Shown one piece after another: positions 1 through 64,000 of a DNA stretch of 64,000 nt; the stretch's first letter is position 1; every line of letters starts with the position of its first letter. The stretch is from NCBI GenBank assembly GCA_947626145.1, contig CANQRB010000004.1, positions 29,250 to 93,249 on the forward strand, given 5' to 3'. The notes beneath the pieces were generated by a model. That model saw only the letters and a list, made by a program, of their open reading frames with translations. It did not search any database and was not told where the DNA came from. The translations under genes were made by a program, and so were the position numbers. The DNA is from an uncultured Clostridia bacterium. GTDB lineage: Bacteria > Bacillota > Clostridia > UMGS1883.

Positions 1-1929
1 GCCCGTGGTGTTAAGAAGGCCGAGGCCGCCTTTAATATAGAGAACCTTTCCGACCCCGAGAACATGAAGCTCAGCCACCACATCAATCAGGCCATCCGTG
101 CCCACGGCATCATGAAGCGGGACGTTGACTACGTTGTGAAGGACGGCGAAGTACTCATCGTTGACGAGTTCACCGGCCGTATCATGGTGGGACGGCGTTA
201 CAGCGACGGCCTCCATCAGGCCATTGAGGCCAAGGAGGGCGTGGAGGTCGCCCGTGAGAACAAGACCCTTGCCTCCATCACTTTCCAGAATTATTTCCGT
301 CTGTACGAAAAGCTCAGCGGCATGACCGGTACGGCCAAGACCGAGGAAGAGGAATTCCGTGGCATTTACGGCCTTGACGTTGTGGAAATTCCCACAAACA
401 AGCCCATCGCCCGCATAGACCAAAACGATCAGGTGTACAAAAACGTCACCGCCAAGTACAACGCCGTTGTCCGTGAGATCGAGGCGGCTCACTCTACTGG
501 CCAGCCTGTGCTGGTTGGCACCGTGTCCATTGACAAGTCTGAAATACTCAGCCGCATGCTGAAGGCCAAGGGCATAAAGCATCAGGTTCTGAACGCCAAG
601 CAGCACGAAAAAGAGGCTCAGATAATCGCTCAGGCCGGCAAGCTTGGGGCAGTTACCATTGCCACTAACATGGCGGGCCGCGGTACCGATATTTCTCTGG
701 GCGGCAACGCCGAGTATCTTGCCAAGAACGAGATGCTCCGCCGTGGCTATACCGACGAGATAATCGCCGAGGCCACAGGCTACGCCGAAACGGACAATCA
801 GGAAATACTTGACGCCCGCAAGGTCTATAACGATTTGTATAAGGAATATAGGGTGGAGGTCGAAAAGGAAGCCGAGCAGGTTCGGGCTCTCGGCGGCCTG
901 TATATCATAGGCACCGAGCGCCACGAGGCCCGGCGTATCGACAACCAGCTCCGGGGCCGAAGCGGCCGTCAGGGCGACCCGGGCAAGAGCACCTTCTTCA
1001 TCGGTCTGGACGACGACCTGATGAGGCTTTTCGGCGGCGAACGCATTGAAAAAATGGTCAGCTCCATGGGCCTGCCCGACGACGAGCCCATCGAGCAGAA
1101 GATACTCACCTCCGCCATTGAAAACGCCCAGAAAAAGGTGGAGGGCCGCAACTACAGCACCCGTAAATACGTGCTCCAATACGACGACGTTATGAACCAG
1201 CAGCGTGAGATAATCTACGGTCAGCGCCAGAAGGTGCTGGACGGCGAGGATCTGCGCGACACCATTCAGGGCATGATAGACGAGATAATCAAGTCCGCCG
1301 TGGACACCTACTGCAACGCCCCGTACCCGGACGACTGGGATCTCAACGGCTTCTACGACTATGTGGAAAAGCTCTTTGTGCCCCAGGGCGCCCTGCGCTA
1401 TACAAAGGATCAGTTCAACGACCTGACAAAGGAAAAGGTGCTTGAGGACCTTCACGACTTTGCCGACCGGCGGTACGCCGAACAGGAGGCCCTCTTCGGC
1501 CCCAATATGCGGGAGGTGGAGCGTGTCATCGTTCTCCGCGCCGTCGACACCCACTGGATGGATCACATAGATGAGATGGATCAGCTCAAGAACGGTATCA
1601 ATCTTCGGGCCTACGGCCAACACAATCCCGTGGACGAGTATAAGTTCCTTGGCTTCGATATGTTTGAGGAAATGGTGGCCGGCATCCGTGAGGACACCGT
1701 TAGATATGTAATGAACGTAAAGCCCAGAATACAGCAGATCCAGCGGGTACAGGTGGCCAAGCCCACCATGGCCGTCCACGGCGACGGCAGCCAGAGCGTT
1801 AAGCCCCGTCCTGCCCAGCGCAAGGCCGTCAAGGTGGGCCGCAACGACCCCTGTCCCTGCGGCAGCGGCAAAAAGTACAAGAATTGTTGTATGGCGAAGG
1901 ACGAGCAACAGGAGGCGGCAAATAAATGA
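1..1929 (+). CDS. secA: Preprotein translocase SecA, C-terminal portion (5' end lies outside the window; reading frame is open from base 1)
   Basis: Translation shows the SecA IRA/helical scaffold region and the C-terminal zinc-binding motif [13 protein letters not shown]. The frame is open from position 1 ([24 protein letters not shown]...). Confidence 0.9.
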
Positions 1930-3050
1930 TAGTTGAATACGAACAGTTCAAGCAGGAGCTTGCCGGTCAGGAGGGGCCGATAAAAGAGCTGGGTTCGGCC
2001 CTGAACATCGACGGCGCCCGTGAGGAGGCCGCCGCGCTGGAAAAAAAGACCCTCGAGCCCGATTTCTATTCCGATCCGGACAAGAGCCAGAAGGTGCTTC
2101 AAAAAATAAAGCAGCTTGGCGCGAAGATAAAGCGCTACGACGACATGGTTTCCCTCTGGGAGGACACCACAACCCTTCTGGAGCTGGCTATTGCCGAGGA
2201 GGACGCCAGCGTCATGGAGGAAATTTCCTCCGGCTGTCAGCGTCTTCGGGAGACCGTGGAGGCCACCCGTCTTGAAACCCTGCTCTCCGGCCCCTACGAC
2301 AGGAGCAACGCCATCATCACCCTTCACGCCGGAGCGGGCGGCACCGAGGCTCAGGACTGGTGCAGTATGCTTTACCGTATGTACCAGATGTGGGCCGAGC
2401 GCCGTGGCTATGCCGTGTCCACCCTTGACTTCCTTGACGGGGACGAGGCCGGAATAAAAAGCATAACCATTCTTGTGGAGGGGCTCAACGCCTACGGCTA
2501 CGCCAAGTGCGAGAAGGGCGTCCACCGTCTGGTGCGCATTTCTCCCTTCGACGCGGCGGGCCGCCGGCATACCTCCTTCGCCTCGGTCGAGGTCATGCCC
2601 GACATTGAGGACGACATAGAGATAAACATCAACCCCGACGACCTTAAGATAGACACCTACCGCTCCAGCGGAGCCGGCGGCCAGCACGTCAACAAGACCA
2701 GCTCCGCCATCCGCATAACCCACATTCCCACCGGCGTTGTGGTCGCCTGTCAGAACGAGCGCAGCCAGTTCCAGAACAAGGACACCGCCATGAAGATGCT
2801 TAAGGCCAAGCTCATGGAGATTGCCGAGGCCGAGCACAAAGAAAAAATCGAGGACATCAAGGGCGTGCAAAAGGAAATAGCCTGGGGCAGCCAGATACGC
2901 TCCTATGTTTTCCACCCCTACACCATGGTCAAGGATCACCGCACCGGCTACGAGGTGGGCAACATAAGCGCCGTCATGGACGGAGATCTGGACGGCTTCA
3001 TCAACGAGTACCTGCGCAAGGCCAGTCTGGGCCAGCTGGAGCTGAAATAA
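1926..3050 (+). CDS. prfB: Peptide chain release factor 2; contiguous ORF with no programmed +1 frameshift
   Basis: GGQ motif ([23 protein letters not shown]), SPF-like region ([18 protein letters not shown]) and RF2-like N-terminus. ATGA overlap with the secA stop. No CTT TGA C shift site in the N-terminal region. Confidence 0.9.
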
Positions 3051-3069
3051 AACCTTTGCCGACTGTTTT

Positions 3070-3609
3070 ATGAGTGAACTTAAGCGAAAAATCAAAGCAT
3101 GGCTTGACGACTTCCAATTCCGCCACAATTTCAATCTGGCATGGTTCATACGCTACGCCCTCGGCGGCACCGCCACGGTGATTTTGGAGTACACGGTAAT
3201 GTACCTGCTGCTGTGGTGGACCCTGCCATGGGACGTGATAGTGGCCCTCCTGCCGGAAAGGCTGCAGGCCGCCGCCGCAGGCGAGCTCAGCACCTGGGCG
3301 CTGGTTGTCAGCAACGTCATGAGCTATGTTTTCAACTATTTTGTCTCAAAATACTGGGTGTTCCGCAGCCCCGACACCAAACACAGCCGTGACGCGGCGC
3401 TGTTTTTCCTGTCCTGCGTGGTGAATTTGATCCTCGTTTCGGTCACCGGCAGGCTCGCCCTTGCGGGGCTGGAGCTTCTGCCCCTCGCCGGAAAGACGTG
3501 GGAGATGCTGAAGCCCGCCGTGGCCAAGACCGTGTCCAACATAGTAGCCTATATCTCGGTGCTGCTGTTCAAGCGGTTCATAATCTGGAACGATACCAGC
3601 AAATATTGA
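3070..3609 (+). CDS. GtrA-family small membrane protein (polysaccharide synthesis-associated)
   Basis: Four hydrophobic segments and the GtrA-like motif YFVSKYWVFR; about 180 aa. Confidence 0.55.
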   Translation: MSELKRKIKAWLDDFQFRHNFNLAWFIRYALGGTATVILEYTVMYLLLWWTLPWDVIVALLPERLQAAAAGELSTWALVVSNVMSYVFNYFVSKYWVFRSPDTKHSRDAALFFLSCVVNLILVSVTGRLALAGLELLPLAGKTWEMLKPAVAKTVSNIVAYISVLLFKRFIIWNDTSKY

Positions 3610-3613
3610 TATT

Positions 3614-4198
3614 ATGTTAATAGACGAAGCCGCGAATTTGATAATGGAAAAGGCCGCCTCTCTCCGGCGCGGGGAGGGGCCGCTTGTTATTGCTCTGGAC
3701 GGCCGCTGCGCCTCGGGCAAGACCACGCTGGCCGGTAGGCTCGGGGAGCTGATGGGCTGCGCGGTTTTTCACATGGACGACTATTTCCCCCGGCCCGAAC
3801 AGCGGACGGAGCGCCGCCTTTCGGCCCCCGGCGGCAACGTGGATCACGAGCGCTTCCTGTCGGAGGTGCTTATTCCCCTGCGCTCTGGAGCGGAGGAGAT
3901 ATGCTTTCGTCCCTTTGACTGCCATAAAATGGAGCTGGCCCCGCCCGTTAAGGCGCGGGTCACGCCCACCGTGGTGGTGGAGGGCTCATATAGCTGTCAT
4001 CCGGCCCTGTGGGATTGCTATGACTTGCGGGTGTTCCTCACGGTAACTCCGGAGGAACAGCTCCGGCGCATAGCCCTGCGCAACGGCCCCGACGGGCTGA
4101 AAAGCTTCCGTGAGCGGTGGATACCCATGGAGGAGCGGTATTTTTCCGCCTTTCGGATAATGGAGCGATGTGATATTGTGGTCGGAGATCGGGAGTAA
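3614..4198 (+). CDS. P-loop nucleoside/uridine kinase-like protein
   Basis: Walker A LDGRCASGKTTLA followed by a DDYF motif; size and layout resemble the uridine kinase/PRK family. Confidence 0.5.
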   Translation: MLIDEAANLIMEKAASLRRGEGPLVIALDGRCASGKTTLAGRLGELMGCAVFHMDDYFPRPEQRTERRLSAPGGNVDHERFLSEVLIPLRSGAEEICFRPFDCHKMELAPPVKARVTPTVVVEGSYSCHPALWDCYDLRVFLTVTPEEQLRRIALRNGPDGLKSFRERWIPMEERYFSAFRIMERCDIVVGDRE

Positions 4199-4232
4199 TA
4201 GAAAATCGGCAGTAATAACTTTTCACACGACA

Positions 4233-4262
4233 AAAACGGAACCTTTCGGTTCCGTTTTTGTT
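4233..4262. terminator. Intrinsic terminator hairpin (aaaacggaacc-tttc-ggttccgtttt) followed by a T run; A run upstream allows bidirectional use
   Basis: Perfect 11-bp stem with 4-nt loop, then TTTTTG; about 35 nt downstream of the kinase stop. Confidence 0.6.
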
Positions 4263-4532
4263 TGGCTCGGGCCGCCCTGTGGTCGAGGCAGGGCGGCCTT
4301 GTGCCTGTAATTTAAGGAAGAATTATAACCACGCTTTCTTTCAGCTCGGTTTTCCGGGCGGCAGCTTCCTCGCGCGCGCCGCCTTTTTTCTGTCCGGCTC
4401 CGCTGCAGACGGGCGGATCAGGGATGGCCTCGCCTTTGGAAAGCGGCGGTTAACTTGGGTCGGGGTGGCCGGTCTGTTGCGGCCACGGTGTGAGTGGAAT
4501 CAGTTTGCAAAAATCTGTTAACACAAAATAGT

Positions 4533-4706
4533 TTATTGTTTCTGCTTCCAAACCTTATAATCGTCAACAACAGATTTTGTATCTGTGATAACTTTTGCCC
4601 CGGTTATGCCTAAACTGGTCGCTTGGAACAGAACCCCGTCCATAACGGCCTTATCGGGAGACAGGTCTTTAATATCTATTGCGGGATTTTCAAATGCTTT
4701 TCTCAT
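4533..4706 (-). CDS. Small hypothetical protein (57 aa) translationally coupled downstream of the 1034-aa surface protein gene; below the ORF-track size cutoff
   Basis: GGAGG, 9-nt spacer, ATG at 4706, starting 14 nt after the upstream stop. Translation MRKAFENPAIDIKDLSPDKAVMDGVLFQATSLGITGAKVITDTKSVVDDYKVWKQKQ. Confidence 0.4.
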   Translation of the reverse strand: MRKAFENPAIDIKDLSPDKAVMDGVLFQATSLGITGAKVITDTKSVVDDYKVWKQKQ

Positions 4707-4720
4707 TTTAATCTACCTCC

Positions 4721-7700
4721 TTACAGCTCGGGAATGAAGTCGACTTCCGCACCAGCGGAATCAGCTTCGGTCTCGGCGATTTCGGTACTTACAAACTCAA
4801 TCTCAACACTGTCTAGGCTGAAGATCATAGCACCATCAACGCCTTCACAAGTAACATCATTGCCATTGATAGTTATCTTATAGAACAAGCCCTCAGTTTG
4901 AGTTGCTGTTTTATCTGTGCCGTTTACATCAACAATGGTAGATACCTTGAAGCCTATACCATTATCGTAAAGGGCTTTATCCAGTTCTATCGTTGTTCCT
5001 GCTTCACTGCTTGTAACTTTAATGAATTCTTTACGAACATCGTTAATAGCGTTCTTGTCATCAAGAACAACACCGCCGGTGCTGAGAATAGCAATGGCCT
5101 GTTCAAGCTTTTTTGCATCAAATTTTTCACGATTCAAAGTATCTTTGTAGTCGCTAAGGTTGGTTTTGATATCGTTAGCAAGCAACTCATAAAGAGATGC
5201 TTCAGCTTGAGCGATGAGATAACCGCTATTTGTGTCAACAAGCCTTGCCATATAGTAAATATTGCTTCCATTGTCTTTTTTCGGAATAACAAGTACAGAC
5301 GGAGCCCCGTTACTGAGGACAGAAGTGTCTATAGTCGTATTGTCTACTCCTTTACCGCCTTTTTCATTTGTTGTTTCGTGAAGATCAATAGCTGTAACCT
5401 TTAGCGTCTGTCCATCATAAGCACCATCGGCAGTAAAAGTTATGCCCAAAGTATCCGCACTGTCTCCATCAGCAGCAAAGCCAAGTCCAGCGGTGAGTGT
5501 AGCCGTCGCAGGAACGTCCACGCCACCTGCATATACGGCAAACTTGCTGATCTCAAGGTCTCCTTCACTTGAGGGATTGTTTCCAAAGAAGGAAACACCG
5601 TCAATTCCTCCATTGTTACGGAATGGTATGCCCATCAACATTTTACCTTCACCGGATGATTCATTCCGCACGGAAAGATTATATGTGTTATTTGTAACAT
5701 CAACATCTACGATAAAAGCATATGACTGATTAAGCTCCATTGTCATAAATTCTTTCTTGGCGGCGTTGTCTCTGTAGTAAATTTTGTCGCCACCGATAGG
5801 CAAATGAATACGAAGATTTGTGCCATACGCATCTGTCCCTTTTGCGTCGTACTTAAAAAATCCGATAGCGTTGTCGCCGTTTTGTTTGGCAACAAGAGTA
5901 AATGCGACGGTAAATTTGTCTGATATTTCTTTAGGGAAACGATACATTTCACTAAATGTCCTACCCTGATTGTTGATTACTGAGTTAGAACCAACGGTCA
6001 TGCCGGCTGTAGGATCAAATGTCTTTTCATGAGTCACAACATTTGCCGTCAAGGTAAGGCCTGTATCGGCGATAGTGCCGGTAGTATCCTCCCATGTTAC
6101 GGGCAATTCCTCGGCTGTCACTGCATCACTGTCAACAGTGGTCTTAATTGCGGTGGGAAGAACATAGTTATATCCTTCGAGAGTATTAATGTCAATGCTG
6201 TCGGGGCCGGTGATGGTGGCAGTTAACTCGGCCTCAACCTCAATTTCCTTAGTAGTGGTTGCGATAATAGTATCCTGATCAGACGCCTTATTGGTATAAT
6301 ATTTATCTGCTATGCGACGATTAGTAATAATCTTGCCATCACTGGCGGCACGGCCTTGATCAACGACCTGGTTTTCTGCAACTTTTACCGTTTCGCCTAC
6401 CTTGCCGGTCTGTTTCTCGATAGTGGCTACAGTTTGACCCTTGTATTTGGCATTTATGACGTAATCCACATCGTCGTTTTCAAGATTGCTAAGTTTGGTT
6501 ATTTTGAAGTTGTCGATGATGGGCTGAGTATCGTTACCGACCCAAGCGGTCTTAAAGCCCAGTTTTGTCTGCTTGGAACCGGTCCATACAATAAACTGCT
6601 TCGTCTCAAATTGATTGAGAGTGTGCAGGGTCATCTGCTGAAGCTTTTGGCTGGTATTGTCATTTTTGTCGGCATACCAATCAGCGCAGGGGTCGTCGGC
6701 CTCGCCGGTGCCATTGGCATCGGTTACGTAAAGCCACATATACTGATCCTTTGCCTGCTTGGTTGGCATGACGTCAAAGCTCACGAGATAACGGGTATTG
6801 GGGTCAACATTCCAAGTGCCGCCGAAAACAGTTCCGGCCGCACCGGCAACGCCCTTGAGCCAAAGAGCCTGGCTTCCTTCGGTCTTTTGGTTCTCACCCT
6901 TGACTATCTCATATTCTTCATTGGGTATATTAGTCCAACCATTAATACCATTTTCAAAGCCGTCGTTGGTGCCGGTAACAGTTCCCTCGACATTTTTTAC
7001 ATGTTTGGCGGTAATGTCGTAGTTGTTATTACCTTCACTCAAAGTGATCTCTTTGATTTCGGGGAGAGCAAGTTCATAAAGCTTTTCATTTTTAACAAGG
7101 TACTTGTTGCAACTGTTGAGAGAAAACTTATCTCCGGCAAAGTATTCCTTTTTATTTCCGTTTGGATTAGACTCCTCCAAAACATTTCCGCCGTCCATTA
7201 TGCGAACATTGACAGCAGCGTCGGGAGACAAAACCTTAACATCAGCAAGGTAAGCATCCTTAAGAGAAGCTACACCCCCAGTGGCATCTCCGCCGTGGAT
7301 ATTGGAGAGCAGAAAAGCGACCTTACCACCAACTATCTTATCGGCAGGAATACGGAGCTGAGACGTCACCTCAGTCCATGAATTAGATACATTTGATGTA
7401 CTCAGTGTTCCGACAAGAACTCTGCCCTCAACAGCAGTATCGAGCAGAGCGTTGTTCTCAGCTTCAACAGCTGCAGGGTCAACAGCAAAAATGGCAGCTT
7501 TAGATATACGGTCGTTAGCACCATTGTTAGACCATGCCTGAACCTTAAAGGTAGCCCGAAGAATTTGACCGGCAGCAACATTAGTGTCTTCTGGCAGTGT
7601 GAATTCAGCAAAACCCGCACGGTTATTTGAGAAAGACACTATGGCAGACTGAGCGTCTTGAACTTTGTATTCGTCAAATGTTTGCGGACGCTTAGCATCG

Positions 7701-7825
7701 GAATTAAAATTCCAACCATAAAGCTTATCTGCGGCGATATCTCCATCAGCCGCAAAAGCTACGGGCACTACTGTCAATACCATGGCCAAAACCACAGCCA
7801 ATGACAGAACTTTTTTGATTCTCAT
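4721..7825 (-). CDS. Large secreted multidomain surface protein (signal peptide; CBM4/9-like carbohydrate-binding and bacterial Ig-like regions); no SLH or LPXTG anchor seen
   Basis: N-terminal signal peptide MRIKKVLSLAVVLAMVLTVVPVAFA|AD. GFENGINGW...W segment typical of CBM_4_9. Ig-like beta-rich segments. Strong RBS GGAGGTAACAAAAATG. Confidence 0.7.
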   Translation of the reverse strand: MRIKKVLSLAVVLAMVLTVVPVAFAADGDIAADKLYGWNFNSDAKRPQTFDEYKVQDAQSAIVSFSNNRAGFAEFTLPEDTNVAAGQILRATFKVQAWSNNGANDRISKAAIFAVDPAAVEAENNALLDTAVEGRVLVGTLSTSNVSNSWTEVTSQLRIPADKIVGGKVAFLLSNIHGGDATGGVASLKDAYLADVKVLSPDAAVNVRIMDGGNVLEESNPNGNKKEYFAGDKFSLNSCNKYLVKNEKLYELALPEIKEITLSEGNNNYDITAKHVKNVEGTVTGTNDGFENGINGWTNIPNEEYEIVKGENQKTEGSQALWLKGVAGAAGTVFGGTWNVDPNTRYLVSFDVMPTKQAKDQYMWLYVTDANGTGEADDPCADWYADKNDNTSQKLQQMTLHTLNQFETKQFIVWTGSKQTKLGFKTAWVGNDTQPIIDNFKITKLSNLENDDVDYVINAKYKGQTVATIEKQTGKVGETVKVAENQVVDQGRAASDGKIITNRRIADKYYTNKASDQDTIIATTTKEIEVEAELTATITGPDSIDINTLEGYNYVLPTAIKTTVDSDAVTAEELPVTWEDTTGTIADTGLTLTANVVTHEKTFDPTAGMTVGSNSVINNQGRTFSEMYRFPKEISDKFTVAFTLVAKQNGDNAIGFFKYDAKGTDAYGTNLRIHLPIGGDKIYYRDNAAKKEFMTMELNQSYAFIVDVDVTNNTYNLSVRNESSGEGKMLMGIPFRNNGGIDGVSFFGNNPSSEGDLEISKFAVYAGGVDVPATATLTAGLGFAADGDSADTLGITFTADGAYDGQTLKVTAIDLHETTNEKGGKGVDNTTIDTSVLSNGAPSVLVIPKKDNGSNIYYMARLVDTNSGYLIAQAEASLYELLANDIKTNLSDYKDTLNREKFDAKKLEQAIAILSTGGVVLDDKNAINDVRKEFIKVTSSEAGTTIELDKALYDNGIGFKVSTIVDVNGTDKTATQTEGLFYKITINGNDVTCEGVDGAMIFSLDSVEIEFVSTEIAETEADSAGAEVDFIPEL

Positions 7826-7878
7826 TTTTGTTACCTCCTTAAAATTTTGCTAAAAAATAAATCCTCGATTTCATGCGC

Positions 7879-7906
7879 ACTTCCTATAAGAAATGCTATC
7901 GGAAGT
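7879..7906. repeat. Left recombinase-site-like inverted repeat: 10-bp arms around an 8-bp asymmetric core (ACTTCCTATA-AGAAATGC-TATCGGAAGT)
   Basis: 27/28 identical to the reverse complement of the site at 8187-8214. The asymmetric 8-bp core is exactly reverse-complementary between the two sites. Confidence 0.6.
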
Positions 7907-8023
7907 AAATTTATGCCGTTTTACGGCAATATTTACAACATAAAAATGAAAATTAGAAATTATTTGTTGAAATTGCACAATTACTCACAACAATTTTGTA
8001 CATTATGGATAAGGGAAAGATAT

Positions 8024-8052
8024 TGACTTTTTTATGGCAAAAGTAGTATAAT
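8024..8052 (+). promoter_or_regulatory. Consensus sigma-A type promoter TTGACT-17-TATAAT on the plus strand, inside the IR-flanked segment
   Basis: -35 TTGACT at 8024-8029, exact 17-nt spacer, -10 TATAAT at 8047-8052. Confidence 0.6.
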
Positions 8053-8186
8053 TAGATTATAAAATTTCATGTGCCGATCATAGGAAAGCCTCGGAAAAAG
8101 GCCGTGTTAAGCCGGATTTGCCCGGTTGACGGCGCAGAGGTCGACTGCAAAGCCAGCCTTGGAGCGATGAATGGCCGCTCGGTTTT

Positions 8187-8214
8187 ACTTCCGATAGCAT
8201 TTCTTATCGGAAGT
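8187..8214. repeat. Right recombinase-site-like inverted repeat (ACTTCCGATA-GCATTTCT-TATCGGAAGT)
   Basis: Perfect 10-bp inverted arms; core GCATTTCT is the reverse complement of the left-site core AGAAATGC. Confidence 0.6.
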
Positions 8215-8235
8215 TCGATGAAATCATACAAAAAA

Positions 8236-8283
8236 GCACCTGTGACAAGCTCTTTATCGTGAGCTTGCCGCAGGTGTTTTTTT
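8236..8283 (+). terminator. Intrinsic terminator: about 16-bp imperfect stem (gcacctgtgacaagctc...gagcttgccgcaggtg) then T7
   Basis: Hairpin 8236-8276 followed by TTTTTTT at 8277-8283; sits just downstream of the right IR and before the ECF sigma gene. Confidence 0.55.
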
Positions 8284-8318
8284 AATGTGATGCCGTTATT
8301 TTCGATATAACGCAAAAA

Positions 8319-8344
8319 GCAGCCGATTTCGGCCGCTTTTTTTA
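8319..8344 (+). terminator. Second intrinsic terminator (gcagccga-ttt-cggccgc then T8)
   Basis: GC-rich hairpin followed by TTTTTTTT; A run upstream. Confidence 0.45.
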
Positions 8345-8425
8345 TTATACGCCTACGTCGCAATCCGTTCTTTGGTATCATAGTTGTATAGGCTTGTATT
8401 TCGCATAAAAAATTTAAAATTTTCC

Positions 8426-8453
8426 TGCAACTTTTCGATCCTTTGCAACGAAT
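8426..8453 (+). promoter_or_regulatory. Candidate ECF-type autoregulated promoter (-35 TGCAAC, 17 nt, -10 CGAAT) just upstream of the ECF sigma gene
   Basis: The TGCAAC -35 resembles the SigM/SigX/SigW class; a second TGCAAC copy lies nearby; about 15 nt from the RBS. Confidence 0.3.
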
Positions 8454-8471
8454 ATATTAAGTGGAAGGAGG

Positions 8472-9041
8472 TTGAGCGGATTGGCGGCGGAGCACGAGGA
8501 ACTTAAATGGATAAGGAAAATCAAGCTGTTCGGTTCAAAAAAAGACGCCGACAGTCTGGTTCGGTCTTATTACGATGAGATTTACAGATATGTATCCCGA
8601 CAGCTTCCCGACAGCGGGGACGCCTGGGATCTTACTCAGGAAATCTTTATATCCATGCTGCGCTCCATAAAGTCGTACAAAAAAGAACGGTCGTCCTTCC
8701 GCACATGGCTGTACCGCATCGCCACAAACAAAATTATAGACTGCCGCCGGAAAAAGGTTCCGACGACTGCCGCGCCCGACGAAGTCAATACAGCCGACGA
8801 TGCCGATTTTATAAGTCAAATCGCCCAGGCCGAGCTGCTGAAAAAAATCGAGGGCTATGTCAACCGCTTTTCGCCCGCCGTGCAGCAGATATACAGACTG
8901 CACATTTACGGGGATTTTACCTTCGCAAGCATCGCTTCAGCCCTGGACATCCCTGAGGCCACCGTAAAATCCCACTATTACAGATTGCAGAAAAAAATAA
9001 GAGAGGAGTTTGGCGATGAGTACAGAGACGTTGTCGAATGA
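8472..9041 (+). CDS. ECF (sigma-70 region 2/4) RNA polymerase sigma factor; TTG start at 8472 or 8481
   Basis: Sigma-70 region 2 (YYDEIYRYVSRQLPDSGDAWDLTQEIFISM) and region 4 HTH (FASIASALDIPEATVKSHYYRLQKKI). AGGAGG lies 9 nt before the TTG at 8481. Confidence 0.85.
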   Translation: MSGLAAEHEELKWIRKIKLFGSKKDADSLVRSYYDEIYRYVSRQLPDSGDAWDLTQEIFISMLRSIKSYKKERSSFRTWLYRIATNKIIDCRRKKVPTTAAPDEVNTADDADFISQIAQAELLKKIEGYVNRFSPAVQQIYRLHIYGDFTFASIASALDIPEATVKSHYYRLQKKIREEFGDEYRDVVE

Positions 9042-9759
9042 CGAAAAGGATATTGCCATAAAAAAAATTTTGGACGCGGGCGTCGTTACCCCTTGGGACA
9101 GGGTGAAAAAAAACTTGCTGGCGCTCCGTTTCTGCGCGCCGAAGCACATATTTTTCGACATGGGCGACTGCCTGTTTTTGGGACTGCTGGCGGCAGCGGC
9201 AGGTTGGATATTGCTTTTGAATATAAACGGCGGCTTTGTCTGCTGTTCCCTGCTGCTCGCCTCCCCTTTTGCATATATGATAACCTGCCTTCTGACGGCG
9301 TGGAAGGAGCGTCAACGGCGGATGTATGAAATAAAAATGACCTGCTATTTTAATCTGCATCAGGTGACGGCCCTCCGGATGCTGTATTTCAGCGGCCTTA
9401 ATTTAATTGTAAATTTTGTCATGATTCTGCTCGAACGCCGAATTTCTATTTTGGGAGCTTTGTTCTGGCGGCTTTTGGGCATTTCCTTTTCCGGCATATT
9501 TATTTACGGAGTTTTGCTAATAGCTTTCCAAATAAAAGTCCATGGCAGAATGTCCGTTATCTTACCGCCTGTTTTTTGGCTGATGATAAACAGCGTGATA
9601 TTCATTGTATGGAACGAAAGAATAGAATTTATAATATTAAATTTATCCGTTTATATAGTATATCTTGTGACGGCGGGACTGCTCATGCTGTATATTGCGA
9701 TGCTATACACCTATATGACGAATTGGAGAGGAGAAACAGACTATGCTTTCAGTGAATAA
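9016..9759 (+). CDS. Polytopic membrane protein, candidate anti-sigma factor (YxlC-like position), translationally coupled to the sigma gene
   Basis: Overlaps the sigma stop by 26 nt; AGGAG 7 nt before ATG 9016; multiple TM helices after a short cytoplasmic N-terminus. Confidence 0.5.
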   Translation: MSTETLSNDEKDIAIKKILDAGVVTPWDRVKKNLLALRFCAPKHIFFDMGDCLFLGLLAAAAGWILLLNINGGFVCCSLLLASPFAYMITCLLTAWKERQRRMYEIKMTCYFNLHQVTALRMLYFSGLNLIVNFVMILLERRISILGALFWRLLGISFSGIFIYGVLLIAFQIKVHGRMSVILPPVFWLMINSVIFIVWNERIEFIILNLSVYIVYLVTAGLLMLYIAMLYTYMTNWRGETDYAFSE

Positions 9760-10600
9760 CGTCACAAAAAAATACGGTGATTTCACTGCGCTTCAAGACA
9801 TAAACATTGAGTTTGACCGAGGAGTTTACGGACTGCTGGCGCCCAACGGAGCCGGAAAAACCACTCTGATGAAAATGCTGGCCACCCTTTCCTTCCCAAC
9901 AAAGGGGGAGATTTTGTGGAACGGCACGGATATATTTCAACTGGACGAGGAATACCGTGATATTCTGGGCTTTTTGCCGCAGAAGTTCGGCTATTACAGG
10001 AATTATTCCCCGCGCAGGTTCTTGGGCTACATGGCGGCGTTAAAAGGCATAGAAAAAAACGGGGCGGAGGAAAAAATCGACTCACTTCTTAAAAAGGTCT
10101 TTCTCGAAGAATTTGCGGATAAAAAAATGAAGCAGTTTTCAGGGGGTATGCTCCAACGGGTAGGCATCGCTCAGGCTCTGCTCAACGACCCCGAGCTGCT
10201 TATTCTGGACGAGCCCACCGCCGGACTTGACCCAAAGGAGCGGGTTCGCTTTCGCTCCATGCTCCACTCTTTGGCCGGTGAACGCATAGTTATTCTGTCA
10301 ACTCATATCGTTTCCGACATTGAAACAATAGCTGATAAAATAATTTTGCTTAAGGATCATAAACTGCTTTGCTGTGCCGCGCCCACAAGGCTGTGCTCCG
10401 CGTTGCAGGGCAAAATTTTTGAGATACCCGCCGACAGGCATATTGACGCGCCCTGTGAAATTCTGTATGAGCGCCAGACCGGAACAGGGACCGTCCTGCG
10501 TATTTACAGCGAGTCACGCCCTGACGGAGCAACGGAAACGGCCGCGAACCTTGAGGACGTGTTCCTGACGGTTTACCGTGACGAAAGGAGACAAAAATGA
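9743..10600 (+). CDS. ABC transporter ATP-binding protein
   Basis: Walker A GLLAPNGAGKTTL, ABC signature LSGGMLQRVGIAQAL, Walker B LLILDEPTAGLD. Confidence 0.9.
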   Translation: MLSVNNVTKKYGDFTALQDINIEFDRGVYGLLAPNGAGKTTLMKMLATLSFPTKGEILWNGTDIFQLDEEYRDILGFLPQKFGYYRNYSPRRFLGYMAALKGIEKNGAEEKIDSLLKKVFLEEFADKKMKQFSGGMLQRVGIAQALLNDPELLILDEPTAGLDPKERVRFRSMLHSLAGERIVILSTHIVSDIETIADKIILLKDHKLLCCAAPTRLCSALQGKIFEIPADRHIDAPCEILYERQTGTGTVLRIYSESRPDGATETAANLEDVFLTVYRDERRQK

Positions 10601-11751
10601 AACTGATAAAATCGGAAATTAAGAAGCTTGTATTTAACAAAAGCCTGTATTTTTTTCTGGCCATTTGCCTGACGTTAAATCTTGCGCTGATCGCTGTGAC
10701 GGGCGGCGAACGTTCTTATATAAAATATATTGGAGAAATCACGGCGAACGCCGGAGACAGGATCAACCGTTCTTTTCTTAATTATGTCAGCGCTTTGCCG
10801 GACAGCGAGTTCATCGACCGCCTCACAGCCGCCTGTGCCGGTGCGGGAAAAATCTTCGACAGCTTTGACGCGGCGGCATTGGGCAGAAACTGGTATTATG
10901 ATGAATACTATATAAAGTCCTCTTTCCTTCATAGAATGTTATATGAGAAATACGAAAAATTAAACAATTCAGTGAAATTGCTGAATTCCGAAAACGCCGA
11001 TCTGTCCGTTTACGGGGCCGACGCCACGGGGAATTTCCATGAGGCTCTGTTTACATATACACTCAAAGCGCTGATGATAGAGGGATTTATACTTATTTCT
11101 CTCCTTACGATCCACATAATGGGCATTGAACGTCAAAGCCTTACCGAGTCCATAATATATTCCAGCCGAAGAGGTCGGGCCCTTGTCAAAGACAAAATGT
11201 GCGCCGCCTGGATAGTGAATACCGGCTGCATCTTGCTGCTGTACGGGTCAACGCTGGCGTTTTTCTTTTCGGTATGGGATATCGGCGGCCTTTGGGAAGC
11301 CAACGTGTCAAGCTGCTTCCACCTTGTGACGGACGTTGATCTGCCGTTTCTGAAGCCTTTCCTCACTTGGACAAGCTTCACGGTAAGAGAGTATTTCACC
11401 GCGACTCTGCTTTTGGAAGCCGCATTGCTGTTGGTGTGGCAGCTCATATCCTCCTGCATCGGAATTTTGTGCGGCAGTTCCGCCAAAGGATTTCTGACGG
11501 CGGCGGCCTGCCTTACGGGTCCGTATTTTCTGCCGTTTGTTTTTAAATCGCTGAGCTGTGGGTGGTCATTTTATATTAACACCTTTTCCATCTCAATGTT
11601 AACGCTTAATCAGCATTTGTGGTTTACGGACATGGGTGTTTACGAGCTGCTGCCGTGGCAGGAAACCTTGTCGGCCGGAATACATTTATCCGTGTGTGTT
11701 CCGCTCTTTTTTACGGCAATTAAAATATTCAAAAGAAGGGAGCTGATGTAA
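10597..11751 (+). CDS. ABC-2-like permease / membrane protein
   Basis: N-terminal TM helix, large extracytoplasmic loop, then about five TM helices; 4-nt overlap with the ATPase stop. Confidence 0.6.
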   Translation: MKLIKSEIKKLVFNKSLYFFLAICLTLNLALIAVTGGERSYIKYIGEITANAGDRINRSFLNYVSALPDSEFIDRLTAACAGAGKIFDSFDAAALGRNWYYDEYYIKSSFLHRMLYEKYEKLNNSVKLLNSENADLSVYGADATGNFHEALFTYTLKALMIEGFILISLLTIHIMGIERQSLTESIIYSSRRGRALVKDKMCAAWIVNTGCILLLYGSTLAFFFSVWDIGGLWEANVSSCFHLVTDVDLPFLKPFLTWTSFTVREYFTATLLLEAALLLVWQLISSCIGILCGSSAKGFLTAAACLTGPYFLPFVFKSLSCGWSFYINTFSISMLTLNQHLWFTDMGVYELLPWQETLSAGIHLSVCVPLFFTAIKIFKRRELM

Positions 11752-12933
11752 ATGTTTGTCTGGGAGCTCAGAAAAGTTTGGACAAAGGAGCATATCTTAC
11801 TCATCGCCGCGGTCACGCTTCTTTTTTCTCTGACCTTTCTTGTACCGCCAATAAGGTCGGTGACTGTGACAGAAGAGGGCGAGGAAATCTTCTCCGCGAG
11901 GATGGGGATAATCAAGGAGTGGCTCAATAAATATGACACACAAATTACGCCTCAGGAATTTGAAGAGATAAAAAGGATCTATGATGAACGCCTTTCCGAC
12001 GGACAGGCTGTCATTTCAACGCAGCCCTATTTCGCGGAGAATAATGTGTTTACTTATGACGACTATCTTTCTTACGGTAATAACGCCCTGAACGGCGCGG
12101 AAGGCTACTCCTACGACAGCTTCCGCAAAATGCGTGAGTTCATATCCGAAGGCACCGATTATTCCGCCATGTATTATCAGGAGTATGAAGATCTCATACA
12201 TAAATATGTTGACGGCAGCTCGCGAAAAGCTCGTTATATTGAAACGCTCCTGTCCGGCAAAGCCGAAAAGGCCGCAATATCCGAGCTCGACACGCTTCGC
12301 CGAACCAAAGGCGTCGGCAGTCTGCTGCCCGGCGAACTTGTGTACGCCGCAAACCGTTACTATGTCAACCTCTCAATTTTGCTCATTATATTGGCGATGT
12401 TCATTTCCGGGCCTGTCATGGTCAACGATAATGCCAATAACATTCGGCCGGGGCAATACAGCAGCAAAATCGGTCTCAAAATATATCAGCGTCAGTATGC
12501 GGCCATGGCGGTTTCTCTTTCCGCACTTACGGCACTCATGCTCATCGGCAGCTTGACGCTTTGGCTTGCAGTCGGGGCCGGCCGCTTTTTCCAATGCGGC
12601 ATCTTTGCTTTTCAAATGATGGAAACGCCGGTGACGGGCGATCTATCGTTTGGCGTGTATTTGGTTTTGATTTCGGCGCTGATTTTTATTCTTGTAAACG
12701 GTGTTGGCGGGCTTATGTTTTATCTTTCCGGCACGAGCCGCAATTTTATCGAGATGCTGATGAAATCGATACCCGCCGCGGTTTTTGGGATAATGCTGTC
12801 GCTTTCTTTAAATGACCTGTTTCTCAATACAAACTTTCTTTTCCGTATGACAGGGATAAGAGGTGTGGAGATTTTTCCGGTTATTTTGATTTTCATATTT
12901 GGATTATTGATAAATTTAAAAGGGATACGTTAG
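11752..12933 (+). CDS. Second ABC-2-like permease / membrane protein
   Basis: Same architecture as the preceding gene; starts immediately after its stop; RBS AAGGGAG. Confidence 0.55.
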   Translation: MFVWELRKVWTKEHILLIAAVTLLFSLTFLVPPIRSVTVTEEGEEIFSARMGIIKEWLNKYDTQITPQEFEEIKRIYDERLSDGQAVISTQPYFAENNVFTYDDYLSYGNNALNGAEGYSYDSFRKMREFISEGTDYSAMYYQEYEDLIHKYVDGSSRKARYIETLLSGKAEKAAISELDTLRRTKGVGSLLPGELVYAANRYYVNLSILLIILAMFISGPVMVNDNANNIRPGQYSSKIGLKIYQRQYAAMAVSLSALTALMLIGSLTLWLAVGAGRFFQCGIFAFQMMETPVTGDLSFGVYLVLISALIFILVNGVGGLMFYLSGTSRNFIEMLMKSIPAAVFGIMLSLSLNDLFLNTNFLFRMTGIRGVEIFPVILIFIFGLLINLKGIR

Positions 12934-12997
12934 TAATGCGGTATGGAGAAGCTGTCTGTTGGGCTTGGCGAAGTTAGCATGGTATCACCTCAAAACG

Positions 12998-13040
12998 AAA
13001 CGGACGCTCCGCTTGGAACGTCCGTTTGATTATCTTTTTA
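12998..13040. terminator. Hairpin (aaacggacg...cgtccgttt) with a weak T-rich tail between convergent operons
   Basis: 9-bp stem and 12-nt loop, then gattatcttttt. Confidence 0.4.
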
Positions 13041-13092
13041 CTCTACCATTTTAACACATATATAACTCTCATTCAATCACATTTACTCTCAT

Positions 13093-13404
13093 CTATTCTA
13101 ACTTTTTTTGATAATCGCTTTTAGCATAAACGACTCTCGTAACAGTTATCAGCTTCTCGCGCTCATCCACACGATAAAACATAATATAATTCTTAATCAG
13201 CAGTTTACGGTACTCATATTTTAAAGTTTGGAGTGGGCGATAAACAGGCATGGAATACGGAAAAACTCTGATTTTTTCCGCTTCGGTTATAAACTCCTCA
13301 GCTAACCGTCCGGCCGCAATGGGATTTGATAATGTTTTGCCGATATATGTCACAATGTTAATCATATCCTGTTGGGCGATAGGCTGAAACTCCAAATCAT
13401 ACAT
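13093..13404 (-). CDS. RelE/ParE-family type II toxin
   Basis: About 100-aa protein matching the ParE/RelE plasmid-stabilisation toxin pattern; ATG shares an 8-nt overlap (ATGTATGA) with the antitoxin stop. Confidence 0.75.
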   Translation of the reverse strand: MYDLEFQPIAQQDMINIVTYIGKTLSNPIAAGRLAEEFITEAEKIRVFPYSMPVYRPLQTLKYEYRKLLIKNYIMFYRVDEREKLITVTRVVYAKSDYQKKLE

Positions 13405-13675
13405 TTTCGGTTTCTCCAATCGCCTCGCGCATATTTTTCAAGACTTCTTTTGGTGAAAACCGCTTGTTTGTCATTTCCGCCTCATACTCCGCCTCCTTAA
13501 GCTTAAAGTACACTTCGCTTTCAAACTGAAGATTTTCATAAGCTTCCATACTCATAACAACCATGTCGCCAAAACCGTTTTTTGTTAAGAAAACGGGCTG
13601 CTTTGTTTCGTGGACTGTCTTGGAAATATCCGCAAATTTATTTCTTAAGTCCGAAACGGGTCTTATTAAATTCAT
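13397..13675 (-). CDS. Phd/YefM-family antitoxin
   Basis: MNLIRPVSDLRNKFADISKTVHETKQPVFLTKNGFGDMVVMSMEAYENL is a classic Phd/YefM N-terminus; RBS AGGAGG 7 nt before ATG. Confidence 0.75.
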   Translation of the reverse strand: MNLIRPVSDLRNKFADISKTVHETKQPVFLTKNGFGDMVVMSMEAYENLQFESEVYFKLKEAEYEAEMTNKRFSPKEVLKNMREAIGETENV

Positions 13676-13704
13676 AAAAATTCCTCCTATCATATTATGA
13701 TTGT

Positions 13705-13728
13705 ATTTTAGCACAATTATGCTAAAAT
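13705..13728 (-). promoter_or_regulatory. 24-bp near-perfect palindrome (ATTTTAGCACAATTATGCTAAAAT) overlapping the putative TA promoter (TTGCAA-17-TAAAAT); likely antitoxin operator
   Basis: 22/24 palindromic. The -10 TAAAAT and -35 TTGCAA, read on the minus strand, overlap it. Confidence 0.45.
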
Positions 13729-13777
13729 TGCAAGAGGAAATTTTTATTTTTATAAAGTGATTTCCTTGCTAAAGCTA

Positions 13778-13813
13778 CAAAAAATGAGCTATGGAGGGTT
13801 GGCTCCATAGCTC
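13778..13813 (-). terminator. Intrinsic terminator for the SLH-protease gene (11-bp perfect stem gagctatggag/ctccatagctc then ATTTTTTG on the minus strand)
   Basis: Perfect hairpin followed by a T run in the minus-strand reading direction, about 115 nt past the stop. Confidence 0.6.
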
Positions 13814-13927
13814 GATAACTTACGTAGTGCCTATATTGTACAGTCTTGCGCCTGACGCACCGCGGTCGCAAAGCTTCCTATTCGAGGGCAAATGACCTGA
13901 TAAGTGATAGCCTATTGCAAATCTAAA

Positions 13928-16900
13928 TTATAAGGCTATCATACCATCAGTTTCATCATTACCATTAAGTTCTTCGTCCTTTTTGCCTGTGTTTTTATTC
14001 TCAGATATATCTCCTTCGAAAGCTGTTTCGACGGACTCTTCATTTTTAAGTTCTTTGCCTCCAAACTCATTACTGATATCCTTTATTGGCACTTTGTCTG
14101 GCAAGGATTCAATAGAAACTAGTGACTCTTCATCATGATAATTTATTAATATGCCATTAGATATTTTGAATACAGGCCAAGAGTTTCCTGATTGGTTAGA
14201 AGAAACTTTGTACACCTCAACTAAGTTATTTCCATTATATAACTCTACCTGTGCACCCGAAGTCGCCCAAGTACCTTCACCGTAGAACCAGTATACATAA
14301 TATTCATATGTGCTATTTATGTCCACTTCAAATGTAACGGTTTCCGGCCCTTCTCCATCGGTATCATCCACATCCAAATTGGCCACCAAATCTCCTGATG
14401 CATTATATCCGTTTCTGTTAGAAAAATATACATGAAAGTTTCTATGGTCTGAAAGGCTTCCAACCAAATGAGAGTCTAAGTCGCTGGGATTCATGTTCCA
14501 ACGAAGAACTGCCCTATATTGATTGCTAGTCATCGAAGGAGAAATGCTTCCATTTTGATTGGCAACTTCTCTTCCCCCAATTATTGTGACGTTGAAATAT
14601 CCGGTGGTGTATCCGTACTTTTCCATTTCTATTGTATAATACCCAGAGGATGCAGTTAGTGAATATTCACCACTACCGTTAGTTATTGTTGAAGATATTT
14701 CCTCACCTTTACTACTATTCCACCCGTTTCTCAACCTGACTATTACGCCATCAATAGGATATCCGGTTGTTGCGCTTGTAATAACGCCGCTTATTTTTCC
14801 TTCACCAGACTTTACAAGTTTAACAAGTTCTTCTGTTTGGTTGTCTTTTGTTACTGTCGCAAGCCCGTAGAAAGGCATATAACCGTCTTTTTCAATAACA
14901 ACAGAATATGTTCCCACATCAAGAGACAGTTCTTTTGCTCCCTCTGCGCCTATTTGAACTTTCCCAATCAAGAAATCATCATCAAGTATAGATATAGTTG
15001 CATCTTTTATAAATGTTTCATCTTCCGCATCAACAATTTGTATATAAAGAGTACCTCTATCCCCATATATACCAACATCATCAAATGCACGTTTTATAGT
15101 CATTTTTTCCGCTTTAGACAATCCCTGAGTATCAGCTTGAAGCAGTACATTTCTCCTTACGGTTTTAAAGTTAGAATTTGCACTGAAGCCCTTGCCCAAC
15201 GAACCATACCATAGGTCTATAAGCTTAGACATTGAAATGGCCGGAAGACTATAAGAGGGATAGCCTTGTGACATTAAATATGCAGCATGAGAAATTACTG
15301 ATGAATTCGTGTGAGCAAATACTGATTTATTACCAGTATTAGTGCACCAATTAGTTCCACCAACTTTACTGGGCTTATGGCAGGAAGATGGATCCTTAAC
15401 ATTTCTTAATGGTCGCCAGTCCTCCCCTATGGTATAGTTATTATCATCAACGAACCATCCAAAGATATCTGCGTATGCTTCGTTGATTGCATAAGATATA
15501 TGACCATTACTGTGATCGTGACTAAGTCCATTCCCTGTCTTAAACTGAACTACTCCATGAGTGTACTCATGAGCAATAATATCAAGTCCGCTGGCCGTAG
15601 TAGTTTGGAGATTACTGTCGTTATTACTATTATCATAAAAATAGAATTCTTTGTTGCCGCCTGTCCAACACGCATTACTACTGCCTCCAAATTTATGAAC
15701 AGTTACTTTAATAGGATATCCATTCCCGTCCACAGAGCGTCTGCCCAAAGTGTCCGCATACCAATTATATACATCTATCATATTGGTGTATGCAGAAATA
15801 GCCGTTTTATCTCGCCATACATTAAATTCACTGCCAACTCTACTATTAACAAGTCCCCCATCATACATTTTAATGTTTCTCTCTGAATCTTCCATATAGT
15901 AGAATAACCAATCCCATTGTTTAAATTGTACGGGGAATGACACTTCGGTATTTTTTTCATTTTCACCGCTACCAGTTACTCTTTTGTCGCCCCAGTCTAA
16001 AATATTGCTTCCAGAATAAATTACGGAACCAGTATATCCATTTATGATTACAGTTTCGTCAATATTGTCGCCAGACAAACAAATTACATATGCTACAACA
16101 GGACTTTGCTCATATTCATCAAGAGAATATATAACTACCTCTGTTGATACAACATCTACTGATTCTTGCGGGTACTGACTTTTAGCAATATTTATTGCTT
16201 CACTTTCTGATATCACGGGGTCGGTATTTACATCAACTAAGTTTGCAGATGCAACTACATCGGATGTTAATGAAGTAGATGTTCCATTATTATCTACAGA
16301 CACGGTTAAATTTCTATCATAAACGTCAAGCCCATTATATTGTTGACTAAAAGTATAATCAGTTCCGTATTTGCCAGAATTTGTCACAGATATATTTAAT
16401 TCTTTTATTGGATCGTTCATGCCAAGAATTGTTCGAACTCCGTATATTGCATAAAGAGCATCGTCTGGGGAGTTTATATCAATATCACTTATTTTACCAC
16501 TTATCGCTGTTACTTGGGATCCCTCTTCATTGTATTCTATATAAGTATCAAAATCTGCATCCTTATTCATTTGCTCTATATCGACAACTGAATTATTAGG
16601 AGACTCATTAATATTAAAGTTACTTTCTTTTATAACCGTAACTTCAAAAGATTTTGTTAAATTATAGTCTCCTTTCGATATGCTAGCGTTGAGTCTAACA
16701 TTTTTATTCTCATTTATCGGACGTGAGACGGAACCGCTTTCTGAAACTACATTAATATTGTTACTTTCCCATGATATATCTACTGTTTCAATCATTGTTG
16801 GTAAAATCAAATCATGAGTAACAGATTCTTTACAGTCACCTTTACTATATGTAATTTCAAGAGTATCATATGCATATTGAACTATCGCTTTATTAAATTC

Positions 16901-18259
16901 ATTCTCATCATATTCTACCCACCTTGCATACAAAGTTAATTTATTGTTAACGGCCAATTTAAAATCATAGATATTTTCGCAATCCCTATCAGTATACCAG
17001 CCACCAAACAAATAATCTTTACGTTCAGGGTCTTTGGGAATTGTAACATTATTTCCAGCTAAAATCTCTTGACTTTCAGGCGCATCCTCTGCCCCTTCAT
17101 AATTCAAATCAAAGGTGACAGTGTAAACGCCGTCCTCCTCAATTTCTTCTTCCCAACCAGCATACAGAGTCAAGCGCTCGGTAATTTCCGTGTTCTCAAA
17201 ATCAAACTCATAAACGCATTCCTCATCTGTGTACCAGCCCGTGAAGATATAGCCCTCTCTTTCGGGATCATCGGGACGCTCTGCATAATCGTTCTTCTTT
17301 ACTTTCTGGGTAGCCGGAGGATTTTTCGCTCCTGAATAATTCAGGTCAAATTTTACATTGTATCTCGTGGTGCCGCCGGAGCTTCCGCCACCACCGCCAC
17401 CACCGGTGGAACGACTTATCGTATATTCAACGCTCATCACATCGCTGACAAGAACATCATCTTTTACCGCGATTGCCTTCAGTGTCGCGGTAGACAGTAT
17501 ATTTATATTGCCACCTGTGTATTCCTCGCTGTCAACTGTGGGCTCTGTTCCATCGGTCGTATAGTAAATCTTAACGCCCTCGGTGTCGCTCTTAAGCGTT
17601 ACAAGCTGATTTACATAATATGTGCCCGCCTCAACGGACGCGACAGGGGCGGCTACCGTTGTGCGGAGACCGTTATAAACCATTACGGCAATGTCCCCAC
17701 GGGTAGAGGCTGATCCCTTTCTGCCCTTGAGGTTATCCGTTATACCGTTATCCTCAGCCGCTTTAATATAGCCGGCAGACCAATCATCAGGGTCGGATTC
17801 AACATCGTCGCCAAGACCGACGCCGCAAACCACCATCTTTATGGCCTCTTCATATTTGACGTCGTCATCCGGCATAAATCCGCCGCTACCGTTGCCGTTT
17901 ATTATCTCCTCTTTCGCGGCGACATTGATGTAGCCGCTGGCCCAGTGGTCGGCGGGAACATCGTCAAACTTTGTGGCGCCCTTGGAATTGCGGGCATCGT
18001 TCTCCTTGCCTATCATGCGGCATACTACCGCCGCCATTTCGGACCTTGTGATAGATTTATCCGCCCCAAATGTACCGTCGGCGTAGCCGGTGAAAATGTC
18101 GAGCTTTTCCAGAGCGAGAGCCGCCTCGGCGTAATACTCATTCCCCGTAACATCGGAAAAGACCGTGCCTGCGGCAAAAGCACCGATCGGCGCAAGCGAC
18201 AGTGTCATTGCCAAAACTAAAATGATGCTTAAAAATTTTTTCACGATTGTAACCTCCAA
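13928..18259 (-). CDS. SLH-domain-anchored thermolysin-like (M4) zinc metalloprotease. Order: signal peptide, 3 SLH, Ig-like, Listeria-Bacteroides-type repeats, PepSY/FTP propeptide, M4 catalytic domain, C-terminal beta-sandwich domains. Likely GTG start at 18244
   Basis: SLH repeats (FSDVTGNEYYAEAALALEKLDIFTGYADGTFGADKSITRSEMAAV...). GWYTD repeats. HEXXH as IIAHEYTHGVVQ plus downstream NEAYADIFG (thermolysin-type zinc ligands). Poly-Gly linker. GGAGGT lies 7 nt before the GTG. Confidence 0.85.
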   Translation of the reverse strand: MEVTIVKKFLSIILVLAMTLSLAPIGAFAAGTVFSDVTGNEYYAEAALALEKLDIFTGYADGTFGADKSITRSEMAAVVCRMIGKENDARNSKGATKFDDVPADHWASGYINVAAKEEIINGNGSGGFMPDDDVKYEEAIKMVVCGVGLGDDVESDPDDWSAGYIKAAEDNGITDNLKGRKGSASTRGDIAVMVYNGLRTTVAAPVASVEAGTYYVNQLVTLKSDTEGVKIYYTTDGTEPTVDSEEYTGGNINILSTATLKAIAVKDDVLVSDVMSVEYTISRSTGGGGGGGSSGGTTRYNVKFDLNYSGAKNPPATQKVKKNDYAERPDDPEREGYIFTGWYTDEECVYEFDFENTEITERLTLYAGWEEEIEEDGVYTVTFDLNYEGAEDAPESQEILAGNNVTIPKDPERKDYLFGGWYTDRDCENIYDFKLAVNNKLTLYARWVEYDENEFNKAIVQYAYDTLEITYSKGDCKESVTHDLILPTMIETVDISWESNNINVVSESGSVSRPINENKNVRLNASISKGDYNLTKSFEVTVIKESNFNINESPNNSVVDIEQMNKDADFDTYIEYNEEGSQVTAISGKISDIDINSPDDALYAIYGVRTILGMNDPIKELNISVTNSGKYGTDYTFSQQYNGLDVYDRNLTVSVDNNGTSTSLTSDVVASANLVDVNTDPVISESEAINIAKSQYPQESVDVVSTEVVIYSLDEYEQSPVVAYVICLSGDNIDETVIINGYTGSVIYSGSNILDWGDKRVTGSGENEKNTEVSFPVQFKQWDWLFYYMEDSERNIKMYDGGLVNSRVGSEFNVWRDKTAISAYTNMIDVYNWYADTLGRRSVDGNGYPIKVTVHKFGGSSNACWTGGNKEFYFYDNSNNDSNLQTTTASGLDIIAHEYTHGVVQFKTGNGLSHDHSNGHISYAINEAYADIFGWFVDDNNYTIGEDWRPLRNVKDPSSCHKPSKVGGTNWCTNTGNKSVFAHTNSSVISHAAYLMSQGYPSYSLPAISMSKLIDLWYGSLGKGFSANSNFKTVRRNVLLQADTQGLSKAEKMTIKRAFDDVGIYGDRGTLYIQIVDAEDETFIKDATISILDDDFLIGKVQIGAEGAKELSLDVGTYSVVIEKDGYMPFYGLATVTKDNQTEELVKLVKSGEGKISGVITSATTGYPIDGVIVRLRNGWNSSKGEEISSTITNGSGEYSLTASSGYYTIEMEKYGYTTGYFNVTIIGGREVANQNGSISPSMTSNQYRAVLRWNMNPSDLDSHLVGSLSDHRNFHVYFSNRNGYNASGDLVANLDVDDTDGEGPETVTFEVDINSTYEYYVYWFYGEGTWATSGAQVELYNGNNLVEVYKVSSNQSGNSWPVFKISNGILINYHDEESLVSIESLPDKVPIKDISNEFGGKELKNEESVETAFEGDISENKNTGKKDEELNGNDETDGMIAL

Positions 18260-19069
18260 TTTTATTTATTCACTTTCTAATTGCAGGAAAACACCGCCAC
18301 TGTATGTCACGCCCCCTTTTGGGCGAATTTGTCCTCCGTACAATAAAAAATGCGCAGCTCATCGGAGCCGCGCACGAAAAATGCTTAGCTCCGAATTTAC
18401 TGCGACATAAATTAATATAACACAAAAGAAACGCATTTTTGGCACTCGCTCATTAAAAATGCAACCAGAGCGTTACAGGAGCAGCATTTTTACCAATGCT
18501 AATGTTGCTCCGGTTAGCACTTTTATACGTTAGAATGTTAAAACAATGATAGAAAATATAGGTACTCAAAAAAGAGCGCAAAAAGCGAACTTAATAAGCG
18601 TTTCTATATTAATCTATGTCGCAAATAAAGTATACCACACATTTTTCCGGTTGTAAAGTGTTTTTTTTTCGTAAATGAATAATTTTTTATAACATATTCG
18701 CCGCGAAACCCATCTAGGCGCTTATCTTGCTGCTGAACGGCTCCCCGACTGTTTTACAAAAGAGTCGAACATTGCACAAATTCGTTCTTCGTAGGAAGGA
18801 GCTGCCACAACATTTCCCTCCTTTTGCTAAAAATTGTTCTTGGTCGGTTTTCCCCCCCTTTGTAATACCGGAACAATTTAAGTTATACAAAATCGGAAAT
18901 TTTTTTAAATTATCTGAAAAAGTCAAAATAAAAAGGACAGATTAATATCTATCATTCTCAGTATTCAATTACATCGCCTTTAAAAATCCCCTCCGGCGCA
19001 TGAGGGGGTTTACGCCGGAGAAAATTTTATATATCAAAGAGGCCCGTGCCTCTTAATTTTTGCGGCCGG

Positions 19070-19744
19070 TTATGCCTGAGTCGCGGCGTCCGTCTTGACT
19101 CTGCGGAAGCGCACCAGACCCGTACGGTGAAGGGCAACCATTATTGCCGGGATAAGCACAAGTTGAAGTATTATTCCGGGGATGGCGTTAAGCACCGCAG
19201 TCTGCGCAGGACAAAAAACCTGAAAAGATGTCGATTTCGCCTGACTTTGTTGGTCTATGTTGCATGGCGATCCGCTTCTGTGCAAGCTCAAAGATTTCTT
19301 CGTCAATTAACGGCTCATGCGTATTAGGTAAGAAATAGCGTTGTTCTGCCTCTTTTTCGACTTATACGAAACCTTGTGTGTTTTCTCAGTGATGATATGC
19401 CCTAAATACTTTTACCGTGTCAGGATGTCAAACAGCGTTTTCTCCGGCCATGTGTAAGGAGCGATCAAGGCTTTCTGATGTCGCGCATTCCTCGTCCGCT
19501 CATAACGTAATGCACCGATTGTCAAAACCTTGTTGTCGTCAAGCCATCGCTGAATATCGCACATCTGAGTATCCTTCACATACATGACGAAAATCTGCTT
19601 GACTATGAGATGTATCCGTATGGATATTCCCCGTTGACGTGCTCGCCCTTTTGAGTCCGCGCCTGCTTTGCGGCTCGGTGGTTGTCGCTCGGCATATTCT
19701 CTCGGATATGTGTCATGGCACACCCGCCGTATGGCTCGGCGCAA
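19070..19744 (-). pseudogene. Low-confidence gene fragments: a C-terminal membrane-protein remnant at 19070-19306 and an unidentified remnant at 19412-19744, inside a 2.4-kb region with no intact long ORF
   Basis: Only short, mutually overlapping ORFs on both strands; mixed GC; no RBS-supported starts. Confidence 0.2.
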
Positions 19745-20366
19745 AAGGGATGTGTCCTTTGTTGCTGTTATGATGCCTCGCTGTTATCTTGCGGGCAAAT
19801 TTGTCGAGGTTCGTACAGATGGGGAGTATCGGAAAGGGGGATTTATGCGCCGCTCCAGGTCGTCGGGTCAGTTCACCTGAAAAGTCAGAATTTTTGTAAT
19901 GAGCTTCGTTTCCAGTCTGCTGATCTTCGTCTACGCACAAATGAGGATTGCCATACTCGTCGTTTTCGATGTACACTGTATGATCCAGAATACCGAAAGC
20001 CCTGTCCTCTTTGAAATAACTGTCTCAGACTGAAAGCTGATTCATTACTTCAACAGGAAATTCGACAAAGAAAATCGCCTGCCTGCACATGGCAGGCGGG
20101 CGAAACGGAACTAACAGAAGTATTTACGTGATTTATGTGTTCATCTTCCTCGGCAGGGTATCCCGCTTGCTGGGTCAGACTTCTTTTGAGCGAAGAACCA
20201 TTGCCGGAATTTGTCGATATGGAATAGGCTTCATGGCGGCTACCTCCTGTTAGCCGCCATACCTGTTAGCCTGCAGTTTCTTCCCTTGTATCAAGAGAAA
20301 TGGCAGCCTATGAAAAACAAGCATATAACCAAGAGCAGCAGTATATAGGCTCTGCGTCTATGCGTC

Positions 20367-20513
20367 TTACTCTTTTACAACCTCGATCCGTAGGTGTTCC
20401 TCGTTAATCAGCGTTTTGCGTTTGCATTTGGGACAATACAACGGAAAGTTCTCCAGAATGGTATCTTCCAGTATTTTAATTCGTGTTTTGCTTTTACAAA
20501 CAGGACACAACAC
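20367..20513 (-). CDS. Cys-rich KTR-type small zinc-ribbon protein (about 48 aa, non-ATG start GTG/TTG)
   Basis: Translation (M)LCPVCKSKTRIKILEDTILENFPLYCPKCKRKTLINEEHLRIEVVKE: two CPxCK motifs with the typical KTRxK spacing. Confidence 0.5.
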   Translation of the reverse strand: MLCPVCKSKTRIKILEDTILENFPLYCPKCKRKTLINEEHLRIEVVKE

Positions 20514-20716
20514 CAAAACGCTTTTATTTACTCCGATTCGAACTACTCCCTGCGAATTGCAATAAGTGTTTTAAACTATTACCCTCAACAAAGCACAACA
20601 ACCAGATATTTCCTGACGGCAATTTTTTGCGAAATGATTCCCGTAATTATCGTCGATGCATTGCTGTGAGCAGGTATTTATTTTGTAAAAAGTCGTTGCT
20701 GCCCGTATTTTAATTT

Positions 20717-21340
20717 TTACGATTTTTTGAACTTCGTTTTAAGCGCCTCAAAGTTTGCTTTCAGCTTGGCACGCTCAGCTTCCATTTTCTGCTTGCGTTC
20801 TGCGCTACGCTCAGCGTGCATCTTACGGCGAGCTTCGTCGGCAAGTTCTTTTTCTACGCGCATTGCTTCTTCTACCTCGTCCTGTACCAATGTAGCATCG
20901 CGTCGAAGAATCGTCGTTTGAAACTTATCGAACCGAAAATCCAGTGCATGATCTGTTTCCTCCTGCGCAAGGAGAAGAATCGCGACCTCACCGTCCTCCA
21001 GCTTTGATCCAACCGTTTCCAGCATTGTGTTGTTCCGATCCACATCATCAATGTCTTTGGCGCTTCCAATCAGATGACCTGTCATACCACCCAAAAGGAT
21101 GCCGAGAGGACCACCGAGAATTCCGATCAGACCGCCAATCAGACCGCCCGCGAGGGCGTCATCGCTGCTGTCCATGCCGCTTGTGAATGAGTCTATGGTG
21201 GAAATTATATTACCGTTTTTCTTTACAAGCGCCCCTTGCAATACGGTATATTGCGGCATAATTGGCTGCTTTTTGATTCCCATGTAGGCTTGATAGCCCT
21301 CGCTTTCCACATTGAACAAAATAGTTAAGACATTTTCCAT
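20717..21340 (-). CDS. Hypothetical protein with a glycine-zipper segment and a C-terminal charged coiled coil
   Basis: GGLIGGLIGILGGPLGILLGGMTGHLIG, then ERSAERKQKMEAERAKLKANFEALK. Confidence 0.5.
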   Translation of the reverse strand: MENVLTILFNVESEGYQAYMGIKKQPIMPQYTVLQGALVKKNGNIISTIDSFTSGMDSSDDALAGGLIGGLIGILGGPLGILLGGMTGHLIGSAKDIDDVDRNNTMLETVGSKLEDGEVAILLLAQEETDHALDFRFDKFQTTILRRDATLVQDEVEEAMRVEKELADEARRKMHAERSAERKQKMEAERAKLKANFEALKTKFKKS

Positions 21341-21538
21341 TCGTGAAACTTCCTTTCTTTTGTTGTTATTTTAATCACTAAATTGCTTTTGCCAATCTAT
21401 ACACGAAATCAATTATATTGCGCCTAAAAACTTTGTATATCGGTGTTTCGGGCAATAGGGGTAACCATTAACGGACGCCGCGTCATCTCGTATTTAATCG
21501 CAAGTTTTCCTCGATCAAAGAGAAACGTAATTGCCTTT

Positions 21539-21988
21539 TTATCTCCTGTTTGCTTTTTTCAGTTCCTTTTGGGCGGCTTTGATTTCCCGTTGCAGTTCGT
21601 CAAGTTCCTGTTCCAGTGCGTCGGCAATATAATCTCCGGTAATCACAGCGGCACGAATCATACAGGCGGTGCTTACAATGGCATCCTCCACCTCTTTTCC
21701 GAGTCCGAGGAGTTCCAGAGAACCTGTGCCGTTTTCATCGTACAGCACCACGTCCGGAATCCCGTTTTTATCCGTGTCTCCGAAGTACAGATTGAATTCT
21801 CCGTCGCCGGTGAGATCCACCGCCAGCGTGTCAATATCTCCGTCGCCGGTGGTATCAAGCAAAGCCAAATCCGCTTCTTTATCTCCGTCAATATCGATCA
21901 AAATCTCGTCTTTTCCACTGCGAAGCAGTGTCTTGTGCCAGTCGCGGTCAAATTTCATTTTAGTTTTCAATTTTCTGAGGGTTCCCAT
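21539..21988 (-). CDS. Hypothetical protein with Asp/Gly-rich calcium-binding-like repeats (DxDGD) and a C-terminal coiled coil
   Basis: DIDGDKEADLALLDTTGDGDIDTLAVDLTGDGEF...DTDKNGIPD resembles EF-hand/dockerin-like loops. Confidence 0.45.
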   Translation of the reverse strand: MGTLRKLKTKMKFDRDWHKTLLRSGKDEILIDIDGDKEADLALLDTTGDGDIDTLAVDLTGDGEFNLYFGDTDKNGIPDVVLYDENGTGSLELLGLGKEVEDAIVSTACMIRAAVITGDYIADALEQELDELQREIKAAQKELKKANRR

Positions 21989-22089
21989 AGGTCATTGCTC
22001 CTTTTCTTTTATTTTGGGCTTTTTCAGCCTTTTTTATAGGGTTATTCTGTCCGCAACACAAACAGGGGCTCTCTTTGCGGCATTTCTGG

Positions 22090-22401
22090 AGGGGATGATG
22101 CCGGCAATTTCTGACGCAACAAGCACCCCACCCCTGTGGTGGCCGGGTAGTGTTTAACTTCGAAATAAATCAATGAAATCATTAGTAATCTTATAACTTC
22201 TCCCTTGATTTATTCCGTTTCATCCGATCCCATTTTTGCAGCAGCCTCTTTATAGAAACATCCAAATATCCAATATAATTTTGCCACCGTAAAATCCGCT
22301 TATGATAGGGGCCTTCCTTTCCAAAAAACTTGTTGGATTGATACCGTCTCTGCCGCTTCTCACAAATCATGATAGCAGAGAAATCTAAACTGAAACGAAA
22401 C
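22090..22401 (-). pseudogene. Degenerate partial duplication scar: copies of the relQ-operon promoter motif, the GT8 3' end and the pgsA-like 5' end, fused and decayed
   Basis: 22300-22401 aligns to 24640-24725 (promoter/leader of the SAS gene). 22105-22290 aligns to 22830-23100 with indels. No intact ORF. Confidence 0.55.
22369..22401 (-). promoter_or_regulatory. Copy (a) of the shared promoter motif, in the degenerate duplicate: GTTTCGTTTCAGTTTAGATTTCTCTGC-TATCAT on the minus strand
   Basis: Matches the motif at 24693-24725, 28689-28721 and 31643-31676. Confidence 0.4.
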
Positions 22402-22414
22402 TGTCTTTTTTCTT

Positions 22415-22987
22415 TTATTTGTGCGGAACAGGATTGTTTTTACTCAAAATATGCTTATAGTATCGGATATAAAGGATGAGAGACATAATCATCAAACATC
22501 CGCTTATTAGAATTAGACCATTTGCTATTTTCAATGGGATATCGGGGAAAAGGATAAGCACAGATATAACAATATACAAAAAAACTGTGTTCAACTTTCC
22601 ATACCATTTTGCGCTGTTGACAGTATCTTTTCGTTTCAAAGCAAGATATCCAAGCGTGGCCATGCAGATTTCTTTTCCGATAAACAATACGATCAGAACA
22701 GACATCCACTTATACCGACTCGAAAGGCAGACAATAAGTACACATTGCGTCAATTTATCCGCTATGGGGTCTAATATCTTGCCAAGATCGGATACCATAT
22801 GGAACTTCCGTGCAATGATACCATCAGCAATGTCCGTAATTGCTGACGCGACAAGCACTCCTGTGGCTGCTTGGTAGTGTTTGACCCCGATATAAAGCCA
22901 TACGATCAGCGGGATCATCAGTAATCTTATAACGCTAAGCAAATTCGGTATGGTCAGGATTTGGTCTTTTTTGAATATCCTGTGCAT
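22415..22987 (-). CDS. CDP-alcohol phosphatidyltransferase family protein (PgsA-like)
   Basis: DIADGIIARK...GKILDPIADKL motif (D-G-x2-A-R...G-x3-D-x3-D) and multiple TM helices; RBS AGGGAGG. Confidence 0.8.
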   Translation of the reverse strand: MHRIFKKDQILTIPNLLSVIRLLMIPLIVWLYIGVKHYQAATGVLVASAITDIADGIIARKFHMVSDLGKILDPIADKLTQCVLIVCLSSRYKWMSVLIVLFIGKEICMATLGYLALKRKDTVNSAKWYGKLNTVFLYIVISVLILFPDIPLKIANGLILISGCLMIMSLILYIRYYKHILSKNNPVPHK

Positions 22988-23005
22988 TGAATATCCTCCC
23001 TTAAT

Positions 23006-23851
23006 CTATTCCGTTTCATCTGATCTCATTTTTGCAACAGCCTCTTTATAGAACACATCCAAATCTCCGATATAATTTTCTTTCCACGGTTTATTCCTTC
23101 CGCAGTAGTGAATTATAATGGAGTGCTTTCGTACCCAATTCAAATCAAGACTTTTTTCAAATGGACTGTGCACCCGATAAAGCCACTCTGTCATGTTATA
23201 TCGAAATGGGTCCAGCGTATAGATTTTGCTGCCATACAGGCTGCTGATAATGTCCTGATCCGGAAAGACAAGATGAGATTTTCTCTTTTCGATGAAGTGA
23301 AACACATCCGCATAGTCCTGCTCTTTCCGTAAAAGCGAGAGGTTCATGAGCAACACGCCGGAATTAATATATGGGCTGTTGTCATCCATATCCAGACGCA
23401 GTTCATTGAACTTATGGAGAAACCCAAGACTGTCAATGTGTGACGCTGCCGCATAATAGTATTCTTCCATCGAGGTCTGATACAGTGGAAGAATCGAACC
23501 ATTGAGAACAAGATCGGGGTCAAGATAGAGCACGCGGTCGAGAGTCTCCGGCAGATAGCGTGCAGCAAAAATACGGTAATAAATCTCTTGTGGATAGCGC
23601 GAAGTTGTTGGGGCCTCGTCAAGCGCCAAATAATCAGCCTTTATTGGGATCAGACATCCTCCTGCCTTAAAAAGCATTTTTTCGGTTGCTTTAAGCGCCT
23701 GCTTTGAAATTGAGGAATGAAGAAGATACACATGGAATACGCAGCCTGGGTTGGAGCGAATCAAGGTTGAAAGCATCACATTCAAATAGGGGATGTAGTT
23801 TTCATCCAAAGTAACAAGAATATTAATCGGATTTATCAATCCAGGATTCAT
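23006..23851 (-). CDS. Glycosyltransferase family 8 (GspA / LPS-galactosyltransferase-like)
   Basis: GT8 pattern NILVTLDENYIPYLNVMLSTL, DxD-like LDPDLV, YINSGVLLMNL. Strong RBS AGGGAGG before the internal ATG at 23851; the ORF-track start at 23899 lacks an SD. Confidence 0.8.
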   Translation of the reverse strand: MNPGLINPINILVTLDENYIPYLNVMLSTLIRSNPGCVFHVYLLHSSISKQALKATEKMLFKAGGCLIPIKADYLALDEAPTTSRYPQEIYYRIFAARYLPETLDRVLYLDPDLVLNGSILPLYQTSMEEYYYAAASHIDSLGFLHKFNELRLDMDDNSPYINSGVLLMNLSLLRKEQDYADVFHFIEKRKSHLVFPDQDIISSLYGSKIYTLDPFRYNMTEWLYRVHSPFEKSLDLNWVRKHSIIIHYCGRNKPWKENYIGDLDVFYKEAVAKMRSDETE

Positions 23852-23917
23852 TTTAATCCCTCCCTGTTTCTTATGTTGTATATAGTCTTCTTCACCCATT
23901 CACAAATCCTACCATTT

Positions 23918-24625
23918 CTATCGTGGTTTCAGAGTATTTTTATTTTGTTGGGTCTTTTTTAAGAGGTTATCCATTCTCCGATCAAGTTCCGCGCTGAGGT
24001 TTGCGCACTGATAAAGTTCCTCAGCCATTTCCGGGGTAAATGCAGAATCCTTTTTATAACGAAGCTGATGTTCAAGGCTGGCCCAGAAATCCATCGCTAT
24101 CGTGCGCAGCTGAATTTCTACTTTCATCATCCGTTTTTCATGTGCCAAAAAGATCGGAATTGCTACAATCAGATGCAGACTTCTATATCCGTTGGGTTTC
24201 GGGTTTTTTATGTAGTCCTTTTTTTCAATCAGGGTAATGTCATCCTGTATGAGCAATGCCTCTGACAGCGCATAAACATCGTCCGGAAATGAGCAGATTA
24301 CTCGAACACCGGCAATATCGTTTAGATTTTCTTCTATAGAGGAAAGTGTGGGCGGGATGCCCCGCCGCTCCAATTTTTCTTTTATGCTGCGGGGATTTTT
24401 CAGTCTGGTTTTGATACTGCTTATCGGATTACGGTCGAATTCCAAAGAATATTCTTCATTCAACACATTGAATTTTGTTTCAATCTCCATCATGGCACAT
24501 TTGTAATAGGACATCAGGCGGATAAAAGGTACAGATTTTCTCTGCATCCAGTCGATTGTCTGATCGTCCACAATAGAGAGCATTCGTGTTTTTATATTTT
24601 CATCCTCTTGATTCCATTCAGACAT
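23918..24625 (-). CDS. Small alarmone synthetase (RelA/SpoT-domain GTP pyrophosphokinase, RelQ/RelP/YwaC-like)
   Basis: Single-domain RelA_SpoT synthetase motifs (GVRVICSFPDDVY...YRSLHLIV...EIQLRT). The track start is TTG; the likely start is ATG 24625 with AAGGAAG RBS. Confidence 0.8.
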   Translation of the reverse strand: MSEWNQEDENIKTRMLSIVDDQTIDWMQRKSVPFIRLMSYYKCAMMEIETKFNVLNEEYSLEFDRNPISSIKTRLKNPRSIKEKLERRGIPPTLSSIEENLNDIAGVRVICSFPDDVYALSEALLIQDDITLIEKKDYIKNPKPNGYRSLHLIVAIPIFLAHEKRMMKVEIQLRTIAMDFWASLEHQLRYKKDSAFTPEMAEELYQCANLSAELDRRMDNLLKKTQQNKNTLKPR

Positions 24626-24692
24626 TCTGATCTTCCTTTCCAAAAAACAAAGCTTGTTGGATCAATACCGGCTCTGCCGCTTTTCGCAGGTA

Positions 24693-24725
24693 ATGATAGC
24701 AGAGAAAACTAAACTGAAACAAAAC
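24693..24725 (-). promoter_or_regulatory. Copy (b) of the shared promoter motif upstream of the SAS-GT8-PgsA operon: GTTTTGTTTCAGTTTAGTTTTCTCTGC-TATCAT on the minus strand
   Basis: Conserved TTTCnTTTCAGTTTAG block, then 8 nt, then a -10-like hexamer, at fixed spacing; 65-100 nt upstream of the start codon. Confidence 0.55.
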
Positions 24726-24726
24726 A

Positions 24727-24758
24727 ACGACGGACCCTTCGAAAAAGAAGAATCCGTC
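24727..24758 (-). terminator. Candidate terminator of the Hsp70 operon (gacggattcttctttttcgaagggtccgtc then TTGTTTTGTTT on the minus strand), abutting promoter motif (b)
   Basis: Nested hairpin followed by a T-rich tract in the minus-strand direction. Confidence 0.35.
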
Positions 24759-24818
24759 TGACCGCTTTACGGCGGAAGTAATAAACTAATTTTATAACCA
24801 TTTCGCAAGTTGACTGTA

Positions 24819-26588
24819 TCAAGCTGCAAGGCAGCGAGCGTTGGCGCTGGATTGCTCCAGCCGGTCAGATGCTGCTTTGATTGCAGCCATCTCACTTTCA
24901 GTTACGGTTTCCGGTTTATATTTGCCAAGCAACTTTCGTAATGCAGAACAGTCTTCTTTAATCTGCTTTTTTTCTTCTTTTTCAAGCTGCTTCCCAACTT
25001 TGTGCAATGCCTGTTCAGCTTCTGATAATACCTTCCCTGCGCGATTAACCATTTCTAAAGAGTTACGGCGAACACCATCCTGTGCCGCATACTGTTCCGC
25101 ATCGCGAATCGCCTGTTCAATCTCCGCATCGGACATTTTATCATTGTTCGAAATGGTAATAGACTGTGCTTTCCCCGTATCCAAATCTCTTGCGGACACT
25201 TTTAAAATTCCATTGGCATCAATGTCGAAAGTAACTTCAATCTGCGGCACTCCTGCGGGGGCTTTCTTAATTCCGTTAAGTTTGAATTTGCCGATGGTCT
25301 TATTATCGCGTGCCATTGGCCGTTCTCCTTGTAGAACATGAATTTCCACACTGCTTTGAAACGGTGCCGCGGTTGAAAAAATCTGTGAATAGTGAATGGG
25401 CAAAGTGGAATTTCTCTCCACAAGACGTGTTGCGACACCGCCTACTGTTTCAATAGAAAGGCTGAGAGGGGTAACATCCAAAAGAAGGATACCGTTTTCC
25501 GAACCGGCAATCTGCAGCGAACCGCCAGAAAGCGTGTCTCCCTGAATGGCGGCGCCCTGAGCAACACACTCATCCGGATTGATATTCTTTGACGGTATAA
25601 TACCGGTCAATTGACGCACTTTTTCCTGAACAGCGGGAATACGGGTTGCGCCTCCGACAAGGATGACCTTGCCAAGTTCGGATGGCGCAATACCAGCATC
25701 ATTCAAGGCGTTCTGTACCGGAATTGCTGTTCGATCCACAAGATCGCGGGTCAGCTCGTTGAATTTGGCACGGGTGAGGATAGTATCAAAGTGTATTATG
25801 CCGTCCTTTTCCTGGGCCAGGTACGGCAGGCTTATCATAGCGTTCTCTGAGCCGGACAGTTCCTTTTTTGCCTGTTCAGCCGCTTCACGCACACGCTGCA
25901 ATGCTACATAATCTTTTTTTACATCTGTATGATACTGCCTCTGAATTTCCGAAATCAAATACTCAGTGATACGCTCATCAAAGTCATCGCCGCCCAAATG
26001 GTTATCACCATTTGTTGCCAGAACTTCTATAACGCCGTCTCCAATCTCAATGATGGAAACATCAAAAGTACCGCCGCCAAGGTCATATACCATGACCTTT
26101 TGCTGTGTTCCGTTATCCAGCCCGTAAGCAAGCGCGGCGCTGGTTGGCTCATTAATAATCCGTTTTACATTTAAGCCTGCAATTCGCCCGGCATCTTTTG
26201 TGGCCTGTCGCTGAATATCGTTAAAATAAGCGGGTACAGTGATGACCGCGTCCGTCACTTCCTCTCCAAGAAAGGCTTCTGCATCCTTGCGCAGTTTTCG
26301 TAGAATCATTGCACTGATCTCCTGCGGCGTAAATCTTTTACCGTCAATATTGATAGTCCAATCCGTCCCCATGTGACGTTTCACAGACGAAACGGTTCGG
26401 GACGCATTAGTAACCGCCTGTCGTCTTGCCGTTTCACCCACTAACCGTTCACCGGATGCGGTAAAAGCAACAATGCTGGGAGTGGTTCTTCCGCCTTGTT
26501 CGCTTGGAATGATAACGGGTTTGCCGCCCTCTACAAAAGCGACGCAGCTATTCGTTGTTCCAAGATCAATACCGATTGTTTTTCCCAC
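24819..26588 (-). CDS. Hsp70-family chaperone, atypical (not in an hrcA-grpE-dnaK-dnaJ context); probable GTG start giving [12 protein letters not shown]
   Basis: Actin-like NBD motifs [13 protein letters not shown] and [12 protein letters not shown], an SBD and a C-terminal lid; RBS AAAGGATGG before GTG 26588. Confidence 0.85.
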
Positions 26589-26605
26589 AGTAATTCCATC
26601 CTTTC

Positions 26606-27406
26606 CTACATACATCTAAGGCAGCCAAATGGGCCGCATAGGAATTGCATGGCTAAAAAGCCAAAACATATTTTTTGTATATTAGTGGCTTCCATATCGA
26701 AGCCTTTTGCATTTTGTTCATAGGTTTGCTCTGAACGGCGAAATTTTTGCAAAAGCAGATGATAGGTGCGATTATTCGGCTCCATTTGTGATGCTCTCTG
26801 CATATGGTCGATTGCCTGAACGGTGTTACCAAGACCATGATTGGCAAGAGCGCTTAAATAATACCACCTTGCACCTCGTCCTACGCTCGGTATACGGGTC
26901 AAAATCCAAATTGCCTCTTGATAGCGATGGTTATTGATTTCAGTAATGGCCTGCCTGATTTCCATATTGTCGCCCGGCTCAGGCTGCGGATTCATAAAAA
27001 CGGCATCATCATTGCCGTTCCGTTCAAATCCAAATCCAAAAATATTCCCAAAGTCAAAGCCGCCAAAATCGCTCGACCAGCCACCCGGACCTCGATAACC
27101 GCCAGAGCCGCCCTGCCTTTCATATCCGGTTCCACTATAACCGCCGTTTTGATTTTCCGTATATCCCCCATATTGCCTACTCTGTCCGTAAGATTGGCGC
27201 TGCTGTGCTCGCCTTGCCTCATACTTCTGCGGATTCATCAACATATCGTAGGCTTCATTCACCGCATTCATTTTTTGGCTCGCGGTCGGATCATCGGGAT
27301 GCAAGTCAGGATGATATTGCTTTGCCTTTTGACGATATGCTTTTTTTATTTCTTCTTTAGTCGCTCCTTTAGGAACGCCCAGAGTTTGATAAGGGTCATT
27401 GACCAT
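26606..27406 (-). CDS. J-domain protein (DnaJ-like N-terminus, Gly/Tyr-rich linker, TPR-like C-terminus)
   Basis: J-domain with HPD ([34 protein letters not shown]); lacks the DnaJ zinc-finger/CTD architecture. Confidence 0.8.
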
Positions 27407-27409
27407 GGC

Positions 27410-28228
27410 TCACTTTTTCCTTTCCGTCTGCATTTGCCGGTTATATTTGATCCAAACGCCAGAATAAAGAATGTTCCTTAAAATGTGGGCGTCCTGGACA
27501 AGCGGCAGCGATTCAAAGGCTTCAGCAGCTTCTCCGAGAATGGTCTTCAGCATGGAGCGGATTTCTTCCTGACTCAGAGTGACAGAAGAAAAAGGATTAT
27601 AACTTCCTTTTTTCTGGTCATGCCTTAAATCAATCGCGGCATCGGCAAGATAGATATACTTTCCGATATGATAACCAAACTTCTGCAAACGCGGCATCCA
27701 GTGATCCGGCTCAACCACAAAAATCGTTGACATCAATCTGCCAAAGCTGTTGGCTGCCGCATCTGGAGAGGCGAAGCAGGATTTCTCAATTTCAGAGATT
27801 TCATTTATTTCCTTTTCGATGATCGAACACTGATCTTTTCTTGCTGCTCTGACTTCTTCATAAGCCTTTTTAAGCAGAGTGGCATAGCACTTGTGGGAGA
27901 TATTTCGATCATCGTTCCAGTCGTCAAGACATTTGAAGTATGTCAAGGCTATTGTCATATCGGCGGCATAGTCTATATATTTACCGGACAGATAATTATG
28001 TTTCTTGCATGGATGCACGGCACATCGCACCGCTTTGCTGGTTTCCTCCGGTTCATACAAGGATGATAAAAACATAGCCAAGAATGTCAGATCGTATGTC
28101 AGTCCCAATCGCGACCTAAATCCATACCTTTCCCCCAACGCATGACACAATCCGCAATAAAAGGCACGATACCGTTCTTTTTCTTCATCAGTAAGACCGG
28201 ATAAATTGGCCTGTATGATTCCAAACAT
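27410..28228 (-). CDS. Conserved hypothetical protein (Cys-containing; in my recollection the kind of DUF found next to non-canonical dnaJ/hsp70 genes in Clostridia)
   Basis: No recognisable catalytic motifs; tightly packed between the J-protein and Zn-ribbon genes (3-nt and 9-nt gaps). Confidence 0.55.
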   Translation of the reverse strand: MFGIIQANLSGLTDEEKERYRAFYCGLCHALGERYGFRSRLGLTYDLTFLAMFLSSLYEPEETSKAVRCAVHPCKKHNYLSGKYIDYAADMTIALTYFKCLDDWNDDRNISHKCYATLLKKAYEEVRAARKDQCSIIEKEINEISEIEKSCFASPDAAANSFGRLMSTIFVVEPDHWMPRLQKFGYHIGKYIYLADAAIDLRHDQKKGSYNPFSSVTLSQEEIRSMLKTILGEAAEAFESLPLVQDAHILRNILYSGVWIKYNRQMQTERKK

Positions 28229-28237
28229 AGTGCCACC

Positions 28238-28648
28238 TCATGTTTTGCGGGTTATTTTGCCTTTACATACCGGACAAGTGATTTCAATTTGCCCTTTTCC
28301 TTTCGGAACTCGTAGCCAACTTTTGCAGTTCGGACATTTATAATACCGATGCGTCTTTCGATCTCGCCACATATTTTTCCGACGTTTGAAACTCTGCTTC
28401 ACTTTGTCTGTATATTTCAAGAAAGTTTCCCGCTCCTTCTGTCGTTTTTCAAGATTGCGGGAAAAGCTGCGAAACATCGACCAAATCAACAGAATCATCG
28501 CAATCGGATATAGCAGAGGGACGAGCGGGGAAATGAGTACGAAAACCAGCACCGCAATCAATAGAAATTTGGAAAGCTCGTCATAGCCGTATCTTCCGTA
28601 CATCCATGCCTGCATTTTTTCTCCGAGCCTTTGCAACCATCGTTTCAT
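28238..28648 (-). CDS. Membrane-anchored zinc-ribbon protein
   Basis: One TM helix followed by CPNCKSW...CPVCKGK (two CxxC pairs). Confidence 0.6.
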   Translation of the reverse strand: MKRWLQRLGEKMQAWMYGRYGYDELSKFLLIAVLVFVLISPLVPLLYPIAMILLIWSMFRSFSRNLEKRQKERETFLKYTDKVKQSFKRRKNMWRDRKTHRYYKCPNCKSWLRVPKGKGQIEITCPVCKGKITRKT

Positions 28649-28688
28649 TTTCCGTTTCTCCTTTATCGGCTTACTCTTTTTACACCAA

Positions 28689-28721
28689 ATTTTACAGCAA
28701 GAATCTAAACTGAAACGAAAC
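28689..28721 (-). promoter_or_regulatory. Copy (c) of the shared promoter motif upstream of the ZnR-DUF-DnaJ-Hsp70 operon: GTTTCGTTTCAGTTTAGATTCTTGCTG-TAAAAT on the minus strand
   Basis: Same block and spacing as copies (b) and (d); the extended -10 TGTAAAAT lies about 40 nt upstream of the ATG. Confidence 0.55.
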
Positions 28722-28928
28722 TAAGGAAGAGCTTTCTTCCAGACTATTTTTTCGGTAAGTTCAGTTCTGATAGATTTACTGAATAGCCGCAGAAGTCATA
28801 GACCTACATAAAAAAGAACCTCCACAACGAAGGCTCTCACGGTAAATCTCATATTGGAAGCGGCAGTATGCCTCACAGCACACTGCCACTTTACGCTTCT
28901 CATGCTTAATTAAATGTCCCGCACTATT

Positions 28929-29714
28929 TTATCCAATGCCTCTGAAAGCATTAACGGAAAGAATCGCCACGCCTAAAACCGTCAGCACCACACCAACAGC
29001 CCTGTTGAGCGTTTTGGCGCTGGCCTTGTTTGCGAACAATGCGGCGATCCTTGCCCACAACAGAGTAAACGCCACGCAGAGAGCGAGACACCATAGGTCG
29101 GGCATATCGCCAATGGCAAAATGACTGACGGCGCCGGTCAGCGCGGTAAAGGTCATAATAAAGACACTGGTACCCACAGCGGTTTTTAATTCATATCCCA
29201 AAATGCTGGTCAACAGAAGCAGCATCATCATTCCACCGCCTGCGCCCACAAAACCACAAATGAAGCCGACGACCATTCCGCAGACAATCGACTGAATCGT
29301 CCGCTTTTTTGCGCTTACGACAGCCATCGCCTCCTTTGTGGTCATGACAGGTTTTACAATAAATTTGATGCCCAAAAGCATCGTCATGAAGACGGAGAAG
29401 CTGCCCATAGTGGCGTTGGAGACCAGACTGGCTACCCAACTGCCTACTAAGGTGAAAAGCAAGACGGCCACCATCATAACAAGCCCGTTGCGAATGTCGA
29501 TGTTTTTGTTTTTTCCATAGGTATAGGCGCTGACCGCACTTGCCAGCACGTCACTTGCCAGAGCGATGCCTACCGCTTCATAAGCCGGCATACCCATAAA
29601 TGTGATCAGCATTGGGCTGATGACTGCGGCGGCGCTCATTCCGGCAAAACCGGTTCCCAAACCCGCTCCGATACCTGCTATAAAACAAACTAAAACTTTT
29701 ACCCACAGATTCAT
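28929..29714 (-). CDS. TSUP/TauE-SafE family membrane transporter (likely start MNLWVK at 29714)
   Basis: Gly-rich TM helices (GIGAGLGTGFAGMSAAAV...GGGMMMLLLL) typical of TauE/SafE; the internal ATG gives the typical about 260-aa length. Confidence 0.7.
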   Translation of the reverse strand: MNLWVKVLVCFIAGIGAGLGTGFAGMSAAAVISPMLITFMGMPAYEAVGIALASDVLASAVSAYTYGKNKNIDIRNGLVMMVAVLLFTLVGSWVASLVSNATMGSFSVFMTMLLGIKFIVKPVMTTKEAMAVVSAKKRTIQSIVCGMVVGFICGFVGAGGGMMMLLLLTSILGYELKTAVGTSVFIMTFTALTGAVSHFAIGDMPDLWCLALCVAFTLLWARIAALFANKASAKTLNRAVGVVLTVLGVAILSVNAFRGIG

Positions 29715-29845
29715 TTTGCGTTTTTCTCCATATATTTTTTTATATTCTTTTCCACCCGCGTTATGTAGGACTGAAACTGCCGCTGACCTCTTTGTCAAGA
29801 TCGTCTGCGATGATATCCGCAAAATCGAAGCACTCTGATAAAAAA

Positions 29846-30940
29846 TCAGTTTTTCTGGCTTTCTTCTTCTGCATTTAGCTTTGATTTCGGCAATGTAACC
29901 GTAAACATGGTAAGATTGTTTTCGCTTTGAACCGAAACCGTTCCGTTGTGCAATTCCACCACTTTTTTGACAATTGCAAGCCCGATTCCGTTTCCCTCAC
30001 CGGAGTGTGAACTGTCAGCCTGATAAAATTTCTGAAAGATTCGTGATATACTTTCCGCAGGAATTTCCTCTCCCGAATTGATGATATCCACGGACAGGGA
30101 AGACGGTTGATTTTTAATATTGACTTCAATGACTCCTCCAGCGGGAGAAAATTTGATCGCGTTATCCAGCAGATTGATCCACACCTGTTTCAAAAGCTCC
30201 TCATTGGCAGAAATCCTGTATTCACCGAAATCCACTTTAAAGTCCAGTTGCTTTTTTTCCCACTTGTCGGCAAGCAACAGGATGGAAGACCGGATTTGTT
30301 CTGAAAGGTTAAACTTTACAACATCCGTTAAAATCGTTTGATTTTCTACCCGCGTCAGATTCAACACGTTTGTCGCCATATCAGAAAGCCGCAGAGATTC
30401 TTCTTCGATAACCGCCAAATATTCCCCTTTTTGTTCTTCTGTCAGGTTGCCTCGGCGAAGCAGCTTTGCAAAGCCGGCAATAGATACGATGGGCGTTTTG
30501 AATTCATGCGAAAAATTATTTACAAAATCCCCACGAAGCATCTCTGTATTTTTGAGTTCAGAAGCCATTCGATTGAAGCTGTGCGAAAGCTGCGAAAAAG
30601 TAGGATGTTTGGATATGGGCCATCCGAAATCCAATCGGGCACTGAAATCACCGGATGCCAGCCGATCGATTTGATAAATTACATTCCGCAGGGGGCGGGC
30701 GGATATTTTACTGGATAAATAGGCAACAATGACACCGACAATATTACTGATGACGATCATGTAGAGGATGATAATACCGATGTTTGATCGGATATCGGTA
30801 TCAAGCGTGACAACTTGAAAATGTACCAGCATATAAATAATAGAAGCGGTTATTGAAGTAATAATAAATTGAATGAAAAAAATAAGTGTCGATATTAAAA
30901 ACGTGAGCGCAAAATAATGTTTTCGATTTTGTTTGTTCAT
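29846..30940 (-). CDS. Intramembrane-sensing sensor histidine kinase (two N-terminal TM helices with a short loop, HisKA, HATPase_c)
   Basis: H-box SHEFKTPIVSIAGFAKLL; N/G1/G2 boxes (LLDNAIKF, GEGNGIGLAIVKK); the extracellular loop is only about 14 aa. Confidence 0.85.
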   Translation of the reverse strand: MNKQNRKHYFALTFLISTLIFFIQFIITSITASIIYMLVHFQVVTLDTDIRSNIGIIILYMIVISNIVGVIVAYLSSKISARPLRNVIYQIDRLASGDFSARLDFGWPISKHPTFSQLSHSFNRMASELKNTEMLRGDFVNNFSHEFKTPIVSIAGFAKLLRRGNLTEEQKGEYLAVIEEESLRLSDMATNVLNLTRVENQTILTDVVKFNLSEQIRSSILLLADKWEKKQLDFKVDFGEYRISANEELLKQVWINLLDNAIKFSPAGGVIEVNIKNQPSSLSVDIINSGEEIPAESISRIFQKFYQADSSHSGEGNGIGLAIVKKVVELHNGTVSVQSENNLTMFTVTLPKSKLNAEEESQKN

Positions 30941-31611
30941 ACTTTTTTCACCGCCTTATATCCGAGCCCGCGCACGGATTCGATATCAAATTCTTCCCAA
31001 CCCTCGAACCGTTTGCGGAGCCTGCCGATGTGAACCGTCACAGTTTCCCACCCGGTATCGCTCTCAGCGCCCCAGATTTCATCCATCAGTTGAATCCGTG
31101 TAAAAATCTTTCCGGGGTATGACAGCAATTTATAAAGTAACAAAAATTCCTTTTGCGGGAGTTCTTGTGTCTCGCCGTTTTTGGTCACGGTAAAGGAATC
31201 GTAATCCAAAATTACATTTCCAATCGTCATTTTACGTTCGTTGGCAATTTGAGCGCGGCGTAGAAGTGCTTTGATTCGCCAGAGCATTTCTTCCTCATCA
31301 ATCGGTTTTGTCATGTAGTCGTCAATCCCTAATGAAAAACCTTTATGTTTATCTTCGGGGAGCTGTTTTGCCGAAACCATAAGAATGGGAAGATTGTTCT
31401 TGCTTTCGCGGAGGATTTTTGTAAATTCATATCCGTCCATTTTCGGCATCATTATGTCGAGAATCACAAGGTCAATATACTCTTTATCCATTACATCGAG
31501 GGCGTCTTCACCGTTTTCCGCAGTAAATACAGAATAGTGCTCCGTTTCAAGCACGGCTTTGAGCAGCCGGCGTGTATTTTTATCGTCGTCTACAACAAGA
31601 ATTTGGAACAT
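30937..31611 (-). CDS. OmpR-family response regulator (REC plus winged-helix), 4-nt overlap with the kinase gene
   Basis: Receiver motifs DDD/D55-like (LVILDIMMPKMDG) and T/K; C-terminal trans_reg_C (TVHIGRLRKRF...LGYKAV). Confidence 0.9.
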   Translation of the reverse strand: MFQILVVDDDKNTRRLLKAVLETEHYSVFTAENGEDALDVMDKEYIDLVILDIMMPKMDGYEFTKILRESKNNLPILMVSAKQLPEDKHKGFSLGIDDYMTKPIDEEEMLWRIKALLRRAQIANERKMTIGNVILDYDSFTVTKNGETQELPQKEFLLLYKLLSYPGKIFTRIQLMDEIWGAESDTGWETVTVHIGRLRKRFEGWEEFDIESVRGLGYKAVKKV

Positions 31612-31642
31612 TGTTTACACCTCCTAATAATCAATATAAGAT

Positions 31643-31676
31643 AAGATAACATACAAATCTAAACTGAAAAGAAAGT
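31643..31676 (-). promoter_or_regulatory. Copy (d) of the shared promoter motif upstream of the RR-HK-TauE operon: ACTTTCTTTTCAGTTTAGATTTGTATGT-TATCTT on the minus strand
   Basis: Same block and spacing; sits 32-65 nt upstream of the RR start codon. Confidence 0.55.
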
Positions 31677-32096
31677 GTGCGAGTTTAATCCCCAAAATTT
31701 ATTATTTCGTTCAGCAGGCTTTTTCGCGTCTTTGAGCAACAGCCACATCTTTCCCATTTTATCGACTCCTGCAATACGTCCGGCAAAACAGTAATAATTT
31801 AATCATGCGGGGAGAGATACCCCATTTTTCGCTGCCTATTTGAACGTCATGTAATTAAAATATCGCACCTCCACATATAAAATTATATTTCGTTATCTTG
31901 AAGAAAGCAAGTGCATTTGATGAACATTAGATGAATTATTTACCCTCGCTACTGAAACTGTAAAGACATATCCAAATAAAGAAAGGGACTGTAAAATGGA
32001 TCAATTTCAATAAAGCGGACAGAAAAACATAAGATGGCAGGAAATTATGTAAAATATTCAATATCCATATTTCTCATAAAGTATATCACATAAAAA

Positions 32097-32318
32097 TCAT
32101 AAAAGATATTTGTCTTGATTTTCGATTACATATTGAAGCCATTCCTCTGGAGTAGGAATGTCGTTTGAAGATGGTATTTTTTTCCACTGTGCTCTAATTT
32201 CAGGATTTGAACTGGTCATTCCAAATTTTATTCGCTCTGAAATTATAACTTTAATTTCGTCAACCGTCATATTCCTTTTCTCAGCTATTTCGGCTAATGT
32301 TATTTTTATCTGTTTCAT
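32097..32318 (-). CDS. Small hypothetical protein (73 aa) divergent from the XRE regulator, in AT-rich DNA
   Basis: Strong RBS AGGAGG 6 nt before ATG; no recognisable motif. Confidence 0.5.
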   Translation of the reverse strand: MKQIKITLAEIAEKRNMTVDEIKVIISERIKFGMTSSNPEIRAQWKKIPSSNDIPTPEEWLQYVIENQDKYLL

Positions 32319-32472
32319 GGACCGCCTCCTATTAATTTATTGTTTGTATTATTCCATAATATAACCGTATGCCCTTTGCGGGGCGTATATAATCTACTGA
32401 TTATGACTATTATATCACATTTTTGTGATTTAGAATAGTATTAATAGAAATTATTTTTAGAAGGTTATCTTT

Positions 32473-32787
32473 ATGGATGTACAAAAGCGCATCAGGTAGT
32501 TGATGGCGGAAAGAGGCTGGTCAGACTATAGGCTTGCAAAGGAGTCCAACCTCTCTCACTCAACTATAACGAATATATTCAACAGAAATAACGCCCCAAC
32601 GCTGCCAACATTGGAGTCCGTATGTTCCGCTTTGGGGGTAACCATGTCACAGTTTTTCACTGAAGGCGACGAACCCGTTGTGTTGAGCAGCGAACAAAAA
32701 ATAATACTTGATAGGTTCAACACGTTATCACCGACTCAGAGAAAAGTCATTATTGAACTGCCTGGCAATATGAACAAAGGCACATGA
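32473..32787 (+). pseudogene. XRE-family (Cro/C1 HTH) transcriptional regulator interrupted by an in-frame TAG at codon 9 (32497-32499); an N-truncated product could initiate at ATG 32503
   Basis: ATG 32473 with GAAGG RBS encodes MDVQKRIR-TAG-LMAERGWSDYRLAKESNLSHSTITNIF. The canonical HTH N-terminus spans the stop. Confidence 0.55.
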
Positions 32788-32841
32788 TGTCATAACAAGA
32801 CAGAGACCGGTCGATGAGCTTTTTTCGACATTGCTAAAAAA

Positions 32842-32870
32842 CCTGCATACATTTCTGTGTGCAGGTTTTT
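32842..32870 (+). terminator. Intrinsic terminator after the XRE gene (cctgca-12 nt-tgcagg then TTTTT)
   Basis: 6-bp stem plus T5; A run upstream. Confidence 0.5.
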
Positions 32871-32880
32871 CAAATATAAA

Positions 32881-32994
32881 AATCTAACGATTACTCAATA
32901 ATCCAACGATTACCCCAAAAAACTAACGATTTCCCATAAAACCAACGATTTCCCATAAATCCAACGATTTCCCATAAATCCAACGATTACACGG
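32881..32994. repeat. Iteron-like array: about six contiguous direct repeats of a 19-20-bp unit (consensus CCAACGATTTCCCATAAAT)
   Basis: Units at 32881, 32900, 32922, 32941, 32961 and 32980; the core AACGATT recurs every 19-21 bp. Confidence 0.7.
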
Positions 32995-33079
32995 CGGCGA
33001 GTTAGGATGGATAATTTCCGAAAAGCAAAAACTGCATTTATTGCCTCCGTAAGGTGCGGAAAAATTATGCCGACCATAC

Positions 33080-33107
33080 AAAAAAGCCGATAATATCGGC
33101 TTTTTTG
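33080..33107. terminator. Bidirectional intrinsic terminator (aaaaaagccgat-AAT-atcggcttttttg)
   Basis: Perfect 7-bp GC-containing stem flanked by A6 and T6. Confidence 0.5.
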
Positions 33108-33153
33108 CACAAAGAAAGAACCTTGACTTTGTATCAAAATCAAGGTTCTTATT

Positions 33154-33246
33154 TGGCGGAGAGAAAGGGATTCGAACCCTTGATCGGGGTTAACCGATAC
33201 ACGATTTCCAGTCGTGCGCCTTAGACCAGCTCAGCCATCTCTCCGC
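33154..33246 (-). tRNA. tRNA-Ser (anticodon GGA), class II with long variable arm, CCA encoded
   Basis: Minus-strand read GCGGAGAGATGGCTGAGCTGGTCTAAGGCGCACGACTGGAAATCGTG...GGTTCGAATCCCTTTCTCTCCGCCA: acceptor, D, anticodon (CU-GGA-AA), long extra arm, TΨC GGTTCGAATCC. Confidence 0.85.
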
Positions 33247-33259
33247 GCTGACAAACGGT

Positions 33260-33288
33260 ATTATAGCACATATTTTGCCGTTTGTCAA
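33260..33288 (-). promoter_or_regulatory. Consensus promoter for tRNA-Ser (TTGACA-17-TATAAT on the minus strand), with 8-bp inverted repeats (acaaacgg/ccgtttgt) flanking the -10
   Basis: -35 tgtcaa at 33283-33288 and -10 attata at 33260-33265 in plus-strand coordinates; TSS a few nt before the tRNA 5' end. Confidence 0.55.
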
Positions 33289-33302
33289 GGACTTTTTTCA
33301 AT

Positions 33303-33339
33303 TCTTATATCAAAAATTTATATCTTATATCAAAAATTT
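33303..33339. repeat. 17-bp direct repeat x2 (CTTATATCAAAAATTTA) upstream of the tRNA promoter
   Basis: Two exact copies separated by 3 bp. Confidence 0.6.
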
Positions 33340-33368
33340 AAACAAAATTTAGAAAAGAATTAGGAAAA

Positions 33369-34067
33369 TCATTTACAGGCCTCAACGAAGCTGAGAAGGA
33401 TCTTAAACTGATCCTCATCACCGCGCCAGGAAAATTCCGGGTGCCACTGTACCGCCTGAACAAAGCGTTTCTCCGGACAGTATACGGCTTCGATCAGGCC
33501 GTCGGGAGCGGCGGCCATCGCCTTCAGCCCCGGCGCAAGAGCCTTTATGCCCTGATGATGATAGCTGTTCACACTCAGGATATCCTTCTGCAAAAGATGC
33601 CGCAGCGGTGAACCGGGCACGAGACAGACCTCGTGCCAGCCGCGGTCATAGGGCGGCACCATTTTATGACAGACGGCATCCTCCTTTTGAGACGGGATAT
33701 CCTGATACAGCGTACCGCCCAAGACCGCGTTGATAAACTGTATTCCACGGCATATGCCGAAAACAGGCCTGTCCAGCTCAAAGGCCTGACGGAACAGCTC
33801 CGTTTCCAACCGGTCACGGGGCGGATAGGGAGCGCCGCAGGAGCGCAGCCTTTTCTCACCGTAAAGCGCCGGATCCACGTCCTGACCTCCGGTAAACAGG
33901 AAGCCGGAGCACAGCTCCGCCATCTCCCCCACGCTGTCGGGGTCAAAGGGCAGGATCACGGGCAGCGCTCCGCAGGCCGTCAAGGCGTCCACATACCCCG
34001 GCAGCATCCAGATACTGTCTTTTTCCGTATCAAAAAGGGGCACAACGCCGATAACAGGTTTTTTCAC
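33369..34067 (-). CDS. Class I glutamine amidotransferase-like / gamma-glutamyl hydrolase (peptidase C26, PuuD-like)
   Basis: GICRGIQ catalytic Cys motif and HH near the C-terminus (WHPEF). Confidence 0.8.
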   Translation of the reverse strand: MKKPVIGVVPLFDTEKDSIWMLPGYVDALTACGALPVILPFDPDSVGEMAELCSGFLFTGGQDVDPALYGEKRLRSCGAPYPPRDRLETELFRQAFELDRPVFGICRGIQFINAVLGGTLYQDIPSQKEDAVCHKMVPPYDRGWHEVCLVPGSPLRHLLQKDILSVNSYHHQGIKALAPGLKAMAAAPDGLIEAVYCPEKRFVQAVQWHPEFSWRGDEDQFKILLSFVEACK

Positions 34068-34146
34068 ATAAATTACCTCGTTTCGTCGCCGCCCCTTTGC
34101 GGTCGGTATTCAGAAATTTGTATTAAATATCCATAGCGCCGGCAGG

Positions 34147-35244
34147 TCAGCCCAGCTTCTTATAGTTGCCCAGGAACCGATAGCTGGGGGCGTAGGCCTT
34201 GAGCTTGTCCAGCGTGGCGCTGACATCCATCTTGCCCACGTTGCCCTCAAGGTCCACAAAGAACAGGTACTCGCCCAGCTTGTCGGGAATGGGGCGGCTC
34301 TCTATCTTAGCCAGATTCAGGCCGGACTCCTTGAAAAAGCCCAGAGCCTCGAAAAGGGCTCCGCTGACGTGCGGCGTGGAAAACATGATGGAAATTTTGT
34401 TGTTTTGCTCATCTGTGATTGGATTTTTACTTATTATGATGAAGCGGGTGCGGTTGTTGTCGGCAAAATTGATATTTGTCTGAAGTATCTTCAGGCCGTA
34501 TATCTCGGCGGCCCGGGCGGAGCATATCGCCGCCTTGGAGGGGTCGTTCATCTCGGCCACCATGTTGGCGGCCACGGCGGTGTTCACCACCTTGGTCTGT
34601 ATCCACTCCTTGTCGGAGAGGTATTCCTTGCTCTGATAAAAGCCCTGCTCGTGGGAGTAAACCTGCTCAATGCCGTCTATTTCCGCGTCCTGAGTGCCCG
34701 CCAGACAGTGGCGCACCTCCACGTAGGTCTCGCCGGCGATATAGACCTCGTACTTTTTCAGCAGGTCAAAGACCTCCATAATGGAGCCGGTGGAGTAATT
34801 TTCCACCGGAAGCACGCCGTAGTCGGCCCGGCCGCTCTCCACCTCGCGGAACACATCTTCAAATGTAAGGACGTTGTAAATGCTGTCGCCGAACACCGCC
34901 GCCGCAGCCTCGCTGCCATAGCTGCCGTTAAGGCCCTGATAAGCCGCCGTGCCGCTGAGACGGCCCTTTTCGTAGGTGCGCATTATGCTCCGCTGGAGCT
35001 TGCGGCTCTGGGATAATATGCACTTGAATATTTCCTCAATGTGCCTGTGGTAAGCGGGGTTTTCGGCACGGGAAACACGGTCGGCCAGGATGAGCCGCTC
35101 CCGCTCGGGGTCAAGGATTTTCATGCCGTTGAGCATTTTAATGTTGCCGACCTCCTCGCTGGCGGCCATACGCTTCTCAAAAAGAGCCACCAGCTGGGTG
35201 TCCACCTCGTCGATTATTTTGCGCTGTTGTTCCAGTTCAGTCAT
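34147..35244 (-). CDS. pheA: Bifunctional chorismate mutase / prephenate dehydratase
   Basis: N-terminal CM domain (LRKIIDEVDTQLVALFEKRMAASEEVGNIK), PDT domain and C-terminal ACT domain. Confidence 0.85.
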   Translation of the reverse strand: MTELEQQRKIIDEVDTQLVALFEKRMAASEEVGNIKMLNGMKILDPERERLILADRVSRAENPAYHRHIEEIFKCILSQSRKLQRSIMRTYEKGRLSGTAAYQGLNGSYGSEAAAAVFGDSIYNVLTFEDVFREVESGRADYGVLPVENYSTGSIMEVFDLLKKYEVYIAGETYVEVRHCLAGTQDAEIDGIEQVYSHEQGFYQSKEYLSDKEWIQTKVVNTAVAANMVAEMNDPSKAAICSARAAEIYGLKILQTNINFADNNRTRFIIISKNPITDEQNNKISIMFSTPHVSGALFEALGFFKESGLNLAKIESRPIPDKLGEYLFFVDLEGNVGKMDVSATLDKLKAYAPSYRFLGNYKKLG

Positions 35245-36331
35245 TTATCTTCTTTCCTCCCAGTAAAAAATCCATGGCGCACAGAGCGGCGCAGCTCTCG
35301 ATGACCGGCACGGCCCGGGGCACGATGCAGGCGTCGTGACGGCCCTTTATCACCAATTCGGTATCTGTGGCGGTTTTAAAATTGACGGTGCTCTGGGGCC
35401 TTGAAATGGACGGAGTGGGCTTGACGGCCACACGGAAAACAACGGGCATGCCGTTGGTTATGCCGCCGTTTATACCGCCGTTATTGTTGGTTTTGGTTCT
35501 CACTCTGCCGCCGTCCATGTAAAACTCATCGTTGGCGGCGCTGCCGGTCATTTTCGTTATGCCGAAGCCCGCGCCGAACTCCACGCCCTTTACCGCCGGA
35601 ACGGCGTACAAAAGCTCCGCGAGGCGGCTTTCAAAGGCGCCGAAGATCGGATCACCCAGACCGGCTGGCAGACCGGCAATACTGCATTCGATCACTCCGC
35701 CAACGCTGTCGAGGCTGTTTTTTGCCTCCATGGCACGGTCGTACATCAGCCTGCCTTTTTCGTCGCTGAAGGTGGGAAAGAGCTTGTCCTTGACGGCCTT
35801 CGCCTGTTCATAGGTCAGGGTTTCGATGTCCGGCCCCTCGTCCTCTATATCCATTATGCTTTTGATGTGTACGGCACAGTAAATGCCCCGCCCCTCCAAA
35901 AAGCCCGTGGCAAGCCCGCCGGCGAACACAATCGGAGCCGTGAGCCGTCCGGAGAAGTGGCCGCCGCCCCGATAATCGTTATTGCCGCCGTAGCGCACAA
36001 AGCCCGAATAGTCGGCGTGACCGGGACGGGCGTTCTCGGCAAGATTGGAATAGTCGGCGCTGTGCTGATCGCTGTTGTATATGACAAAGGCCAGCGGCGT
36101 ACCGGTGGTTTTGCCGTTAAAAACTCCGCTGAGTATCTCGGGCCTGTCCGGCTCCTTCCGGGCGGTGGTGATGGCGCTCATACCGGTGGCGCGGCGGGCC
36201 AGCATACGTTCTATCCCTTCCGTATCCACGGGGATGCCGGCGGGCAGGTCGTCAATGACGCCGCCGATGCCGCGGCTGTGGGACTCGCCGAAAACCGTCA
36301 GCTTAAAGTTCTTTCCCCAATACGAGCTCAT
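35237..36331 (-). CDS. aroC: Chorismate synthase
   Basis: FGESHSRGIGGVIDDLPAGI...GRHDACIVPRAV signature. Confidence 0.9.
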   Translation of the reverse strand: MSSYWGKNFKLTVFGESHSRGIGGVIDDLPAGIPVDTEGIERMLARRATGMSAITTARKEPDRPEILSGVFNGKTTGTPLAFVIYNSDQHSADYSNLAENARPGHADYSGFVRYGGNNDYRGGGHFSGRLTAPIVFAGGLATGFLEGRGIYCAVHIKSIMDIEDEGPDIETLTYEQAKAVKDKLFPTFSDEKGRLMYDRAMEAKNSLDSVGGVIECSIAGLPAGLGDPIFGAFESRLAELLYAVPAVKGVEFGAGFGITKMTGSAANDEFYMDGGRVRTKTNNNGGINGGITNGMPVVFRVAVKPTPSISRPQSTVNFKTATDTELVIKGRHDACIVPRAVPVIESCAALCAMDFLLGGKKIND

Positions 36332-37500
36332 CTTATTTTACCTCCAAGCCTTTCAAATCTTTCCCAGAAATCGGGCATACTCTTGTTCACGCACTCGGCC
36401 CCGTCTATGACCAATTCGCCCTCCACATGGGGCGAAAGCGCGGCCAGAGCCATGGCGATGCGGTGGTCGTTGTGGGAGCCGCACACCGCTCCGCGCAGAG
36501 GTCTGCCGCCGCGAATGACAAGGCAGTCCTCCCCCTCTTCCACGTCCGCCCCAAGGCGGCGCAGCTCCTGAGTTATGGCGGCGAGGCGGTCGCTTTCCTT
36601 GATGCGCAGGCGGCCGGCGTTGACTATTCGGCTTTCGCCGGGGACGGTCGCCATTACGCAGGCCAGAACCGGCACAAAGTCGGGTATCTGGCCCACATCG
36701 ACCACGGCGGGAACAGCGGCGGTACCGTTTGTTGAATATCCGCCGTCAATCTCGTTTATCTCCATGCCCATCCGGCGGTATACCTCCACCGTGGCTCTGT
36801 CCCCCTGAATTGAGGCGGAGTTCAGGCCAAGGCAGTTTATCCGGCCCATAGCCATAAAAAAGCCCGCCTGAGAAAAGTCGCCCTCAACAGTGTATTCGGC
36901 GGGGCGATATTTTTGCCCCCCGCTTACGTAATATCCGTATTCCGTATTTTCTATTTTTATCCCGAATTTCTCAAGGACCTCTATCGTCATATCCACATAG
37001 CCTTTGGACTGGAGTCCGGTGGTAAGGATTATGCGGCTGTCCCCCTCAAGCAGCGGCAGGGCCAGCAACAGGCCGGTGATAAACTGGCTGCTTACGTCCC
37101 CCCGAAGCCTGTAATCCCCGGGCCTGAGCCTACCCTCGGCCCTGAGGACGGAATTTTCCGTTTTGTATTTTATGTTCTGTTCCTCAAAAATGCGGAAATA
37201 GTCGTCCAGCGGCCGCTCCATGAGCCGCCGGGAGCCCTTTATCTCCAGCCTGCCGTTGAGGGCCAGAGCGAGAGGTATCATAAAGCGCAGGGTGGAGCCG
37301 GACTCGTTCGCGTCCATGACGGCCCCTGTTTTTAGGGCTTCCATGCACTGCTTTGTTGCCCTGATGTCATCGCTGTCGCCAAGGTTCAGAGCCTGTCCGC
37401 CGCCCAGCCCGGCGCAGATAAGCGCCCGATGACTGTAGCTCTTCGACGGAGGCATGACCATCGTGCCGGACAGGGGCGAGGGGGTTATTGTGACCTTCAT
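36328..37500 (-). CDS. aroA: 3-phosphoshikimate 1-carboxyvinyltransferase (EPSP synthase)
   Basis: PPSKSYSHRALICAGL N-terminus and two-domain EPSPS fold motifs; 4-nt overlaps with aroB and aroC. Confidence 0.85.
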   Translation of the reverse strand: MKVTITPSPLSGTMVMPPSKSYSHRALICAGLGGGQALNLGDSDDIRATKQCMEALKTGAVMDANESGSTLRFMIPLALALNGRLEIKGSRRLMERPLDDYFRIFEEQNIKYKTENSVLRAEGRLRPGDYRLRGDVSSQFITGLLLALPLLEGDSRIILTTGLQSKGYVDMTIEVLEKFGIKIENTEYGYYVSGGQKYRPAEYTVEGDFSQAGFFMAMGRINCLGLNSASIQGDRATVEVYRRMGMEINEIDGGYSTNGTAAVPAVVDVGQIPDFVPVLACVMATVPGESRIVNAGRLRIKESDRLAAITQELRRLGADVEEGEDCLVIRGGRPLRGAVCGSHNDHRIAMALAALSPHVEGELVIDGAECVNKSMPDFWERFERLGGKIR

Positions 37501-38549
37501 GCCCCATCCCCCCTGACTATGTCATTAAGAACGGATTTGTGTACCTTCATGTAATAGCCCTCTCCCATCTCGTGAACCAGCACGATGCTCAGACTGTCGC
37601 CCTTGCGCTTTTTGTCGTGAACGGCAGCGGAGGCCAGCTCGGCCCGGTGTTCGCAGTCGGTGGGAAGGCCGTATTTTTTGTTAAGGGCTTTTATGATGTC
37701 GAGGGTTCCGGCCTTGGTGTACCCCATCTTTTCGGCGTACTCGGTCATGATGCACATACCGATGGCCACGGCGGCCCCGTGGCTAAGGGTTCCGTAACCG
37801 TAGTAATTTTCCACGGCGTGGCCTATCGTGTGTCCGAAATTGAGGAGCATACGTTCGCCGGTGTCCCGCTCGTCATTCATCACTATTTCGGCCTTTATCT
37901 CGCAGCACCGGGCCACGACATCGGCCAGATCATAATCGCCGGAAAGGAGGGCCTCGCCCATCTTCTTATCCCTGATGGCGGCGTATTTGATTATTTCCGC
38001 CATGCCGCAGGCCACCTCGCGTTCGGGCAGGGTTTTGAGGGTGTCCATATCAATTATGACCGCGGAGGGCTGATAAAACGTGCCCACAAGGTTCTTGCCT
38101 ACAGGGAGATTGACGGCGGTCTTGCCGCCGACGGAGCTGTCCACCTGACTCAGCAGCGTTGTAGGCACCTGCACAAGGGTCACGCCCCGGAGCACCGTGG
38201 AAGCCACGAAGCCCGCCAAGTCCCCCACAACTCCGCCGCCAAGGGCGATAACGCAGTCCGTGCGGGAAAAGTCGTTTTCCAGTATCTCGCCGCAGACCCG
38301 CTCAAAGACGGAGATGCTCTTGCTGTTCTCCCCAGCCTCCACCACTACCTTAAACGGATTTGCTCCGGCGGCGGTGAGCTGGGCCTCCAGCGCGGAATAA
38401 TAAAGGGGCTCCACATTGGTGTCGGTTATCACGGCGGCTTTTCTGCCCTTTACTATCGGCTCGAGGATTGAGGCGCAGCCCTTCAGCAGCCCGCTCTCAA
38501 TATAGATTTTATATTCCCTGCCGGGAATGTTAACGTCAATGGTACGCAT
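37497..38549 (-). CDS. aroB: 3-dehydroquinate synthase
   Basis: NAD-binding GGGVVGDLAGFVAS and metal-binding HGHAVAIGM motifs. Confidence 0.9.
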   Translation of the reverse strand: MRTIDVNIPGREYKIYIESGLLKGCASILEPIVKGRKAAVITDTNVEPLYYSALEAQLTAAGANPFKVVVEAGENSKSISVFERVCGEILENDFSRTDCVIALGGGVVGDLAGFVASTVLRGVTLVQVPTTLLSQVDSSVGGKTAVNLPVGKNLVGTFYQPSAVIIDMDTLKTLPEREVACGMAEIIKYAAIRDKKMGEALLSGDYDLADVVARCCEIKAEIVMNDERDTGERMLLNFGHTIGHAVENYYGYGTLSHGAAVAIGMCIMTEYAEKMGYTKAGTLDIIKALNKKYGLPTDCEHRAELASAAVHDKKRKGDSLSIVLVHEMGEGYYMKVHKSVLNDIVRGDGA

Positions 38550-38650
38550 TACATCAGATCCTTACAGTATGATATACTATTTTACTATAATTTTGGTTTT
38601 TTGTCAATAGAAAAAGGGGCCGCAATTCTGCGACAAAAAAATCTATTGCA

Positions 38651-38679
38651 TTTTTCGGAAATATGTGATAGAATGTTAA
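38651..38679 (+). promoter_or_regulatory. Candidate promoter TTGCAT-17-TAGAAT for the yihY-like gene
   Basis: Hexamers with 17-nt spacing about 30 nt upstream of the GTG start. Confidence 0.4.
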
Positions 38680-38709
38680 TGTACTGATTTTTCCAAAGGT
38701 GGCGGATGC

Positions 38710-39612
38710 GTGAAAACTCTGAGAGCTTTAAGAGATATAATACTCAGCGGGGCCAACAAGCTGGCCCACGACAGCATAGGGGCCTACTCGGCGCAGGCGG
38801 CCTTCTTTCTGCTTACCTCTCTTTTCCCGTTCATAATGCTGCTGCTGTCCCTTTTGCAGTTCTTCCCCTTCGAAATGGAGGATCTGATAAGCGCCGCCAC
38901 CGGCGTCATGCCCGACGCCATAAAGGGCTTTCTTGTGCCGGTAATAACCGAAATATACGAAAAGGGCACTCCCGCCCTCATTTCAGTGGCCGCCATTACC
39001 ACCCTGTGGTCCGCGTCCACGGGGGTAAACGCTGTCGTCCGCGGCCTGAGCCGTATCTTCGACACCGACAAAACCGAAACATGGATAAGGCTGAGGCTGG
39101 AATCCATAGTCTATATGCTCTGCCTCATCATAGTTATCATTCTGTCCCTGGGCCTGTCGGTGTTCGGCAGCTCCTTCATGGGGAAAATACTGGAGTTTTT
39201 CCCCGCCCTGAACAAGCTCGGCTTTCTCTCCCAGGGGGTGCGGCTGGTGTGCAGCTTTTCACTGCTTACGCTGATTTTTGACCTTGTGTACATCTTCGCC
39301 CCGCTGCGCAAGAGCCGGTTCACGGCCCAGCTCCCCGGAGCCATCGTGGCCGCCGTGGGCTGGATGGGATTTTCCTTTCTTTACTCCTTCTATGTTGACA
39401 ATCTGGCCAACTTCAGCGTTTACGGCAGCCTTGCGGCGGTAGTTTTCTTTATGCTGTGGATGTACGTATGCTTCTACATACTCTTTATCGGGGCGGAGAT
39501 CAACGTGTTCATCAACGTCCTGCTAAACCGGCTCAAAGCCCTGCGCCGCCCCGAATCCGAAAGCAAAAATTCCGTCAAAAAGAAAGCAGAAGAGTCTGAA
39601 GCTCGTCCATAG
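38710..39612 (+). CDS. YihY/BrkB family inner-membrane protein
   Basis: Six TM helices; YihY-like N-terminal motif (AYSAQAAFFLLTSLFPFIMLL); GTG start with AAGGTGG RBS. Confidence 0.75.
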   Translation: MKTLRALRDIILSGANKLAHDSIGAYSAQAAFFLLTSLFPFIMLLLSLLQFFPFEMEDLISAATGVMPDAIKGFLVPVITEIYEKGTPALISVAAITTLWSASTGVNAVVRGLSRIFDTDKTETWIRLRLESIVYMLCLIIVIILSLGLSVFGSSFMGKILEFFPALNKLGFLSQGVRLVCSFSLLTLIFDLVYIFAPLRKSRFTAQLPGAIVAAVGWMGFSFLYSFYVDNLANFSVYGSLAAVVFFMLWMYVCFYILFIGAEINVFINVLLNRLKALRRPESESKNSVKKKAEESEARP

Positions 39613-40219
39613 TGCCGACCGTCCACCGGGCGCCGGCGGCCTCCAGCTCGCCCTCGGCGGCGTAGCCGAAGCCCACGCCCACGGCGCTCACTCCGTTGGC
39701 GGCCGCGCCCAGCACGTCGTGCTCCCGATCTCCTATCATGACGGCCTGCTCCGGAGCGGCCCCCAGCCTTTTCAGAACCTCGGCCACCACCTGAGCCTTG
39801 TCGGTCAGCCGGCCGTCCAGCTCGCTGCCCACTATCAAATCAAGGTACGGCGCAAGGCCGTACTTTTTTACTATCCGCTCGGCGAAGACCTGGGGCTTGC
39901 TGGTGGCGAGGGCAAGGGTTTTTCCGACGGCCTTCAGCTCCCTCAGCAGCTCAACGGCCCCGTCGTAGACCCGATTTTCGAATATGCCGACAGGCGCGAA
40001 GCGCTCCCGGTAGACCGTCACCGCCTCCTCCGCCTGCTCAGGGGTGAAGCCGCAGTAACGCATGAACTGCTCCTTGAGCGGCGGGCCGATAAAGCACACC
40101 AGCTCACCGCAGTCCCGTTCGATGCCGAAGCGGCGCAGGGCGTACTGAACGCATTTGGTTATGCCTTCTTTCGGGTCGGTGAGGGTGCCGTCAAGGTCGA
40201 AAAGAAAATATTTTATCAT
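39575..40219 (-). CDS. HAD-superfamily hydrolase (phosphoglycolate phosphatase-like)
   Basis: Motif I FDLDGTLTD, motif II TSK, motif IV GDREHDV. Confidence 0.75.
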   Translation of the reverse strand: MIKYFLFDLDGTLTDPKEGITKCVQYALRRFGIERDCGELVCFIGPPLKEQFMRYCGFTPEQAEEAVTVYRERFAPVGIFENRVYDGAVELLRELKAVGKTLALATSKPQVFAERIVKKYGLAPYLDLIVGSELDGRLTDKAQVVAEVLKRLGAAPEQAVMIGDREHDVLGAAANGVSAVGVGFGYAAEGELEAAGARWTVGTMDELQTLLLSF

Positions 40220-40554
40220 TTGCAGCCACCGCAGGGCTTAAAAAACTCTTTAATGTTGACCGCAAGCCCGTTTTCTCCGTCCTTAAAGCCCAGCAGATAA
40301 AGGGCGGGGAACATGGTCTCATTTTTGCAGAAGCCGGTCTCAACGCCATTCAGATCAAGATGGTTCAGAGCCGCGCGGATCAAAAGCTCAAAAACGCCGT
40401 CCCTGTCCACAACGTACAGCAGCTCGCCGGTCTCCTTAAAGGCGCACCAACCCTTACAGTCCGGCCCCTCCTGAGCCCAGGCCACGCGCATATCCTCATC
40501 CGGATCGGGGTGAATGGACGCTATTACCTGTTTATTGTCAAAAATTACTACCTT
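40216..40554 (-). CDS. Hypothetical Cys-containing protein (probable GTG start; the ORF-track N-terminus overlaps rluB)
   Basis: ORF continues past the rluB stop; no recognisable motif. Confidence 0.35.
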   Translation of the reverse strand, partial: KVVIFDNKQVIASIHPDPDEDMRVAWAQEGPDCKGWCAFKETGELLYVVDRDGVFELLIRAALNHLDLNGVETGFCKNETMFPALYLLGFKDGENGLAVNIKEFFKPCGGCK

Positions 40555-40556
40555 TA

Positions 40557-41264
40557 TCACTTTTTCCGCCGTCCCTTCAGCTTGTTTATCTCGGCGTCGT
40601 TGAGGTGCCGCCACTTGCCCTCGGGCAGATTGCCGAGGGTCACGCCGCCCACGGCTATGCGCTTAAGGCTCAGAACCTCAGCGCCCACGGCCTCCAGCAT
40701 CTTGCGAACCTGACGGTTGCGGCCCTCGTGAATGGTTATTTTTACCTCGGGGAGCCTGCCGTGGAGCTGTTCCACTCCGGCCGGCGCGGTAAGGCGGCCG
40801 TCGATTTCCACTCCCTTGCGGAGCGCGGCCTCCTCGCTCTTGTCCAAAGGACGGTTGACACGGGCGATATAGACCTTGTCCACCGAATGGCTGGGGTGTG
40901 TGACCTGATTGGCAAAGGCCCCGTCGTTTGTCATGATCAGCAGACCCGAGGTGTCGAAGTCCAGCCGTCCCACCGGGTAAATGCGGGCGTCAATGTCCCC
41001 GACCAGCTCCATCACGGTGGGGCGGCCAAGGTCGTCGCTGACCGTGGTGACGTAATTTTTTGGCTTATTCAGGGCTATATAGTACAGCTTTTTCTCGGGG
41101 GTTATGACCTTGCCGTCAACGCTGACCTCGTCTCCCTCCCCCACCTCGCAGCCCATATAGTCCACCAGACTGCCGTTGACCTGCACCCGTCCGCTTTCGA
41201 TGAGCCGTTCCGCCGCTCTGCGGGAGGCCACGCCGCACATGGCGATATATTTTTGCAAACGCAT
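40557..41264 (-). CDS. rluB: Pseudouridine synthase (RsuA/RluB family) with S4 domain
   Basis: S4 motif (RLQKYIAMCGVASRRAAERLIESGRVQVNG) and catalytic GRLDFDTSGLLIMTNDG. Confidence 0.85.
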   Translation of the reverse strand: MRLQKYIAMCGVASRRAAERLIESGRVQVNGSLVDYMGCEVGEGDEVSVDGKVITPEKKLYYIALNKPKNYVTTVSDDLGRPTVMELVGDIDARIYPVGRLDFDTSGLLIMTNDGAFANQVTHPSHSVDKVYIARVNRPLDKSEEAALRKGVEIDGRLTAPAGVEQLHGRLPEVKITIHEGRNRQVRKMLEAVGAEVLSLKRIAVGGVTLGNLPEGKWRHLNDAEINKLKGRRKK

Positions 41265-42365
41265 TTACATCAGTTCCTTCGCTATTTTTATCAGATTGTC
41301 CAGGAAGCCCTCTTCCTCCTCAATGTCACGGTCGGCCAGCAGATCCACCCCGCCCAGGAACTCTCCCTCGCAGAACATATAGAGCCGGGCCAGCTTTTGG
41401 CCTTTTTTTATGGGCAGTGTCATGTCGCCGGCCTCGGTGCGGTACTCCACGGCCCAAAGCTCGGCTCCGGTCAGTGAGGTGACAAAATCCCCGGCGCATA
41501 CCAGCCCCAGCTCGGAGCTGTCGAGGGTCACCGTCTCCCAAAGCTGGCCCGCCTTGGTGAGGGCGGCCGTTTCATAGTCGCCGAAGCCGTAATCCAGCAG
41601 CCGGGCATGATCCTGCCAGTCGTCGGGGGCGTTGAGAGTCACGGCCACAAGCTCGCGTCCGTCCCGAAGGGCCGAGGAAACAAGGCATCGGCCCGCCTTT
41701 TTGGTGAAGCCGGTCTTGACGCCGGTGCAGCCCTCGTACTGCCAAAGCAGCTTGTTATGATTTTTCAGGCTCCTGTCCCACTCGTGGCCGCTCCAAGGTA
41801 TATTTTTCTGCTTTGTGCCCGCTATTTCTCTGAATTTCGGCAACGTCATGGCATGGCGGGCCAGAACCGCCATATCATAGGCGGTGGTGTAATGGCCGTC
41901 GCCGTCCAGACCGTTCGGCGTCTCGAAGCCGGTGTTATACATTCCCAGCTCCTTCGCCTGGGCGTTCATCAAAGCGACAAAGGCGTCGACGCTTCCGGCG
42001 GTGTGCTCGGCAAGGGCAACGGCGGCGTCGTTGCCGCTGTTCAGCATAAGGCCGTACAGCAGCTGCTCCACCGTGAGCTGCTCACCGGCGGCAAGCCATA
42101 TCGACGAGCCCTCAACTCCCGAGGCCACGGGACTGACCGTGACAACGTCGGCCATGGAGCAGTTTTCTATGGCGAGGACGGCCGTCATGATTTTTGTGGT
42201 GCTGGCCATAGGCAGACGCTCGAAGCCGTTTTTCTCGTACAACAGCCGGCCCGAGGCGGCGTCCATGAGCACGGCACTGCGGGCGGAAAGGCCCTCCGGC
42301 GCCTGAGCGTGAGCCGCGGCCGTAAGAAATATTACCGTAAAGATAATTGCCGTCAGTTTTTTCAT
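41265..42365 (-). CDS. dacB: D-alanyl-D-alanine carboxypeptidase (S11, PBP5-like) with signal peptide
   Basis: SxxK (ASTTKIMT), SxN (SGND) and KTG motifs; signal peptide MKKLTAIIFTVIFLTAAAHA. Confidence 0.85.
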   Translation of the reverse strand: MKKLTAIIFTVIFLTAAAHAQAPEGLSARSAVLMDAASGRLLYEKNGFERLPMASTTKIMTAVLAIENCSMADVVTVSPVASGVEGSSIWLAAGEQLTVEQLLYGLMLNSGNDAAVALAEHTAGSVDAFVALMNAQAKELGMYNTGFETPNGLDGDGHYTTAYDMAVLARHAMTLPKFREIAGTKQKNIPWSGHEWDRSLKNHNKLLWQYEGCTGVKTGFTKKAGRCLVSSALRDGRELVAVTLNAPDDWQDHARLLDYGFGDYETAALTKAGQLWETVTLDSSELGLVCAGDFVTSLTGAELWAVEYRTEAGDMTLPIKKGQKLARLYMFCEGEFLGGVDLLADRDIEEEEGFLDNLIKIAKELM

Positions 42366-42419
42366 ACCCTTATCCCCTTCACAAAATGCTACTATCATTT
42401 TATGAGGGCTTGTTCGGTT

Positions 42420-43799
42420 TTATTTAAGATTTTCCAGAGTCTCCTTCGCCGCCGCGATGGATTTTGCCACAGCCGACGGAGCCGGCCCGCCGGTGACGGT
42501 GCGGCCGTTCACACAGGTCTCAAGGCTTATTTCCCCGTAAATGTCCTCGCCGATGAGGGGGCTGCACTCCCTCAGCTCCTCAAGGCTCAGCTCATCGATG
42601 CCGACGCCCTTCTTTTCGGCGACAAGCACCATATGTCCCACCACGGCGTGGGCCTCACGGAAGGGCAGGCCGTGCTTCACAAGGTAGTCGGCCACATCGG
42701 TGGCGTTGGTAAAGCCGCCGTTGGCGCCCCTGTACATATTTTCGCCGTTTATCTTCATTGTCGCCACCATGCGGGTGAACACCGGCAGGCAGAGCTTAAC
42801 CGTGTCTATGGCGTCGAACAGAGCTTCCTTGTCCTCCTGCATATCCTTGTTATAAGCCAGAGGCAGACCCTTCATCACCGTGAGCAGGGCCGTCAGATCC
42901 CCGTAGACCCGTCCGGTCTTGCCACGTATCAGCTCGGCAAAATCCGGATTTTTCTTCTGGGGCATGATGGAGCTGCCGGTGCTGTAGGCGTCGTCCATGG
43001 TGACGAAGCGGAACTCGTTGCTGCTCCAAAGTATAAGCTCCTCGCAGAACCGTGAAAGGTGCATCATTATCACCGAGCAGTCAAACATGGTCTCCAGAGC
43101 AAAGTCCCTGTCGGACACTCCGTCCAGAGAGTTCATGGTTATCGCCGAAAAGCCCAGCTTCTCCGCCACAAATTCCCTGTCAAGGGGGTAAGTAGTGCCG
43201 GCCAGAGCCCCGCTGCCAAGAGGCATAACGTCGGTGCGTTCATAGCAGTCGCCCAGCCTGTCCATATCCCGCAGGAACATATTCACATAGGCCATGAGGT
43301 GGTGGGCCAGGGTGATGGGCTGAGCCTTTTGAAGGTGGGTATAGCCGGGCATAATAGTGCTGAGGTTTTCCCCGGCCAACTTGATAAGCGTTTCGACAAG
43401 CTCCGCCAGCATGGCTTTGATTTCGTTTATAGCGTCCTTGGTGTACATTCTCACGTCCAGCGCCACCTGATCGTTACGGCTGCGGCCGGTGTGGAGGCGT
43501 TTGCCCGCCTCGCCTATACGGTCGGTGAGGATTTTCTCTATATTCATATGGATGTCCTCGGCGTCAACGAGGAACTCCACCTTTCCGGCCTCGATGTCCT
43601 CAAGTATACCGCCGAGGGCCTCGACTATCCGGCGGCTGTCCTCCCCGGGGATTATACCCTGACGGCCCAGCATCTCGGCGTGGGCCATGGAACCCATTAT
43701 ATCCTGACGGTACATCCTTTGGTCAAAGCGTATTGACGACTGAAAGTCGTTGGCCTGAGCGTCGGTGGCCTTTTCAAAGCGTCCGCCCCAAAGCTTCAT
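42420..43799 (-). CDS. argH: Argininosuccinate lyase
   Basis: MKLWGGRF N-terminus; fumarate lyase signature [12 protein letters not shown]. Confidence 0.9.
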
Positions 43800-43864
43800 A
43801 AAAATTTCCCCTTTGCTGCAACTCCCCGGCACGTGTGCGCCGGGGAGTGATGATATTTATTTGT

Positions 43865-45082
43865 TTATTTGTTTTCCTGATTTTGCTTCATGAGCGCGCG
43901 AACCTTGAGGGGCAGGCCGAACAGGTTGATGAAGCCCTCGGAATCCTTATGGCTGTAAAGCTCGTGGCTGTCGCCGAAGCTGGCGATGGTCTCGTTATAA
44001 AGAGAATAGGGGCTCCTGGCGCCGGCGGAGGAAATGCCGCCCTTATAAAGCTTGAGGCGCACCTCGCCGGTGACGGTCTCCTGAGTGCTGTCCACAAAGG
44101 CGGAAATAGCCTCACGGAGAGGGGTGTACCATTTGCCGTCGTAAACCAGCTCGGCAAGCTTGATGGCCACATGACGCTTGAAGGCCTGAGTGTCACGGTC
44201 AAGGCAGAGGTACTCCAGCTCGTTGTGAGCGTAGTAAAGTATCGTGCCGCCGGGGGTCTCGTAGACGCCGCGGCTCTTCATGCCCACAAGACGGTCCTCA
44301 ACTATGTCGGCTATGCCGATGCCGTAGGCGCCGCCTATCTCGTTGAGCTTTTCCACAAGAGCTCTGGGGGCCATTTTTTCACCGTCAAGGGAAACGGCCT
44401 CGCCCTTTTCAAAGCCTATGGTGATATACTTGGGCTCGTCAGGGGTCTTCTCCGGCGGAACGGTGAGCTTGAGCAGATTGTCAAGCTGAGGCTCGTTGGC
44501 GGGATCCTCAAGATCCATGCCCTCGTGGCTGATGTGCCAGATGTTGCGGTCGCGGGAGTAGAGATCCTTCTTGGTAACGGGAACCTGAATGTGATGGGCC
44601 TCGGCGTAGTCCACCGCGTCCTCACGGGACTTGATGTCCCAAATTCTCCAGGGAGCGATTATCTTCAGCTGAGGAGCGAGGGCCTTGATGGTCAGCTCAA
44701 AGCGAACCTGATCGTTGCCCTTTCCGGTGGCGCCATGGCAGATAGCCGTGGCTCCCTCCGCCAGAGCTATCTCAACAAGTCTCTTGGCGATGATGGGGCG
44801 GGCGTGGCTGGTGCCAAGCAGGTACTTGCCCTCATAAACGGCCCCGGCCTTGACCACGGGATAAATGAAGTCCTCAACGTATTCGTCTCTCAGATCCTCA
44901 AGGTAGAGCTTGGAAGCGCCGGCCGCCTTGGCCCGCTGTTCAAGGCCCTCGGTCTCCTTGCCCTGTCCCACGTCGCCGCAGACGGCAATAACCTCGCAGC
45001 CCTCATAGTTCTCCTTGAGCCAGCTTATAATGATGGAGGTGTCAAGACCGCCGGAATAAGCCAGTACGATTTTTTCTGCCAT
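43865..45082 (-). CDS. argG: Argininosuccinate synthase
   Basis: [11 protein letters not shown]-loop and argG signatures. Confidence 0.9.
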
Positions 45083-45169
45083 TGAAATTCCTCCTAAACA
45101 GTTTTTACGATGTAGTAATTATACATCAAAATGCAAAATTATGCAATACCTTTTTATAAAATTTTTCGG

Positions 45170-45766
45170 CTATTTTAACAGCCCTTTTTGTATACCCTGA
45201 CATATTATCCAGTCGGCAAGGGCAGCGGTCTCGTCGTCCATGGCCGCCTTTACGGGTTCCATGCGCCTGTACACCTGCTCGGCACGGACGTTTCCCTTCT
45301 TCCATGTGTGGTAGTTGGTGAGGTGGTTGTTTATCAGGGGCTGGAGCCGGTCGATGGCGGCGGCGTAGGCCGCGTCGGGAGTGGCTTTTTCGTCAAATTC
45401 CTCCCACAGCAGGCGGTACTCCCGTCCCTGCTCCTCGGGCAAAAGGCCAAAGAGCCGGTCGGCGGCGGCCTTTTCACGGGCGACCTTGTCCCTGCCGGCC
45501 TCCTCGTCGTAGCAGAAGGTATCGCCGGCGTAGACCTCCACAAGGTCGTGTACAAGGGCCATTCTTATCACCATGTCAAGATCGATCTTATCCTTGTCCC
45601 GGGCGTGGTCAAAGAGGGTCAGGGCCATGAGGGCGAAATGCCAGGAATGCTCGGCGTCGGTCTCCTGACGGGAACCGTCGGCAATCAGGGTCTGACGCAG
45701 GACGTTTTTCATTTTGTCCGCCTCGACGAGGAAGCGGAGCTGCTTTTCATAATCCCCGCTTATCAC
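45170..45766 (-). CDS. HD-domain phosphohydrolase (YfbR-like); GTG start overlapping the pepP stop (GTGA)
   Basis: H...HD...D motif (EHSWHFALM...LVHDLVEVYAGD); GGGAGG 6 nt before GTG 45766. Confidence 0.7.
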   Translation of the reverse strand: MISGDYEKQLRFLVEADKMKNVLRQTLIADGSRQETDAEHSWHFALMALTLFDHARDKDKIDLDMVIRMALVHDLVEVYAGDTFCYDEEAGRDKVAREKAAADRLFGLLPEEQGREYRLLWEEFDEKATPDAAYAAAIDRLQPLINNHLTNYHTWKKGNVRAEQVYRRMEPVKAAMDDETAALADWIICQGIQKGLLK

Positions 45767-47544
45767 CGGCACACCTCCCGGGTATACCGTGTCAGCCAGT
45801 CCTGCTCCTCCTGAGAGAGCCGGGGCATGAGGCGCTTGCGGCACTCAAGGTGATAGCGGTTTATCCATTCTATCTCCTCGTCGGTGAGCAGAGAGGGATC
45901 AATGCCGTTTACGTCAATAGGCACGAAGGACAGCAGTCCGAAGCCGTAAAACTCGCCGTGCCCGGTGGTCTTCCACGGCACGACGACAACGTCGTTCTCG
46001 GTGCGGATGCCGTATTTGCCCTCTATGTAAACGCCTGGCTCGATAGTGATGTTCATGCCCGGCTCAAAGGGGATGGAGCGCAGGTTCTGGCTCATGTTCT
46101 GGGGACCTTCGTGTACGTTGAGATAGAAGCCCACACCGTGACCGGTGCCGCACTTGTAGTCGATGCCCTCCCTCCACAGGGGCTCACGGGCCAGAATATC
46201 CAGATTTGCGCCCGCGGCGCCCTTAAGGAAGCGGGCGGAGATAAGGGCTATGCTGGACTTGAGCACAAGGGTGAAATTGCGGCGCTCCTCCTCGGTTATG
46301 GGGCCAAGAACCAAAGTTCTTGTTATATCGGTGCTTCCGTTCAGGTAGTGGCCGCCGGAGTCGATGAGGAGCATACCCTCGGCCTTAAGAACGGCGTTGT
46401 TTTCGGGAGTGGGACTGTAGTGCATCATGGCCGCGTTGCCCCTGTAAGCGGCAATGGTCTCAAAGCTGGGCCCCATGTTGTAGGGCTGCTGAGCCCGAAG
46501 CTCCAGCAGCTTTTCGCACACGTCAAGCTCGGTAATTGGACGGCCGCCGCTGAGGCAGTCATAAATATAGTAAAAGCCCTTGACCAGCGCCACGGCGTCG
46601 TTTTCGTAGCACTCCACAAGATTTTGATTTTCGGTCTTGTTTTTCACGGCCTTGAAGGGCGTCACTATGTCCCAGATGTACTTAAGGCTGCACTTTTGGG
46701 CGGCGGCCGCGAGAGCGCTGTTGTTTATGTCGAAATCCATGCCAAGGGTGCAGTCCTCGCCCAGGGCGGCAATATCGCCGTAAATACCGCCGTATTCATA
46801 CAGGCTGATGCCCTGCTGCTCAAGAGCGTAGCGCTCGTTCTCGCCCACCTTGGCGGGGTCGATATAGAGACGGACGCCGCCGGGGCCGACGAGCAGATAG
46901 CTGAGAGCGAAGGGGCAGCAGTGGATGTCGGAGCCGCGTATATTGCAGAGCCACATGATGCAGTCCAGCTTGCCAACGGCGTAATGGGTGAGGCCGAGCT
47001 TGCTCATCTCCTCGCGGACACGGGCGATCTTGCTCGAGGCGCTCTCCCCGCACCACTTTTCGTCGTGGAGGATTATTTTTCCGTCGGGAATGGGAGGCCG
47101 GTCCTGCCAGATGACTGACAAATCCACGGAGCTGTCCAAAACCAGCTTTTTCTCCCCGAATTTTTTCTTCATATCATTTATCGACGACTGGGAAAACAGC
47201 TTTCCGTTTACGCCTATTTTCGCGCCCTCGGGCAGCTCGTCGCAAAGGAACTGAACGTAGCTCTTCACGCCGGGGTCATAGGCCCGGAACAGCGCTATCT
47301 CGCTGCCGGAGAGCTGGTTTTCCGCCTGAATGTAGTAGCGTCCGTCTGTCCAAAGGCCGCTCCTGTCCTTTGTGACGGCCACGGTTCCGGCGCTGCCGGT
47401 GAAGCCCGAAAGCCAGCGGCGGAACTGATAGTGCTCCGGCACATACTCGCTCAGGTGCGGATCCGCCGAGGGCACAATGCAGGCGTCAAGGCCGTTTTTC
47501 TCCATTTCCTGCCGCAGGAGGGCAAGCTTTTCGTTAACTGTCAT
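45763..47544 (-). CDS. pepP: Xaa-Pro aminopeptidase (M24B, aminopeptidase P family)
   Basis: Creatinase N-terminal domains plus the M24 catalytic domain (HGVGFYLNVHE...IEPGVYIEGKYGIRTEN). Confidence 0.85.
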   Translation of the reverse strand: MTVNEKLALLRQEMEKNGLDACIVPSADPHLSEYVPEHYQFRRWLSGFTGSAGTVAVTKDRSGLWTDGRYYIQAENQLSGSEIALFRAYDPGVKSYVQFLCDELPEGAKIGVNGKLFSQSSINDMKKKFGEKKLVLDSSVDLSVIWQDRPPIPDGKIILHDEKWCGESASSKIARVREEMSKLGLTHYAVGKLDCIMWLCNIRGSDIHCCPFALSYLLVGPGGVRLYIDPAKVGENERYALEQQGISLYEYGGIYGDIAALGEDCTLGMDFDINNSALAAAAQKCSLKYIWDIVTPFKAVKNKTENQNLVECYENDAVALVKGFYYIYDCLSGGRPITELDVCEKLLELRAQQPYNMGPSFETIAAYRGNAAMMHYSPTPENNAVLKAEGMLLIDSGGHYLNGSTDITRTLVLGPITEEERRNFTLVLKSSIALISARFLKGAAGANLDILAREPLWREGIDYKCGTGHGVGFYLNVHEGPQNMSQNLRSIPFEPGMNITIEPGVYIEGKYGIRTENDVVVVPWKTTGHGEFYGFGLLSFVPIDVNGIDPSLLTDEEIEWINRYHLECRKRLMPRLSQEEQDWLTRYTREVCR

Positions 47545-47578
47545 ATTAAATTACCCCTTTCCTCTGTCTAATCTTTAT

Positions 47579-48577
47579 TTATTCCAGTCTCAGCTGAGGC
47601 TCGGCGTTCAGTGTCAGGTCGGCCCGCATACCGGCGGCGTAGTTCAGGTACCCGGCGCAGGAGATCATGGCTCCGTTGTCGGTACACAGGTCTATGGGCG
47701 GGCAGTACATTTTCATGCCCGCGGCCCTGGCGGCGGCTTCAAGGGCCGAGCGCAGGGCGGTGTTGGCGGCCACTCCGCCGGCAAGGCAAACGGTTTTGCA
47801 GCCCGCCTGCTTTGCGGCGCCTACGGTGTTCTCCACCAGCACGTCCACGACCGCCTGCTGGAAGGAGGCGGCAATATCCGCCCGATTGAATTCCTCCCCC
47901 TTCTGTTCGGCGGTGTGAACATAGTTTATCACCGCCGTCTTCAGGCCGCTGAAGCTGAAGTCAAAGCCGTGATGGGGCCGGGGGAAGGCTATGGCGTTGG
48001 GGTCACCCTCCTTCGCCAGAGCGTTGACCTTCGGCCCGCCGGGATAGCCAAGTCCCAGCACACGGGCCACCTTGTCAAAAGCCTCGCCGGCGGCGTCGTC
48101 GGTGGTGGCGCCCAGCACCTCAAACTCGTGATAGTCCTTCACATGGAGGATGTGGCTGTGCCCGCCGGAGGCCACAAGGCAGACAAAGGGCGGTTCAAGC
48201 TCCGGATGGGCGATGTAGTTGGCGGCGATATGGCCCTGAATGTGGTTCACGGGCACGAGGGGCCTGTTTATGCCGTAGGCGAAGGCCTTTGCCACGCTTA
48301 CCCCAACCAGCAGGGCCCCCACAAGGCCGGGATTGTAGGTCACGGCCACGGCGTCCAGCTCTTTTTTGTCTATGCCGGCCTCCTTCAGAGCGGCGTCAAT
48401 TACGTATATAATCTTGTCGATATGCCTGCGGGAGGCTATCTCCGGCACAACGCCGCCGTAGACCTCGTGCAGGGCTATCTGAGTATATATAACGTTGGAG
48501 AGGACCTCCCGCCCGTCACGGGTGACGGAGGCCGCGGTCTCGTCGCAGGAAGTTTCGATGCCTAAAACCAATGCCAT
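47579..48577 (-). CDS. tsaD: tRNA N6-adenosine threonylcarbamoyltransferase
   Basis: [18 protein letters not shown] and HxxGH metal motif ([10 protein letters not shown]). Confidence 0.9.
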
Positions 48578-48578
48578 A

Positions 48579-48989
48579 CTATCTTCTCCATTTCATAACT
48601 ACCGCGTCCTCGCCGCCGCCATAGTAGTTTTTTCTTATGCCGATCTTTTCAAAGCCCAGCTCCGTATAAAGGGCCATGGCGGGCAGATTGCTGACGCGCA
48701 CGTCCAGAAAGGCCTCGTCGGCGTCCTTTAACGCCTCGCAAACGAGGGCGCGGCCGATCCCCCTGCGGCGCCCGTCGGGAGCGACGGCGATGTTGTATAT
48801 CTCCGCCTCGCCGCAGATACAGGAAAAAATCACGTAGCCGCCGACCTTTCCCCCGTCCCACACAAGAAAGCTCACCCCCGGATGCTCCAGAAAGCTCCGG
48901 AAATCCTCCTCGATCCATGGGTCGTCAAAGGATGCGGCTTCAATACGTACTATTTCGTCCAAGTCGCTGTCATTTGCGGCACGTATCAT
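48579..48989 (-). CDS. rimI: Ribosomal-protein-alanine N-acetyltransferase (GNAT)
   Basis: GNAT motif A ([10 protein letters not shown]), small size, located between tsaC and tsaD. Confidence 0.8.
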
Positions 48990-49960
48990 ATAACCTTACC
49001 TCCGGCGGATTTCAAAAGCCTGTTGCGCACCGCGACTCCGATGCCCTTATTTTCCGGCAGACGTGCATAAAGGGTATCTATCCCGTCCTCGTCGGCCTTG
49101 CGGAGGAAGTAAAAGAGCTTGGCGGCATAGTCCTCCACCGTCCCGCCGGCGTCGTACACCGGACGGTCGAAGCTGCCCCCGCCGTAAGTGAGTATGGCGG
49201 AATTTTCCGCAAAGGGTATCTTTGTCATGTCGCTGACGGCCCAGACCTTGGCTTTTGGACTGTAATGGGTGTACTTCATGCCGGGGCACTTGGGGGCGTT
49301 GGCGTAATCCCCGCCGTAAACGCAGTCCCCGGCCACGGCGGCAATATCCTCGGCGGTTATTGCGCCGGGCCGCAGCACCGTTGGCACGTCAAGGGTCATA
49401 TCCACCACAGTGGACTCCACCCCTATGAAGCTGTCGCCCCCGTCGATTATCATATCCACCCTGCCGTCCATGTCGTCTATGGCGTGGCGGGCGGCGGTGG
49501 GACTGGGACTGCCGCTGAGGTTGGCGCTGGGGGCGGCGATGGGCACGCCGGCGCGCCGTATCAGCTCATAGGCCACGGCGTGGCTGGGGAAACGTATGCT
49601 CACCGTGTCCAGTCCGGCGGAAACTATGTCCGGCACCTCGGGCCGGCGCTTAAGTATCACCGTCAGCGGCCCGCCCCAGAAGTGCTCCATGAGCCTCCGT
49701 GCCCGGTCGGGTATCTCCGAGGCCAGTTCCTCCGCCTGCTCAAGAGAGCAGATGTGGGAAATCAGGGGGTTGTCGGCGGGGCGGCCCTTGGCGGCGTAAA
49801 TTTTCGCCACAGCCGCCGGGTCAAAGGTGTTTGCCCCAAGCCCGTAAACCGTCTCGGTGGGGAAAACCACCAGTCCGCCCCGCAAAATAACCTCCGCCGC
49901 CCTGTCCATGAGCGCCGCGTCAATATTTTTCGGGTCTGTTTTTATGATCTCGGTGTTCAA
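48986..49960 (-). CDS. tsaC: L-threonylcarbamoyladenylate synthase (YrdC plus Sua5 domains)
   Basis: YrdC motif VVFPTETVYGLGANTFDP; the C-terminal Sua5 extension gives 324 aa. Confidence 0.85.
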   Translation of the reverse strand: MNTEIIKTDPKNIDAALMDRAAEVILRGGLVVFPTETVYGLGANTFDPAAVAKIYAAKGRPADNPLISHICSLEQAEELASEIPDRARRLMEHFWGGPLTVILKRRPEVPDIVSAGLDTVSIRFPSHAVAYELIRRAGVPIAAPSANLSGSPSPTAARHAIDDMDGRVDMIIDGGDSFIGVESTVVDMTLDVPTVLRPGAITAEDIAAVAGDCVYGGDYANAPKCPGMKYTHYSPKAKVWAVSDMTKIPFAENSAILTYGGGSFDRPVYDAGGTVEDYAAKLFYFLRKADEDGIDTLYARLPENKGIGVAVRNRLLKSAGGKVI

Positions 49961-49972
49961 GCTATCACTCTC

Positions 49973-51571
49973 TCAGATGACAAAATAAAATTCCACTCCG
50001 CCGTCCCGGTTCTCGAAGCCGCAGCTGCCCCCGTGGAGCTCCACGCACTTCTTCACTATAGTGAGGCCCAGACCGCTGCCGCCGTAGGCCCTTGTCCGGG
50101 CCTTGTCCAGCTTGCCGAAGCTCTCCCAGATCTGATCCGCCCCGCTGTCCGGTATGGGCGCGCCGCTGTTGTACACACCAAAACGCGCCCTCTCCCCTTC
50201 ACGGCGAAGGCTGACCCTGATAAGGCCCCTTTCGTCCACGTGATGGAGGGCGTTGGTTATGTAATTGTCTATCGCCTGGGTCACGGCGTTCTCATCGGCG
50301 GTTATTTCGATTTTTTCCGGGCAGTCCAGCTCAACGGAAGCACCCTGGCGCCTGGCAAGAATGTCAAAGCCCCGAACCTCTCTTTCCACCAGAGCGGAAA
50401 GGTCGAGAGCCGTCCTCTCGGGCTCGCCGCCCTCGGCGGCCTCCAGCTCGGCGACTGTCAGCATCTGCCGTATTATCTTATCCATACGCCCGGCCTCGTC
50501 GATGATAACGTCGCAGTAATAGTTTCTGTCCTCGGCGCTGGCGGCTATATTTTCCTTCAGGCCCTCGGCGTAACCGCCGATTAGGGCTACCGGCGTCTTA
50601 AGCTCGTGGGAGGCGGCGGCGATGAACTCCTTGCGCATACGGTCGATGGAGTTCTTGAGCTCGATGTCCTTTTCCAGACGGGCGTTTTTCTCCCGCAGCT
50701 CGTTGATGTTTTCCTCAAGGCGGGCGCTCATTATGTTGACGCTGCGGCCAAGATCGCCCACCTCGTCACCGGACTTGCCCTCGTATTTTCGGCTGAAATC
50801 CAGAGCGGACACGGCACCGGCTATTTCCGTAAGCTGACGGATGGGACGGGTGGCGGCGCCGGAGGCCGCAAAAACAATGGCGATGCCAAGCACAAGGGCC
50901 ACAACGCCGATAAACATCAGCAGTTCGTTGGCGGTACGCGCCGCCTCGTCCACCGGAGCCATGGCTGTCTGTAAAAACAGATAGTTTCCGTTGTCAAGAC
51001 GTGCGGTAAGACTGAGTACGGCGCCGCCCAGCCGCTCGTCATGGCGGGGGCTGAGGACGTATTTTTCATCGCCGAGGATCCTTCCGGCAATTTCGGCAAC
51101 GGGGATTTTTTTCTCCCAGCCGTGCCGGTCGCCCTCGGGAGGCGGGCCGCCGCCGCTTTCGTCCTCTCCGTCAGCCGGAGCCGGAGGCTCCGGAGGGCGG
51201 CGCCAGTCTTCGCCGCCCTCCTCCCAGGGATTTATGCCCTCACGGTCAAAAAGGCCCTCACGCAGCATGAAGAAAATATTCTGGGCGTTACGGACGGAGG
51301 CGAAGATCTCCTCGCCGTTCCCGTCACAGATAAATATGTCTATCCCCTCAACGGAGGAAATTTTGTCCAGCTCCAGCTCGTTCTCGACGGAGGACAGGGA
51401 GTTGACGGTGTTGTAGGCGTCCGTCAGGGCCACGCGCTTGTCCCGCTCGTAAAGCCGGGACAGCAGGATACGGTTGGCCACCGCTATCCCGCCGATGGTG
51501 ATAAGCAGTATCGCCGCAAAAATCAGCACAAATTTGGCCCTGAGGGTAACGCGGAATTTTTTATTTTTCAA
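49973..51571 (-). CDS. Sensor histidine kinase (2 TM helices, extracytoplasmic domain with a Pro/Gly/Glu-rich segment, HAMP, HisKA, HATPase_c)
   Basis: H-box ASHELKTPVALIGGYAEGL; G-boxes (GGSGLGLTIVKK). Confidence 0.85.
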   Translation of the reverse strand: MKNKKFRVTLRAKFVLIFAAILLITIGGIAVANRILLSRLYERDKRVALTDAYNTVNSLSSVENELELDKISSVEGIDIFICDGNGEEIFASVRNAQNIFFMLREGLFDREGINPWEEGGEDWRRPPEPPAPADGEDESGGGPPPEGDRHGWEKKIPVAEIAGRILGDEKYVLSPRHDERLGGAVLSLTARLDNGNYLFLQTAMAPVDEAARTANELLMFIGVVALVLGIAIVFAASGAATRPIRQLTEIAGAVSALDFSRKYEGKSGDEVGDLGRSVNIMSARLEENINELREKNARLEKDIELKNSIDRMRKEFIAAASHELKTPVALIGGYAEGLKENIAASAEDRNYYCDVIIDEAGRMDKIIRQMLTVAELEAAEGGEPERTALDLSALVEREVRGFDILARRQGASVELDCPEKIEITADENAVTQAIDNYITNALHHVDERGLIRVSLRREGERARFGVYNSGAPIPDSGADQIWESFGKLDKARTRAYGGSGLGLTIVKKCVELHGGSCGFENRDGGVEFYFVI

Positions 51572-52241
51572 ACCTGTATCCCACTCCCCTCACCGTTTGC
51601 AGCATATCCCCCCACTGACCCAGCTTTTTCCTCAGCTTGGTCACATGGGTGTCAATGGTGCGGGCGTCGCCGAAGTAGTCATAGTTCCAAACGTTGTCAA
51701 GAATTTTCTCACGGGTCAGGGTGGAGCCCCGATTCTCCATGAGGTACAGGAGCAGGTCATACTCCTTCAGGCTCATATATATCTCCTCGCCGTCCACATA
51801 GACGGTGTGGGCCTCCCTGTCCACCCTTATCCCGCCGACGGTAAGCTCGCTGCCCCCGTCGGAAGAGGCCGTGCGCCGGAGCATGGCCTCGACCCGGGCC
51901 ACAAAGACCTTGGGCGAAAAGGGCTTGGTCACATAATCGTCCGCCCCGGCCTCGAAGCCCTCCACCTCGTCGCTCTCCTGCGAAAGGGCGGTGAGCATGA
52001 TAACGGGTACGTCCGAGGTTTTGCGCACCTCGCGGCAGACCTCCCAGCCGCTCAGCCCGGGCATCATCACGTCAAGGATCAGCAGCTTTATTTCCTTTGG
52101 CTGGGCGTTGTACAGCTCCAGCGCCCGGCTGCCGTTCTCCGCCTCGACAACGCTGTAGCCCGCCGCCTCAAGGAAGTCCCTGATAAGCCGCCGCATCCTG
52201 TCCTCGTCGTCGGCGACGAGAATTTTGATTTTAGAGCTCAT
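51561..52241 (-). CDS. OmpR-family response regulator
   Basis: REC (ILVADDE...LILDVMMPGLSG) and winged-helix (TIDTHVTKLRKKL...VRGVGYRF). Confidence 0.9.
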   Translation of the reverse strand: MSSKIKILVADDEDRMRRLIRDFLEAAGYSVVEAENGSRALELYNAQPKEIKLLILDVMMPGLSGWEVCREVRKTSDVPVIMLTALSQESDEVEGFEAGADDYVTKPFSPKVFVARVEAMLRRTASSDGGSELTVGGIRVDREAHTVYVDGEEIYMSLKEYDLLLYLMENRGSTLTREKILDNVWNYDYFGDARTIDTHVTKLRKKLGQWGDMLQTVRGVGYRFEK

Positions 52242-52253
52242 GCTTTACCTCCC

Positions 52254-53000
52254 TCAGTCCAGATCACCCGAAGCCTTGGCGGCGTTGTAGCTGTTGGCGG
52301 TCTCGTTGACCGTTTCGTTTATTTCATTGGCGGCGTTCTGAATATCGCCCAGCATGGCGTTGAGCAGCTCGGGAGTCAGGGCCGGACGAAGGACGCCGTC
52401 GCTGCCGGTATCCAGCCGAATATACACGTCCGTGGAAGTGTTGTTTATCTCGCCCGACTCCAGCACCTCCACAAGAGCCCGGTCGTTGAACTCGGCGGCC
52501 TCCTCGCTGGTGGCAACCTCTCCGTTCATCATGGCGTCGTTCATGCGTATGAACACCTGACCGTAGACCTCGCGCATGGAAGGGGCCGATATTTTGGCGC
52601 TGATATAATTGACGCCGTTTTCGGTAAGGCTCTCGCCCAGCTCGTAGCTCATACGGGGCAGCAGAGCGGCATAGGCCACATTGTTACGCGCGCTTTCCAC
52701 GTCCATCAACTGACGGTCCTCCTCACGGGCGTTGGCAAGAGCGCCCTCATAGTCCAGCTTTTGGAAGCAGTCCAGCATAGCCGAGGCGGCGGCGCGGTTG
52801 GCGGCGATAACCTCCTCGTCCGTCACCGGCTGAAATTCGTGTTCCTCCTCTTCCGGCAGGGCGTCCTCAGTCCCGGTCTGCTGTGCCGCACTGCCGTTAT
52901 AGCTGTTGCTGATTTGTTCGTCGGGCTTGTCGGCCTGCTTCCTCCCGCATCCGGCGAGGGCAAGGACGAGCACAAGGGCGATGATCACATTCTTTTTCAT
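52254..53000 (-). CDS. Lipoprotein of unknown function (lipobox LAGC), first gene of a lipoprotein-RR-HK operon
   Basis: MKKNVIIALVLVLALAGC signal/lipobox. Confidence 0.6.
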   Translation of the reverse strand: MKKNVIIALVLVLALAGCGRKQADKPDEQISNSYNGSAAQQTGTEDALPEEEEHEFQPVTDEEVIAANRAAASAMLDCFQKLDYEGALANAREEDRQLMDVESARNNVAYAALLPRMSYELGESLTENGVNYISAKISAPSMREVYGQVFIRMNDAMMNGEVATSEEAAEFNDRALVEVLESGEINNTSTDVYIRLDTGSDGVLRPALTPELLNAMLGDIQNAANEINETVNETANSYNAAKASGDLD

Positions 53001-53153
53001 AAAAATCCTTCCTTTTACTGTTCAACATTACACACAAAAAGCCCTGAATGGGCTTTTCGGAGCGGGGCCGCGCTCCCGTAACAGACGGCCGGCCCCGCCT
53101 CACATTATCCCCGCAGGAGCCTTGTAATTTTCAAATACTGACATATGACAAAT

Positions 53154-53423
53154 TTAACCCTTATTTTCTCCGTGTACATCCTCAAACGGTTTGGGGCAGT
53201 CAGGGTCAAGGTCACAACAGAACAGAAGAAATTCCGAAGAACTGGGTGAGTTTTCTTTTATAAACTCTATCATTTTTTGTGCCGTGCCAAGCCTTTTTGC
53301 GTCTATGCACGCACCTATTTCAAGGCCCTCATAACATCTCGGTATTGTCCTGACCCATTTTAACAGCTCCTGAAATTCTTCCCGCTCAAGCAGCGGGACT
53401 TTTTTCGTTTCTTTATTTTTCAT
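53154..53423 (-). CDS. Small hypothetical protein, paralog B (89 aa, start MKNKETKKVPLLERE at 53423)
   Basis: About 70% identical to paralog A; its ATG overlaps the stop of A (ATGAAAAATAA). Confidence 0.45.
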   Translation of the reverse strand: MKNKETKKVPLLEREEFQELLKWVRTIPRCYEGLEIGACIDAKRLGTAQKMIEFIKENSPSSSEFLLFCCDLDPDCPKPFEDVHGENKG

Positions 53424-53676
53424 TTTGTATATCCTCGAACGGTTTGGGGCGTTTGGGGTCAAGGCCATAACAGAACAAAACGAGTTCTGAAGAGCTGGGG
53501 GAGTTTTCCTTGATGTAGTCAACGATTTCCTTCGTCTTGCCAAATTTTTTTGCTTCTATGCAAGTACCTATTTCAAGATCCACGTAACAGTCCGGTATCG
53601 TTCTGACCCACTTTAACAGCTCCTGAAATTCTTCCTGCTCAAGCAGCGGTATTTTTTTCGTTTCTTTATTTTTCAT
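53413..53676 (-). CDS. Small hypothetical protein, paralog A (87 aa)
   Basis: MKNKETKKIPLLEQEEFQELLKWVRTIPDCY...; sits 55 nt downstream of the S8 peptidase stop. Confidence 0.5.
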   Translation of the reverse strand: MKNKETKKIPLLEQEEFQELLKWVRTIPDCYVDLEIGTCIEAKKFGKTKEIVDYIKENSPSSSELVLFCYGLDPKRPKPFEDIQNEK

Positions 53677-53730
53677 TATTTATCATCCATTCTTAAACAT
53701 TTTCAATGCGGCAAATCGGGCCTTACCGGC

Positions 53731-55209
53731 CTATTCCGTAACGGGCTCATACCTGTCCGCCGGGCAAAGAGGTTCGAGTTTGTCCATCATCCAGACCATG
53801 TGAGTCACCGGATCAAGGGACATATAATCCTTCGTGGTGACCGAGCTGCGCGGGGCAAGGGTTACGGCGGAGGTTTTCTGATTATACTGAACGCCGTTAT
53901 TGCTCGCCGCCCATATATCCGTCACGGTATAGCTGTCAAAGCCGCTGTTGGTTATGGTCGCGGATGCGGTGAAGCTGTCGCTGTCAAAGCTTATGCCGCT
54001 GACGGTTATTTTCCTGCCCAGAAGGGTATCCATCATCCTGCCGACGTCCACGATGCCGAAGCCGTAAAAGGTGTCCCAGCCGGGAGCCCCCATATCACGG
54101 GACGTGGCCTGAATAAGGGAGCGGAACCGGTTCACGTCCGCCTCGGGCTCGATCTGCTTGACAAGAGCCGCCACGGAGGCTATGTATGGCGAGGAAAACG
54201 ACGTGCCGCTGTTTTGCCCGAAGCCCATATTCGACAGGTCTTTGAAATTGAGGACGGAGACGCTTCCGCCGCAGGCGGCCACATCCACCTGACTGTTATG
54301 GTACGAAAAGCTGGAATAGTTGCCGTTGCTGTCCACCGAGGCCACGCTTATCACGTTGTTAAAAGCGCCGGGGTACATAAAGGGGCTGTCCTTATTCAGA
54401 TCGTTTTTGTTGTTGGTCGTACTGTCGTGATTGCCCGCGGCGGCCACCACTATGATGCCCCTGTTGGCGGCGTTGTCAATAATTTCCTTCATGGACTTTA
54501 TGGCGGCGGCATTGTTGGCGTCTTCCTTCGCGCCAACACTCATATTTATAACGTCGCAGCCCTGCCTTACGGCGTAGTCCAAGCCGAGGATGAGGTTGCT
54601 GACGGCGGTGGTGTTTGAGTTGCCGGGGAAGGCCTTTATCACCACGAGATCAACGCCGTCGGCCAGGCTGGAAAGTCCCCTGCTGTTGTTGGTCGCGGCG
54701 CATATCATCCCGGCCACAGAGGTGCCGTGGCCCTGATAATCGGTGACATCCTCCGCCTTGGGGTCAGTCTCCTTGACGGTCACATCCCGCCGTCCGACGA
54801 CCTTGGCGTAGTTGATATCCGGATGGCCGTTGGCGATGCCCGTATCAATGATACCCACCTTGACGCCGGAGCCGTTATACGTTCCGTTGTTAACCACGCC
54901 GATAGCGTTTGTGAGCCGGAACTCATAGCTCCGCTGGCGCTCGTAGCCCGTGTCGTCGGCGGCATCCATGAGCTCCACCGAGGCGTCGGGGCCGTAATAT
55001 TCAATTATGCCCGCCTCATACAGGCGCTGAAGCTCCTCAAGGTCGTCGCTGAGATAGATGGCCCCGCTTAGGTGGTTCTGCTCCATCTCAAGGCTCATTG
55101 GCATAACAAGGCCGTCCCTGTACCGGAATATGTAGTCCTGGGCATACGCGGCAGAGCAGAACAGCAGCGCCATCAGCCCGGTCAGAAAAAAACTTTTGAC
55201 AAATTTCAT
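53731..55209 (-). CDS. Subtilisin-like serine peptidase (S8) with signal peptide
   Basis: D/H/S triad motifs VGIIDTGI, HGTSVAGM, GTSFSSPYIASVAAL; signal peptide MKFVKSFFLTGLMALLFCSAAYA. Confidence 0.85.
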   Translation of the reverse strand: MKFVKSFFLTGLMALLFCSAAYAQDYIFRYRDGLVMPMSLEMEQNHLSGAIYLSDDLEELQRLYEAGIIEYYGPDASVELMDAADDTGYERQRSYEFRLTNAIGVVNNGTYNGSGVKVGIIDTGIANGHPDINYAKVVGRRDVTVKETDPKAEDVTDYQGHGTSVAGMICAATNNSRGLSSLADGVDLVVIKAFPGNSNTTAVSNLILGLDYAVRQGCDVINMSVGAKEDANNAAAIKSMKEIIDNAANRGIIVVAAAGNHDSTTNNKNDLNKDSPFMYPGAFNNVISVASVDSNGNYSSFSYHNSQVDVAACGGSVSVLNFKDLSNMGFGQNSGTSFSSPYIASVAALVKQIEPEADVNRFRSLIQATSRDMGAPGWDTFYGFGIVDVGRMMDTLLGRKITVSGISFDSDSFTASATITNSGFDSYTVTDIWAASNNGVQYNQKTSAVTLAPRSSVTTKDYMSLDPVTHMVWMMDKLEPLCPADRYEPVTE

Positions 55210-55369
55210 AGCTTTATCCCCTGAAATCAACAATCAATAATATTACATTTTCTATTGTACAATAAAAAAGGAAATTTGTCAAATGAATTTTTTGTTATTT
55301 TTATTTTAAACTAATCCCAAATTAAAATCATAAATATGTGAGTTCATTATGGTAACAATGACAGATTAA

Positions 55370-55525
55370 AAAGGCTTCCCCTCGAGGGGAAGCTGTCAGC
55401 GACAGCTGACTGATGAGGTGTAGCCGCTGTGCGGCGTTAGCATAGCCGTAAACGTATAACGGATGCTTCGCATCCTACACCTCATCCGGCACTTCGTGCC
55501 ACCTTCCCCTCAAAGGGGAAGGCTT
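55370..55525. repeat. About 155-bp highly structured palindromic element (terminal hairpins gcttcccctcgaggggaagc and ccttcccctcaaaggggaagg; internal 12-bp long-range stem gatgaggtgtag/ctacacctcatc plus three small hairpins); MITE-like or a structured 3'UTR/ncRNA
   Basis: Perfect 20-bp palindrome at 55374-55393; 12-bp stem 55412-55423 with 55475-55486; hairpins ggatgcttcgcatcc and ggcacttcgtgcc; AT-rich flanks. Confidence 0.4.
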
Positions 55526-55708
55526 TATTATCTGCTATATTTAATACTACTTTCTAATTAAAATCATCAATTCACGGCAGTCTTTTTGGTCTCTTCCTTG
55601 TCTGACACGAAAAATCCTCGCCACTCGGTGTCTGCTTTTAATAGATTAGTATTAAATAAATAAGGGGACAGGCTTTCAGATCAAACCGAAAACCCGTCCC
55701 CGCTCCGC

Positions 55709-56059
55709 TCACCTTCCGCTCAGCCCGAAGCTGACGGATATGGCGTCGTTGACCTTTACCATCTGCAATTCATCCAAACGGCCTATCTTTTCACGAAGGC
55801 GCTTTTTATCTATGGTCCGTATCTGCTCCAGAAGGACGACGCTGTCCTTTTGGAGGCCGTACTGGGCCGCCTCTATCTCAATGTGCGTGGGGAGCTTGGC
55901 CTTGTTGATGCGGCTGGTTATGGCGGCGGCTATGACCGTGGGGCTGTACTTGTTGCCCACGTCGTTCTGCACCACCAGCACCGGCCTGACGCCGCCCTGC
56001 TCTGAACCCACCACCGGACTAAGATCCGCGTAAAAAATGTCGCCTCGCTTGACAATCAC
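55709..56059 (-). CDS. ndoA: MazF/PemK-family endoribonuclease toxin (EndoA-like)
   Basis: [33 protein letters not shown]...ITSR matches the MazF/EndoA pattern. Confidence 0.85.
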
Positions 56060-56065
56060 TAAACT

Positions 56066-56341
56066 TCACTCTCCGATAAAATTTTCGTAGGCGTACAACG
56101 CGATTTCATCAGTTGGAAGGGCTTCATTAGCGATTTTCAGATTTATCTCGGCCATCTCGAGATACCCCGACCGCATAAGGGACTTAAGCTCCAGCCGCCG
56201 CTTTTCCCTCAGGTAAGAGCGGACGATCTGGACGATAAAGTCGCTGCGGCTGTTGCGTCCGGGACCGGCGAGAAGGTCTATCTCGGACAGCATGGAATCG
56301 GGTATACTCAGTGAGATCTCCTTTTCACAGCGCTGTGGCAT
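56066..56341 (-). CDS. ndoAI: EndoAI/MazE-type antitoxin
   Basis: ISLSIPDSMLSEID...RSGYLEMAEINLKIANEA resembles B. subtilis EndoAI (YdcD); located between alr and mazF as in Bacillus. Confidence 0.8.
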   Translation of the reverse strand: MPQRCEKEISLSIPDSMLSEIDLLAGPGRNSRSDFIVQIVRSYLREKRRLELKSLMRSGYLEMAEINLKIANEALPTDEIALYAYENFIGE

Positions 56342-56443
56342 ATCTGTTCCTCCTTCACATACGGGAGCTGACCCCTATTATATATGAATATTATACAACA
56401 AATATGCCCGGGCGTCAAACCACAAACTCCGGAAAACGTGCCG

Positions 56444-57580
56444 CTATATGTAAATTCGGGGAACGCGCTTTCCGACGGTACAGATGACCTCATAGTTTAT
56501 TGTGCCCATAATTTCCGCAAGCTCTTCCACCGGCACGGTCTGTCCTCCGTCGCTGCCGAACAGAACCACACTGTCGCCTACAGAAATATTTTGGACATTT
56601 CTCAGGTCAATCATACATTGATCCATACAAATTCTGCCCAGGACGGCCTTTTTTTCTCCGCCGACAATGACCCGGGCTCTGCCGCTGAGGGCGCGGGAGT
56701 AGCCGTCGGCGTAGCCGGCGCTGACCGTGCCGATTTTCATATCCTCGGGAGTGGTGTAAGCTCCGCCGTAGCTGACGAGGCTGCCCTCTGGCACGGTCTT
56801 TATTTCGGAAATGCGGGCCCTCATGCTCATGACGGGCCTCAGCGGCAGGCGGCTCCTGTCCACCTCATCCGAGGGATACAGGCCGTAAAGCACTATCCCC
56901 GCCCGCACCATGTCAAGGTGCATCTCCGGAGCGTTCATTATGGCCGCGCTGTTGCAGCAGTGCCGAACCTTTATATGCACTCCGGCGGCCTCTATCCTGT
57001 CCAGACAGTCCATGAAGCGCCGGAACTGCAGCTTTTGATACGTGTTGTCCCGCTCGTCCGCCTTGGAAAAATGGGTGAAGGCTCCCTCCACCTCTATGCC
57101 GGGCAGATCGGCTATTTCCCTGACCCTGGCGGCAAGCTCCGGATCGGAATAGTACAGGCCCAGCCGGTTCATGCCGGTGTCCAGCTTGATATGCACCTTC
57201 ACGCTCTTATCCTGTGCGGCGGCCTCACGGCTCAGCACCCGGGCAAGGGCGAGGTCAAATACCGCCGGTATCACATCCAGCCGCACAATGTCGGCGGCGT
57301 TTTCCTCGTCGGCCCCGCTGAGCATGTGTATCGGGGTCTCGGGGAAGCGCGCCCGCAGCTGAGCGGCCTCGTCCACGGTGGCCACCGCAAGCCGGTCGGC
57401 CCCGTTTTTAAGCAGCACCTTTGACACCTCAACCGCGCCGTGGCCGTAGCCGTCGGCCTTGACCACGCCCATGACCATGGCCCGGGGGTCGGTTATGCTC
57501 CGCACGTTCCTCATATTTTCGGCAAGGGCGCCCAAATCTATCTCAGTCCAGACTCTTCCGTGACCGCTCACTGTTATCAA
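56444..57580 (-). CDS. alr: Alanine racemase
   Basis: PLP-binding VVKADGYGHG and the C-terminal beta domain. Confidence 0.9.
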   Translation of the reverse strand: MITVSGHGRVWTEIDLGALAENMRNVRSITDPRAMVMGVVKADGYGHGAVEVSKVLLKNGADRLAVATVDEAAQLRARFPETPIHMLSGADEENAADIVRLDVIPAVFDLALARVLSREAAAQDKSVKVHIKLDTGMNRLGLYYSDPELAARVREIADLPGIEVEGAFTHFSKADERDNTYQKLQFRRFMDCLDRIEAAGVHIKVRHCCNSAAIMNAPEMHLDMVRAGIVLYGLYPSDEVDRSRLPLRPVMSMRARISEIKTVPEGSLVSYGGAYTTPEDMKIGTVSAGYADGYSRALSGRARVIVGGEKKAVLGRICMDQCMIDLRNVQNISVGDSVVLFGSDGGQTVPVEELAEIMGTINYEVICTVGKRVPRIYI

Positions 57581-59054
57581 CCTCCATAAATGCGTATTTA
57601 AGATTATCTATGATGTCGTCGGCGGTGACGGAATACGCACCGATGCTTTTCTCGCAGAACATTCCGCTCCGTCCGTGGAGCCAGACCGCGAGAACAGCCG
57701 CCCGGTCAGCCGGTATGCCCTGGGCGCAGAGGGAGCCTACAAGCCCCGCCAGAATGTCGCCGCTGCCGCCCCGTGCCAGAGCCGAGGTGGCCGACAGCGA
57801 GACCCAGGCCTCCCCATCGGGCCGGGCGACAACCGTCCTCGCCCCCTTCAGCAGCACCGTGACGCCGTATTCGGAGGCAAAGCTCCGGGCGGCGCCCAGC
57901 CGGTCGGCCTCTATATCCTCAACACTATGCCCCGTAAGGCGGGAAAATTCCATTGGGTGGGGCGTTATCAGCACTTTCCCTCCGCGCAGAAGCTCCGGAC
58001 GCCCCTTCAGTGCGTTGAGGGCGTCGGCGTCCAGTATCACCGGCCCGCCGGCGGCCTTTATCACACCGGAAATAAAGCCCGGCGCCAGGGTACCGCCGCT
58101 GCCGCAGCCCATTACCGCGGCGGAGGCCGACCTCACGGCCTTTTCCAGCCTTTCGTCGCTAAAATCGTATTTTTTCACCGGCAGCGCCACGGCCTGGGGG
58201 GCCATGAGGTTCATAAAATTCTCCGTTCCGTCGGGGCAGGCCGCCGTCACCAGTCCGCAGCCGCCGCGGAGCGCGGCCCGTGCCGCCATGGACGCGGCTC
58301 CCATCATGCCGTGACTGCCTGTGACCAGCAGCAGACGCCCGAAGGTTCCCTTGTGGGAAAACCGGGGACGCCGCGGGAGTATCTCCGCAGCAAGGCCGGG
58401 AGTTATGGGTATGGGCTGCTCCGCCGGAACCTCGCCCCAGTCCACCGGTATGCCGGCGTCACGGACAACCGTTTCGCCGCAGGGCTCCACGCTTTCACTG
58501 TTTAAAAATCCGGTCTTCGGCGCCGTAAAGGTGACGGTCTTATCCGCCATGACGCAGACCCCGCAGGGCCGTCCGCCGTCGGCGTCCAGTCCGCTGGGTA
58601 TATCCGCCGACAGGACGTAAGCGTCCATGGAATTTATGTAGTCGATGGCCTCCCGTGCCGGGCCGACCACCCCTCCCCTGATGCCGATGCCGAAAATGGC
58701 GTCAACGACAGCGTCACAGATGGGCTTTTCCATATTTTTGTCAAATGACTTTATGGCAATGCCGGCTCTGCGGCACTCCTCCGCCAGCGTCCTGCACTCC
58801 GGAGTGAAGGGCTCGGCCACGCTGACGACGCCCACTCTTTTTCCCATGTCCGCCAACAGCTTCGCCGTCCTGTAGCCGTCGGCGCCGTTGTTGCCCTTGC
58901 CGCAAAAAACGCAAACCGCGTCAAAGAGCCTCAGCTCCCTGACGCAGGCGCGGGCGGCGTTGTCTATGAGCTCAAGGGAGGCCTCGGGGCCGGTTATGAC
59001 CCGGCTCTCGAAATCCCTTATCTGACCTGAAGTCAAAAAACGCATAACAAACAC
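57543..59054 (-). CDS. nnr: Bifunctional NAD(P)H-hydrate epimerase / ADP-dependent dehydratase (YjeF N- and C-terminal domains)
   Basis: YjeF-N (VFCGKGNNGADG) and YjeF-C carbohydrate-kinase-like (GSGGTLAPG...GGSGD) motifs. Confidence 0.85.
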   Translation of the reverse strand: MFVMRFLTSGQIRDFESRVITGPEASLELIDNAARACVRELRLFDAVCVFCGKGNNGADGYRTAKLLADMGKRVGVVSVAEPFTPECRTLAEECRRAGIAIKSFDKNMEKPICDAVVDAIFGIGIRGGVVGPAREAIDYINSMDAYVLSADIPSGLDADGGRPCGVCVMADKTVTFTAPKTGFLNSESVEPCGETVVRDAGIPVDWGEVPAEQPIPITPGLAAEILPRRPRFSHKGTFGRLLLVTGSHGMMGAASMAARAALRGGCGLVTAACPDGTENFMNLMAPQAVALPVKKYDFSDERLEKAVRSASAAVMGCGSGGTLAPGFISGVIKAAGGPVILDADALNALKGRPELLRGGKVLITPHPMEFSRLTGHSVEDIEADRLGAARSFASEYGVTVLLKGARTVVARPDGEAWVSLSATSALARGGSGDILAGLVGSLCAQGIPADRAAVLAVWLHGRSGMFCEKSIGAYSVTADDIIDNLKYAFMEVDNSERSRKSLD

Positions 59055-59059
59055 CTTAT

Positions 59060-59566
59060 TTATCTGAAAATTCTGCTCCTCACATAAACCGACATTCCGT
59101 CCAGTATTTTGTCGTTGGGCTCGAACACCAGCATACAGCTGCCGCCCTCGCCGGCAAACACGGCGAACATAGCGCCGGAAGCATCGGGAGCGGACGCCGC
59201 CTGTATCACCTTGGCGAAGCTCCGCTTCATCTCCCCCTTTTTGTCCGGATCGTCAACCCGGGCGCAGAGCTCCATGGCCTCCATATCGAAGCCGCAGAGC
59301 CGCCGGCGGTTCCTGCCGCCGATTATCACGTCCACGTCCAGATGGTCGTTGGTGAGGATATATTCAAATTCTCTTTTTATGCCGGAGGCCAGCCACCAGG
59401 CCCCATAGCCTCCCAGCACCAGAAGCACCAAAGCGCTGGCAAAGCCCAGCCACAGTCCGGCTCCGCCGCATATCACGAACAGAGCCAGGATTATGAGACA
59501 GTATTTGAGCATATCGCTTCGGTCGAATTTTTTCTTTACAAGATATTCAGTATAGTTTTCCATCAA
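59060..59566 (-). CDS. Hypothetical membrane protein (two TM helices)
   Basis: Hydrophobic segments IILALFVICGGAGLWLGFASALVLLVLGGYGAWWL; 4-nt overlap with the PBP stop. Confidence 0.5.
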   Translation of the reverse strand: MMENYTEYLVKKKFDRSDMLKYCLIILALFVICGGAGLWLGFASALVLLVLGGYGAWWLASGIKREFEYILTNDHLDVDVIIGGRNRRRLCGFDMEAMELCARVDDPDKKGEMKRSFAKVIQAASAPDASGAMFAVFAGEGGSCMLVFEPNDKILDGMSVYVRSRIFR

Positions 59567-62235
59567 AAGCCTCCGTCGCTTACGACCTCGCCGCCGGAAG
59601 GAGCGGTTCCGCCGCCGTCACCGCCGCCGGAGGGAGCCACGCTGCCGCCGCCACCGCCGGAGGGCGTTACACTGCCGCCGCCCGAAGGCGTTACGCTGCC
59701 GCCACCGCCGCCGGAAGGTGTTACGCTGCCGCTGTCGCCGCCGCCGGAAGGCGTTACGCTGCCGCTGTCACCACCGCCGGAAGGCGTTACGCTGCCGCTG
59801 TCGCCGCCGCCCGAAGGCGTTACGCTGCCGCCACCGCCGGAGGGTGTTGTGCTGCCGCTGTCGCTGCCGCCGGAGGGCGTTGTGCTGCCGCTGCCGTCGC
59901 CGCCGCCGGAGCCATCACCGCCCGCGGGCTCGGCGGAAACCGTTTCGCCGCCTTCGCCCGAGGTCGTTTCGCCTGAGCCGGAGCCGGAGCTTCCGGAATC
60001 GTCATCATCGTCGGAGCTGCTGCCGGAACTCGTATTACGCCTTGACGACGAGCCGCTGCTGCTTGTCGCCTTGCCCTCGCTGAGGACATTCTTGCTGCCG
60101 GTCACAAGGGGATGGAGCTTGCAGCGCGTAGTGGGGATGCTGCCGCTCTTGAAAATCTGACTCTCCACACGGTCACAGCCCGGATTGGCCCGCTGTCCGC
60201 TGTCGGAGCAGATCATCACCGAGACCTCCTTGCCGGGTCTCTCGAAATCCTTATATTTCAGATCCTCGTGAATGGGCATCATCACCTTGCGCCAGGTGAG
60301 GGCCGCCGGGTTGGAAGAAAATCCGCTGAGGTTCCGGGGCTGGTCATAGCCGAACCACACCGCGCCCACATAATAGGGTGTCATACCCACGAACCAGCGG
60401 TCATTGCTGGTGGTGGTGCCGGTGGTGCCGGTCTTGCCGGCTATTTCCATTCCGCTGAAGTTGGCCATCTTGCCGCTGCCGTAGCTGACAACGTCCTTAA
60501 GCATCGAGATCATGTCGGCGGCGGTCTTTTCGCTCATGGCTATCTCATGGGTGGGCTCGCCGCTGAGGATAACGCCGCCGTTGGCGTCCAGCACCCTGGT
60601 GTAAAGGGTGGGCTTGTTGTAAAAGCCGTCGTTGACAAAGGAGCAGTAGGCCGCCGTGAGCTCAAGCACGCTGACGCCGTCGGTAAGGCCGCCGAGGGCC
60701 AGAGGCGCCAGATCCTTATCGGAGAAGGTCTTGCCGTTGCGCTCCTCAAAATCCACAAGGGTGGAAATGTGCATACGCTCGGTCATATAGTCGAAGGAAT
60801 TGTCCACGCCGAGGTAACGGCACACCTTGACGGCGGGCACGTTACGGGAATTGGCAAGGGCGCTGCGAACCGAAACGTTGCCCACAAAGCGGTTGTCCAC
60901 GTTTTTCGGGGACCAGCCGTTATAGGTGACGGGGGCGTCCTTTACCGTGGAGGTGGGCGTTATGAGGCCGTATTCCATGGCCGGACCGTAAACGCCGATG
61001 GGCTTGATCGTGGAACCCGGCTGGCGCAGGGACTGAGTGGCACGGTTAAGTGTGAGGTTGCCCTCCTTATCTCCGCGTCCGCCCACAAGGGCCTTTACCT
61101 GGCCGGTATAGGGATCCATTATGACCATGGCGGACTCGGGCTGTACCTCGCCCCTGCCCTTGGGGAACGCCGACTCGTCGGCGTACACGTCGTCCATGAT
61201 CTGCTGGAGGTTCATATCCTGAGCCAGATATATCTTGAGGCCGCCGTTAAATAGAACGCGCTGGGCTATATCCTTTGTATAGTTATACTGGGTCATAAGA
61301 TCGTCAATGATCTGGTTTATGGCCGCGTCAACATAGTAGCTCTGATAAACTATCTCATCCTGAGTCTTAAGGGGCACAAAATGGAGCTCCTGCGCCACGG
61401 CATCCTCATACTGAGCCTGAGTGATGTGGCCCAGCTCAAGCATTTTTCCAAGGACTACCTCCTGCCGCTCCTTATTGTTTTGGGGATTTGCGTAGGGGTC
61501 GTACTTGGAAGGGGACTGGGTTATGCCGGCTATGCAGGCGCACTCGGCCAGAGACAGCTCCGATACGGGCTTGCCGAAATATACGTTGGCCGCCGAGGAA
61601 ACGCCGTTGCACTGCTGACTCAGGAAAATGGTATTAAGGTAATATTCGAGGATTTCTTCCTTGGACAGCTCATCCTCCAGCTTGAAGGCCCGGTATATCT
61701 CCTGAATTTTTCTTTCAACGCTGTAGCCCTTTTCGCCGGTAATGTTCTTTATGAGCTGCTGTGTCAAGGTGCTTCCGCCGAAGGTACGGTCGCTGGTGCC
61801 CCTGATCTTGCCGTAGACATAGGTTACCGTCGCGCCTATGGTACGCTTGATGTCAACGCCCTTATGGCTCCAGAAGCGCTCGTCCTCAATGTCAATGAAG
61901 GCGTTCTGAAGGTCCTTGGGTATATCGTCAAGGTCCACCCAGATGCGGTTTTCGTTGTCATAGAGCCGCTGCACCTCAACGGTGTTGCCGTCGGGGTCGG
62001 TGCCGTAAACAAAGGACGTCATGTTCAGCTTTATGTTGTTCACGTCGATGGTGTCCACGGTCTCAACATAGCCGAACAGGGCTCCCGCCACTATACCGGC
62101 GCCGATAATGCCGATGAGCAGCACAATGAGCAGCAGCGCCAGAAAGACGTTCCTGAACGACAGGAGAATCGCCATTCCGACGCTTCTCTTCTTTTTGCCG
62201 GAAGAGGTTCCCCTCCGAGTTCTGTCATTTGCCAT
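59563..62235 (-). CDS. Class A penicillin-binding protein (PBP1A: glycosyltransferase GT51 plus transpeptidase) with a low-complexity Gly/Ser/Thr/Pro C-terminal tail; start MANDRT at 62235
   Basis: GT51 motifs (EDERFWSHKGVD, GGSTLTQQLIKN) and TP motifs (STIKP, SRN, KTGT); GGAGGTG RBS 9 nt before ATG 62235. Confidence 0.9.
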   Translation of the reverse strand: MANDRTRRGTSSGKKKRSVGMAILLSFRNVFLALLLIVLLIGIIGAGIVAGALFGYVETVDTIDVNNIKLNMTSFVYGTDPDGNTVEVQRLYDNENRIWVDLDDIPKDLQNAFIDIEDERFWSHKGVDIKRTIGATVTYVYGKIRGTSDRTFGGSTLTQQLIKNITGEKGYSVERKIQEIYRAFKLEDELSKEEILEYYLNTIFLSQQCNGVSSAANVYFGKPVSELSLAECACIAGITQSPSKYDPYANPQNNKERQEVVLGKMLELGHITQAQYEDAVAQELHFVPLKTQDEIVYQSYYVDAAINQIIDDLMTQYNYTKDIAQRVLFNGGLKIYLAQDMNLQQIMDDVYADESAFPKGRGEVQPESAMVIMDPYTGQVKALVGGRGDKEGNLTLNRATQSLRQPGSTIKPIGVYGPAMEYGLITPTSTVKDAPVTYNGWSPKNVDNRFVGNVSVRSALANSRNVPAVKVCRYLGVDNSFDYMTERMHISTLVDFEERNGKTFSDKDLAPLALGGLTDGVSVLELTAAYCSFVNDGFYNKPTLYTRVLDANGGVILSGEPTHEIAMSEKTAADMISMLKDVVSYGSGKMANFSGMEIAGKTGTTGTTTSNDRWFVGMTPYYVGAVWFGYDQPRNLSGFSSNPAALTWRKVMMPIHEDLKYKDFERPGKEVSVMICSDSGQRANPGCDRVESQIFKSGSIPTTRCKLHPLVTGSKNVLSEGKATSSSGSSSRRNTSSGSSSDDDDDSGSSGSGSGETTSGEGGETVSAEPAGGDGSGGGDGSGSTTPSGGSDSGSTTPSGGGGSVTPSGGGDSGSVTPSGGGDSGSVTPSGGGDSGSVTPSGGGGGSVTPSGGGSVTPSGGGGGSVAPSGGGDGGGTAPSGGEVVSDGGF
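59600..59900 (-). repeat. In-frame 33-bp tandem repeat (about 9 units, encodes DSGSVTPSGGG) within the PBP1A 3' end
   Basis: Repeated unit ccgccgccggaaggcgttacgctgccgctgtcg with minor variants, visible directly in the DNA. Confidence 0.7.
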
Positions 62236-62443
62236 AAAAAGCGCACCTCCGAAGTTATTTGAGGAGTAGTAATTATAGAAAGACATAATTAACTTATTAT
62301 ATTTTACATCAAAACCGTTAAAAAAGTATTACAAAATCCCCTTTTTCCACTTTTATTTTGCGGGAAATTGCATTTTGAATTTTTACTGCGCATATTGCAC
62401 AAAAACATTGTAAAATTATTGTATAATTCTGACAAAATGCTTC

Positions 62444-62472
62444 TTGCAAAACCTGAAACCCTGTGGTAAGAT
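62444..62472 (+). promoter_or_regulatory. Promoter P1 (TTGCAA-17-TAAGAT) driving leader copy 1
   Basis: Hexamers with 17-nt spacing about 15 nt upstream of the conserved leader. Confidence 0.4.
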
Positions 62473-62488
62473 ATATACGTACTCGATG

Positions 62489-62560
62489 AGAGTGCAAAAA
62501 CTTTTTTCATTTTCCCTCCTTTTTTAGTGGCAGATACACAGTGTCTGTCATTTTTTTTGC
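62489..62560 (+). promoter_or_regulatory. Leader/attenuator copy 1: conserved about 72-nt element ending in a hairpin (ggcagatacACAgtgtctgtc) plus T8 intrinsic terminator
   Basis: Near-identical to 62679-62749; 9-bp stem with one G-U pair followed by TTTTTTTT. Confidence 0.5.
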
Positions 62561-62632
62561 GCTCTGCCGCCGTTATTATAAGTTTTGCACAAAACCTCGC
62601 CGCTTTCTTTATAAAAATTGAATAAAATTACC

Positions 62633-62663
62633 GTTGATATGGCGCTTTAAAAGCTGATATAAT
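62633..62663 (+). promoter_or_regulatory. Promoter P2 (TTGATA-17-TATAAT) driving leader copy 2 and the DUF815 ATPase gene
   Basis: -35 at 62635-62640 and -10 at 62658-62663, exact 17-nt spacer. Confidence 0.5.
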
Positions 62664-62678
62664 AACAGTGCGCCAGTA

Positions 62679-62749
62679 GAGTGCATAAGTTTTTTTCATT
62701 TTCCCTCCTTTTTTAGTGGCAGATACAACGTGTCTGTCATTTTTTTTGC
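62679..62749 (+). promoter_or_regulatory. Leader/attenuator copy 2: same conserved element plus terminator hairpin/T7, 30 nt upstream of the ATPase start codon
   Basis: GAGTGCAtAAgTTTTTTTCATTTTCCCTCCTTTTTTAGTGGCAGATACAACGTGTCTGTCATTTTTTTTGC. Confidence 0.5.
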
Positions 62750-62778
62750 AATAATACTACCTTAAAAGAGGTGCCGTC

Positions 62779-63975
62779 ATGAACAGATACGCTTATTTAA
62801 ACTCCCGTCTGGGTACGCTGACCGTATTCCGCAATATCCTCGGCGAGCCCGTGATAGCAAGGCTAAGGGAGCTTCTCTCCTGCGAGGACTGGGACAAGCT
62901 CCGTCTGGCCGAGCTGTACTGCGGCTTTGTACACGAGCTGTACCTCACCGGAGACAGCCTTACCGACTGGGTGCTGCGGTACATATCCGGCGACGAAAAC
63001 CCATACGTGGGCCGCATTATTTCCGGCGGGGTTCCGGGTAAGTTAATGGAAGAGAGCCTGACAAACGAGCTGAAAATTCTTGAAGAGCTGGCCGCGCTGG
63101 ACTGCGGAGAGGTTGCGGAGGCCATTAACTGCGGGCTTGAGCTGCCCCGCTGGGAGAGCCGCCGCGAGGATCTGACCGCCGCCTGCCGCCGGAGAATTGC
63201 CGAGATACCCACCAGGGGCTACGGTATATTTGCCAAATATCATATGTTCACCCTGGACGGCGACGGAAATCTCGTGCCCGTCCGCCATCCCGACCCACAG
63301 ACTCTTGACAGCCTCTACGGCTATCAGCGGGAGAGGGAGACCGTAATGCGCAACACCCTCGCCCTTATCGAGGGCCGGGGCGCCAACAACGTCCTCCTCT
63401 ACGGGGACGCCGGCACCGGTAAGAGCTCCACGGTCAAGGCCATCGCCAACGCCCTTAAGGACAGGGGTCTGCGCCTTATCGAGGTCAGGAAAAACCAGCT
63501 CTACCTGCTGCCGGGGCTGATGGACAGCCTTGAGGGCAGCCCGCTGAAATACATCATATTTATTGACGATCTGAGCTTCGGCGGCGGGGACGCCGACTTT
63601 GCCGCCCTGAAGGCCATACTGGAGGGCAGCGTCAGCAGCCGCGGCACAAACGTGGCCGTTTACGCCACCAGCAACCGCCGCCATCTGCTTAAGGAGAGCA
63701 TGAGCGACCGTGACGGGGACGACATTCACGCCTCCGACACCCGTCAGGAGCAGCTGAGCCTTTCCGCCCGCTTCGGCCTGACGGTGACCTTCCTCCGGCC
63801 GGAGCATGAGCTTTACTGCGAAATAGTGGAAAAGCTGGCCCGTGAGCACGGCATAACCATGGACAGGGATCGGCTTCTGGTCAAGGCTGAGGCCCACGCC
63901 ATCAGGAACGGCGGCCGCAGCCCCCGCACCGCCAAGCAGTTTGTGGAAATGCTCAGTCAGGGAGTTATAGAATAA
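62779..63975 (+). CDS. AAA-type ATPase of the DUF815/COG2607 family
   Basis: Walker A GDAGTGKSSTVKA, Walker B YIIFIDDLSF; RBS AAAGAGGTG. Confidence 0.75.
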   Translation: MNRYAYLNSRLGTLTVFRNILGEPVIARLRELLSCEDWDKLRLAELYCGFVHELYLTGDSLTDWVLRYISGDENPYVGRIISGGVPGKLMEESLTNELKILEELAALDCGEVAEAINCGLELPRWESRREDLTAACRRRIAEIPTRGYGIFAKYHMFTLDGDGNLVPVRHPDPQTLDSLYGYQRERETVMRNTLALIEGRGANNVLLYGDAGTGKSSTVKAIANALKDRGLRLIEVRKNQLYLLPGLMDSLEGSPLKYIIFIDDLSFGGGDADFAALKAILEGSVSSRGTNVAVYATSNRRHLLKESMSDRDGDDIHASDTRQEQLSLSARFGLTVTFLRPEHELYCEIVEKLAREHGITMDRDRLLVKAEAHAIRNGGRSPRTAKQFVEMLSQGVIE

Positions 63976-64000
63976 AAAAAGAATAATTTGCGAAAAAGCG

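Follow-up and report, generated by a model that had tools for sequence, protein, structure and literature searches.

Small alarmone synthetases provide one of the main routes by which Firmicutes become tolerant of antibiotics and, to our knowledge, almost nothing is known of their wiring in the dominant gut Clostridia, most of which are uncultured. The stretch of 64,000 nucleotides analysed here (the window), from an uncultured Clostridia bacterium, carries a small alarmone synthetase (SAS) gene followed by genes for a GT8 glycosyltransferase and a CDP-alcohol phosphatidyltransferase (CDP-OH). It raises the question of whether the three form one unit, and what might control it and to what end. 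We consider it probable that SAS, GT8 and CDP-OH constitute a single unit driven by a 17-bp promoter box under a nearby response regulator and histidine kinase, with the membrane-stress mechanism proposed below.

Anatomy of the three-gene unit

The three open reading frames are tightly spaced on the minus strand, just where the preliminary description had placed them (Table 1). The gap between SAS and GT8 is 18-66 nt, depending on the GT8 start, and that between GT8 and CDP-OH is 18 nt, with a ribosome-binding site in each. A hairpin scan of the minus strand from 24700 to 22415 found no terminator-like hairpins. There is one weak sigma-70-like match inside GT8, and such matches number 11 against the 15.4 expected from shuffled sequence. 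The domain calls and operon-like arrangement first described are thus confirmed by Pfam, coordinates, gaps, ribosome-binding sites and the lack of an internal hairpin. A strong terminator splits the SAS operon from the upstream Hsp70 gene (hairpin 24758-24729, -18.9 kcal/mol, z = -4.1), its folding being equalled in 0 of 200 shuffles. From this anatomy of gaps, ribosome-binding sites and terminator, we infer that SAS, GT8 and CDP-OH are co-transcribed. No terminator was found after the CDP-OH gene, which leaves the 3' end of the transcript undefined; the next promoter, P4, begins 13 nt past the CDP-OH stop codon. A riboswitch or leader RNA 5' of SAS was considered and rejected, as this region has no Rfam match and folds at the level of shuffled sequence (z of +0.6 and +0.86). 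In an alignment of SAS upstream regions the leader shows no conservation in the distant loci L007, L020 and L046, and the invariant columns are those of the promoter box and the -10 element.

Table 1. Positions of the genes and predicted control elements in the window
Feature	Position	Strand	Remarks
DUF1269 membrane protein	20717-21340	-	downstream of P4
p149	21539-21988	-	downstream of P4
Decayed second cassette copy	22129..22368	-	leader copy, then remnants of GT8 3' end and CDP-OH 5' end
Promoter P4 (p149/DUF1269)	22369..22401	-	perfect box 22401-22385, 10 nt, TATCAT 22374-22369
CDP-OH_P_transf	22415..22987	-	190 aa, polytopic membrane protein, PgsA/Cls-like paralogue; PF01066, E=2e-37
GT8 glycosyltransferase	23006..23851/23899	-	soluble; Glyco_transf_8, PF01501, E=2e-35
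RelP-type small alarmone synthetase	23918..24625	-	235 aa; PF04607 RelA_SpoT, E=3e-33
SAS 5' untranslated region	24626..24686	-	short; no significant structure, fold z=+0.6
Promoter P3 (SAS operon)	24693..24725	-	box GTTTTGTTTCAGTTTAG 24725-24709, 10-nt spacer, TATCAT 24698-24693
Intrinsic terminator of upstream Hsp70 operon	24729..24758	-	12-bp stem, T-rich tail running into box
Hsp70/DnaK paralogue	24819-26615	-	last gene of P2 operon (24819..28648)
DnaJ-TPR protein	26606-27406	-	P2 operon
DUF5685 protein	27410-28228	-	P2 operon
Zn-ribbon membrane protein	28238-28648	-	first gene after P2
Promoter P2 (Zn-ribbon/Hsp70 operon)	28689..28721	-	perfect box, 10 nt, TAAAAT
TauE-family membrane protein	28929-29822	-	third gene after response regulator and kinase
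Histidine kinase	29846-30940	-	two TM segments, loop of ~12 residues, HAMP domain
OmpR-family response regulator (RR)	30937-31611	-	~5 kb upstream of SAS operon; own box promoter P1
Promoter P1 (response regulator gene)	31643..31675	-	box with 2 mismatches, 10 nt, TATCTT

The SAS start is taken as the ATG at 24625, with an alternative TTG at 24643. The sole Pfam match, PF04607, spans residues 79-199, and there are no hydrolase or regulatory domains. The motifs RxKxxxSxxxK, DIAGVR, YRSLH and EIQLRT are intact at residues 74, 103, 147 and 170, respectively, and align with those of S. aureus RelP. Having been described at first as RelQ/RelP-type, the protein proves closer to RelP: among solved structures it best matches S. 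aureus RelP (6EWZ, 180.6 bits, E=3e-52) and B. subtilis YwaC (6FGK, 173.6 bits). The RelQ half of the description falls away, since the RelQ/YjbM structure is matched more weakly (126 bits) and the score against the RelQ equivalog model, 170.8 bits, is under its cut-off of 320. By sequence, then, the SAS is of the RelP (SAS2/YwaC) type and a predicted synthetase of (pp)pGpp. The C. difficile enzymes are reported to make pGpp, so the alarmone made here may be any of these species.

It is very improbable that the synthetase is instead a toxin, whether of a toxin-antitoxin or of an anti-phage system, standing among unrelated neighbours. SAS does hit the PADLOC model PDC-S33 with its catalytic domain (E=3e-24), and a ParE/Phd pair occurs elsewhere in the island, but the hit is confined to the RelA_SpoT domain common to both (positions 64-175 of 349), whereas SAS aligns end to end with housekeeping RelP. 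No small antitoxin ORF is adjacent, the neighbours being GT8 and the terminator/promoter region; the promoter box was not found in viral contigs; and SAS homologues are ubiquitous and single-copy-looking in Clostridia genomes.

For GT8 the candidate starts are 23899 and the ATG at 23851, of which the latter is probably the true one because it stands behind a GGGAGGG ribosome-binding site and gives a length, 281 aa, like that of homologues. The best structure match is 3TZT (E=3e-62), itself without an assigned function. The protein keeps LDPD (the DxD metal site) at residue 110, NSGV at 163 and HYCGRNKPW (the C-terminal HxxGxxKPW) at 248, and no TM segments are predicted in it. B. subtilis GspA is a stress-induced GT8 relative.

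Like PgsA and ClsA, with which it shares fold family and size, CDP-OH has a complete catalytic motif, D-x2-DG-x2-AR-x8-G-x3-D-x3-D, at residues 52-77 (DIADGIIARKFHMVSDLGKILDPIAD). Unlike them, it scores under the cut-offs of both the pgsA equivalog model TIGR00560 (87.1 bits against 109.1) and the ClsA model NF053678 (85.2 bits against 240), and its identity to annotated pgsA genes is only about 30% (28-32%). Models of PI-phosphate synthase match very weakly (22 bits). The label 'PgsA-like' therefore holds for fold and motif and not for membership, and with the TIGR00560 score and the low identity we do not file the protein as PgsA. CDP-OH is predicted to be an accessory, stress-regulated PgsA/Cls-like paralogue, often paired with GT8.

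The promoter box and its regulator

The shared stress motif under which the preliminary description placed the unit is real. A scan of the window for matches to GTTTCGTTTCAGTTTAG at up to three mismatches returns four boxes where 0.17 would be expected. Each is on the minus (coding) strand and is followed, after exactly 10 nt, by a -10-like hexamer. The box is built of direct repeats, TTT(C/A)G ... TTTAG, with an 11-bp period and a third, central copy, and it takes the place of the -35 element. Among relatives the same geometry of box, spacer and -10 is found in 39 distinct promoter contexts (consensus GTTTcGTTTCAGTTTAGAtTt.t.tg.TAt.aT), where the first gene is RR (11), SAS (10), FtsH (four), the Zn-ribbon protein (three) or a lipid operon (three), in addition to ABC transporters. 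In L176 GT8 itself is preceded by a box at a distance of ~110 nt, and in L174 a box precedes FtsH-CDP-OH. In one prevalent human-gut species, the same box precedes Flavodoxin-PlsY-DAGK-CDP-OH-PlsC-CdsA and also FtsH. A plasmid collection contained only distant homologues, among them an E. eligens cluster in which the regulator is 52% identical and the box is absent.

A close parallel to this design is streptococcal CiaRH, where the CiaR repeat, TTTAAG-N5-TTTAAG, stands 10 nt from the -10 element (PMC3091779). A CiaR-like, class-II-type activator-box architecture, with an 11-bp-period direct repeat instead of a -35 and 10 nt to the -10, is seen at 4/4 window sites and in the 39 contexts in relatives, and the likeness extends to a putative envelope-stress two-component system. 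The two differ in the repeat unit, here TTTCG/TTTAG with a third central copy, and in regulon content, and the RR here reaches no equivalog model. The shared motif is best explained as the binding box of the neighbouring OmpR-type response regulator and not as a sigma-factor stress promoter.

Several observations tie the box to this regulator. In 176 fetched related loci, box and -10 are present in 30 of the 31 loci whose RR homologue reaches 70% identity or more, and the box is absent from all five loci with only a 30-70% homologue, as well as from long SAS loci without an RR homologue. Another 23 box-positive loci have no RR in the fetched piece; apart from L101 and L175, these are RR-type arrangements truncated by the contig or the flank, or ones in which the edge of the piece cuts off the RR. 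The box stands directly upstream of an RR homologue in 11 distinct contexts, and RR, kinase and SAS are directly adjacent, in that order, in L015, L016 and L099. The box is thus likely the binding site of the OmpR-family RR, which is predicted to be autoregulated through P1. No NCBIfam equivalog reached its cut-off for either RR or kinase, with the PhoB, MtrA and VanR models far below, and the PDB matches are to generic OmpR-family proteins. With almost no extracellular loop, the kinase appears to be of the intramembrane-sensing type.

That type of kinase is also what would be expected of a Bce/Vra-type module for resistance to peptide or lipid-II antibiotics, in which SAS would confer tolerance, the lipid enzymes would lower drug binding and an antimicrobial peptide would be the signal. 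Such a module is consistent with a box-driven, ~1000-aa fused ABC_tran+FtsX transporter and paired ABC exporters in relatives, with VTT/DedA-family genes in the clusters, and with the induction of relP/relQ by VraRS upon vancomycin (PMC10117726). We nonetheless rate it as unlikely. The window has no ABC-FtsX gene, only p149, whose homologues follow the box-driven ABC_tran+FtsX gene in L018 and L020, and no resistance-family equivalog was matched. Moreover, the regulon is mostly one of proteostasis and bulk phospholipid synthesis (FtsH, Hsp70/DnaJ, PlsY/PlsC/CdsA), which fits general membrane damage, for example by bile or solvents. The Zn-ribbon/DUF5685/DnaJ-TPR/Hsp70 order of the P2 operon recurs in L010, L019, L020 and L046.

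The system sits in a low-GC block (~4500-33400) beside a tRNA, and this block is an acquired island. Of the features that mark an integrative mobile element, namely an integrase and attachment repeats, neither was found: the island contains no integrase ORF, the one find being a Cys_rich_KTR ORF, and no repeat of the tRNA region of at least 13 nt, as an attachment site at its far end would provide, was detected. An integrase gene does lie next to the locus in the relatives L016 and L099. Recombinase remnants suspected by eye at 19188-19976 have no Pfam support, and the gene-poor interval 18200-20750 returned no Rfam match at a permissive threshold. The ParE/Phd pair is elsewhere in the island.

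The lipid pair and its company in relatives

GT8 is followed directly by CDP-OH in L099, L100, L101, L102, L175 and L176, with CDP-OH identities of 57-82%. The neighbours of the pair in relatives include PlsC, PlsY, CdsA, DAG kinase, FakA/DegV and a probable plasmalogen synthase (probable PlsA). The order is PlsC-(VTT)-GT8-CDP-OH in L101 and L102, and CdsA adjoins CDP-OH in several relatives, which implies CDP-diacylglycerol as the CDP-OH donor. GT8-CDP-OH is, on this comparison, an independently conserved gene pair and a putative lipid module, so that the lipid reading, in origin a guess from domain names, gains support from its glycerolipid-gene neighbours. The mycobacterial pgsA1-patA-pimA cluster, which comprises a phosphatidylinositol synthase, an acyltransferase and a glycosyltransferase, may offer a parallel, since it joins a phosphatidyltransferase to a glycosyltransferase and an acyltransferase (compare L101 and L102) and so yields a glycosylated phospholipid, but its glycosyltransferase is a GT4 whereas that here is a GT8. 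We know of no characterised GT8 enzyme that acts on phospholipids, those so far acting on LPS, glycoproteins or polysaccharides, so it is gene neighbourhood only that points to a glycolipid step.

It is accordingly worth asking whether the pair might build or anchor a cell-wall glycopolymer (LTA-like or glycoprotein) instead of changing phospholipids. The solved GT8 relatives 1G9R, 5GVV and 6U4B act on lipo-oligosaccharide, serine-rich glycoproteins or O-antigen, and the models leave the CDP-OH acceptor undefined. The neighbours of the pair, however, are glycerolipid enzymes, with no polymerases, flippases or LTA synthases among them, and we think a glycopolymer role quite unlikely.

The association of the pair with SAS is looser. 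GT8 or CDP-OH occurs within 10 kb in only five of 80 species-level SAS loci, and since the genes beside SAS change from one relative to the next, the tri-cistronic order is restricted to this lineage. The pairing was called unusual at the outset, and rightly so: beyond this count, no paper was found that describes the arrangement. SAS and GT8-CDP-OH are each found without the other, yet are together again in the distant relatives L099, L175 and L176. The proposed coupling of alarmone to lipid synthesis therefore survives at the level of a modular regulon and not as a fixed pairing.

With such variation the three genes could owe their adjacency to nothing more than cassette shuffling, and could be made effectively independent by processing or by promoters within the unit, with no shared control. 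The genes beside SAS do differ in close relatives (VTT/FtsH in L001, ABC-FtsX in L017 and L018, GT8 alone in L015 and L021, CDP-OH alone in L020), the decayed cassette duplicate downstream bespeaks active rearrangement, and there is the sigma-70-like match inside GT8. Weighed against these are the short gaps with ribosome-binding sites and no hairpins, the excess of promoter-like matches in shuffled sequence, the box promoters that flank the unit at both ends, as in L099, and the recurrence of SAS, GT8 and CDP-OH in one box-bearing cluster even where CDP-OH is only 57% identical. We regard independence of the three genes as distinctly improbable. The decayed copy, recognised from the direct-repeat families D1 (86%), D2 (91%), D3, D4 and D6, has become the long 5' region of the gene that follows.

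Returning to the putative co-transcribed, box-driven unit, the co-occurrence of box and RR, together with the conservation of GT8-CDP-OH as a pair of its own, leads us to infer that gut Clostridia share a modular membrane-stress regulon, spread horizontally, of which the SAS operon is one module.

Relation to known circuits and proposed function

B. subtilis ywaC (sasA) is under SigM/SigW control, and is thus a SAS gene induced by envelope-stress regulators. VraRS and WalR control relP/relQ (PMC10117726), and in S. mutans relP is in an operon with relRS (PMC4963387). In S. aureus (VraRS) and B. subtilis (WalR) an envelope-stress regulator likewise induces a SAS, giving tolerance (PMC10117726). 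The VraRS, WalR and SigM/SigW systems differ from the box system in regulator families and binding sites, and their SAS genes are monocistronic or with unrelated genes, no GT8/CDP-OH partner having been described. The S. mutans relPRS system too ties a RelP-type SAS genetically to an OmpR-type two-component system, and ABC exporters are nearby in some loci of relatives as rcrPQ are near relPRS (PMC4963387). The SAS here, unlike relP, has its own box promoter and predicted co-transcribed lipid enzymes, and belongs to an acquired island and a putative multi-operon regulon. A regulator-controlled RelP is thus already known, whereas the alarmone-lipid partnership, the box and the regulon appear to be undescribed: no account of the system turned up when the literature was searched for the box sequence, DUF5685 and combinations of GT8, CDP-alcohol transferase and SAS.

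We propose that, when the membrane is perturbed, the kinase would phosphorylate the RR, which would activate the four box promoters of the island, namely those of its own operon, of Zn-ribbon/DUF5685/DnaJ/Hsp70, of SAS-GT8-CDP-OH and of p149/DUF1269. The RelP-type SAS would then raise (pp)pGpp and slow growth, while the GT8-CDP-OH pair would alter phospholipid head-group composition. Most likely, CDP-OH would make an anionic phospholipid from CDP-diacylglycerol, and GT8 would glycosylate the product or be needed for the acceptor. It is possible, and we put it forward tentatively, that the whole is an undescribed, exchanged regulon of gut Clostridia, with an intramembrane-sensing kinase, an OmpR-type RR and a nearly invariant 17-bp box, that joins alarmone growth arrest to an uncharacterised glycosylated phospholipid, perhaps a plasmalogen, made by GT8-CDP-OH, and for which a membrane insult specific to the gut, such as bile acids, could be the signal.

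The locus offers a concrete, testable circuit, with a kinase, a response regulator, a precise 17-bp box and defined outputs. This circuit would connect the production of alarmone with membrane proteostasis and with the synthesis of membrane lipids, and islands appear to carry it from one species to another. With the box, the regulon can be predicted in any genome, and the conserved GT8-CDP-OH pair points to a phospholipid species without assigned genes.

Box promoters and their probable regulator

The window contains four copies of the box, a 17-nt promoter element (GTTTCGTTTCAGTTTAG), if up to 3 mismatches are allowed, where 0.17 would be expected; all are on the minus strand, and a -10-like hexamer (TATCTT, TAAAAT, TATCAT and TATCAT) starts exactly 10 nt past each. 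The shared motif of the preliminary description is therefore real. It is a direct repeat of 11-bp period standing in place of the -35, the same geometry as in CiaR-activated promoters (PMC3091779). The first site precedes the genes for an OmpR-family response regulator (RR) and a histidine kinase (HK). The HK has two membrane segments with a loop of ~12 residues between them, followed by a HAMP domain, a predicted layout that is that of intramembrane-sensing kinases. The chaperone operon behind the second site lacks GrpE, and its gene order is repeated in related loci (L019, L020 and L046).

Features of the window (positions in window coordinates)
Feature	Position	Strand	Remarks
Box site 1		-	precedes RR, HK, TauE-family protein
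Box site 2		-	precedes Zn-ribbon membrane protein, DUF5685, DnaJ-TPR protein, Hsp70 paralogue
Box site 3	24725-24709	-	precedes SAS operon
Box site 4		-	precedes p149 and DUF1269 membrane protein
Box-driven chaperone operon	24819-28721	-	Zn-ribbon membrane protein, DUF5685, DnaJ-domain protein with TPR-like C-terminus, Hsp70/DnaK paralogue
Hairpin	24758-24729		12 bp, T-rich tail; -18.9 kcal/mol, z=-4.1
SAS	24625 (ATG) to 23918	-	235 aa; Pfam RelA_SpoT, E=3e-33
GT8	23899 to 23006	-	Pfam Glyco_transf_8, E=2e-35
CDP-OH	22987 to 22415	-	190 aa; Pfam CDP-OH_P_transf, E=2e-37
Decayed cassette copy	22129-22401	-	
Low-GC block	~4500-33400		~29 kb, 40-46% G+C
ECF sigma factor and ABC transporter	8472-12933		in low-GC block; also in L017
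ParE/Phd pair	13093-13714		in low-GC block
SLH/M4 peptidase	13928-18259		1443 aa; in low-GC block
Gene-poor stretch	18260-20716		2.4 kb
Recombinase-like fragments	19188-19744		
Cys_rich_KTR ORF	20367-20513		48 aa; E=2e-23
Tandem array	~32880-32990	-	~5-6 copies of a ~19-nt unit (GGGAAATCGTTGGATTTAT-like)
tRNA	33157-33244		long variable arm

For comparison, 176 related loci (L001-L176) were fetched via the small alarmone synthetase (SAS), the phosphatidyltransferase and individual homologues. Box and -10 occur together in 30 of the 31 loci holding an RR homologue of at least 70% identity and in none of the five with a homologue of 30-70%. Box-positive loci without the RR in the fetched piece are, L101 and L175 excepted, truncated copies of RR-bearing arrangements or have the RR cut at the edge, and long SAS loci from genomes without the RR have no box. 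Among 39 distinct box promoters (consensus GTTTcGTTTCAGTTTAGAtTt.t.tg.TAt.aT), the first gene is most often the RR (11) or the SAS (10), then FtsH (4) and, with 3 each, the Zn-ribbon protein and a phospholipid operon; the remainder lead with a fused ABC_tran+FtsX gene or paired ABC exporters. When SAS upstream regions are aligned, the box and the -10 alone are invariant. The evidence that the box is the putative site of the RR is thus indirect and strong, and the comparison indicates that the SAS belongs to the core of the RR's regulon. Two-component control of RelP is itself established, for S. mutans relPRS (PMC4963387) and for S. aureus VraRS and B. subtilis WalR (PMC10117726); no description of the box or of the RR regulon was found in the literature.

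A homologue of the Zn-ribbon membrane protein (136 aa) follows the SAS by at most ~60 nt in 10 of 80 species-level genomes without the two-component system (L031, L036, L048, L054, L063, L068, L073, L075, L078 and L087). It is upstream of the SAS in L001-L003 and L018, and in some box-bearing loci just upstream with its own box. This protein may act together with the SAS or regulate it.

The putative alarmone synthetase operon

Behind the third box three minus-strand ORFs, encoding the SAS, a GT8 glycosyltransferase and a CDP-alcohol phosphatidyltransferase (CDP-OH), were called at exactly the place described earlier, and Pfam matched the domains. GT8 more probably starts at ATG 23851, preceded by a GGGAGGG ribosome-binding site, than at 23899. 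The gaps are short (18-66 nt for SAS/GT8, 18 nt for GT8/CDP-OH), each with a ribosome-binding site, no terminator-like hairpin was found on the coding strand inside the unit, and the hairpin directly upstream is predicted to be the end of the preceding Hsp70 gene; the arrangement therefore looks like an operon. A single sigma-70-like match, a weak one, lies inside the unit, from a promoter scan that gave fewer matches than shuffled sequence, and independent transcripts for the three genes seem very unlikely. We infer co-transcription. The SAS 5' UTR folds without structure and has no Rfam match.

S. aureus RelP (6EWZ, E=3e-52) and B. subtilis YwaC (6FGK) can both be aligned with the full length of the SAS, in which all synthetase motifs are present. 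The match to RelQ/YjbM is clearly weaker and falls short of the RelQ equivalog cut-off, so that of the earlier label "RelQ/RelP-type" only the second half stands: by sequence this is a RelP-type enzyme. DxD, NSGV and HxxGxxKPW motifs are present in the GT8 protein, which lacks membrane segments; its nearest structure is 3TZT, which has no assigned function. CDP-OH has a complete D-x2-DG-x2-AR-x8-G-x3-D-x3-D motif and hydrophobic stretches across most of its length. Scored by HMM, as had been suggested, it stays below both the PgsA cut-off (87 versus 109 bits) and that of CDP-type cardiolipin synthase (85 versus 240), and its identity to annotated pgsA genes is only ~30%. The earlier "PgsA-like" thus holds as resemblance but not as membership, and we therefore name the predicted protein a PgsA/Cls-like accessory paralogue, not PgsA.

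Lipid enzymes in related clusters

Sampling via phosphatidyltransferase homologues (57-82% identity) on long contigs placed GT8 directly upstream of CDP-OH in six independent arrangements (L099, L100, L101, L102, L175 and L176), and glycerolipid enzymes neighbour the pair. In L101 the order is PlsC-GT8-CDP-OH-CdsA, with FtsH, DegV, FakA and PlsY before it; in L102, PlsC-VTT-GT8-CDP-OH-DAG kinase; in L175 and L176 a 1416-aa BcrAD_BadFG/DUF2229 protein follows the pair. In a prevalent human-gut species the same RR (77% identity) is present, and perfect boxes precede both Flavodoxin-PlsY-DAG kinase-CDP-OH-PlsC-CdsA and FtsH. That the GT8-phosphatidyltransferase pair serves a cell-wall glycopolymer instead appears unlikely.

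SAS, FtsH, GT8 and CDP-OH sit together in one box-bearing cluster in L175 and L176, with a box ~110 nt upstream of GT8 itself in L176. Because synthetase and lipid pair share such clusters in relatives, their proposed coupling appears recurrent at the level of the regulon, but the tri-cistronic form first described is one arrangement among several. No literature description was found of an SAS co-transcribed with lipid enzymes, or of the GT8-phosphatidyltransferase pair.

The BcrAD_BadFG/DUF2229 protein (1408-1416 aa; L101 9404-13630, L174 7567-11817, L175 7582-11832, L176 7626-11876) directly follows the phosphatidyltransferase or CdsA. The single-gene plasmalogen synthase of E. faecalis measures 4,248 bp and is a member of the 2-hydroxyacyl-CoA dehydratase family (PMC12838417); from size and family, the protein is a candidate plasmalogen synthase of the PlsA type. 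A Flavodoxin_3 gene recurs in these clusters, and its product could be the electron donor.

An analogous, box-less cluster occurs in a cultured gut species, on the E. eligens ATCC 27750 megaplasmid (L097; NC_012780.1, 606376-618876): MarR, a phospholipase-D-family protein, an RR (52% identity), a HAMP kinase, FUSC, a CDP-alcohol phosphatidyltransferase (43%), bile salt hydrolase and FtsH. The hydrolase hints at bile as a relevant stress.

Genomic setting and proposed response

The system lies in a low-GC block flanked by housekeeping genes of 56-60% G+C, namely prfB and chorismate pathway genes, with a tRNA adjoining. The window yielded neither an integrase nor an attachment repeat; a phage-type integrase lies beside close relatives of the RR-HK-SAS-GT8 cassette. 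Identical copies occur in metagenome contigs. The nearest genome bins are labelled 'Lapin'. A toxic SAS or a defence system is extremely improbable.

Directly after the CDP-OH stop codon come a second perfect box and -10, and a decayed cassette copy comprising a leader that matches the one of the SAS at 86% identity and remnants of the GT8 3' end (91%) and CDP-OH 5' end (74-83%). Now the ~380-nt 5' region of p149, this copy is evidently the scar of a cassette duplication and deletion. The place of this copy before p149 is taken in L018 and L020 by a box-driven ABC_tran+FtsX gene of ~1000 aa.

Within the gene-poor stretch, which has no Rfam match even at E <=0.1, some fragments resemble a serine-recombinase pseudogene by eye and have no Pfam support. 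The tandem array, which has the tRNA on one side and a helix-turn-helix-like small ORF region on the other, could represent iterons or a binding array.

Beyond the existence of box promoters and their tracking of the RR, every step of the mechanism is one we infer. The HK would sense membrane perturbation within the bilayer, and the phosphorylated RR would activate the box promoters. A specifically antibiotic-responsive, Bce/Vra-like module overlaps this model, differing in the signal alone, and is in our view rather unlikely. Membrane perturbation would thereby elicit RelP-type alarmone synthesis, which would slow growth and confer tolerance, a chaperone/Hsp70 set, and an altered head-group composition through the GT8-phosphatidyltransferase pair; in relatives, FtsH, transporters and the de novo synthesis of phospholipids and plasmalogens would be further outputs.

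Follow-up and report, generated by a model that had tools for sequence, protein, structure and literature searches.

A DUF5685/J-protein module with an additional DnaK paralogue in an uncultured Clostridia bacterium: a candidate stress-induced chaperone system of the membrane

An operon of four genes that ends with an Hsp70 gene is located in a 64,000-nucleotide (64-kb) stretch of a contig from an uncultured Clostridia bacterium, here designated the window. All four reading frames are encoded on the minus strand at the positions given in the initial annotation. The proteins were searched against Pfam and NCBIfam. The operon and the hairpins enclosing it are composed as follows:

28648..28238, minus strand: membrane zinc-ribbon protein, 136 aa, first gene
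28228..27410, minus strand: DUF5685 protein, 272 aa, second gene (PF18937, E 2e-94)
27406..26606, minus strand: J-protein, 266 aa, third gene (DnaJ domain, residues 4-61; weak TPR_2 match)
26588..24819, minus strand: DnaK-like Hsp70, fourth gene (PF00012, E 1e-216), reading frame open from ATG 26615
28814..28838, minus strand: terminator-like hairpin with T-run that marks the end of the RR-HK-TauE unit upstream and sets the four-gene operon apart
24729..24758, minus strand: terminator-like hairpin (12 bp) with T-run downstream of the Hsp70 gene

The zinc-ribbon and DUF5685 genes are separated by 9 nt, the DUF5685 and J-protein genes by 3 nt. At the J-protein/Hsp70 junction, there is either a 10-nt overlap (ATG 26615) or a 17-nt gap (GTG 26588, the better start). 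These positions and gaps bear out the tight operon with the Hsp70 gene in last place that had been described initially, and a four-gene operon bounded by intrinsic-terminator-like hairpins is confirmed. The 64-kb window contains no CIRCE, and tblastn detected neither hrcA nor grpE nor a second dnaK in it. A credible CtsR box was not found in the window either, the single match with 2 mismatches at 45607 being at chance level. Within the window, the statement that no GrpE gene and no CIRCE or CtsR operator are visible therefore holds. No isc genes are located near the operon. A literature search yielded no paper describing a DUF5685/J-protein/Hsp70 module, in line with the earlier remark that the system appears uncharacterised.

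The Hsp70 is probably synthesized from GTG 26588 as a 589 aa protein and not from ATG 26615. This GTG is preceded by the RBS AGGAAAGGA at 26607-26599, and the public protein collection holds the GTG-26588 form, not the ATG-26615 form. NBD, linker and SBD are all complete. An insertion of 7-11 residues ahead of the interdomain linker and the absence of the acidic C-terminal tail are traits common to the operon-linked Hsp70s. The protein is neither HscC (NF008673, 72 bits vs. a cut-off of 331) nor HscA (TIGR01991, 558.9 vs. 708.55). It scores 798.6 bits with the prok_dnaK equivalog TIGR02350, below the cut-off of 822.55, and passes the broader model NF001413 'DnaK' (810.4 bits vs. 648). In an NJ tree calculated without bootstrap, the operon-linked Hsp70s of Lachnospiraceae, Oscillospiraceae, Christensenellales and Eggerthellaceae form one clade, with the only four canonical sequences included (DnaK of loci L091 and L149, Geobacillus and M. 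tuberculosis) all outside it. They are 58-62% identical to the DnaK of L091, a clostridial protein encoded in a CIRCE-hrcA-grpE-dnaK operon. This canonical DnaK shares 70% identity with Geobacillus DnaK, the window Hsp70 62%. The Eggerthellaceae operon Hsp70s share 67-72% identity with the window protein and 53-54% with M. tuberculosis DnaK. Sequence comparison hence supports a DnaK paralogue in a distinct clade, not the housekeeping DnaK. The separate clade, the identities of 58-62% vs. 70% and the lack of hrcA, grpE and CIRCE in the window agree with the earlier placement of this Hsp70 outside hrcA-grpE-dnaK-dnaJ.

The J-protein begins with a J domain with HPD (1-74), followed by a disordered Gly/Tyr/Phe linker (74-134) with a conserved DIF-like FGFGF motif, a TPR domain at residues 140-230 and, at the C-terminus, a hydrophobic string of cysteines (C247, C257, C262, C265). 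The J domain (PF00226, E 5e-21; HPD invariant) and the G/F region correspond to those of class A proteins. Nevertheless, the J-protein is not a class A DnaJ: It reaches 83 bits with TIGR02349 (cut-off 377), the match is limited to residues 5-150, and both the Cys-rich zinc finger and the C-terminal client domains are missing, the C-terminal half being the TPR domain. All 76 J-proteins compared have 4-8 cysteines within the final 25 residues and a median of 1 in the rest of the protein; sister-clade tails have up to 10. The tails are hydrophobic, with a mean Kyte-Doolittle value of +1.26 over the last 20 residues. Among the 76 tails, 17 end with xxCC, 16 with xxCx and about 20 with CxC types, and there is no fixed CaaX. 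A minimal J partner of 137 aa consists of J domain, linker and Cys string and lacks the TPR. The only constant parts are, therefore, the J domain, the Gly-rich linker and the hydrophobic cysteine string. The initial annotation had recognised J domain, Gly/Tyr linker and TPR-like tail correctly and had missed the cysteine string.

Gene neighbourhoods were compared across genomes. In 138 of 139 informative loci, the J gene directly follows the DUF5685 gene: This applies to all 77 genome loci and, within a divergent clade, to 61 of the 62 loci from metagenomes. In the remaining metagenome locus, the J gene is located 1.4 kb downstream with an inserted transporter gene in between. The zinc-ribbon gene precedes DUF5685 in 56 of 73 loci. 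By contrast, an Hsp70 gene accompanies the module in 46 of the 61 loci that belong to the window's clade (missing in 15) and in 1 of 48 sister-clade loci. The gene order is conserved in dozens of species from several families, far beyond chance. This shows that the conserved core comprises the zinc-ribbon protein, DUF5685 and the J-protein, with a fixed DUF5685-J pair, and that the Hsp70 is an optional add-on, a dedicated DnaK paralogue added in the window's clade. Since the Hsp70 gene is missing in most sister-clade loci and in 15 of 61 loci of the own clade, the organisms concerned must rely on a DnaK from another locus. Apart from this optional status of the Hsp70, the overall reading proposed at the outset, a specialised Hsp70 system outside hrcA-grpE-dnaK-dnaJ, is supported.

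The module is nearer to the heat-shock system than had been assumed. In L029, a perfect CIRCE is located directly upstream of the four-gene operon. In L091, the module is immediately followed by CIRCE-hrcA-grpE-dnaK, and in L149, the order is CIRCE-hrcA-grpE-dnaK-DUF5685-J. These arrangements suggest that in other lineages, the module is under HrcA/CIRCE heat-shock control. The position of DUF5685-J in L149 after hrcA-grpE-dnaK, the usual dnaJ place, together with the NF001413 score and the 62% identity to Geobacillus DnaK, could indicate that the operon is simply the housekeeping DnaK/DnaJ system of the organism in rearranged form. This explanation is very improbable, as the operon-linked Hsp70s constitute a separate clade with a common insertion and a lost acidic tail, the TIGR02350 score is below cut-off, and the J-protein is far under the DnaJ cut-off and has no client-binding domains. 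Moreover, the Hsp70 gene is missing in most sister-clade and 15 of 61 own-clade loci, and L091 has module and canonical operon side by side. Compared to canonical DnaK-DnaJ-GrpE, the full DnaK architecture, the HPD and the G/F-type linker are alike, and relatives of the module are apparently CIRCE-controlled or adjoin hrcA-grpE-dnaK. In contrast to canonical DnaK, the window Hsp70 belongs to the separate clade and has the pre-linker insertion and no acidic tail. Unlike canonical DnaJ, the J-protein has TPR repeats and the Cys string in place of zinc-finger and client domains. Furthermore, the window operon lacks grpE, hrcA and CIRCE, and its promoter is of the two-component-system type. The corresponding features are:

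28700..28722, minus strand: OmpR-type direct-repeat motif, TTTCGTTTCAG / TTTAGATTCTT, 11-bp period (GTTTCAGTTTAGWTTYT match 28716..28700), at the -35 position of the four-gene operon promoter
28689..28694, minus strand: -10-like hexamer TAAAAT of the four-gene operon, 6 nt past the motif, predicted from the alignment, in which it lines up with TATCAT/TATCTT of the other three sites
31670..31654, minus strand: motif copy in the promoter of the response regulator/kinase operon itself
24720..24704, minus strand: motif copy upstream of the alarmone synthetase operon
22396..22380, minus strand: motif copy upstream of a 149-aa ORF (21988..21539), with a DUF1269 gene (21340..20717) further downstream
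24643..22415, minus strand: alarmone synthetase operon (RelA_SpoT small alarmone synthetase, GT8 glycosyltransferase, CDP-alcohol phosphatidyltransferase)
31611..30937, minus strand: OmpR-family response regulator, candidate regulator of the module
30940..29846, minus strand: histidine kinase with two TM segments about 13 residues apart (intramembrane-sensing type), HAMP, HisKA and HATPase

The motif GTTTCAGTTTAGWTTYT has 6 matches with up to 3 mismatches in the window vs. 0.64 expected. The four best ones are all on the minus strand and in the same register to a -10-like box about 10 nt downstream, which substantiates the earlier claim that the operon carries a shared motif. As in OmpR-family regulons, direct repeats cover the -35 region both in front of the regulator genes themselves and in front of the putative target genes. 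Upstream of the orthologous operon, the motif recurs in six other species (L001, L003, L005, L007, L023, L025). Orthologous RR/HK genes adjoin the module in L003, L005, L006, L010, L015, L017, L022 and L034, and the RRs are 73-94% identical. From motif position and gene content, we infer that the response regulator acts on the operon via this motif. The motif-bearing gene set looks like an envelope-stress regulon.

The G+C content of the window between 4 and 34 kb is below that of the flanks, and the module was apparently transferred between phyla, from Clostridia to Eggerthellaceae. Both would suit an anti-phage or mobile-element accessory system that uses an Hsp70 by chance. Such a system is extremely improbable: PADLOC yielded no significant matches, the loci inspected have no integrase or phage genes next to the module, and control by HrcA or by a two-component system of the envelope type speaks for a physiological role, not for defence.

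The membrane zinc-ribbon protein has a basic N-terminus with a conserved YGRYGxDxLS, one 32-residue hydrophobic stretch (28-59), which is read as a hairpin, and a very basic linker thereafter. The hydrophobic stretch is flanked by basic residues on both sides (net +3 and +19). The cysteine pairs CPNC (105-108) and CPVC (125-128) constitute a C-terminal CxxC-N16-CxxC ribbon, and the CxxC...CxxC pattern is kept in 54 of 56 homologues. Both the pairs and the hydrophobic segment match the membrane-anchored double-CxxC zinc-ribbon protein predicted initially. Named relatives were not found; all 292 of 292 database relatives are unnamed.

The DUF5685 protein was previously listed as a conserved hypothetical protein of 272 aa. 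Conservation and length are correct, and the protein (PF18937) is modelled as a trans-isoprenyl-diphosphate-synthase fold of the all-alpha class I isoprenoid synthase type. The first Asp-rich motif, D102-D103-W-x-D106 at the C-terminal end of helix 83-107, agrees with DDxxD. The second, D196-x3-D200-x3-D204 at the end of helix 178-199, is not a DDxxD and is nearer to the DxxxD of squalene/phytoene synthases. In the model, both acidic, putatively metal-binding motifs are located at C-terminal ends of long helices as in FARM and SARM. D102, D106, D196, D200, D204, C25, C28 and C69 are invariant in members about 30-40% identical, as are H72 and C134 in close relatives. The N-terminus has an invariant MFG. 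Besides DUF5685, the Pfam search (E up to 10) returned only a chance-level Ribosomal_L40e match and no polyprenyl_synt. A profile search matched no prenyl synthase in the PDB, and hhalign against E. coli IspA gave a probability of 0.2%.

Taken as a whole, these proteins may form a stress-induced, membrane-directed J-protein/DnaK module whose membrane tether depends on DUF5685, a reading that is about evenly poised between right and wrong. DUF5685 would bind an allylic prenyl diphosphate, with FPP as the obvious candidate in these bacteria, and act on or hold the cysteine tail of the J-protein, whose gene follows after 3 nt. The relation between DUF5685 and the tail is suggested by the linkage in 138 of 139 loci and by the cysteine string kept even in the minimal 137-aa partner. 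Prenylation of a tail cysteine by DUF5685 is a hypothetical step, proposed by analogy. The tail could also be a plain tail-anchor helix without modification. Through DUF5685, the J-protein would become attached to the membrane on its cytoplasmic side, where the zinc-ribbon hairpin protein may be its partner or dock; the membrane location is suggested by the 32-residue hydrophobic segment of the latter with its basic flanks. There, the J domain with HPD and G/F-DIF region would recruit and activate the DnaK paralogue of the operon, or, in species without the paralogue, the housekeeping DnaK. The TPR domain might select partner or client, and nucleotide exchange would presumably be performed by the housekeeping GrpE. 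The adjacent OmpR-type RR and the intramembrane-sensing kinase would switch the operon on via the direct-repeat motif at -35 and induce it together with the alarmone synthetase, lipid and glycosyl transferases and the DUF1269 membrane protein.

Alternatively, DUF5685 might be an ordinary lipid-biosynthetic enzyme that makes a specialised isoprenoid under stress, for instance a terpenoid that protects the membrane or a variant polyprenyl carrier. In that case, J-protein and Hsp70 would fold, assemble or regulate the enzyme or work in parallel, and the Cys tail would be a plain membrane anchor. This is unlikely. A metabolic enzyme is not expected to keep a J gene downstream in 138 of 139 loci of clades about 35-40% identical, and the Cys string is the sole invariant non-J feature of the partner. 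In addition, the DUF5685 neighbourhoods inspected are devoid of other isoprenoid-pathway genes.

All but one of the four proteins contain conserved Cys clusters, and the hosts of the module are all strict gut anaerobes. This might be expected of a thiol/metal sensor or metallochaperone in which Zn or Fe-S is bound, or disulfides are formed, by the Cys string, the Cys/His cluster of DUF5685 and the four cysteines of the ribbon. J-protein/DnaK would in this way be switched on under oxidative or metal stress, with the fold as an inactive scaffold. Precedents are Hsp33 as a redox-switched chaperone and the zinc centres in DnaJ. Such a role is distinctly unlikely, as a dead scaffold would not hold five acidic motif residues invariant, the strongly hydrophobic J-protein tail has neither His or Asp ligands nor a regular CxxC spacing, and the regulators found, an intramembrane-sensing kinase and HrcA, are not of the redox type.

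The membrane-tether reading can be compared with several known systems. The earlier likeness to E. coli HscC/DjlC holds as an analogy in logic and not as orthology, given the HscC model score. HscC with DjlC/DjlB is also a second Hsp70 beside a membrane-anchored non-DnaJ J-protein without an NEF gene. HscC is a divergent, specialised Hsp70, and DjlC is anchored by an ordinary TM segment and lacks a TPR, a Cys string and a DUF5685 or Zn-ribbon partner. By contrast, the window Hsp70 is DnaK-like, and its operon adds DUF5685 and Zn-ribbon partners. DNAJC5/CSPalpha, which acts with Hsc70 and the TPR protein SGT, likewise combines a J domain with a hydrophobic segment dense in Cys. The two merely resemble each other, with no homology beyond the J domain. 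In CSP, DHHC enzymes S-palmitoylate an internal string, whereas the string of the window J-protein is C-terminal and its lipidation hypothetical. Moreover, J domain and TPR are here united in one polypeptide, and a prenyl-synthase fold is modelled for the linked enzyme. In DNAJC3/P58IPK, the TPR is N-terminal, so that the domain order is reversed compared to the window J-protein; it acts in the eukaryotic ER lumen and has neither a Cys string nor a linked enzyme.

Yeast Ydj1 and human DNAJA1/2, whose C-terminal Cys is prenylated for membrane-associated function, are a precedent for the proposed mechanism. They have one CaaX Cys and an alpha-alpha-barrel zinc farnesyltransferase, whereas here several Cys and another enzyme fold are found. 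DUF5685 has no detectable sequence relationship to ComQ (with ComX), PalQ, the ChrPC P-domain or Ord1. ComQ and PalQ are trans-IDS-like enzymes that prenylate a peptide encoded alongside, some being specific for the peptide terminus (PMC13290415). The characterised trans-IDS-like peptide prenyltransferases all target Trp, not Cys, and have a conserved Gln before SARM (PMC13290415). DUF5685, by contrast, has I-Y-L-A and no Gln before D196, and the window tail has no Trp. Its gene adjoins that of the Cys-tailed J-protein in 138 of 139 loci, and this putative substrate is a chaperone cofactor of 266 aa instead of a secreted peptide.

Gut anaerobes thus possess a widespread chaperone module without prior study, in which a prenyl-synthase-like enzyme is encoded beside a Cys-tailed J-protein. 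In the bacterium of the window, the DUF5685/J-protein pair has gained an extra copy of DnaK.

The four genes of the operon lie head-to-tail on the minus strand of the window, with the Hsp70 gene last, and are bracketed by two hairpins:

28838..28814, minus strand: terminator-like hairpin 3' of the upstream TauE-family gene
28648..28238, minus strand: membrane zinc-ribbon protein, 136 aa, with CPNC and CPVC pairs (weak Pfam/NCBIfam zinc-ribbon match)
28228..27410, minus strand: DUF5685 protein, 272 aa (Pfam, E 2e-94)
27406..26606, minus strand: J-protein, 266 aa (DnaJ domain, E 5e-21; sub-threshold TPR match)
26615..24819, minus strand: Hsp70, ORF of 598 aa (Pfam, E 1e-216)
24758..24729, minus strand: terminator-like hairpin 3' of the Hsp70 gene

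The zinc-ribbon and DUF5685 genes are separated by 9 nt, the DUF5685 and J-protein genes by 3 nt. Owing to these short gaps and the bracketing hairpins, the four genes form a self-contained unit. ORFs, gaps, hairpins and Pfam/NCBIfam matches bear out the tight four-gene operon ending in Hsp70 that was proposed in the initial annotation. The Hsp70 most likely starts at GTG 26588, which yields 589 aa: A good RBS (AGGAAAGGA) is located just upstream, and a canonical N-terminus results. The ORF from ATG 26615 overlaps the J-protein gene and has no RBS. Public gene calls support the GTG: A public protein collection contains the 589-aa form, but not the 598-aa one. A copy on a 191-kb NCBI contig is annotated as 496 aa, i.e. 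by a different gene call. The 64-kb window contains no CIRCE and no credible CtsR box, and tblastn detected neither hrcA, grpE nor a second dnaK in it. This agrees with the initial annotation, which had reported no GrpE gene and no CIRCE or CtsR operator. An Rfam search of 19-33 kb returned two sub-threshold matches, an sRNA and a histone 3' stem-loop (26662-26709, minus strand, inside the 3' end of the J-protein gene; 24.5 bits vs. a gathering score of 34). Both were taken as chance.

A scan of a genome collection with a DUF5685 alignment yielded at least 567 confirmed loci from more than 560 species-level genomes. The best 80 were analysed. Their hosts are Lachnospiraceae, Oscillospiraceae, Faecalibacterium-like bins, Christensenellales and Eggerthellaceae. 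Gene order was counted at loci with enough flanking DNA. Among these best 80 of at least 567 loci, the J-protein gene is located directly 3' of DUF5685 in 77 of 77 cases, the zinc-ribbon gene 5' of it in 56 of 73, and an Hsp70 gene follows in 46 of 61. Where Hsp70 is missing, the three remaining genes stand by themselves, e.g. adjoining pfkA and dnaE. A second scan, of metagenomes, used divergent DUF5685 members (31-45% identical to the seed protein) as seeds and sampled a sister clade. Here, the J-protein gene lies immediately 3' of DUF5685 in 61 of 62 loci, a transporter gene intervening in the 62nd. The zinc-ribbon gene is usually found upstream, and Hsp70 follows in only one of 48 loci. 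One DUF5685 member is followed by a minimal, TPR-free J-protein of 137 aa, in which a Gly/Tyr linker connects the J domain to the tail SWCLSMILLNMLCNCCCFRPC. From the locus counts and this minimal protein it follows that DUF5685 and a J-protein whose tail is rich in cysteines make up the invariant unit. The zinc-ribbon protein is a frequent third member, while the TPR domain and Hsp70 are lineage-specific additions. The specialised Hsp70 system postulated initially is supported, but the emphasis shifts away from Hsp70: The DUF5685/J-protein pair is the conserved heart of the module. A defence or mobile system finds no support: PADLOC gave no meaningful match.

Two peculiar contexts were encountered. 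In the homologous loci L142 and L146 (5831-7549), the gene directly after DUF5685 joins the first ~50 J-domain residues to a 572-aa cardiolipin-synthase-like protein carrying HKD motifs; the zinc-ribbon gene comes next. Either the fusion is real and ties the module to the synthesis of phospholipids, or it is an artefact of a deletion or of the assembly. In another species (L081-L083, 8745-13697), the four-gene operon is located immediately 5' of spo0A, which is probably coincidental synteny.

In the J-protein model, the J domain (1-74) is confident, the Gly/Tyr/Phe linker (74-134) disordered and a terminal helix of low confidence; a TPR domain (140-230) follows the linker. Within the linker, the segment PGGW..DF..(D)IFGFGF is conserved and similar to the DIF motif known from G/F regions. 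The most conspicuous element is the tail. All 76 relatives have 4-8 cysteines (median 6) in their final 25 residues, compared to a median of one in the other ~235 residues. The tail is hydrophobic (mean Kyte-Doolittle +1.26 over the last 20 residues) and usually ends in xxCC, xxCx or CxC variants. In an alignment of 37 J-proteins, C257 is invariant and C247, R264 and C265 are present in at least 90%. Tails of the sister clade have up to 10 cysteines. In these tails (L084-L161), a Trp usually stands just before the first string cysteine (SWCLS, NWCLS, KWC, RWC); the window tail has no Trp. This residue matters because the known transferases that resemble trans-IDS (trans-isoprenyl diphosphate synthases) modify Trp.

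In the zinc-ribbon protein, the conserved motif YGRYGxDxLS is part of a basic N-terminus. It is followed by a hydrophobic stretch of 32 residues, with SPLVP at its centre, and by a strongly basic C-terminal part (net +19) ending in CxxC-N16-CxxC. Since both flanks are basic, the protein most likely enters the membrane as a hairpin and has its two termini in the cytoplasm. None of its database relatives has a name.

The window Hsp70 is 61.7% identical to DnaK of Geobacillus kaustophilus and 54.1% to that of M. tuberculosis; these two canonical proteins share 66%. The window protein has 67-72% identity with operon-linked Hsp70s of Eggerthellaceae, which belong to the Actinomycetota; with the actinobacterial DnaK of M. 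tuberculosis, these Hsp70s share only 53-54%. A neighbour-joining tree with four canonical sequences, calculated without bootstrap, unites all operon-linked Hsp70s in a single long-stemmed clade. They have in common an insertion of 7-11 residues right before the interdomain linker and lack the acidic tail; the window protein scores slightly under the TIGR02350 equivalog cut-off. The Hsp70 had been called non-canonical before, and clade, insertion, missing tail and score substantiate this. Identities, tree, insertion and tail mean that it is a dedicated DnaK paralogue travelling with the module. Relatives link the module to the heat-shock system, either physically or through regulation, as in three homologous loci:

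L091 (metagenome), 4561-10526: zinc-ribbon, DUF5685 and J-protein genes, immediately followed by a perfect CIRCE, hrcA, grpE and dnaK
L149 (metagenome), 1257-6571: CIRCE-hrcA-grpE-dnaK-DUF5685-J
L029, 5509-9506: perfect CIRCE between an unrelated kinase gene and the zinc-ribbon gene of the four-gene operon

The L091 DnaK has the typical acidic tail DDVVDADFKEV. It shares 70.4% identity with Geobacillus DnaK, compared to just 58-62% with operon-linked Hsp70s. Where the module Hsp70 is lacking, the J-protein must consequently use a DnaK encoded elsewhere, as in L091. That the operon is a rearranged housekeeping system is contradicted by the phylogeny, the J-protein architecture and the patchy presence of Hsp70. 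We infer that a canonical dnaK operon is located elsewhere in the genome of the window organism.

How is the operon controlled? The initial annotation mentioned a shared motif. This motif, GTTTCAGTTTAGWTTYT, is real: Six matches were found vs. 0.64 expected. In an alignment, the four best copies consist of an 11-bp direct repeat (TTTCgTTTCAG/TTTAGATTtCT) followed at fixed spacing by a -10-like hexamer. They are located on the minus strand upstream of:

the zinc-ribbon/DUF5685/J-protein/Hsp70 operon
31611..28929, minus strand: operon of an OmpR-family response regulator, a histidine kinase and a TauE permease
24643..22415, minus strand: operon of a RelA_SpoT small alarmone synthetase, a GT8 glycosyltransferase and a CDP-alcohol phosphatidyltransferase
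a 149-aa ORF, with the gene for a DUF1269 membrane protein further downstream

A sigma-70 consensus scan found nothing at the intergenic promoter of the operon, which was instead deduced from the alignment of the four sites. In the kinase, a HAMP domain is preceded by two hydrophobic segments ~13 residues apart, the architecture of intramembrane-sensing kinases. The motif also precedes the orthologous operon in six other species, and an orthologous regulator/kinase pair (regulators 73-94% identical) adjoins the module in eight loci. Sites at the regulator's own and at neighbouring promoters are the usual signature of an autoregulated two-component regulon, in which the response regulator would bind the motif. 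The probable regulon (20717-24643 and 28929-31611, minus strand) comprises the regulator-kinase-TauE and alarmone synthetase operons, the 149-aa ORF, coding for an acidic protein with DxDxDG-like repeats, and the DUF1269 protein, a glycine-zipper membrane protein. Small alarmone synthetases are induced by cell-wall stress in Bacillus subtilis and Staphylococcus aureus. With an alarmone synthetase, transferases for lipids and sugars, and membrane proteins among its products, the regulon looks like an envelope-stress response. The module belongs to stress regulons: In some lineages it depends on HrcA, here probably on the two-component system.

The alarmone synthetase and 149-aa ORF promoters have a common leader of ~70 nt (22330-22396 and 24650-24720, minus strand). 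An inverted repeat in it, CTCTGC-N22-GCAGAG, overlaps the -10 box TATCAT. The leader is also conserved in the homologous loci L001 and L002; a second operator or a leader structure might be present here. The region 4000-34000 has a G+C content of 0.38-0.48 vs. 0.53-0.63 in both flanks and may be an island or merely a compositionally distinct region. It contains the regulon, ABC-transporter genes and a large surface protease. The ORF at 13928-18259 (minus strand) encodes a 1,443-aa surface protein with SLH domains, Listeria-Bacteroides repeats, an M4 (thermolysin) peptidase and CarboxypepD_reg.

DUF5685 comprises 5,831 representatives of 50%-identity clusters, essentially always stand-alone proteins of ~275 aa. 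Apparent domain fusions among long representatives were rejected as miscalled starts or low-complexity extensions. Sequence-profile comparisons revealed no trace of a prenyl-synthase fold. The AlphaFold2 model, calculated with 18 homologues, is of high confidence (pLDDT 86.8, pTM 0.88), all-helical save one hairpin and of trans-IDS fold. In this model, the acidic motifs D102-D103-W-x-D106 and D196-x3-D200-x3-D204 are located at the C-terminal ends of long helices, like FARM and SARM, the first and second Asp-rich motifs of trans-IDS. D102, D106, D196, D200, D204, C25 and C28 (YCGLC motif), C69, M1 and G3 are invariant even in the divergent set. F2 is nearly invariant, and closer relatives all share H72 and C134 as well. 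Zinc is a possible ligand of the Cys/His set. That the predicted residues for binding metal and diphosphate have been kept speaks for an active enzyme with an isoprenoid diphosphate as substrate. Such an enzyme might make a stress lipid and be linked to the chaperones only indirectly. This is plausible, but leaves the near-absolute adjacency to a Cys-tailed J-protein unexplained. That the module is a thiol or metal switch is improbable, since this would account neither for the invariant acidic motifs nor for the hydrophobicity of the tail.

The data establish the gene linkage, the DUF5685 fold with its conserved residues, the J-protein architecture of J domain, TPR and cysteine string, the paralogue status of Hsp70 and promoters of stress type; the mechanism built on them is inferred. 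The general reading, to which we give an even chance, is a membrane-tethered co-chaperone module. The J-protein would be held at the membrane via its tail, and DUF5685 would be functionally tied to this tail because it is the sole non-J element that always accompanies DUF5685. The J domain would recruit the dedicated or a housekeeping DnaK to membrane-proximal clients, with TPR domain and zinc-ribbon protein serving partner or client recognition. A more specific and rather unlikely version is that DUF5685 is the founding member of a family of bacterial protein S-prenyltransferases: With a trans-IDS fold, it would take farnesyl or another allylic diphosphate as donor and alkylate the cysteine string at the C-terminus of the J-protein it is paired with. 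This would yield a "bacterial cysteine-string protein", anchored by prenylation, through which DnaK is stationed at the membrane. Among trans-IDS-like enzymes, ComQ, PalQ and the ChrPC P-domain prenylate a polypeptide whose gene lies next to their own, and PalQ requires a terminal acceptor (PMC13290415). According to a 2026 review, all characterised trans-IDS-like members target tryptophan via a conserved glutamine (PMC13290415). Unlike the ComQ/PalQ-type transferases, DUF5685 does not have this glutamine. In eukaryotes, functional parallels are farnesylated Ydj1/DNAJA and the palmitoylated cysteine-string protein, which acts with Hsc70 and the TPR protein SGT. If prenylation occurs, DUF5685/J-protein would be their convergent counterpart.

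Specialised Hsp70/J-protein pairs are already known as a kind of system. New are the accessories without precedent, a prenyl-synthase-fold protein and the cysteine-string tail of a bacterial J-protein, as well as the dedicated DnaK paralogue clade. In the searchable literature, DUF5685 is mentioned once, in a list of C. difficile hypothetical proteins, and searches for bacterial cysteine-string or prenylated J-proteins found nothing relevant. A survey of DnaK duplications covers neither Clostridia nor the DUF5685/J-protein context (PMC11019930). As suspected in the initial annotation, the searchable literature thus holds no description of the system. The three core proteins have neither name nor paper, although their hosts are dominant gut Clostridia and Eggerthellaceae. 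DUF5685 gains a testable biochemical identity as an isoprenoid diphosphate user. A new class of bacterial J-proteins is defined by J domain, G/F linker, optional TPR and Cys string. A dedicated DnaK paralogue clade with a known co-chaperone is a rarity among bacterial Hsp70 paralogues. Should prenylation hold true, bacteria would have their first endogenous system for prenylating protein cysteines, and the modification would no longer be confined to eukaryotes. It would also provide the first Cys-directed trans-IDS-like transferase, extending the chemistry of these enzymes beyond tryptophan. Should it prove false, the module is still a defined membrane-proximal proteostasis system. Wired to a putative envelope-stress two-component system and an alarmone synthetase, or to HrcA, it is relevant to the survival of gut anaerobes exposed to bile, antimicrobial peptides, heat and antibiotics.

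Follow-up and report, generated by a model that had tools for sequence, protein, structure and literature searches.

Direct repeats arrayed close to sites of recombination are known from the sub-terminal repeats of IS607-family serine transposons and from the cox boxes of P2 Cox and 186 Apl. These arrays load several copies of a recombinase or of a directionality factor, and those of Cox and Apl are also promoter operators. Their period is ∼10–12 bp, compared to 19–21 bp in the arrays described here, which are accompanied by no IS607 TnpA or Cox-like gene. Direct repeats identical in sequence to ours, AACGATT with a 12-nt spacer, have been reported as “motif 2” in only four Acholeplasma species, as a predicted promoter element (Fisunov et al., 2017; PMC5282649). 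There, (AACGATT N12)3 arrays lie upstream of HsdC/type I restriction-modification operons and are presented as predicted C-protein sites, while the gel-shift assays of that study were confined to GTGTTA, the motif from Mycoplasma (Fisunov et al., 2017; PMC5282649). Our search of the literature found this related report and no description of the cassette system set out below.

The window (the whole 64-kb stretch of DNA analysed here, from an uncultured Clostridia bacterium) carries such an array beside a tRNA-Ser gene (Table 1). Its six contiguous direct repeats (TRF: 32878–32990, period 19, 5.8 copies) share the core YYAACGATTWC, which starts at 32884, 32903, 32923, 32942, 32961 and 32980 (spacing 19/20/19/19/19 bp), and the motif 2 pattern (AACGATT N12) is present with at least three repeats. 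The 19-mer of the array has three matches in the window against 0.02 expected, and no second YYAACGATTWC cluster occurs elsewhere in the 64 kb, inverted orientation included. Copy number varies by whole units, with six copies in the window and in locus L002, and five in L003 and L005. We give about an even chance to the reading that this is a sub-terminal repeat block (“array 1”) on the tRNA side of an integrated mobile unit, one of a large Firmicutes family whose insertion point is precisely the position behind the CCA in tRNA and tmRNA genes, and that it is a putative accessory protein-docking array acting in recombination and/or promoter control.

An earlier, sequence-only reading of the same DNA had described six contiguous 19–20-bp direct repeats that are not CRISPR-like, next to a tRNA-Ser(GGA) gene at the AT-rich end, and had suggested the remnant of an integrated plasmid or ICE/phage-like element as one reading. 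The description is borne out: the cores advance in steps of 19–20 bp, the units are contiguous with no unique spacers between them, Rfam finds the tRNA gene and nothing besides tRNA, and the array sits at the boundary of horizontally acquired DNA. The 1.7-kb AT-rich island of that reading has to be redrawn, as the GC profile places it as the most AT-rich end of a low-GC tract of ∼29 kb, from ∼4.2 to ∼33.3 kb, with a GC of 0.32–0.49 compared to 0.57–0.60 on either side. The tract is probably composite.

Several genes of this tract are broken. The TAG in the XRE gene is CAG in L005, a metagenome contig 98.8% identical, and a restart of translation at TTG 32500 is possible. The divergent pair of XRE and small-protein genes noted earlier is real, but its XRE frame is not intact. 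The palindrome in the promoter between the two genes keeps its position among XRE homologues, and a terminator hairpin (32840–32870) follows the XRE gene. The HTH_17 remnant, which has 69.5% nucleotide identity to a Tn1549 gene, is the third member of an end module made up of HTH_17, small and XRE genes. In the decayed serine recombinase gene, the Pfam Recombinase match is above the family cut-off at 19191–19361 (23.5 bits) and weak at 19412–19744, and tBLASTN aligns 18990–19606 at 23–27% identity with residues ∼195–404 of the recombinases of L156, L132 and L171. With a stop in the XRE gene and HTH_17 and serine-recombinase pseudogenes, the window copy is a decayed remnant. We found no far boundary of the element, second array or partial tRNA-Ser copy in the window; the search covered partial tRNA-Ser copies, TTGTATCAAAA motifs and other arrays with a period of 17–24 bp, and gave nothing convincing. 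The sequence TTGTATAAC...ACA at 18890–18861 (minus strand) is a weak candidate for the far end.

Table 1. Features of the window around the repeat array (positions in the 64-kb stretch).
Feature	Position	Strand	Remarks
Low-GC accessory tract	4200..33153	.	Ends at tRNA-Ser CCA; probably composite
Large serine recombinase gene, decayed	18990..19744	-	Same strand as tRNA
HTH_17 “DNA-binding protein” gene remnant	31680..31851	-	Frameshifted, with stops
73-aa gene	32097..32318	-	No Pfam match; conserved divergent partner of XRE gene
Imperfect palindrome ATCACA-N4-TGTGAT	32414..32429	.	In the XRE/73-aa-gene divergent promoter
XRE/HTH_3 regulator gene	32473..32787	+	ATG 32473; premature in-frame TAG 32497–32499
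Array 1	32878..32992	+	Six direct copies; TRF, motif search
161-bp spacer	32993..33153	+	Between array and CCA; moves together with array, not tRNA
tRNA-Ser(GGA), complete	33154..33244	-	3′ CCA end faces array; Rfam match
tRNA-Ser promoter	33260..33288	-	Consensus TTGACA-17-TATAAT, with TG

The 161 bp that separate the array from the 3′ end of tRNA-Ser(GGA) hold two hairpins, at 33080–33106 and 33116–33150. The latter abuts the CCA end, carries TTGTATCAAAA in its loop (33129–33139) and, read on the minus strand, is the terminator of the tRNA in a terminator scan. The array itself is downstream of convergent genes and between two terminators, with no outward promoter there or in its closest relatives. 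In L003, a 98% identical copy of the window module adjoins part of a Lys-like tRNA and an island unlike that of the window, and the homology between the two loci extends to 33156, ending at the CCA.

The array belongs to a family that is widespread in Firmicutes and essentially undescribed, and that marks the ends of mobile gene cassettes and islands inserted directly behind the CCA in tRNA and tmRNA genes. A pattern scan of one genome per species gave at least 120 array loci, against ∼1 expected by chance (our own arithmetic), and 72 loci were chosen by eye as Firmicutes-type arrays, whose 233 units have the consensus ATTTAACGATTAC. Outside the searched core, TT at −3/−2 is found at 92–96% in groups A and B and at ∼70% in group C, to which the window array belongs. 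Of the 61 loci that could be evaluated (72 minus 11 with a flank too short to judge), 42 have the CCA end of a tRNA or tmRNA gene turned towards the array at no more than 420 bp, and 12 further loci have the cassette junction motif in its place. The facing genes are of ∼17 different identities. Array-to-CCA distances are stereotyped (113–115, 151/161 and 153–196 bp), and the distance to the CCA or hairpin is far more constant than that to any gene start. Conservation of the spacer continues as far as the CCA even where the tRNAs differ. A hairpin is always present between CCA and array, and it has the same design in 10 related loci, where the stem varies and the loop, TNTATCAAAA, is conserved. 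All-against-all BLASTP clustering of the ORFs within 4 kb of the 72 arrays showed no conserved neighbour protein, and a motif screen showed almost no recombinase genes within ∼4 kb of ∼70 arrays; the neighbours in these related loci are single small genes or defence genes.

Cassettes in the relatives follow the order CCA, hairpin, AACGATT array, cargo, second array, TTGTATNAAAAT and a pseudo-tRNA end ...CCA, and often stand in tandem, with second arrays. The tRNA-proximal hairpin, which carries TTGATACAA in its loop, terminates the tRNA transcript. Array 1 consists of 3–7 copies of AACGATT every 19–21 bp and is missing altogether from some cassettes, while the second array has a different motif, and a comparison of the two consensus sequences gave no convincing sign of relatedness. 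Together with the next 12–15 nt, ending in CCA, TTGTATNAAAAT resembles the T-loop-to-CCA end of a tRNA, and these distal pseudo-tRNA ends differ from the resident tRNA. In L082 and L096, a 21–22-nt T-loop-to-CCA duplicate of the resident tRNA lies beside the module. Each cassette has its own promoter and terminator, and its structured non-coding ends add up to ∼350 bp. The same 0.9-kb cassette, 92.7% identical, is found at tRNA-Ala(GGC) in L020 and at tRNA-Ser(CGA) in L045.

In groups A and B, the array is directly upstream of the first cassette gene. The last repeat in group A overlaps a good −35 box (TTGAAA/TTGAAT-17-TATAGT/TAAAAT). The cargo of this group, mostly without a Pfam family, includes a single DMP19-like protein and some that resemble lipoproteins, for which reason we do not call these genes immunity genes. 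In group B, the first gene past the array encodes a 63–95-aa HsdC-like helix-turn-helix protein in 8 of 16 loci, and a helix-turn-helix gene is absent from half of the group B cassettes and from all those of group A.

The cassettes share their junction with prophages that have two large serine recombinases. Candidate autonomous members with large serine recombinases come from three independent cases (the L156 family, L132 and L171), besides the window pseudogene, and none of these has a recombinase inside an array-bounded cassette. In L132 and L171, the serine recombinase genes lie in neighbouring units. The prophage ends are themselves without arrays; the terminator-like hairpins that come after them are of five different kinds, among them an array-1 module. 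Large serine recombinases are not known to need accessory DNA sites.

If the array is a docking site at the end of a mobile unit, new units would insert at either the true tRNA end or the tRNA-end mimic of a resident cassette, which would give rise to the tandem cassettes. Units without a recombinase may be moved by serine recombinases supplied in trans. The array would then serve as a platform with several docking sites, spaced by two helical turns, for a sequence-specific DNA-binding protein encoded elsewhere. This protein could organise the element end for recombination or directionality, and might also control the outward promoter of the cassette where the last repeat overlaps the −35 box. 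Counting against a docking or recombination role, the position of the array upstream of the first gene and the −35 overlap in group A fit a purely regulatory role equally well. The shortage of recombinase genes near the arrays, the prophage ends without arrays, the cassettes that have no array 1, the missing second array and tRNA-Ser copy in the window and the selection of the 72 loci by eye weigh on the same side, as does the fact that no need for accessory sites is known in large serine recombinases.

Such a role would make the array a transcriptional operator and nothing else. A small repressor of the XRE type or akin to C-proteins, with its gene in cis or elsewhere, would bind it cooperatively and silence or time the first operon, and the closeness to the attachment end would reflect the compactness of the cassettes. 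This draws on the −35 overlap in group A, the HsdC-like gene that leads half of the group B loci, and the Acholeplasma arrays upstream of HsdC operons, although the latter are predicted sites and a different motif was used in the gel shifts (Fisunov et al., 2017; PMC5282649). However, the other half of group B and all of group A have no helix-turn-helix gene, and the promoter position of a controller-led operon, seen in those 8 of 16 loci, is not found in the window, where two terminators and convergent genes flank the array as they do in its closest relatives. The steadiness of the CCA/hairpin distance relative to the gene-start distance also argues against an operator, and we consider this explanation unlikely, though worth keeping in view. 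As an operator for the adjacent XRE gene in particular, as the sequence-only reading had it, the array does not hold up: eight XRE homologues (60–72% identity) have quite different downstream ends or none, and the same arrays occur in dozens of cassettes without XRE, on which ground we rejected this as the main reading. The conserved palindrome ATCACA-N4-TGTGAT is the likelier candidate for an XRE operator. What stands of the recombinase or regulator binding sites that had been suggested is, most plausibly, a putative protein-binding array tied to the integrated element.

It is rather improbable that the arrays are arm-type sites of a lambda-like attachment site, with a tyrosine integrase that has two DNA-binding domains and/or an excisionase binding both arrays around a core at the tRNA 3′ end. 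The location of the unit at tRNA/tmRNA 3′ ends, the repeat blocks on both sides of the junction at ∼30–250 bp and the T-loop-to-CCA duplicates in L082 and L096 would suit this, and excisionases such as P2 Cox do bind direct-repeat arrays. Yet a single doubtful tyrosine recombinase, beyond smpB, was seen in ∼75 loci and none in the window, the two arrays differ in motif, and one cassette family occupies many different tRNAs. The distal pseudo-tRNA ends are unlike the resident tRNA, no tRNA-Ser copy is present in the window, and the conserved inverted motifs, at ∼19–25 bp from the CCA, are too far away for tyrosine-recombinase core sites. Replication-origin iterons, or the partition centromere of an integrated plasmid or phage, are highly improbable, although tandem 19–20-bp direct repeats in AT-rich DNA are what iterons and certain ParR centromeres classically look like; repeats of this kind, within 17–22 bp, are what the window array has. 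The iterons and integrated plasmid of the sequence-only reading are disfavoured by Pfam scans of ∼38 ORFs (0–34 kb) that contain no Rep, Par or phage replication gene, by comparison with 72,556 plasmids and 50,697 phages, which resemble the DNA only in a 189-bp Tn1549-like pseudogene, and by ∼70 related arrays that never have replication genes beside them. The multi-site end of a Tn7/Mu-type DDE transposon homing to tRNA genes was suggested by the reverse-strand start TGTAATCG, the outermost copy reading 5′-TGTAATCGTTGG on that strand. The sites are also contiguous and sub-terminal, and Tn7-like elements are known to target the downstream flank of RNA genes. We ruled this candidate out and regard it as scarcely credible: the 161 bp between array and CCA move with the array, which means that the mobile end is not at the array, the window has no inverted cluster, transposase genes are near none of the arrays, and other members of the family do not consistently keep the terminal TGT.

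A wider proposal is made tentatively, and we would sooner expect it to fail than to hold in full. It envisages a previously undescribed cassette system of Firmicutes, in which promoter-bearing mini-cassettes and larger defence islands would insert behind the CCA of practically every tRNA or tmRNA gene, or of a carried mimic, and would be moved in trans by the paired large serine recombinases of resident prophages, with both 20-bp-periodic arrays as putative docking sites of a factor coupling cassette silencing to recombination. If this architecture is true, gut Clostridia and Bacilli/Acholeplasmatales would have their own route of cassette capture, as modular as integrons but built differently, where the tRNA CCA end is a universal landing site for self-contained promoter/terminator cassettes that borrow their recombinases. 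It would also explain how small orphan genes accumulate by tRNA/tmRNA genes without a nearby integrase, together with defence systems (restriction-modification, helicases, toxin modules). The TNTATCAAAA hairpin loop and the AACGATT array together form a simple signature with which metagenomes can be searched for such islands. The findings also point to serine recombinases with a tRNA-end target, which bears on site choice in that enzyme family. For the source genome, the practical message is modest, as the locus is a decayed remnant.

Compared with the motif 2 arrays, the window array is not upstream of any gene, and the Acholeplasma report makes no mention of a link with tRNA ends, a second array, a cassette structure or an occurrence in Clostridia (Fisunov et al., 2017; PMC5282649). 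The tycheposons of Prochlorococcus and the CIME/ICE accretions of streptococci also build islands by repeated integration at tRNA/tmRNA genes, with recombinase-less cargo units and partial tRNA copies at unit borders. In those systems, however, the 3′ part of the resident tRNA itself is duplicated and a given type keeps to one tRNA. The units described here are joined at the CCA, close distally with a conserved imitation of a tRNA end and have repeat arrays at their ends. Integron cassettes resemble ours in being small, often single-gene, tandem and without an internal recombinase, with a hairpin-forming recombination end. No intI/attI platform was found here, each cassette brings its own promoter and terminator, unlike the promoterless attC cassettes of integrons, and the probable recombinase class is serine, in contrast to the tyrosine recombinase of integrons. 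The SCC elements of staphylococci (SCCmec) and their composite islands, at the 3′ end of rlmH/orfX, resemble this family in that insertion takes place at a single invariable position where a conserved gene ends (3′), that units accrete in tandem and that many of them have no recombinase of their own. The autonomous SCC members have two large serine recombinase genes in tandem (compare L156 and L132). Unlike SCC, the units described here use the CCA end of many tRNA/tmRNA genes as their target, can be single-gene cassettes of ∼0.9 kb, and carry 20-bp-periodic arrays and a terminator hairpin at their ends.

The repeat block beside the tRNA-Ser(GGA) gene, described in the sequence-only reading as six contiguous direct repeats, is real: a 19-20-bp unit is repeated six times head to tail. 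The tRNA gene is encoded on the minus strand and thus points its 3′ CCA end at the array, 161 bp off. The low-GC island, put at 1.7 kb in that reading, is a far larger tract, with a GC of 0.32-0.49 across ~4.2 to 33.3 kb and both flanks at 0.57-0.60. The proposed search for the repeat elsewhere found nothing further in the window, where the 19-mer has 3 matches (0.02 expected), none outside the array in 64 kb; in other genomes, a pattern of three spaced AACGATT cores is present at no fewer than 120 loci.

Features of the window, in window coordinates
Feature	Position	Strand	Remarks
Repeat array (array 1)	32878-32992		Six units
Array-1 cores, YYAACGATTWC	starts 32884, 32903, 32923, 32942, 32961, 32980
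Hairpin with loop TTGTATCAAAA	33116-33150		Same design as the family's CCA hairpin
tRNA-Ser(GGA)	33154-33244	minus	Complete
Two exact 20-bp copies, TCTTATATCAAAAATTTATA	33303-33340		Immediately upstream of the tRNA-Ser promoter; each contains TATATCAAAAAT, resembling the conserved hairpin-loop/end motif TTGTATCAAAAT across the tRNA
XRE/HTH_3 gene	32473-32787	plus	Followed by a terminator
73-aa gene	32097-32318		Divergent from XRE
Hsp70, DnaJ-domain/TPR and DUF5685 operon	24819-28228	minus	Accessory operon in the low-GC island
Small RelA/SpoT-type synthetase	23918-24643		Adjoins the operon
Large serine recombinase gene	~18990-19744	minus	Decayed; same strand as tRNA; Pfam Recombinase fragments
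Secreted thermolysin-like protein, 1443 aa	13928-18259		SLH domains; beside the ParE pair
ParE toxin/Phd-YefM antitoxin pair	13093-13714	minus
253-bp unit, two copies	53173-53677		81% identity; local low-GC patch
Long GC-rich 33/66-bp periodic repeat	59590-59910		Probably codes for a repetitive protein stretch rich in Pro, Gly and Ser
907-aa ORF holding this repeat	59563-62286	minus

Leftward from the array, the gene order is XRE/HTH_3, the 73-aa gene, what is left of a frameshifted HTH_17 "DNA-binding protein" gene (69.5% identity to its counterpart in the vanB element Tn1549) and, beyond it, a response regulator, histidine kinase, TauE, DUF5685, DnaJ, Hsp70, RelA_SpoT and others. Codon 9 of the XRE frame is TAG, and CAG in a near-identical contig. 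The Hsp70/DnaJ/DUF5685 operon looks like a non-housekeeping chaperone module, and the region of the ParE pair and thermolysin-like gene is the most AT-rich of the island (GC 0.32-0.38).

The other genomes, one per species, were scanned for AACGATT-N12/13-AACGATT-N12/13-AACGATT, for which about one locus is expected by chance (2 strands x 596 Gb x 4 gap combinations / 4^21). About 50 of the matches listed fall in other phyla and consist of exact tandem repeats with an unrelated composition; the remaining 72 of those listed, selected by eye, were kept as imperfect arrays of 3-7 units resembling that of the window. They belong to Clostridia (Acutalibacteraceae, Oscillospiraceae, Christensenellaceae, Ruminococcus and others) as well as to Bacilli, Acholeplasmatales and Mollicutes. 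Conservation extends past the searched core (consensus ATTTAACGATTAC), with TT at -3/-2 of the core in 92-96% of groups A (Clostridia) and B (Bacilli/Acholeplasmatales) and ~70% of group C, to which the window belongs. Constant cores separated by free linkers, one per two helical turns, look like a protein-binding array. Separately, in viral contigs (L133-L135, L141, L144, L150-L154, L157, L159-L161, L165) 3-5 copies of GA(T/A)AACGATTTTAWGG recur every 20 bp between a pair of structural genes; the AACGATT core is shared but the tRNA context is absent, and the repeats probably represent a phage site of unrelated nature.

At 42 of the 72 loci the 3′ end of a tRNA or tmRNA gene is turned toward the array, the gene lying no more than 420 bp away; a cassette junction motif takes its place at 12, the flank is too short to judge at 11, and neither is present at 7. 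About 17 identities are represented, most commonly Ser with four anticodons (19 loci) and tmRNA (8), along with Ala, Thr, Leu, Lys, Gln, Pro, Val, Trp, Met and His. The distance from array to CCA is 113-115 bp in group A (longer with extra inserts), 151 or 161 bp in group B and 153-196 bp in group C, the group nearest to the window. Loci with different tRNAs share a conserved spacer whose similarity ends at the CCA, which is always abutted by a hairpin whose stems all differ and whose loop, T(T/C)(G/T)TATCAAAA, is conserved; in the tRNA direction this hairpin is an intrinsic terminator. Long spacers in two sets of loci (L020, L045, L084; L055, L122, L123) hold extra short periodic motifs in both orientations, ATGATAT/GATATA in one and GTGAAAT/ATTTCAC in the other, with 3-7 copies each, perhaps a further, third type of binding array or a structured RNA.

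A second array family of ~20-bp period (array 2) follows array 1 after a single small gene or as much as 4.5 kb, with the motif GGGGGTGCA in group A and GGGTACGAA, GGGTGCGTA, GGGTGTGCA or similar in group B. In the tRNA direction, the unit runs from CCA through hairpin, optional spacer plus array 1, promoter, gene(s) and array 2 to TTGTAT(C/T)AAAAT and 12-15 nt leading to a CCA, where the next unit begins. The promoter fits sigma-A (e.g., TTGAAT-17-TAAAAT, where the last array-1 repeat overlaps the -35 box), and the final array-2 copy pairs with an inverted copy into a hairpin. L126 and L035 each hold two tandem units, at tRNA-Ala and tRNA-Ser, one unit of each pair lacking array 1. The 12-15 nt leading to the distal CCA resemble one another across cassettes and differ from the resident tRNA; by our own reading they would align in phase with the tRNA segment from T-loop to CCA (G..TC.AA at -23 to -16). 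TTGTAT and ATACAA are symmetric about the CCA, 18-19 bp on each side. Arrays of ~22-bp period with other motifs, GGGTTCAA and ATGGGTTCA, occupy the array-2 position in L190 (~1850-1960) and L068 (~3790-3890), and thus end arrays seem to come in many specificities.

Several comparisons speak for mobility. L020, at tRNA-Ala(GGC), and L045, at tRNA-Ser(CGA), share a 0.9-kb cassette (array 2, 176-aa gene, array 1, spacer) with 92.7% identity. The window module (at least 30478 to 33156) recurs at 98% identity in metagenome contig L003, there adjoining a 45-nt 3′ fragment of a Lys-like tRNA and another island (DUF234 ATPase, PAPS-reductase-like gene), and additional insertion scars lie between module and tRNA in L082 and L096. 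Almost no recombinases were found within 4 kb of the arrays. Elements encoding large serine recombinases appear to use this junction too. The L156 prophage carries serine recombinase genes as a tandem pair, and its end (...GTATCATTACGGCGCTCTTTCACA) directly touches an array-1 module; copies with 96-99% identity stop at the same base, beyond which lie four other terminator-like hairpins, so the prophage inserts at several such sites. In L132 and L171, serine recombinase genes lie in the unit neighboring the array-bearing cassette. The low-GC island of the window also contains a serine recombinase gene, a decayed remnant with 23-27% identity to those of L156, L132 and L171. Each junction is a ~52-bp site whose outer motifs are inverted, and numerous tRNAs are involved. 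Judged against the known behavior of large serine recombinases and tyrosine integrases, we infer that this geometry and range of tRNAs suit the former better.

One alternative in the sequence-only reading was that the adjacent regulator binds the array, a suggestion that finds no support here. The XRE gene is a member of a three-gene end module (HTH_17, small gene, XRE), and its homologues (60-72% identity) are followed by differing sequence: an AACGATT array in the window, L171 and L058; a TGCACCC/GGGTGCA hairpin plus TTGTATCAATTT...GCCA in L167 and L194; a GGGTTCAA array in L190; a Tn916-like end in L172 and L187, with int and xis genes further on in L172; and nothing recognizable in L166 and L193. 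The homologues also carry an ATCACA-N4-TGTGAT palindrome at a conserved position in their own divergent promoter. From these varied ends and the palindrome, XRE is unlikely to be the array binder.

Because the CCA/hairpin end is the sole universal partner of array 1, at a distance constant within groups, and its relation to genes is variable, we favor, at roughly even odds, a role for array 1 as an accessory, end-organizing docking site for a putative protein, which might also occlude the promoter where geometry permits. The main rival, that the array is purely a regulatory operator, draws on the sole earlier sighting of these repeats, which Fisunov et al. (2017; PMC5282649) present as predicted HsdC sites in four Acholeplasma species, and on the 8 of 16 group B loci whose cargo begins with an HsdC-like gene. 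It leaves the arrays in regulator-less cassettes unexplained and fails for window-type loci, where the array is flanked by two terminators, and we consider it rather improbable.

The sequence-only reading of an integrated element at a tRNA was right in outline, and its iteron and plasmid interpretations are not borne out. The window's own copy is a decayed remnant. No description of the array/cassette family as a system was found in the literature searched, and as such it appears to be previously undescribed. Among known kinds of element, it groups with SCC-like islands, tRNA-linked islands and integron-like cassettes.

Follow-up and report, generated by a model that had tools for sequence, protein, structure and literature searches.

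A gene for a Cro/C1-type (XRE) regulator in an uncultured Clostridia bacterium is interrupted by an in-frame amber codon, and we consider it a nonsense allele (Gln9, CAG to TAG), with a probability of roughly 0.8, that has left the gene a pseudogene or hypomorph within a decaying remnant of a mobile element. Ordinary gene decay, rather than an unusual reading of the genetic code, is the most likely explanation of the stop. The gene lies in a stretch of 64,000 nucleotides, referred to here as the window, and the features under discussion are collected in Table 1. The regulator comes from a conserved divergent two-gene module, in which a partner ORF of about 70-83 aa faces an XRE gene of about 100 aa, and the module in the window is an orphan remnant lying against tRNA-Ser, without an intact recombinase. 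Translation from the original start, ATG 32473, would end after 8 residues; at most, ribosomes would resume at ATG 32503, 3 nt beyond the stop, and yield a 94-residue protein that lacks residues 1-10. That segment includes Ile7 and Leu10, invariant core residues of helix 1, and a protein without it is expected to bind DNA badly or not at all, so that the gene is regarded as a drifting pseudogene or a strong hypomorph. We thus infer loss of function for the amber allele.

Table 1. Features of the interrupted regulator gene and its surroundings (nucleotide positions are those of the window; helix positions are residues of the intact ortholog P0001)
Feature	Position	Strand	Remarks
Recombinase-domain remnant, stop in frame	19125-19341	-	50-84 aa, E = 3e-5
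Divergent 73-aa partner ORF, intact	32097-32318	-	conserved partner of the XRE family
Imperfect nested palindrome, candidate operator	32400-32445		in the 154-nt divergent promoter region
8-codon N-terminal piece of the XRE gene	32473-32499	+	from the sequence; same codons as intact P0001
Amber mutation	32497-32499	+	orthologs CAG (Gln9); C-to-T transition at 32497
94-codon remainder (M11 to T104)	32503-32787	+	possible restart product; ATG 32503 is the conserved internal Met11
Codon 87, CCG (Pro)	32731-32733	+	TCG (Ser) in CAG copies; private to the TAG lineage
Codon 97, CCT (Pro)	32761-32763	+	in predicted helix 7; L, M or I in all aligned relatives
Intrinsic terminator of the XRE gene	32837-32870	+	folding energy -20.4 kcal/mol, z-score -5.97
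Six 19-20 bp direct repeats	32875-32990		core CYAACGATT; copy number varies by strain
tRNA-Ser(GGA)	33154-33244	-	with terminator hairpin at 33116-33150
Helix 1	residues 3-14		P0001 AlphaFold2 model
Helix 2	residues 18-25		P0001 AlphaFold2 model
Helix 3 (recognition)	residues 29-37		P0001 AlphaFold2 model
Helix 4	residues 44-54		P0001 AlphaFold2 model
Helix 5	residues 58-63		P0001 AlphaFold2 model
Helix 6	residues 73-83		P0001 AlphaFold2 model
Helix 7	residues 87-102		P0001 AlphaFold2 model

The first ATG (32473-32475) begins the peptide MDVQKRIR, and the amber codon follows at codon 9. A TTG (32500) and an ATG (32503) stand directly 3' of the stop, and the frame then runs on through AERGWSDYRLAKESNLS to a TGA at 32785-32787. 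When Gln was placed at codon 9, giving a 104-aa product, Pfam recognized both HTH_26 (PF13443; 45.3 bits against a cut-off of 22, residues 6-62) and HTH_3 (PF01381; 41.8 bits against a cut-off of 23, residues 7-60), and since the match covers residues on either side of codon 9, the domain spans the stop. The eight codons 5' of the TAG are the same as in the intact 104-aa ortholog P0001, which argues against a chance origin of this short N-terminal frame. The earlier note had reported an amber codon at this position, with coordinates and a translation that proved exact, and had argued that helix 1 of the XRE fold runs straight across it. An AlphaFold2 model of P0001 (72-sequence alignment, pLDDT 85) bears out this second point, placing the stop in the middle of helix 1, so that the frame of the XRE domain is broken there. 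The 'good RBS' claimed for the start fared less well: an SD sequence is present (GAAGG, 32460-32464, with an 8-nt spacer), but it is only moderate, with a predicted anti-SD pairing of -4.0 kcal/mol that ranks the start in the upper quarter among all ATGs of the window.

What did codon 9 encode before the stop arose? When the read-through translation was used as a protein query, 515 relatives were retrieved, and the closest of them, P0001 (96% identical, 104 aa), has Gln at position 9. Its source contigs, L001 and L002, carry CAG at codon 9 in DNA that is otherwise near-identical to the window, and the same CAG allele is found in a Clostridia MAG (L005; CANRJP010000062.1, 'Lapin-021 bin62'). 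Since protein databases cannot reveal interrupted genes, a DNA-level survey was added, in which codon 9 was read directly in 94 related loci from metagenome and viral contig collections. Gln is encoded in 78 of these (CAG in 53, CAA in 25), with Glu in 8, Lys in 5, Asn in 2 and Arg in 1; TGG, which had been suggested earlier as another possible ancestral codon, was never met among the 94 loci, and none of the 94 has TAG at codon 9 or an early in-frame stop. The stop therefore falls inside a conserved domain, at a site that is a sense codon in the orthologs, in agreement with the proposal of a nonsense mutation. Comparison at the DNA level shows the ancestral codon to have been CAG (Gln9), which a single C-to-T transition at 32497 converted to TAG.

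The P0001 model has the organization of Cro/C1 (XRE) regulators, a five-helix N-terminal HTH domain followed here by two C-terminal helices, whereas the window copy, unlike other Cro/C1 examples, is interrupted by the TAG. Alignment of 72 family members shows no variation at Ile7 or Leu10 and next to none at Met11. Can anything useful be translated from the part of the gene that follows the stop? Restart at ATG 32503 is mechanistically plausible, and some truncated 94-aa protein may well be made: only 3 nt separate the stop from the restart codon, and an SD-like AGGTAG (32494-32499), 6 nt upstream, has a pairing energy comparable to that of the native start (-3.8 versus -4.0 kcal/mol). Bacterial post-termination ribosomes are reported to scan locally and to reinitiate at nearby SD-preceded starts (PMC5972666). 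Judging from the model, however, a restart product would lack 10 of the 12 residues of helix 1, Ile7 and Leu10 among them, and would probably fold and bind DNA badly, if at all.

An alternative is a functional N-truncated regulator: the 94-aa product of reinitiation at ATG 32503 (or TTG 32500) would be maintained for some retained or new function, the new function perhaps being that of a dimerizing dominant-negative protein acting through helices 6-7. We consider this unlikely, though it is the most serious competitor of the nonsense-allele reading. The near-invariance of Met11 in the family and the intact downstream ORF, identical in the three contigs that carry the TAG, are in its favor, together with the restart signals just described. 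Against it, the same lineage has a proline substitution inside helix 7 (L97P) as well as S87P, none of the 94 relatives starts at Met11 or is truncated at the N terminus, and the identity of three contigs that are only about 0.1% apart carries no information on selection. The more specific idea that a helix-1-less XRE protein, dimerizing via helices 6-7, serves as a natural dominant-negative or anti-repressor, or that the partner ORF has been freed from repression, is a long shot; if true, an active helix-1-less product would account for the persistence of the amber allele in several strains. Amber mutants of lacI restart downstream and yield repressors without the N-terminal DNA-binding headpiece. 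The present gene resembles them in having a very early amber codon in a repressor gene, with an SD-preceded in-frame ATG a few nucleotides on, and differs from them in that restart is here presumed.

The nonsense-allele reading is also consistent with the other substitutions in the gene, some of which, in the TAG lineage, look damaging. Private changes were scored by codon-by-codon comparison of the TAG lineage, L002 and L005. The TAG lineage has Q9*, a synonymous change at R20, E80D, S87P, L97P and an ambiguous codon 78, for totals of one nonsense, one synonymous and three to four nonsynonymous changes, versus three synonymous and no nonsynonymous private changes in the intact L002. Our own Fisher estimate for the contrast of 1 synonymous to 4 nonsynonymous against 3 to 0 is about 0.07, with tiny counts. 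The L005 gene contains both a +1 and a -1 indel (leaving a 63-aa ORF) along with 7-8 nonsynonymous changes, some at invariant positions (P42S, L47S); from the alignment, it is a sister copy broken independently, by indels. Such a pattern would be expected if intact copies were under purifying selection and disrupted ones were drifting, but so few substitutions do not prove that constraint has been relaxed. Because the three TAG copies have identical coding sequences, decay after the mutation cannot be timed.

Only one base distinguishes the TAG from the codon of close relatives, and the source is probably a metagenome assembly, two facts that would suit a sequencing or assembly error with C as the true base. 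Exact look-up of the 94-aa remainder, however, revealed that gene callers had annotated the same protein on two other contigs, L003 (sample ERZ27249252) and L004 (sample ERZ27249118), both of which have the TAG preceded by the same codons as in the window. Recurrence of the same T in contigs from other samples argues that the TAG is not an assembly error, and both contigs also carry the linked private substitutions at codons 20, 78, 80, 87 and 97. Over a collinear stretch of 10,433 nt, L003 and the window are 99.885% identical and differ by 12 SNPs, and by this measure L003 is a related but distinct genome. L004 has a coverage of 1.4x and a downstream flank like that of the CAG-type contig L001, and may have arisen by recombination between lineages or by chimeric assembly at low coverage; solid independent confirmation of the TAG thus rests mainly on L003. 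An exact-pattern scan of a metagenome contig collection for either the TAG or the CAG allele gave no match. Sequencing error, one of the options listed in the earlier note, was rejected on the recurrence of the TAG in the two other assemblies, and we hold it to be highly improbable. Sequence comparison instead identifies the TAG as an inherited allele, segregating in one lineage of an uncultured Clostridia population.

A final possibility is that the TAG is read, whether as pyrrolysine, as Gln by a suppressor tRNA or under a phage TAG-to-Gln code, such that the full-length regulator is made. TAG-recoding phages insert Gln (genetic code 15), which is the ancestral residue here, the gene is of mobile-element origin, and the genome was inspected over 64 kb only. 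Within those 64 kb, TAG is a normal stop: it terminates 9 of the 44 long non-overlapping ORFs, including the GT8, RelA_SpoT and DnaJ-domain genes that neighbor the regulator in the low-GC region, and hence is not avoided as a terminator. When the window was scanned for pairs of long ORFs that share a frame and have one stop codon between them, the stop was TAG in 15 cases, TGA in 44 and TAA in 22, with no excess of TAG. On these two results, genome-wide or island-wide recoding of TAG was ruled out. ARAGORN detected no tRNA in the 64-kb window other than tRNA-Ser(GGA), and an Rfam search of 31500-33400 returned the tRNA alone above threshold. The TAG is not conserved at its site, being absent from codon 9 in all of 97 other copies examined, and the sister copy in L005 decays by indels. 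Considering the stop usage, the pair scan, the tRNA and Rfam results and the lack of conservation, read-through, pyrrolysine insertion or a TAG-to-Gln code is very unlikely, and the programmed read-through that had been entertained earlier is dismissed.

The family to which the gene belongs has a characteristic arrangement. At 86 of the 87 loci with enough upstream sequence, a divergent partner ORF of 68-83 aa lies 134-160 nt upstream of the XRE gene, and the window copy likewise has its divergent partner about 150 nt upstream, across a spacer of 154 nt. The partner family comprises more than 800 proteins, almost always paired with this XRE family. Searches of Pfam, NCBIfam, PHROGs and PDB sequences with the partner ORF returned nothing significant, and the match between its four-helix model and the C-terminal DNA-binding domain of Spo0A is weak and non-significant (Foldseek E = 0.73, TMq 0.59). 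The palindrome in the spacer may be an operator, and the intergenic sequence between the two genes is conserved in part in another locus, L006. One or two large serine recombinases are located within 3 kb of the XRE gene at 50 of the 94 loci, mostly convergent with it and immediately downstream; the one in L005 has Resolvase, Recombinase and Zn_ribbon_recom domains. Fourteen relatives are on IMG/VR viral contigs, and more distant homologs (33-47% identity) occur near the ends of temperate gut phage records, while a search of a plasmid collection produced only distant matches. In Clostridia, the usual neighbors of the module are large serine recombinases that belong to integrated mobile elements or prophages. 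A literature search on the XRE and partner-ORF module found nothing specific. As a separate observation, several 'Ca. Heliusvirales' gut phage records (among them L013, PV036425.1, 468-1420) have the XRE-homologous region split into two or three short overlapping annotated CDSs in place of a single one, which may reflect annotation problems.

Among solved structures, the best Foldseek matches to the model are 3ivp (E = 9e-4), a 'transposon-related DNA-binding protein' of C. difficile 630, and 1b0n (E = 2e-3), SinR of Bacillus subtilis, both of which are among the closest structures at low identity. Matches to C.Esp1396I, SinR and Lp1 protein 11 superpose with an rmsd of 1.3-2.0 over about 61 residues, and profile matches were obtained to SinR and HipB sequences; polyubiquitin matches in the PDB profile search were set aside as repeat-summed artefacts. 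Because identity to known XRE structures is low (17-24%) and TM-scores are modest (0.43-0.54), the family is taken to be a distinct subfamily. Its gene order also differs from that of sinI-sinR, which is co-directional, whereas the partner gene here is divergent. The arrangement is also like that of the switches of phages and ICEs, such as lambda cI/Cro and the ImmR gene of ICEBs1, which lies next to int and is divergent from xis. As in those systems, an XRE-type gene diverges from a small partner across a region of about 150 nt, and in relatives the module adjoins the recombinase of the element; the occurrence of distant homologs near the ends of temperate gut phage records is likewise reminiscent of temperate-phage immunity and lysogeny switches. 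In contrast to lambda and ICEBs1, the recombinases are large serine recombinases instead of tyrosine integrases, the partner protein belongs to no known family, the window copy has lost its recombinase, and the likeness is one of gene arrangement. By analogy, the module may be a cI/Cro-like or ImmR-like regulatory switch of serine-recombinase elements, in which the XRE protein would play the part of the repressor.

How much of such an element is left in the window? The order is partner ORF, XRE gene, terminator, repeat array, and then the terminator and gene of tRNA-Ser. The repeats have the consensus core CYAACGATT(A/T)CC and are present in 6 copies in the window, 5 in both L004 and L001, 4 in L002 and 2 in L005. 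In the closest subclade of relatives, a core of AACGATTAC is repeated 3-4 times, and related arrays are found just past the XRE terminators in L011 (6360-6416), L017, L027 and L036. Since the gene next to the array in L027 encodes a ParB_N-domain protein, the array may be a centromere-like site or perhaps a replication iteron.

The window remains homologous to the recombinase-linked L005 copy as far as 33163, a position about 10 nt within the tRNA gene counted from its 3' end, and this end point marks a boundary of the element at tRNA-Ser. L005 reads TGGCAAAGAG at 1585-1600 and the window reads TGGCGGAGAG at 33154-33163, which is the 3' end of tRNA-Ser, with divergence beyond; the divergence may represent an att-type junction with crossover at the tRNA end. 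The CAG-type contig L001 has the same tRNA-Ser adjacency as the window, which argues that the insertion or rearrangement is older than the nonsense mutation. No intact recombinase was found in the 64-kb window, adjacent to the module or elsewhere, and no att-like second copy of the tRNA end was found within it. The recombinase-domain remnant listed in Table 1, about 13 kb away, may be what is left of the recombinase of the element with which the XRE module arrived. The suggestion that the gene is a regulator from a decaying mobile element is therefore supported, in that relatives adjoin large serine recombinases and the window copy has no intact one. The accompanying claim of an AT-rich island beside tRNA-Ser held for the island and for the tRNA but not for the extent, as the low-GC region is much larger than claimed, spanning about 4.2-33.2 kb at roughly 32-49% GC versus about 58% in the flanks.

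Several other features of the low-GC region were recorded. A pair consisting of a ParE toxin and a Phd/YefM antitoxin is encoded at 13093-13714 (minus strand), and an operon for a DUF5685 protein, a DnaJ-domain protein and an Hsp70 paralog at 24819-28228 (minus strand). The DUF5685 operon adjoins genes for a small RelA_SpoT-type alarmone synthetase, a GT8 glycosyltransferase and a CDP-alcohol phosphatidyltransferase. A motif of about 34 nt, GATAGCAGAGAAATCTAAACTGAAACGAAAC, is present in four copies (22371-22404, 24695-24728, 28691-28724 and 31645-31678). Three of these precede minus-strand operons, namely RelA_SpoT, DUF5685-DnaJ-Hsp70, and a response regulator with a histidine kinase; the copy at 22371 has no assigned downstream gene. 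The motif looks like a shared promoter or regulator-binding site, and its copies perhaps define a regulon of the adjacent two-component system.

The amber allele described here documents a probable, segregating loss of function in a leftover mobile-element regulator within an uncultured gut Clostridia lineage. It also provides a clean negative, in that an in-frame TAG which might have been taken for recoding turns out to be an ordinary mutation. Beyond this one gene, the pairing of an XRE regulator with a small ORF emerges as a widespread, uncharacterized module found beside large serine recombinases; its XRE relatives number more than 500 and its partner proteins more than 800, and in one subclade the module is followed by a repeat array of variable copy number.
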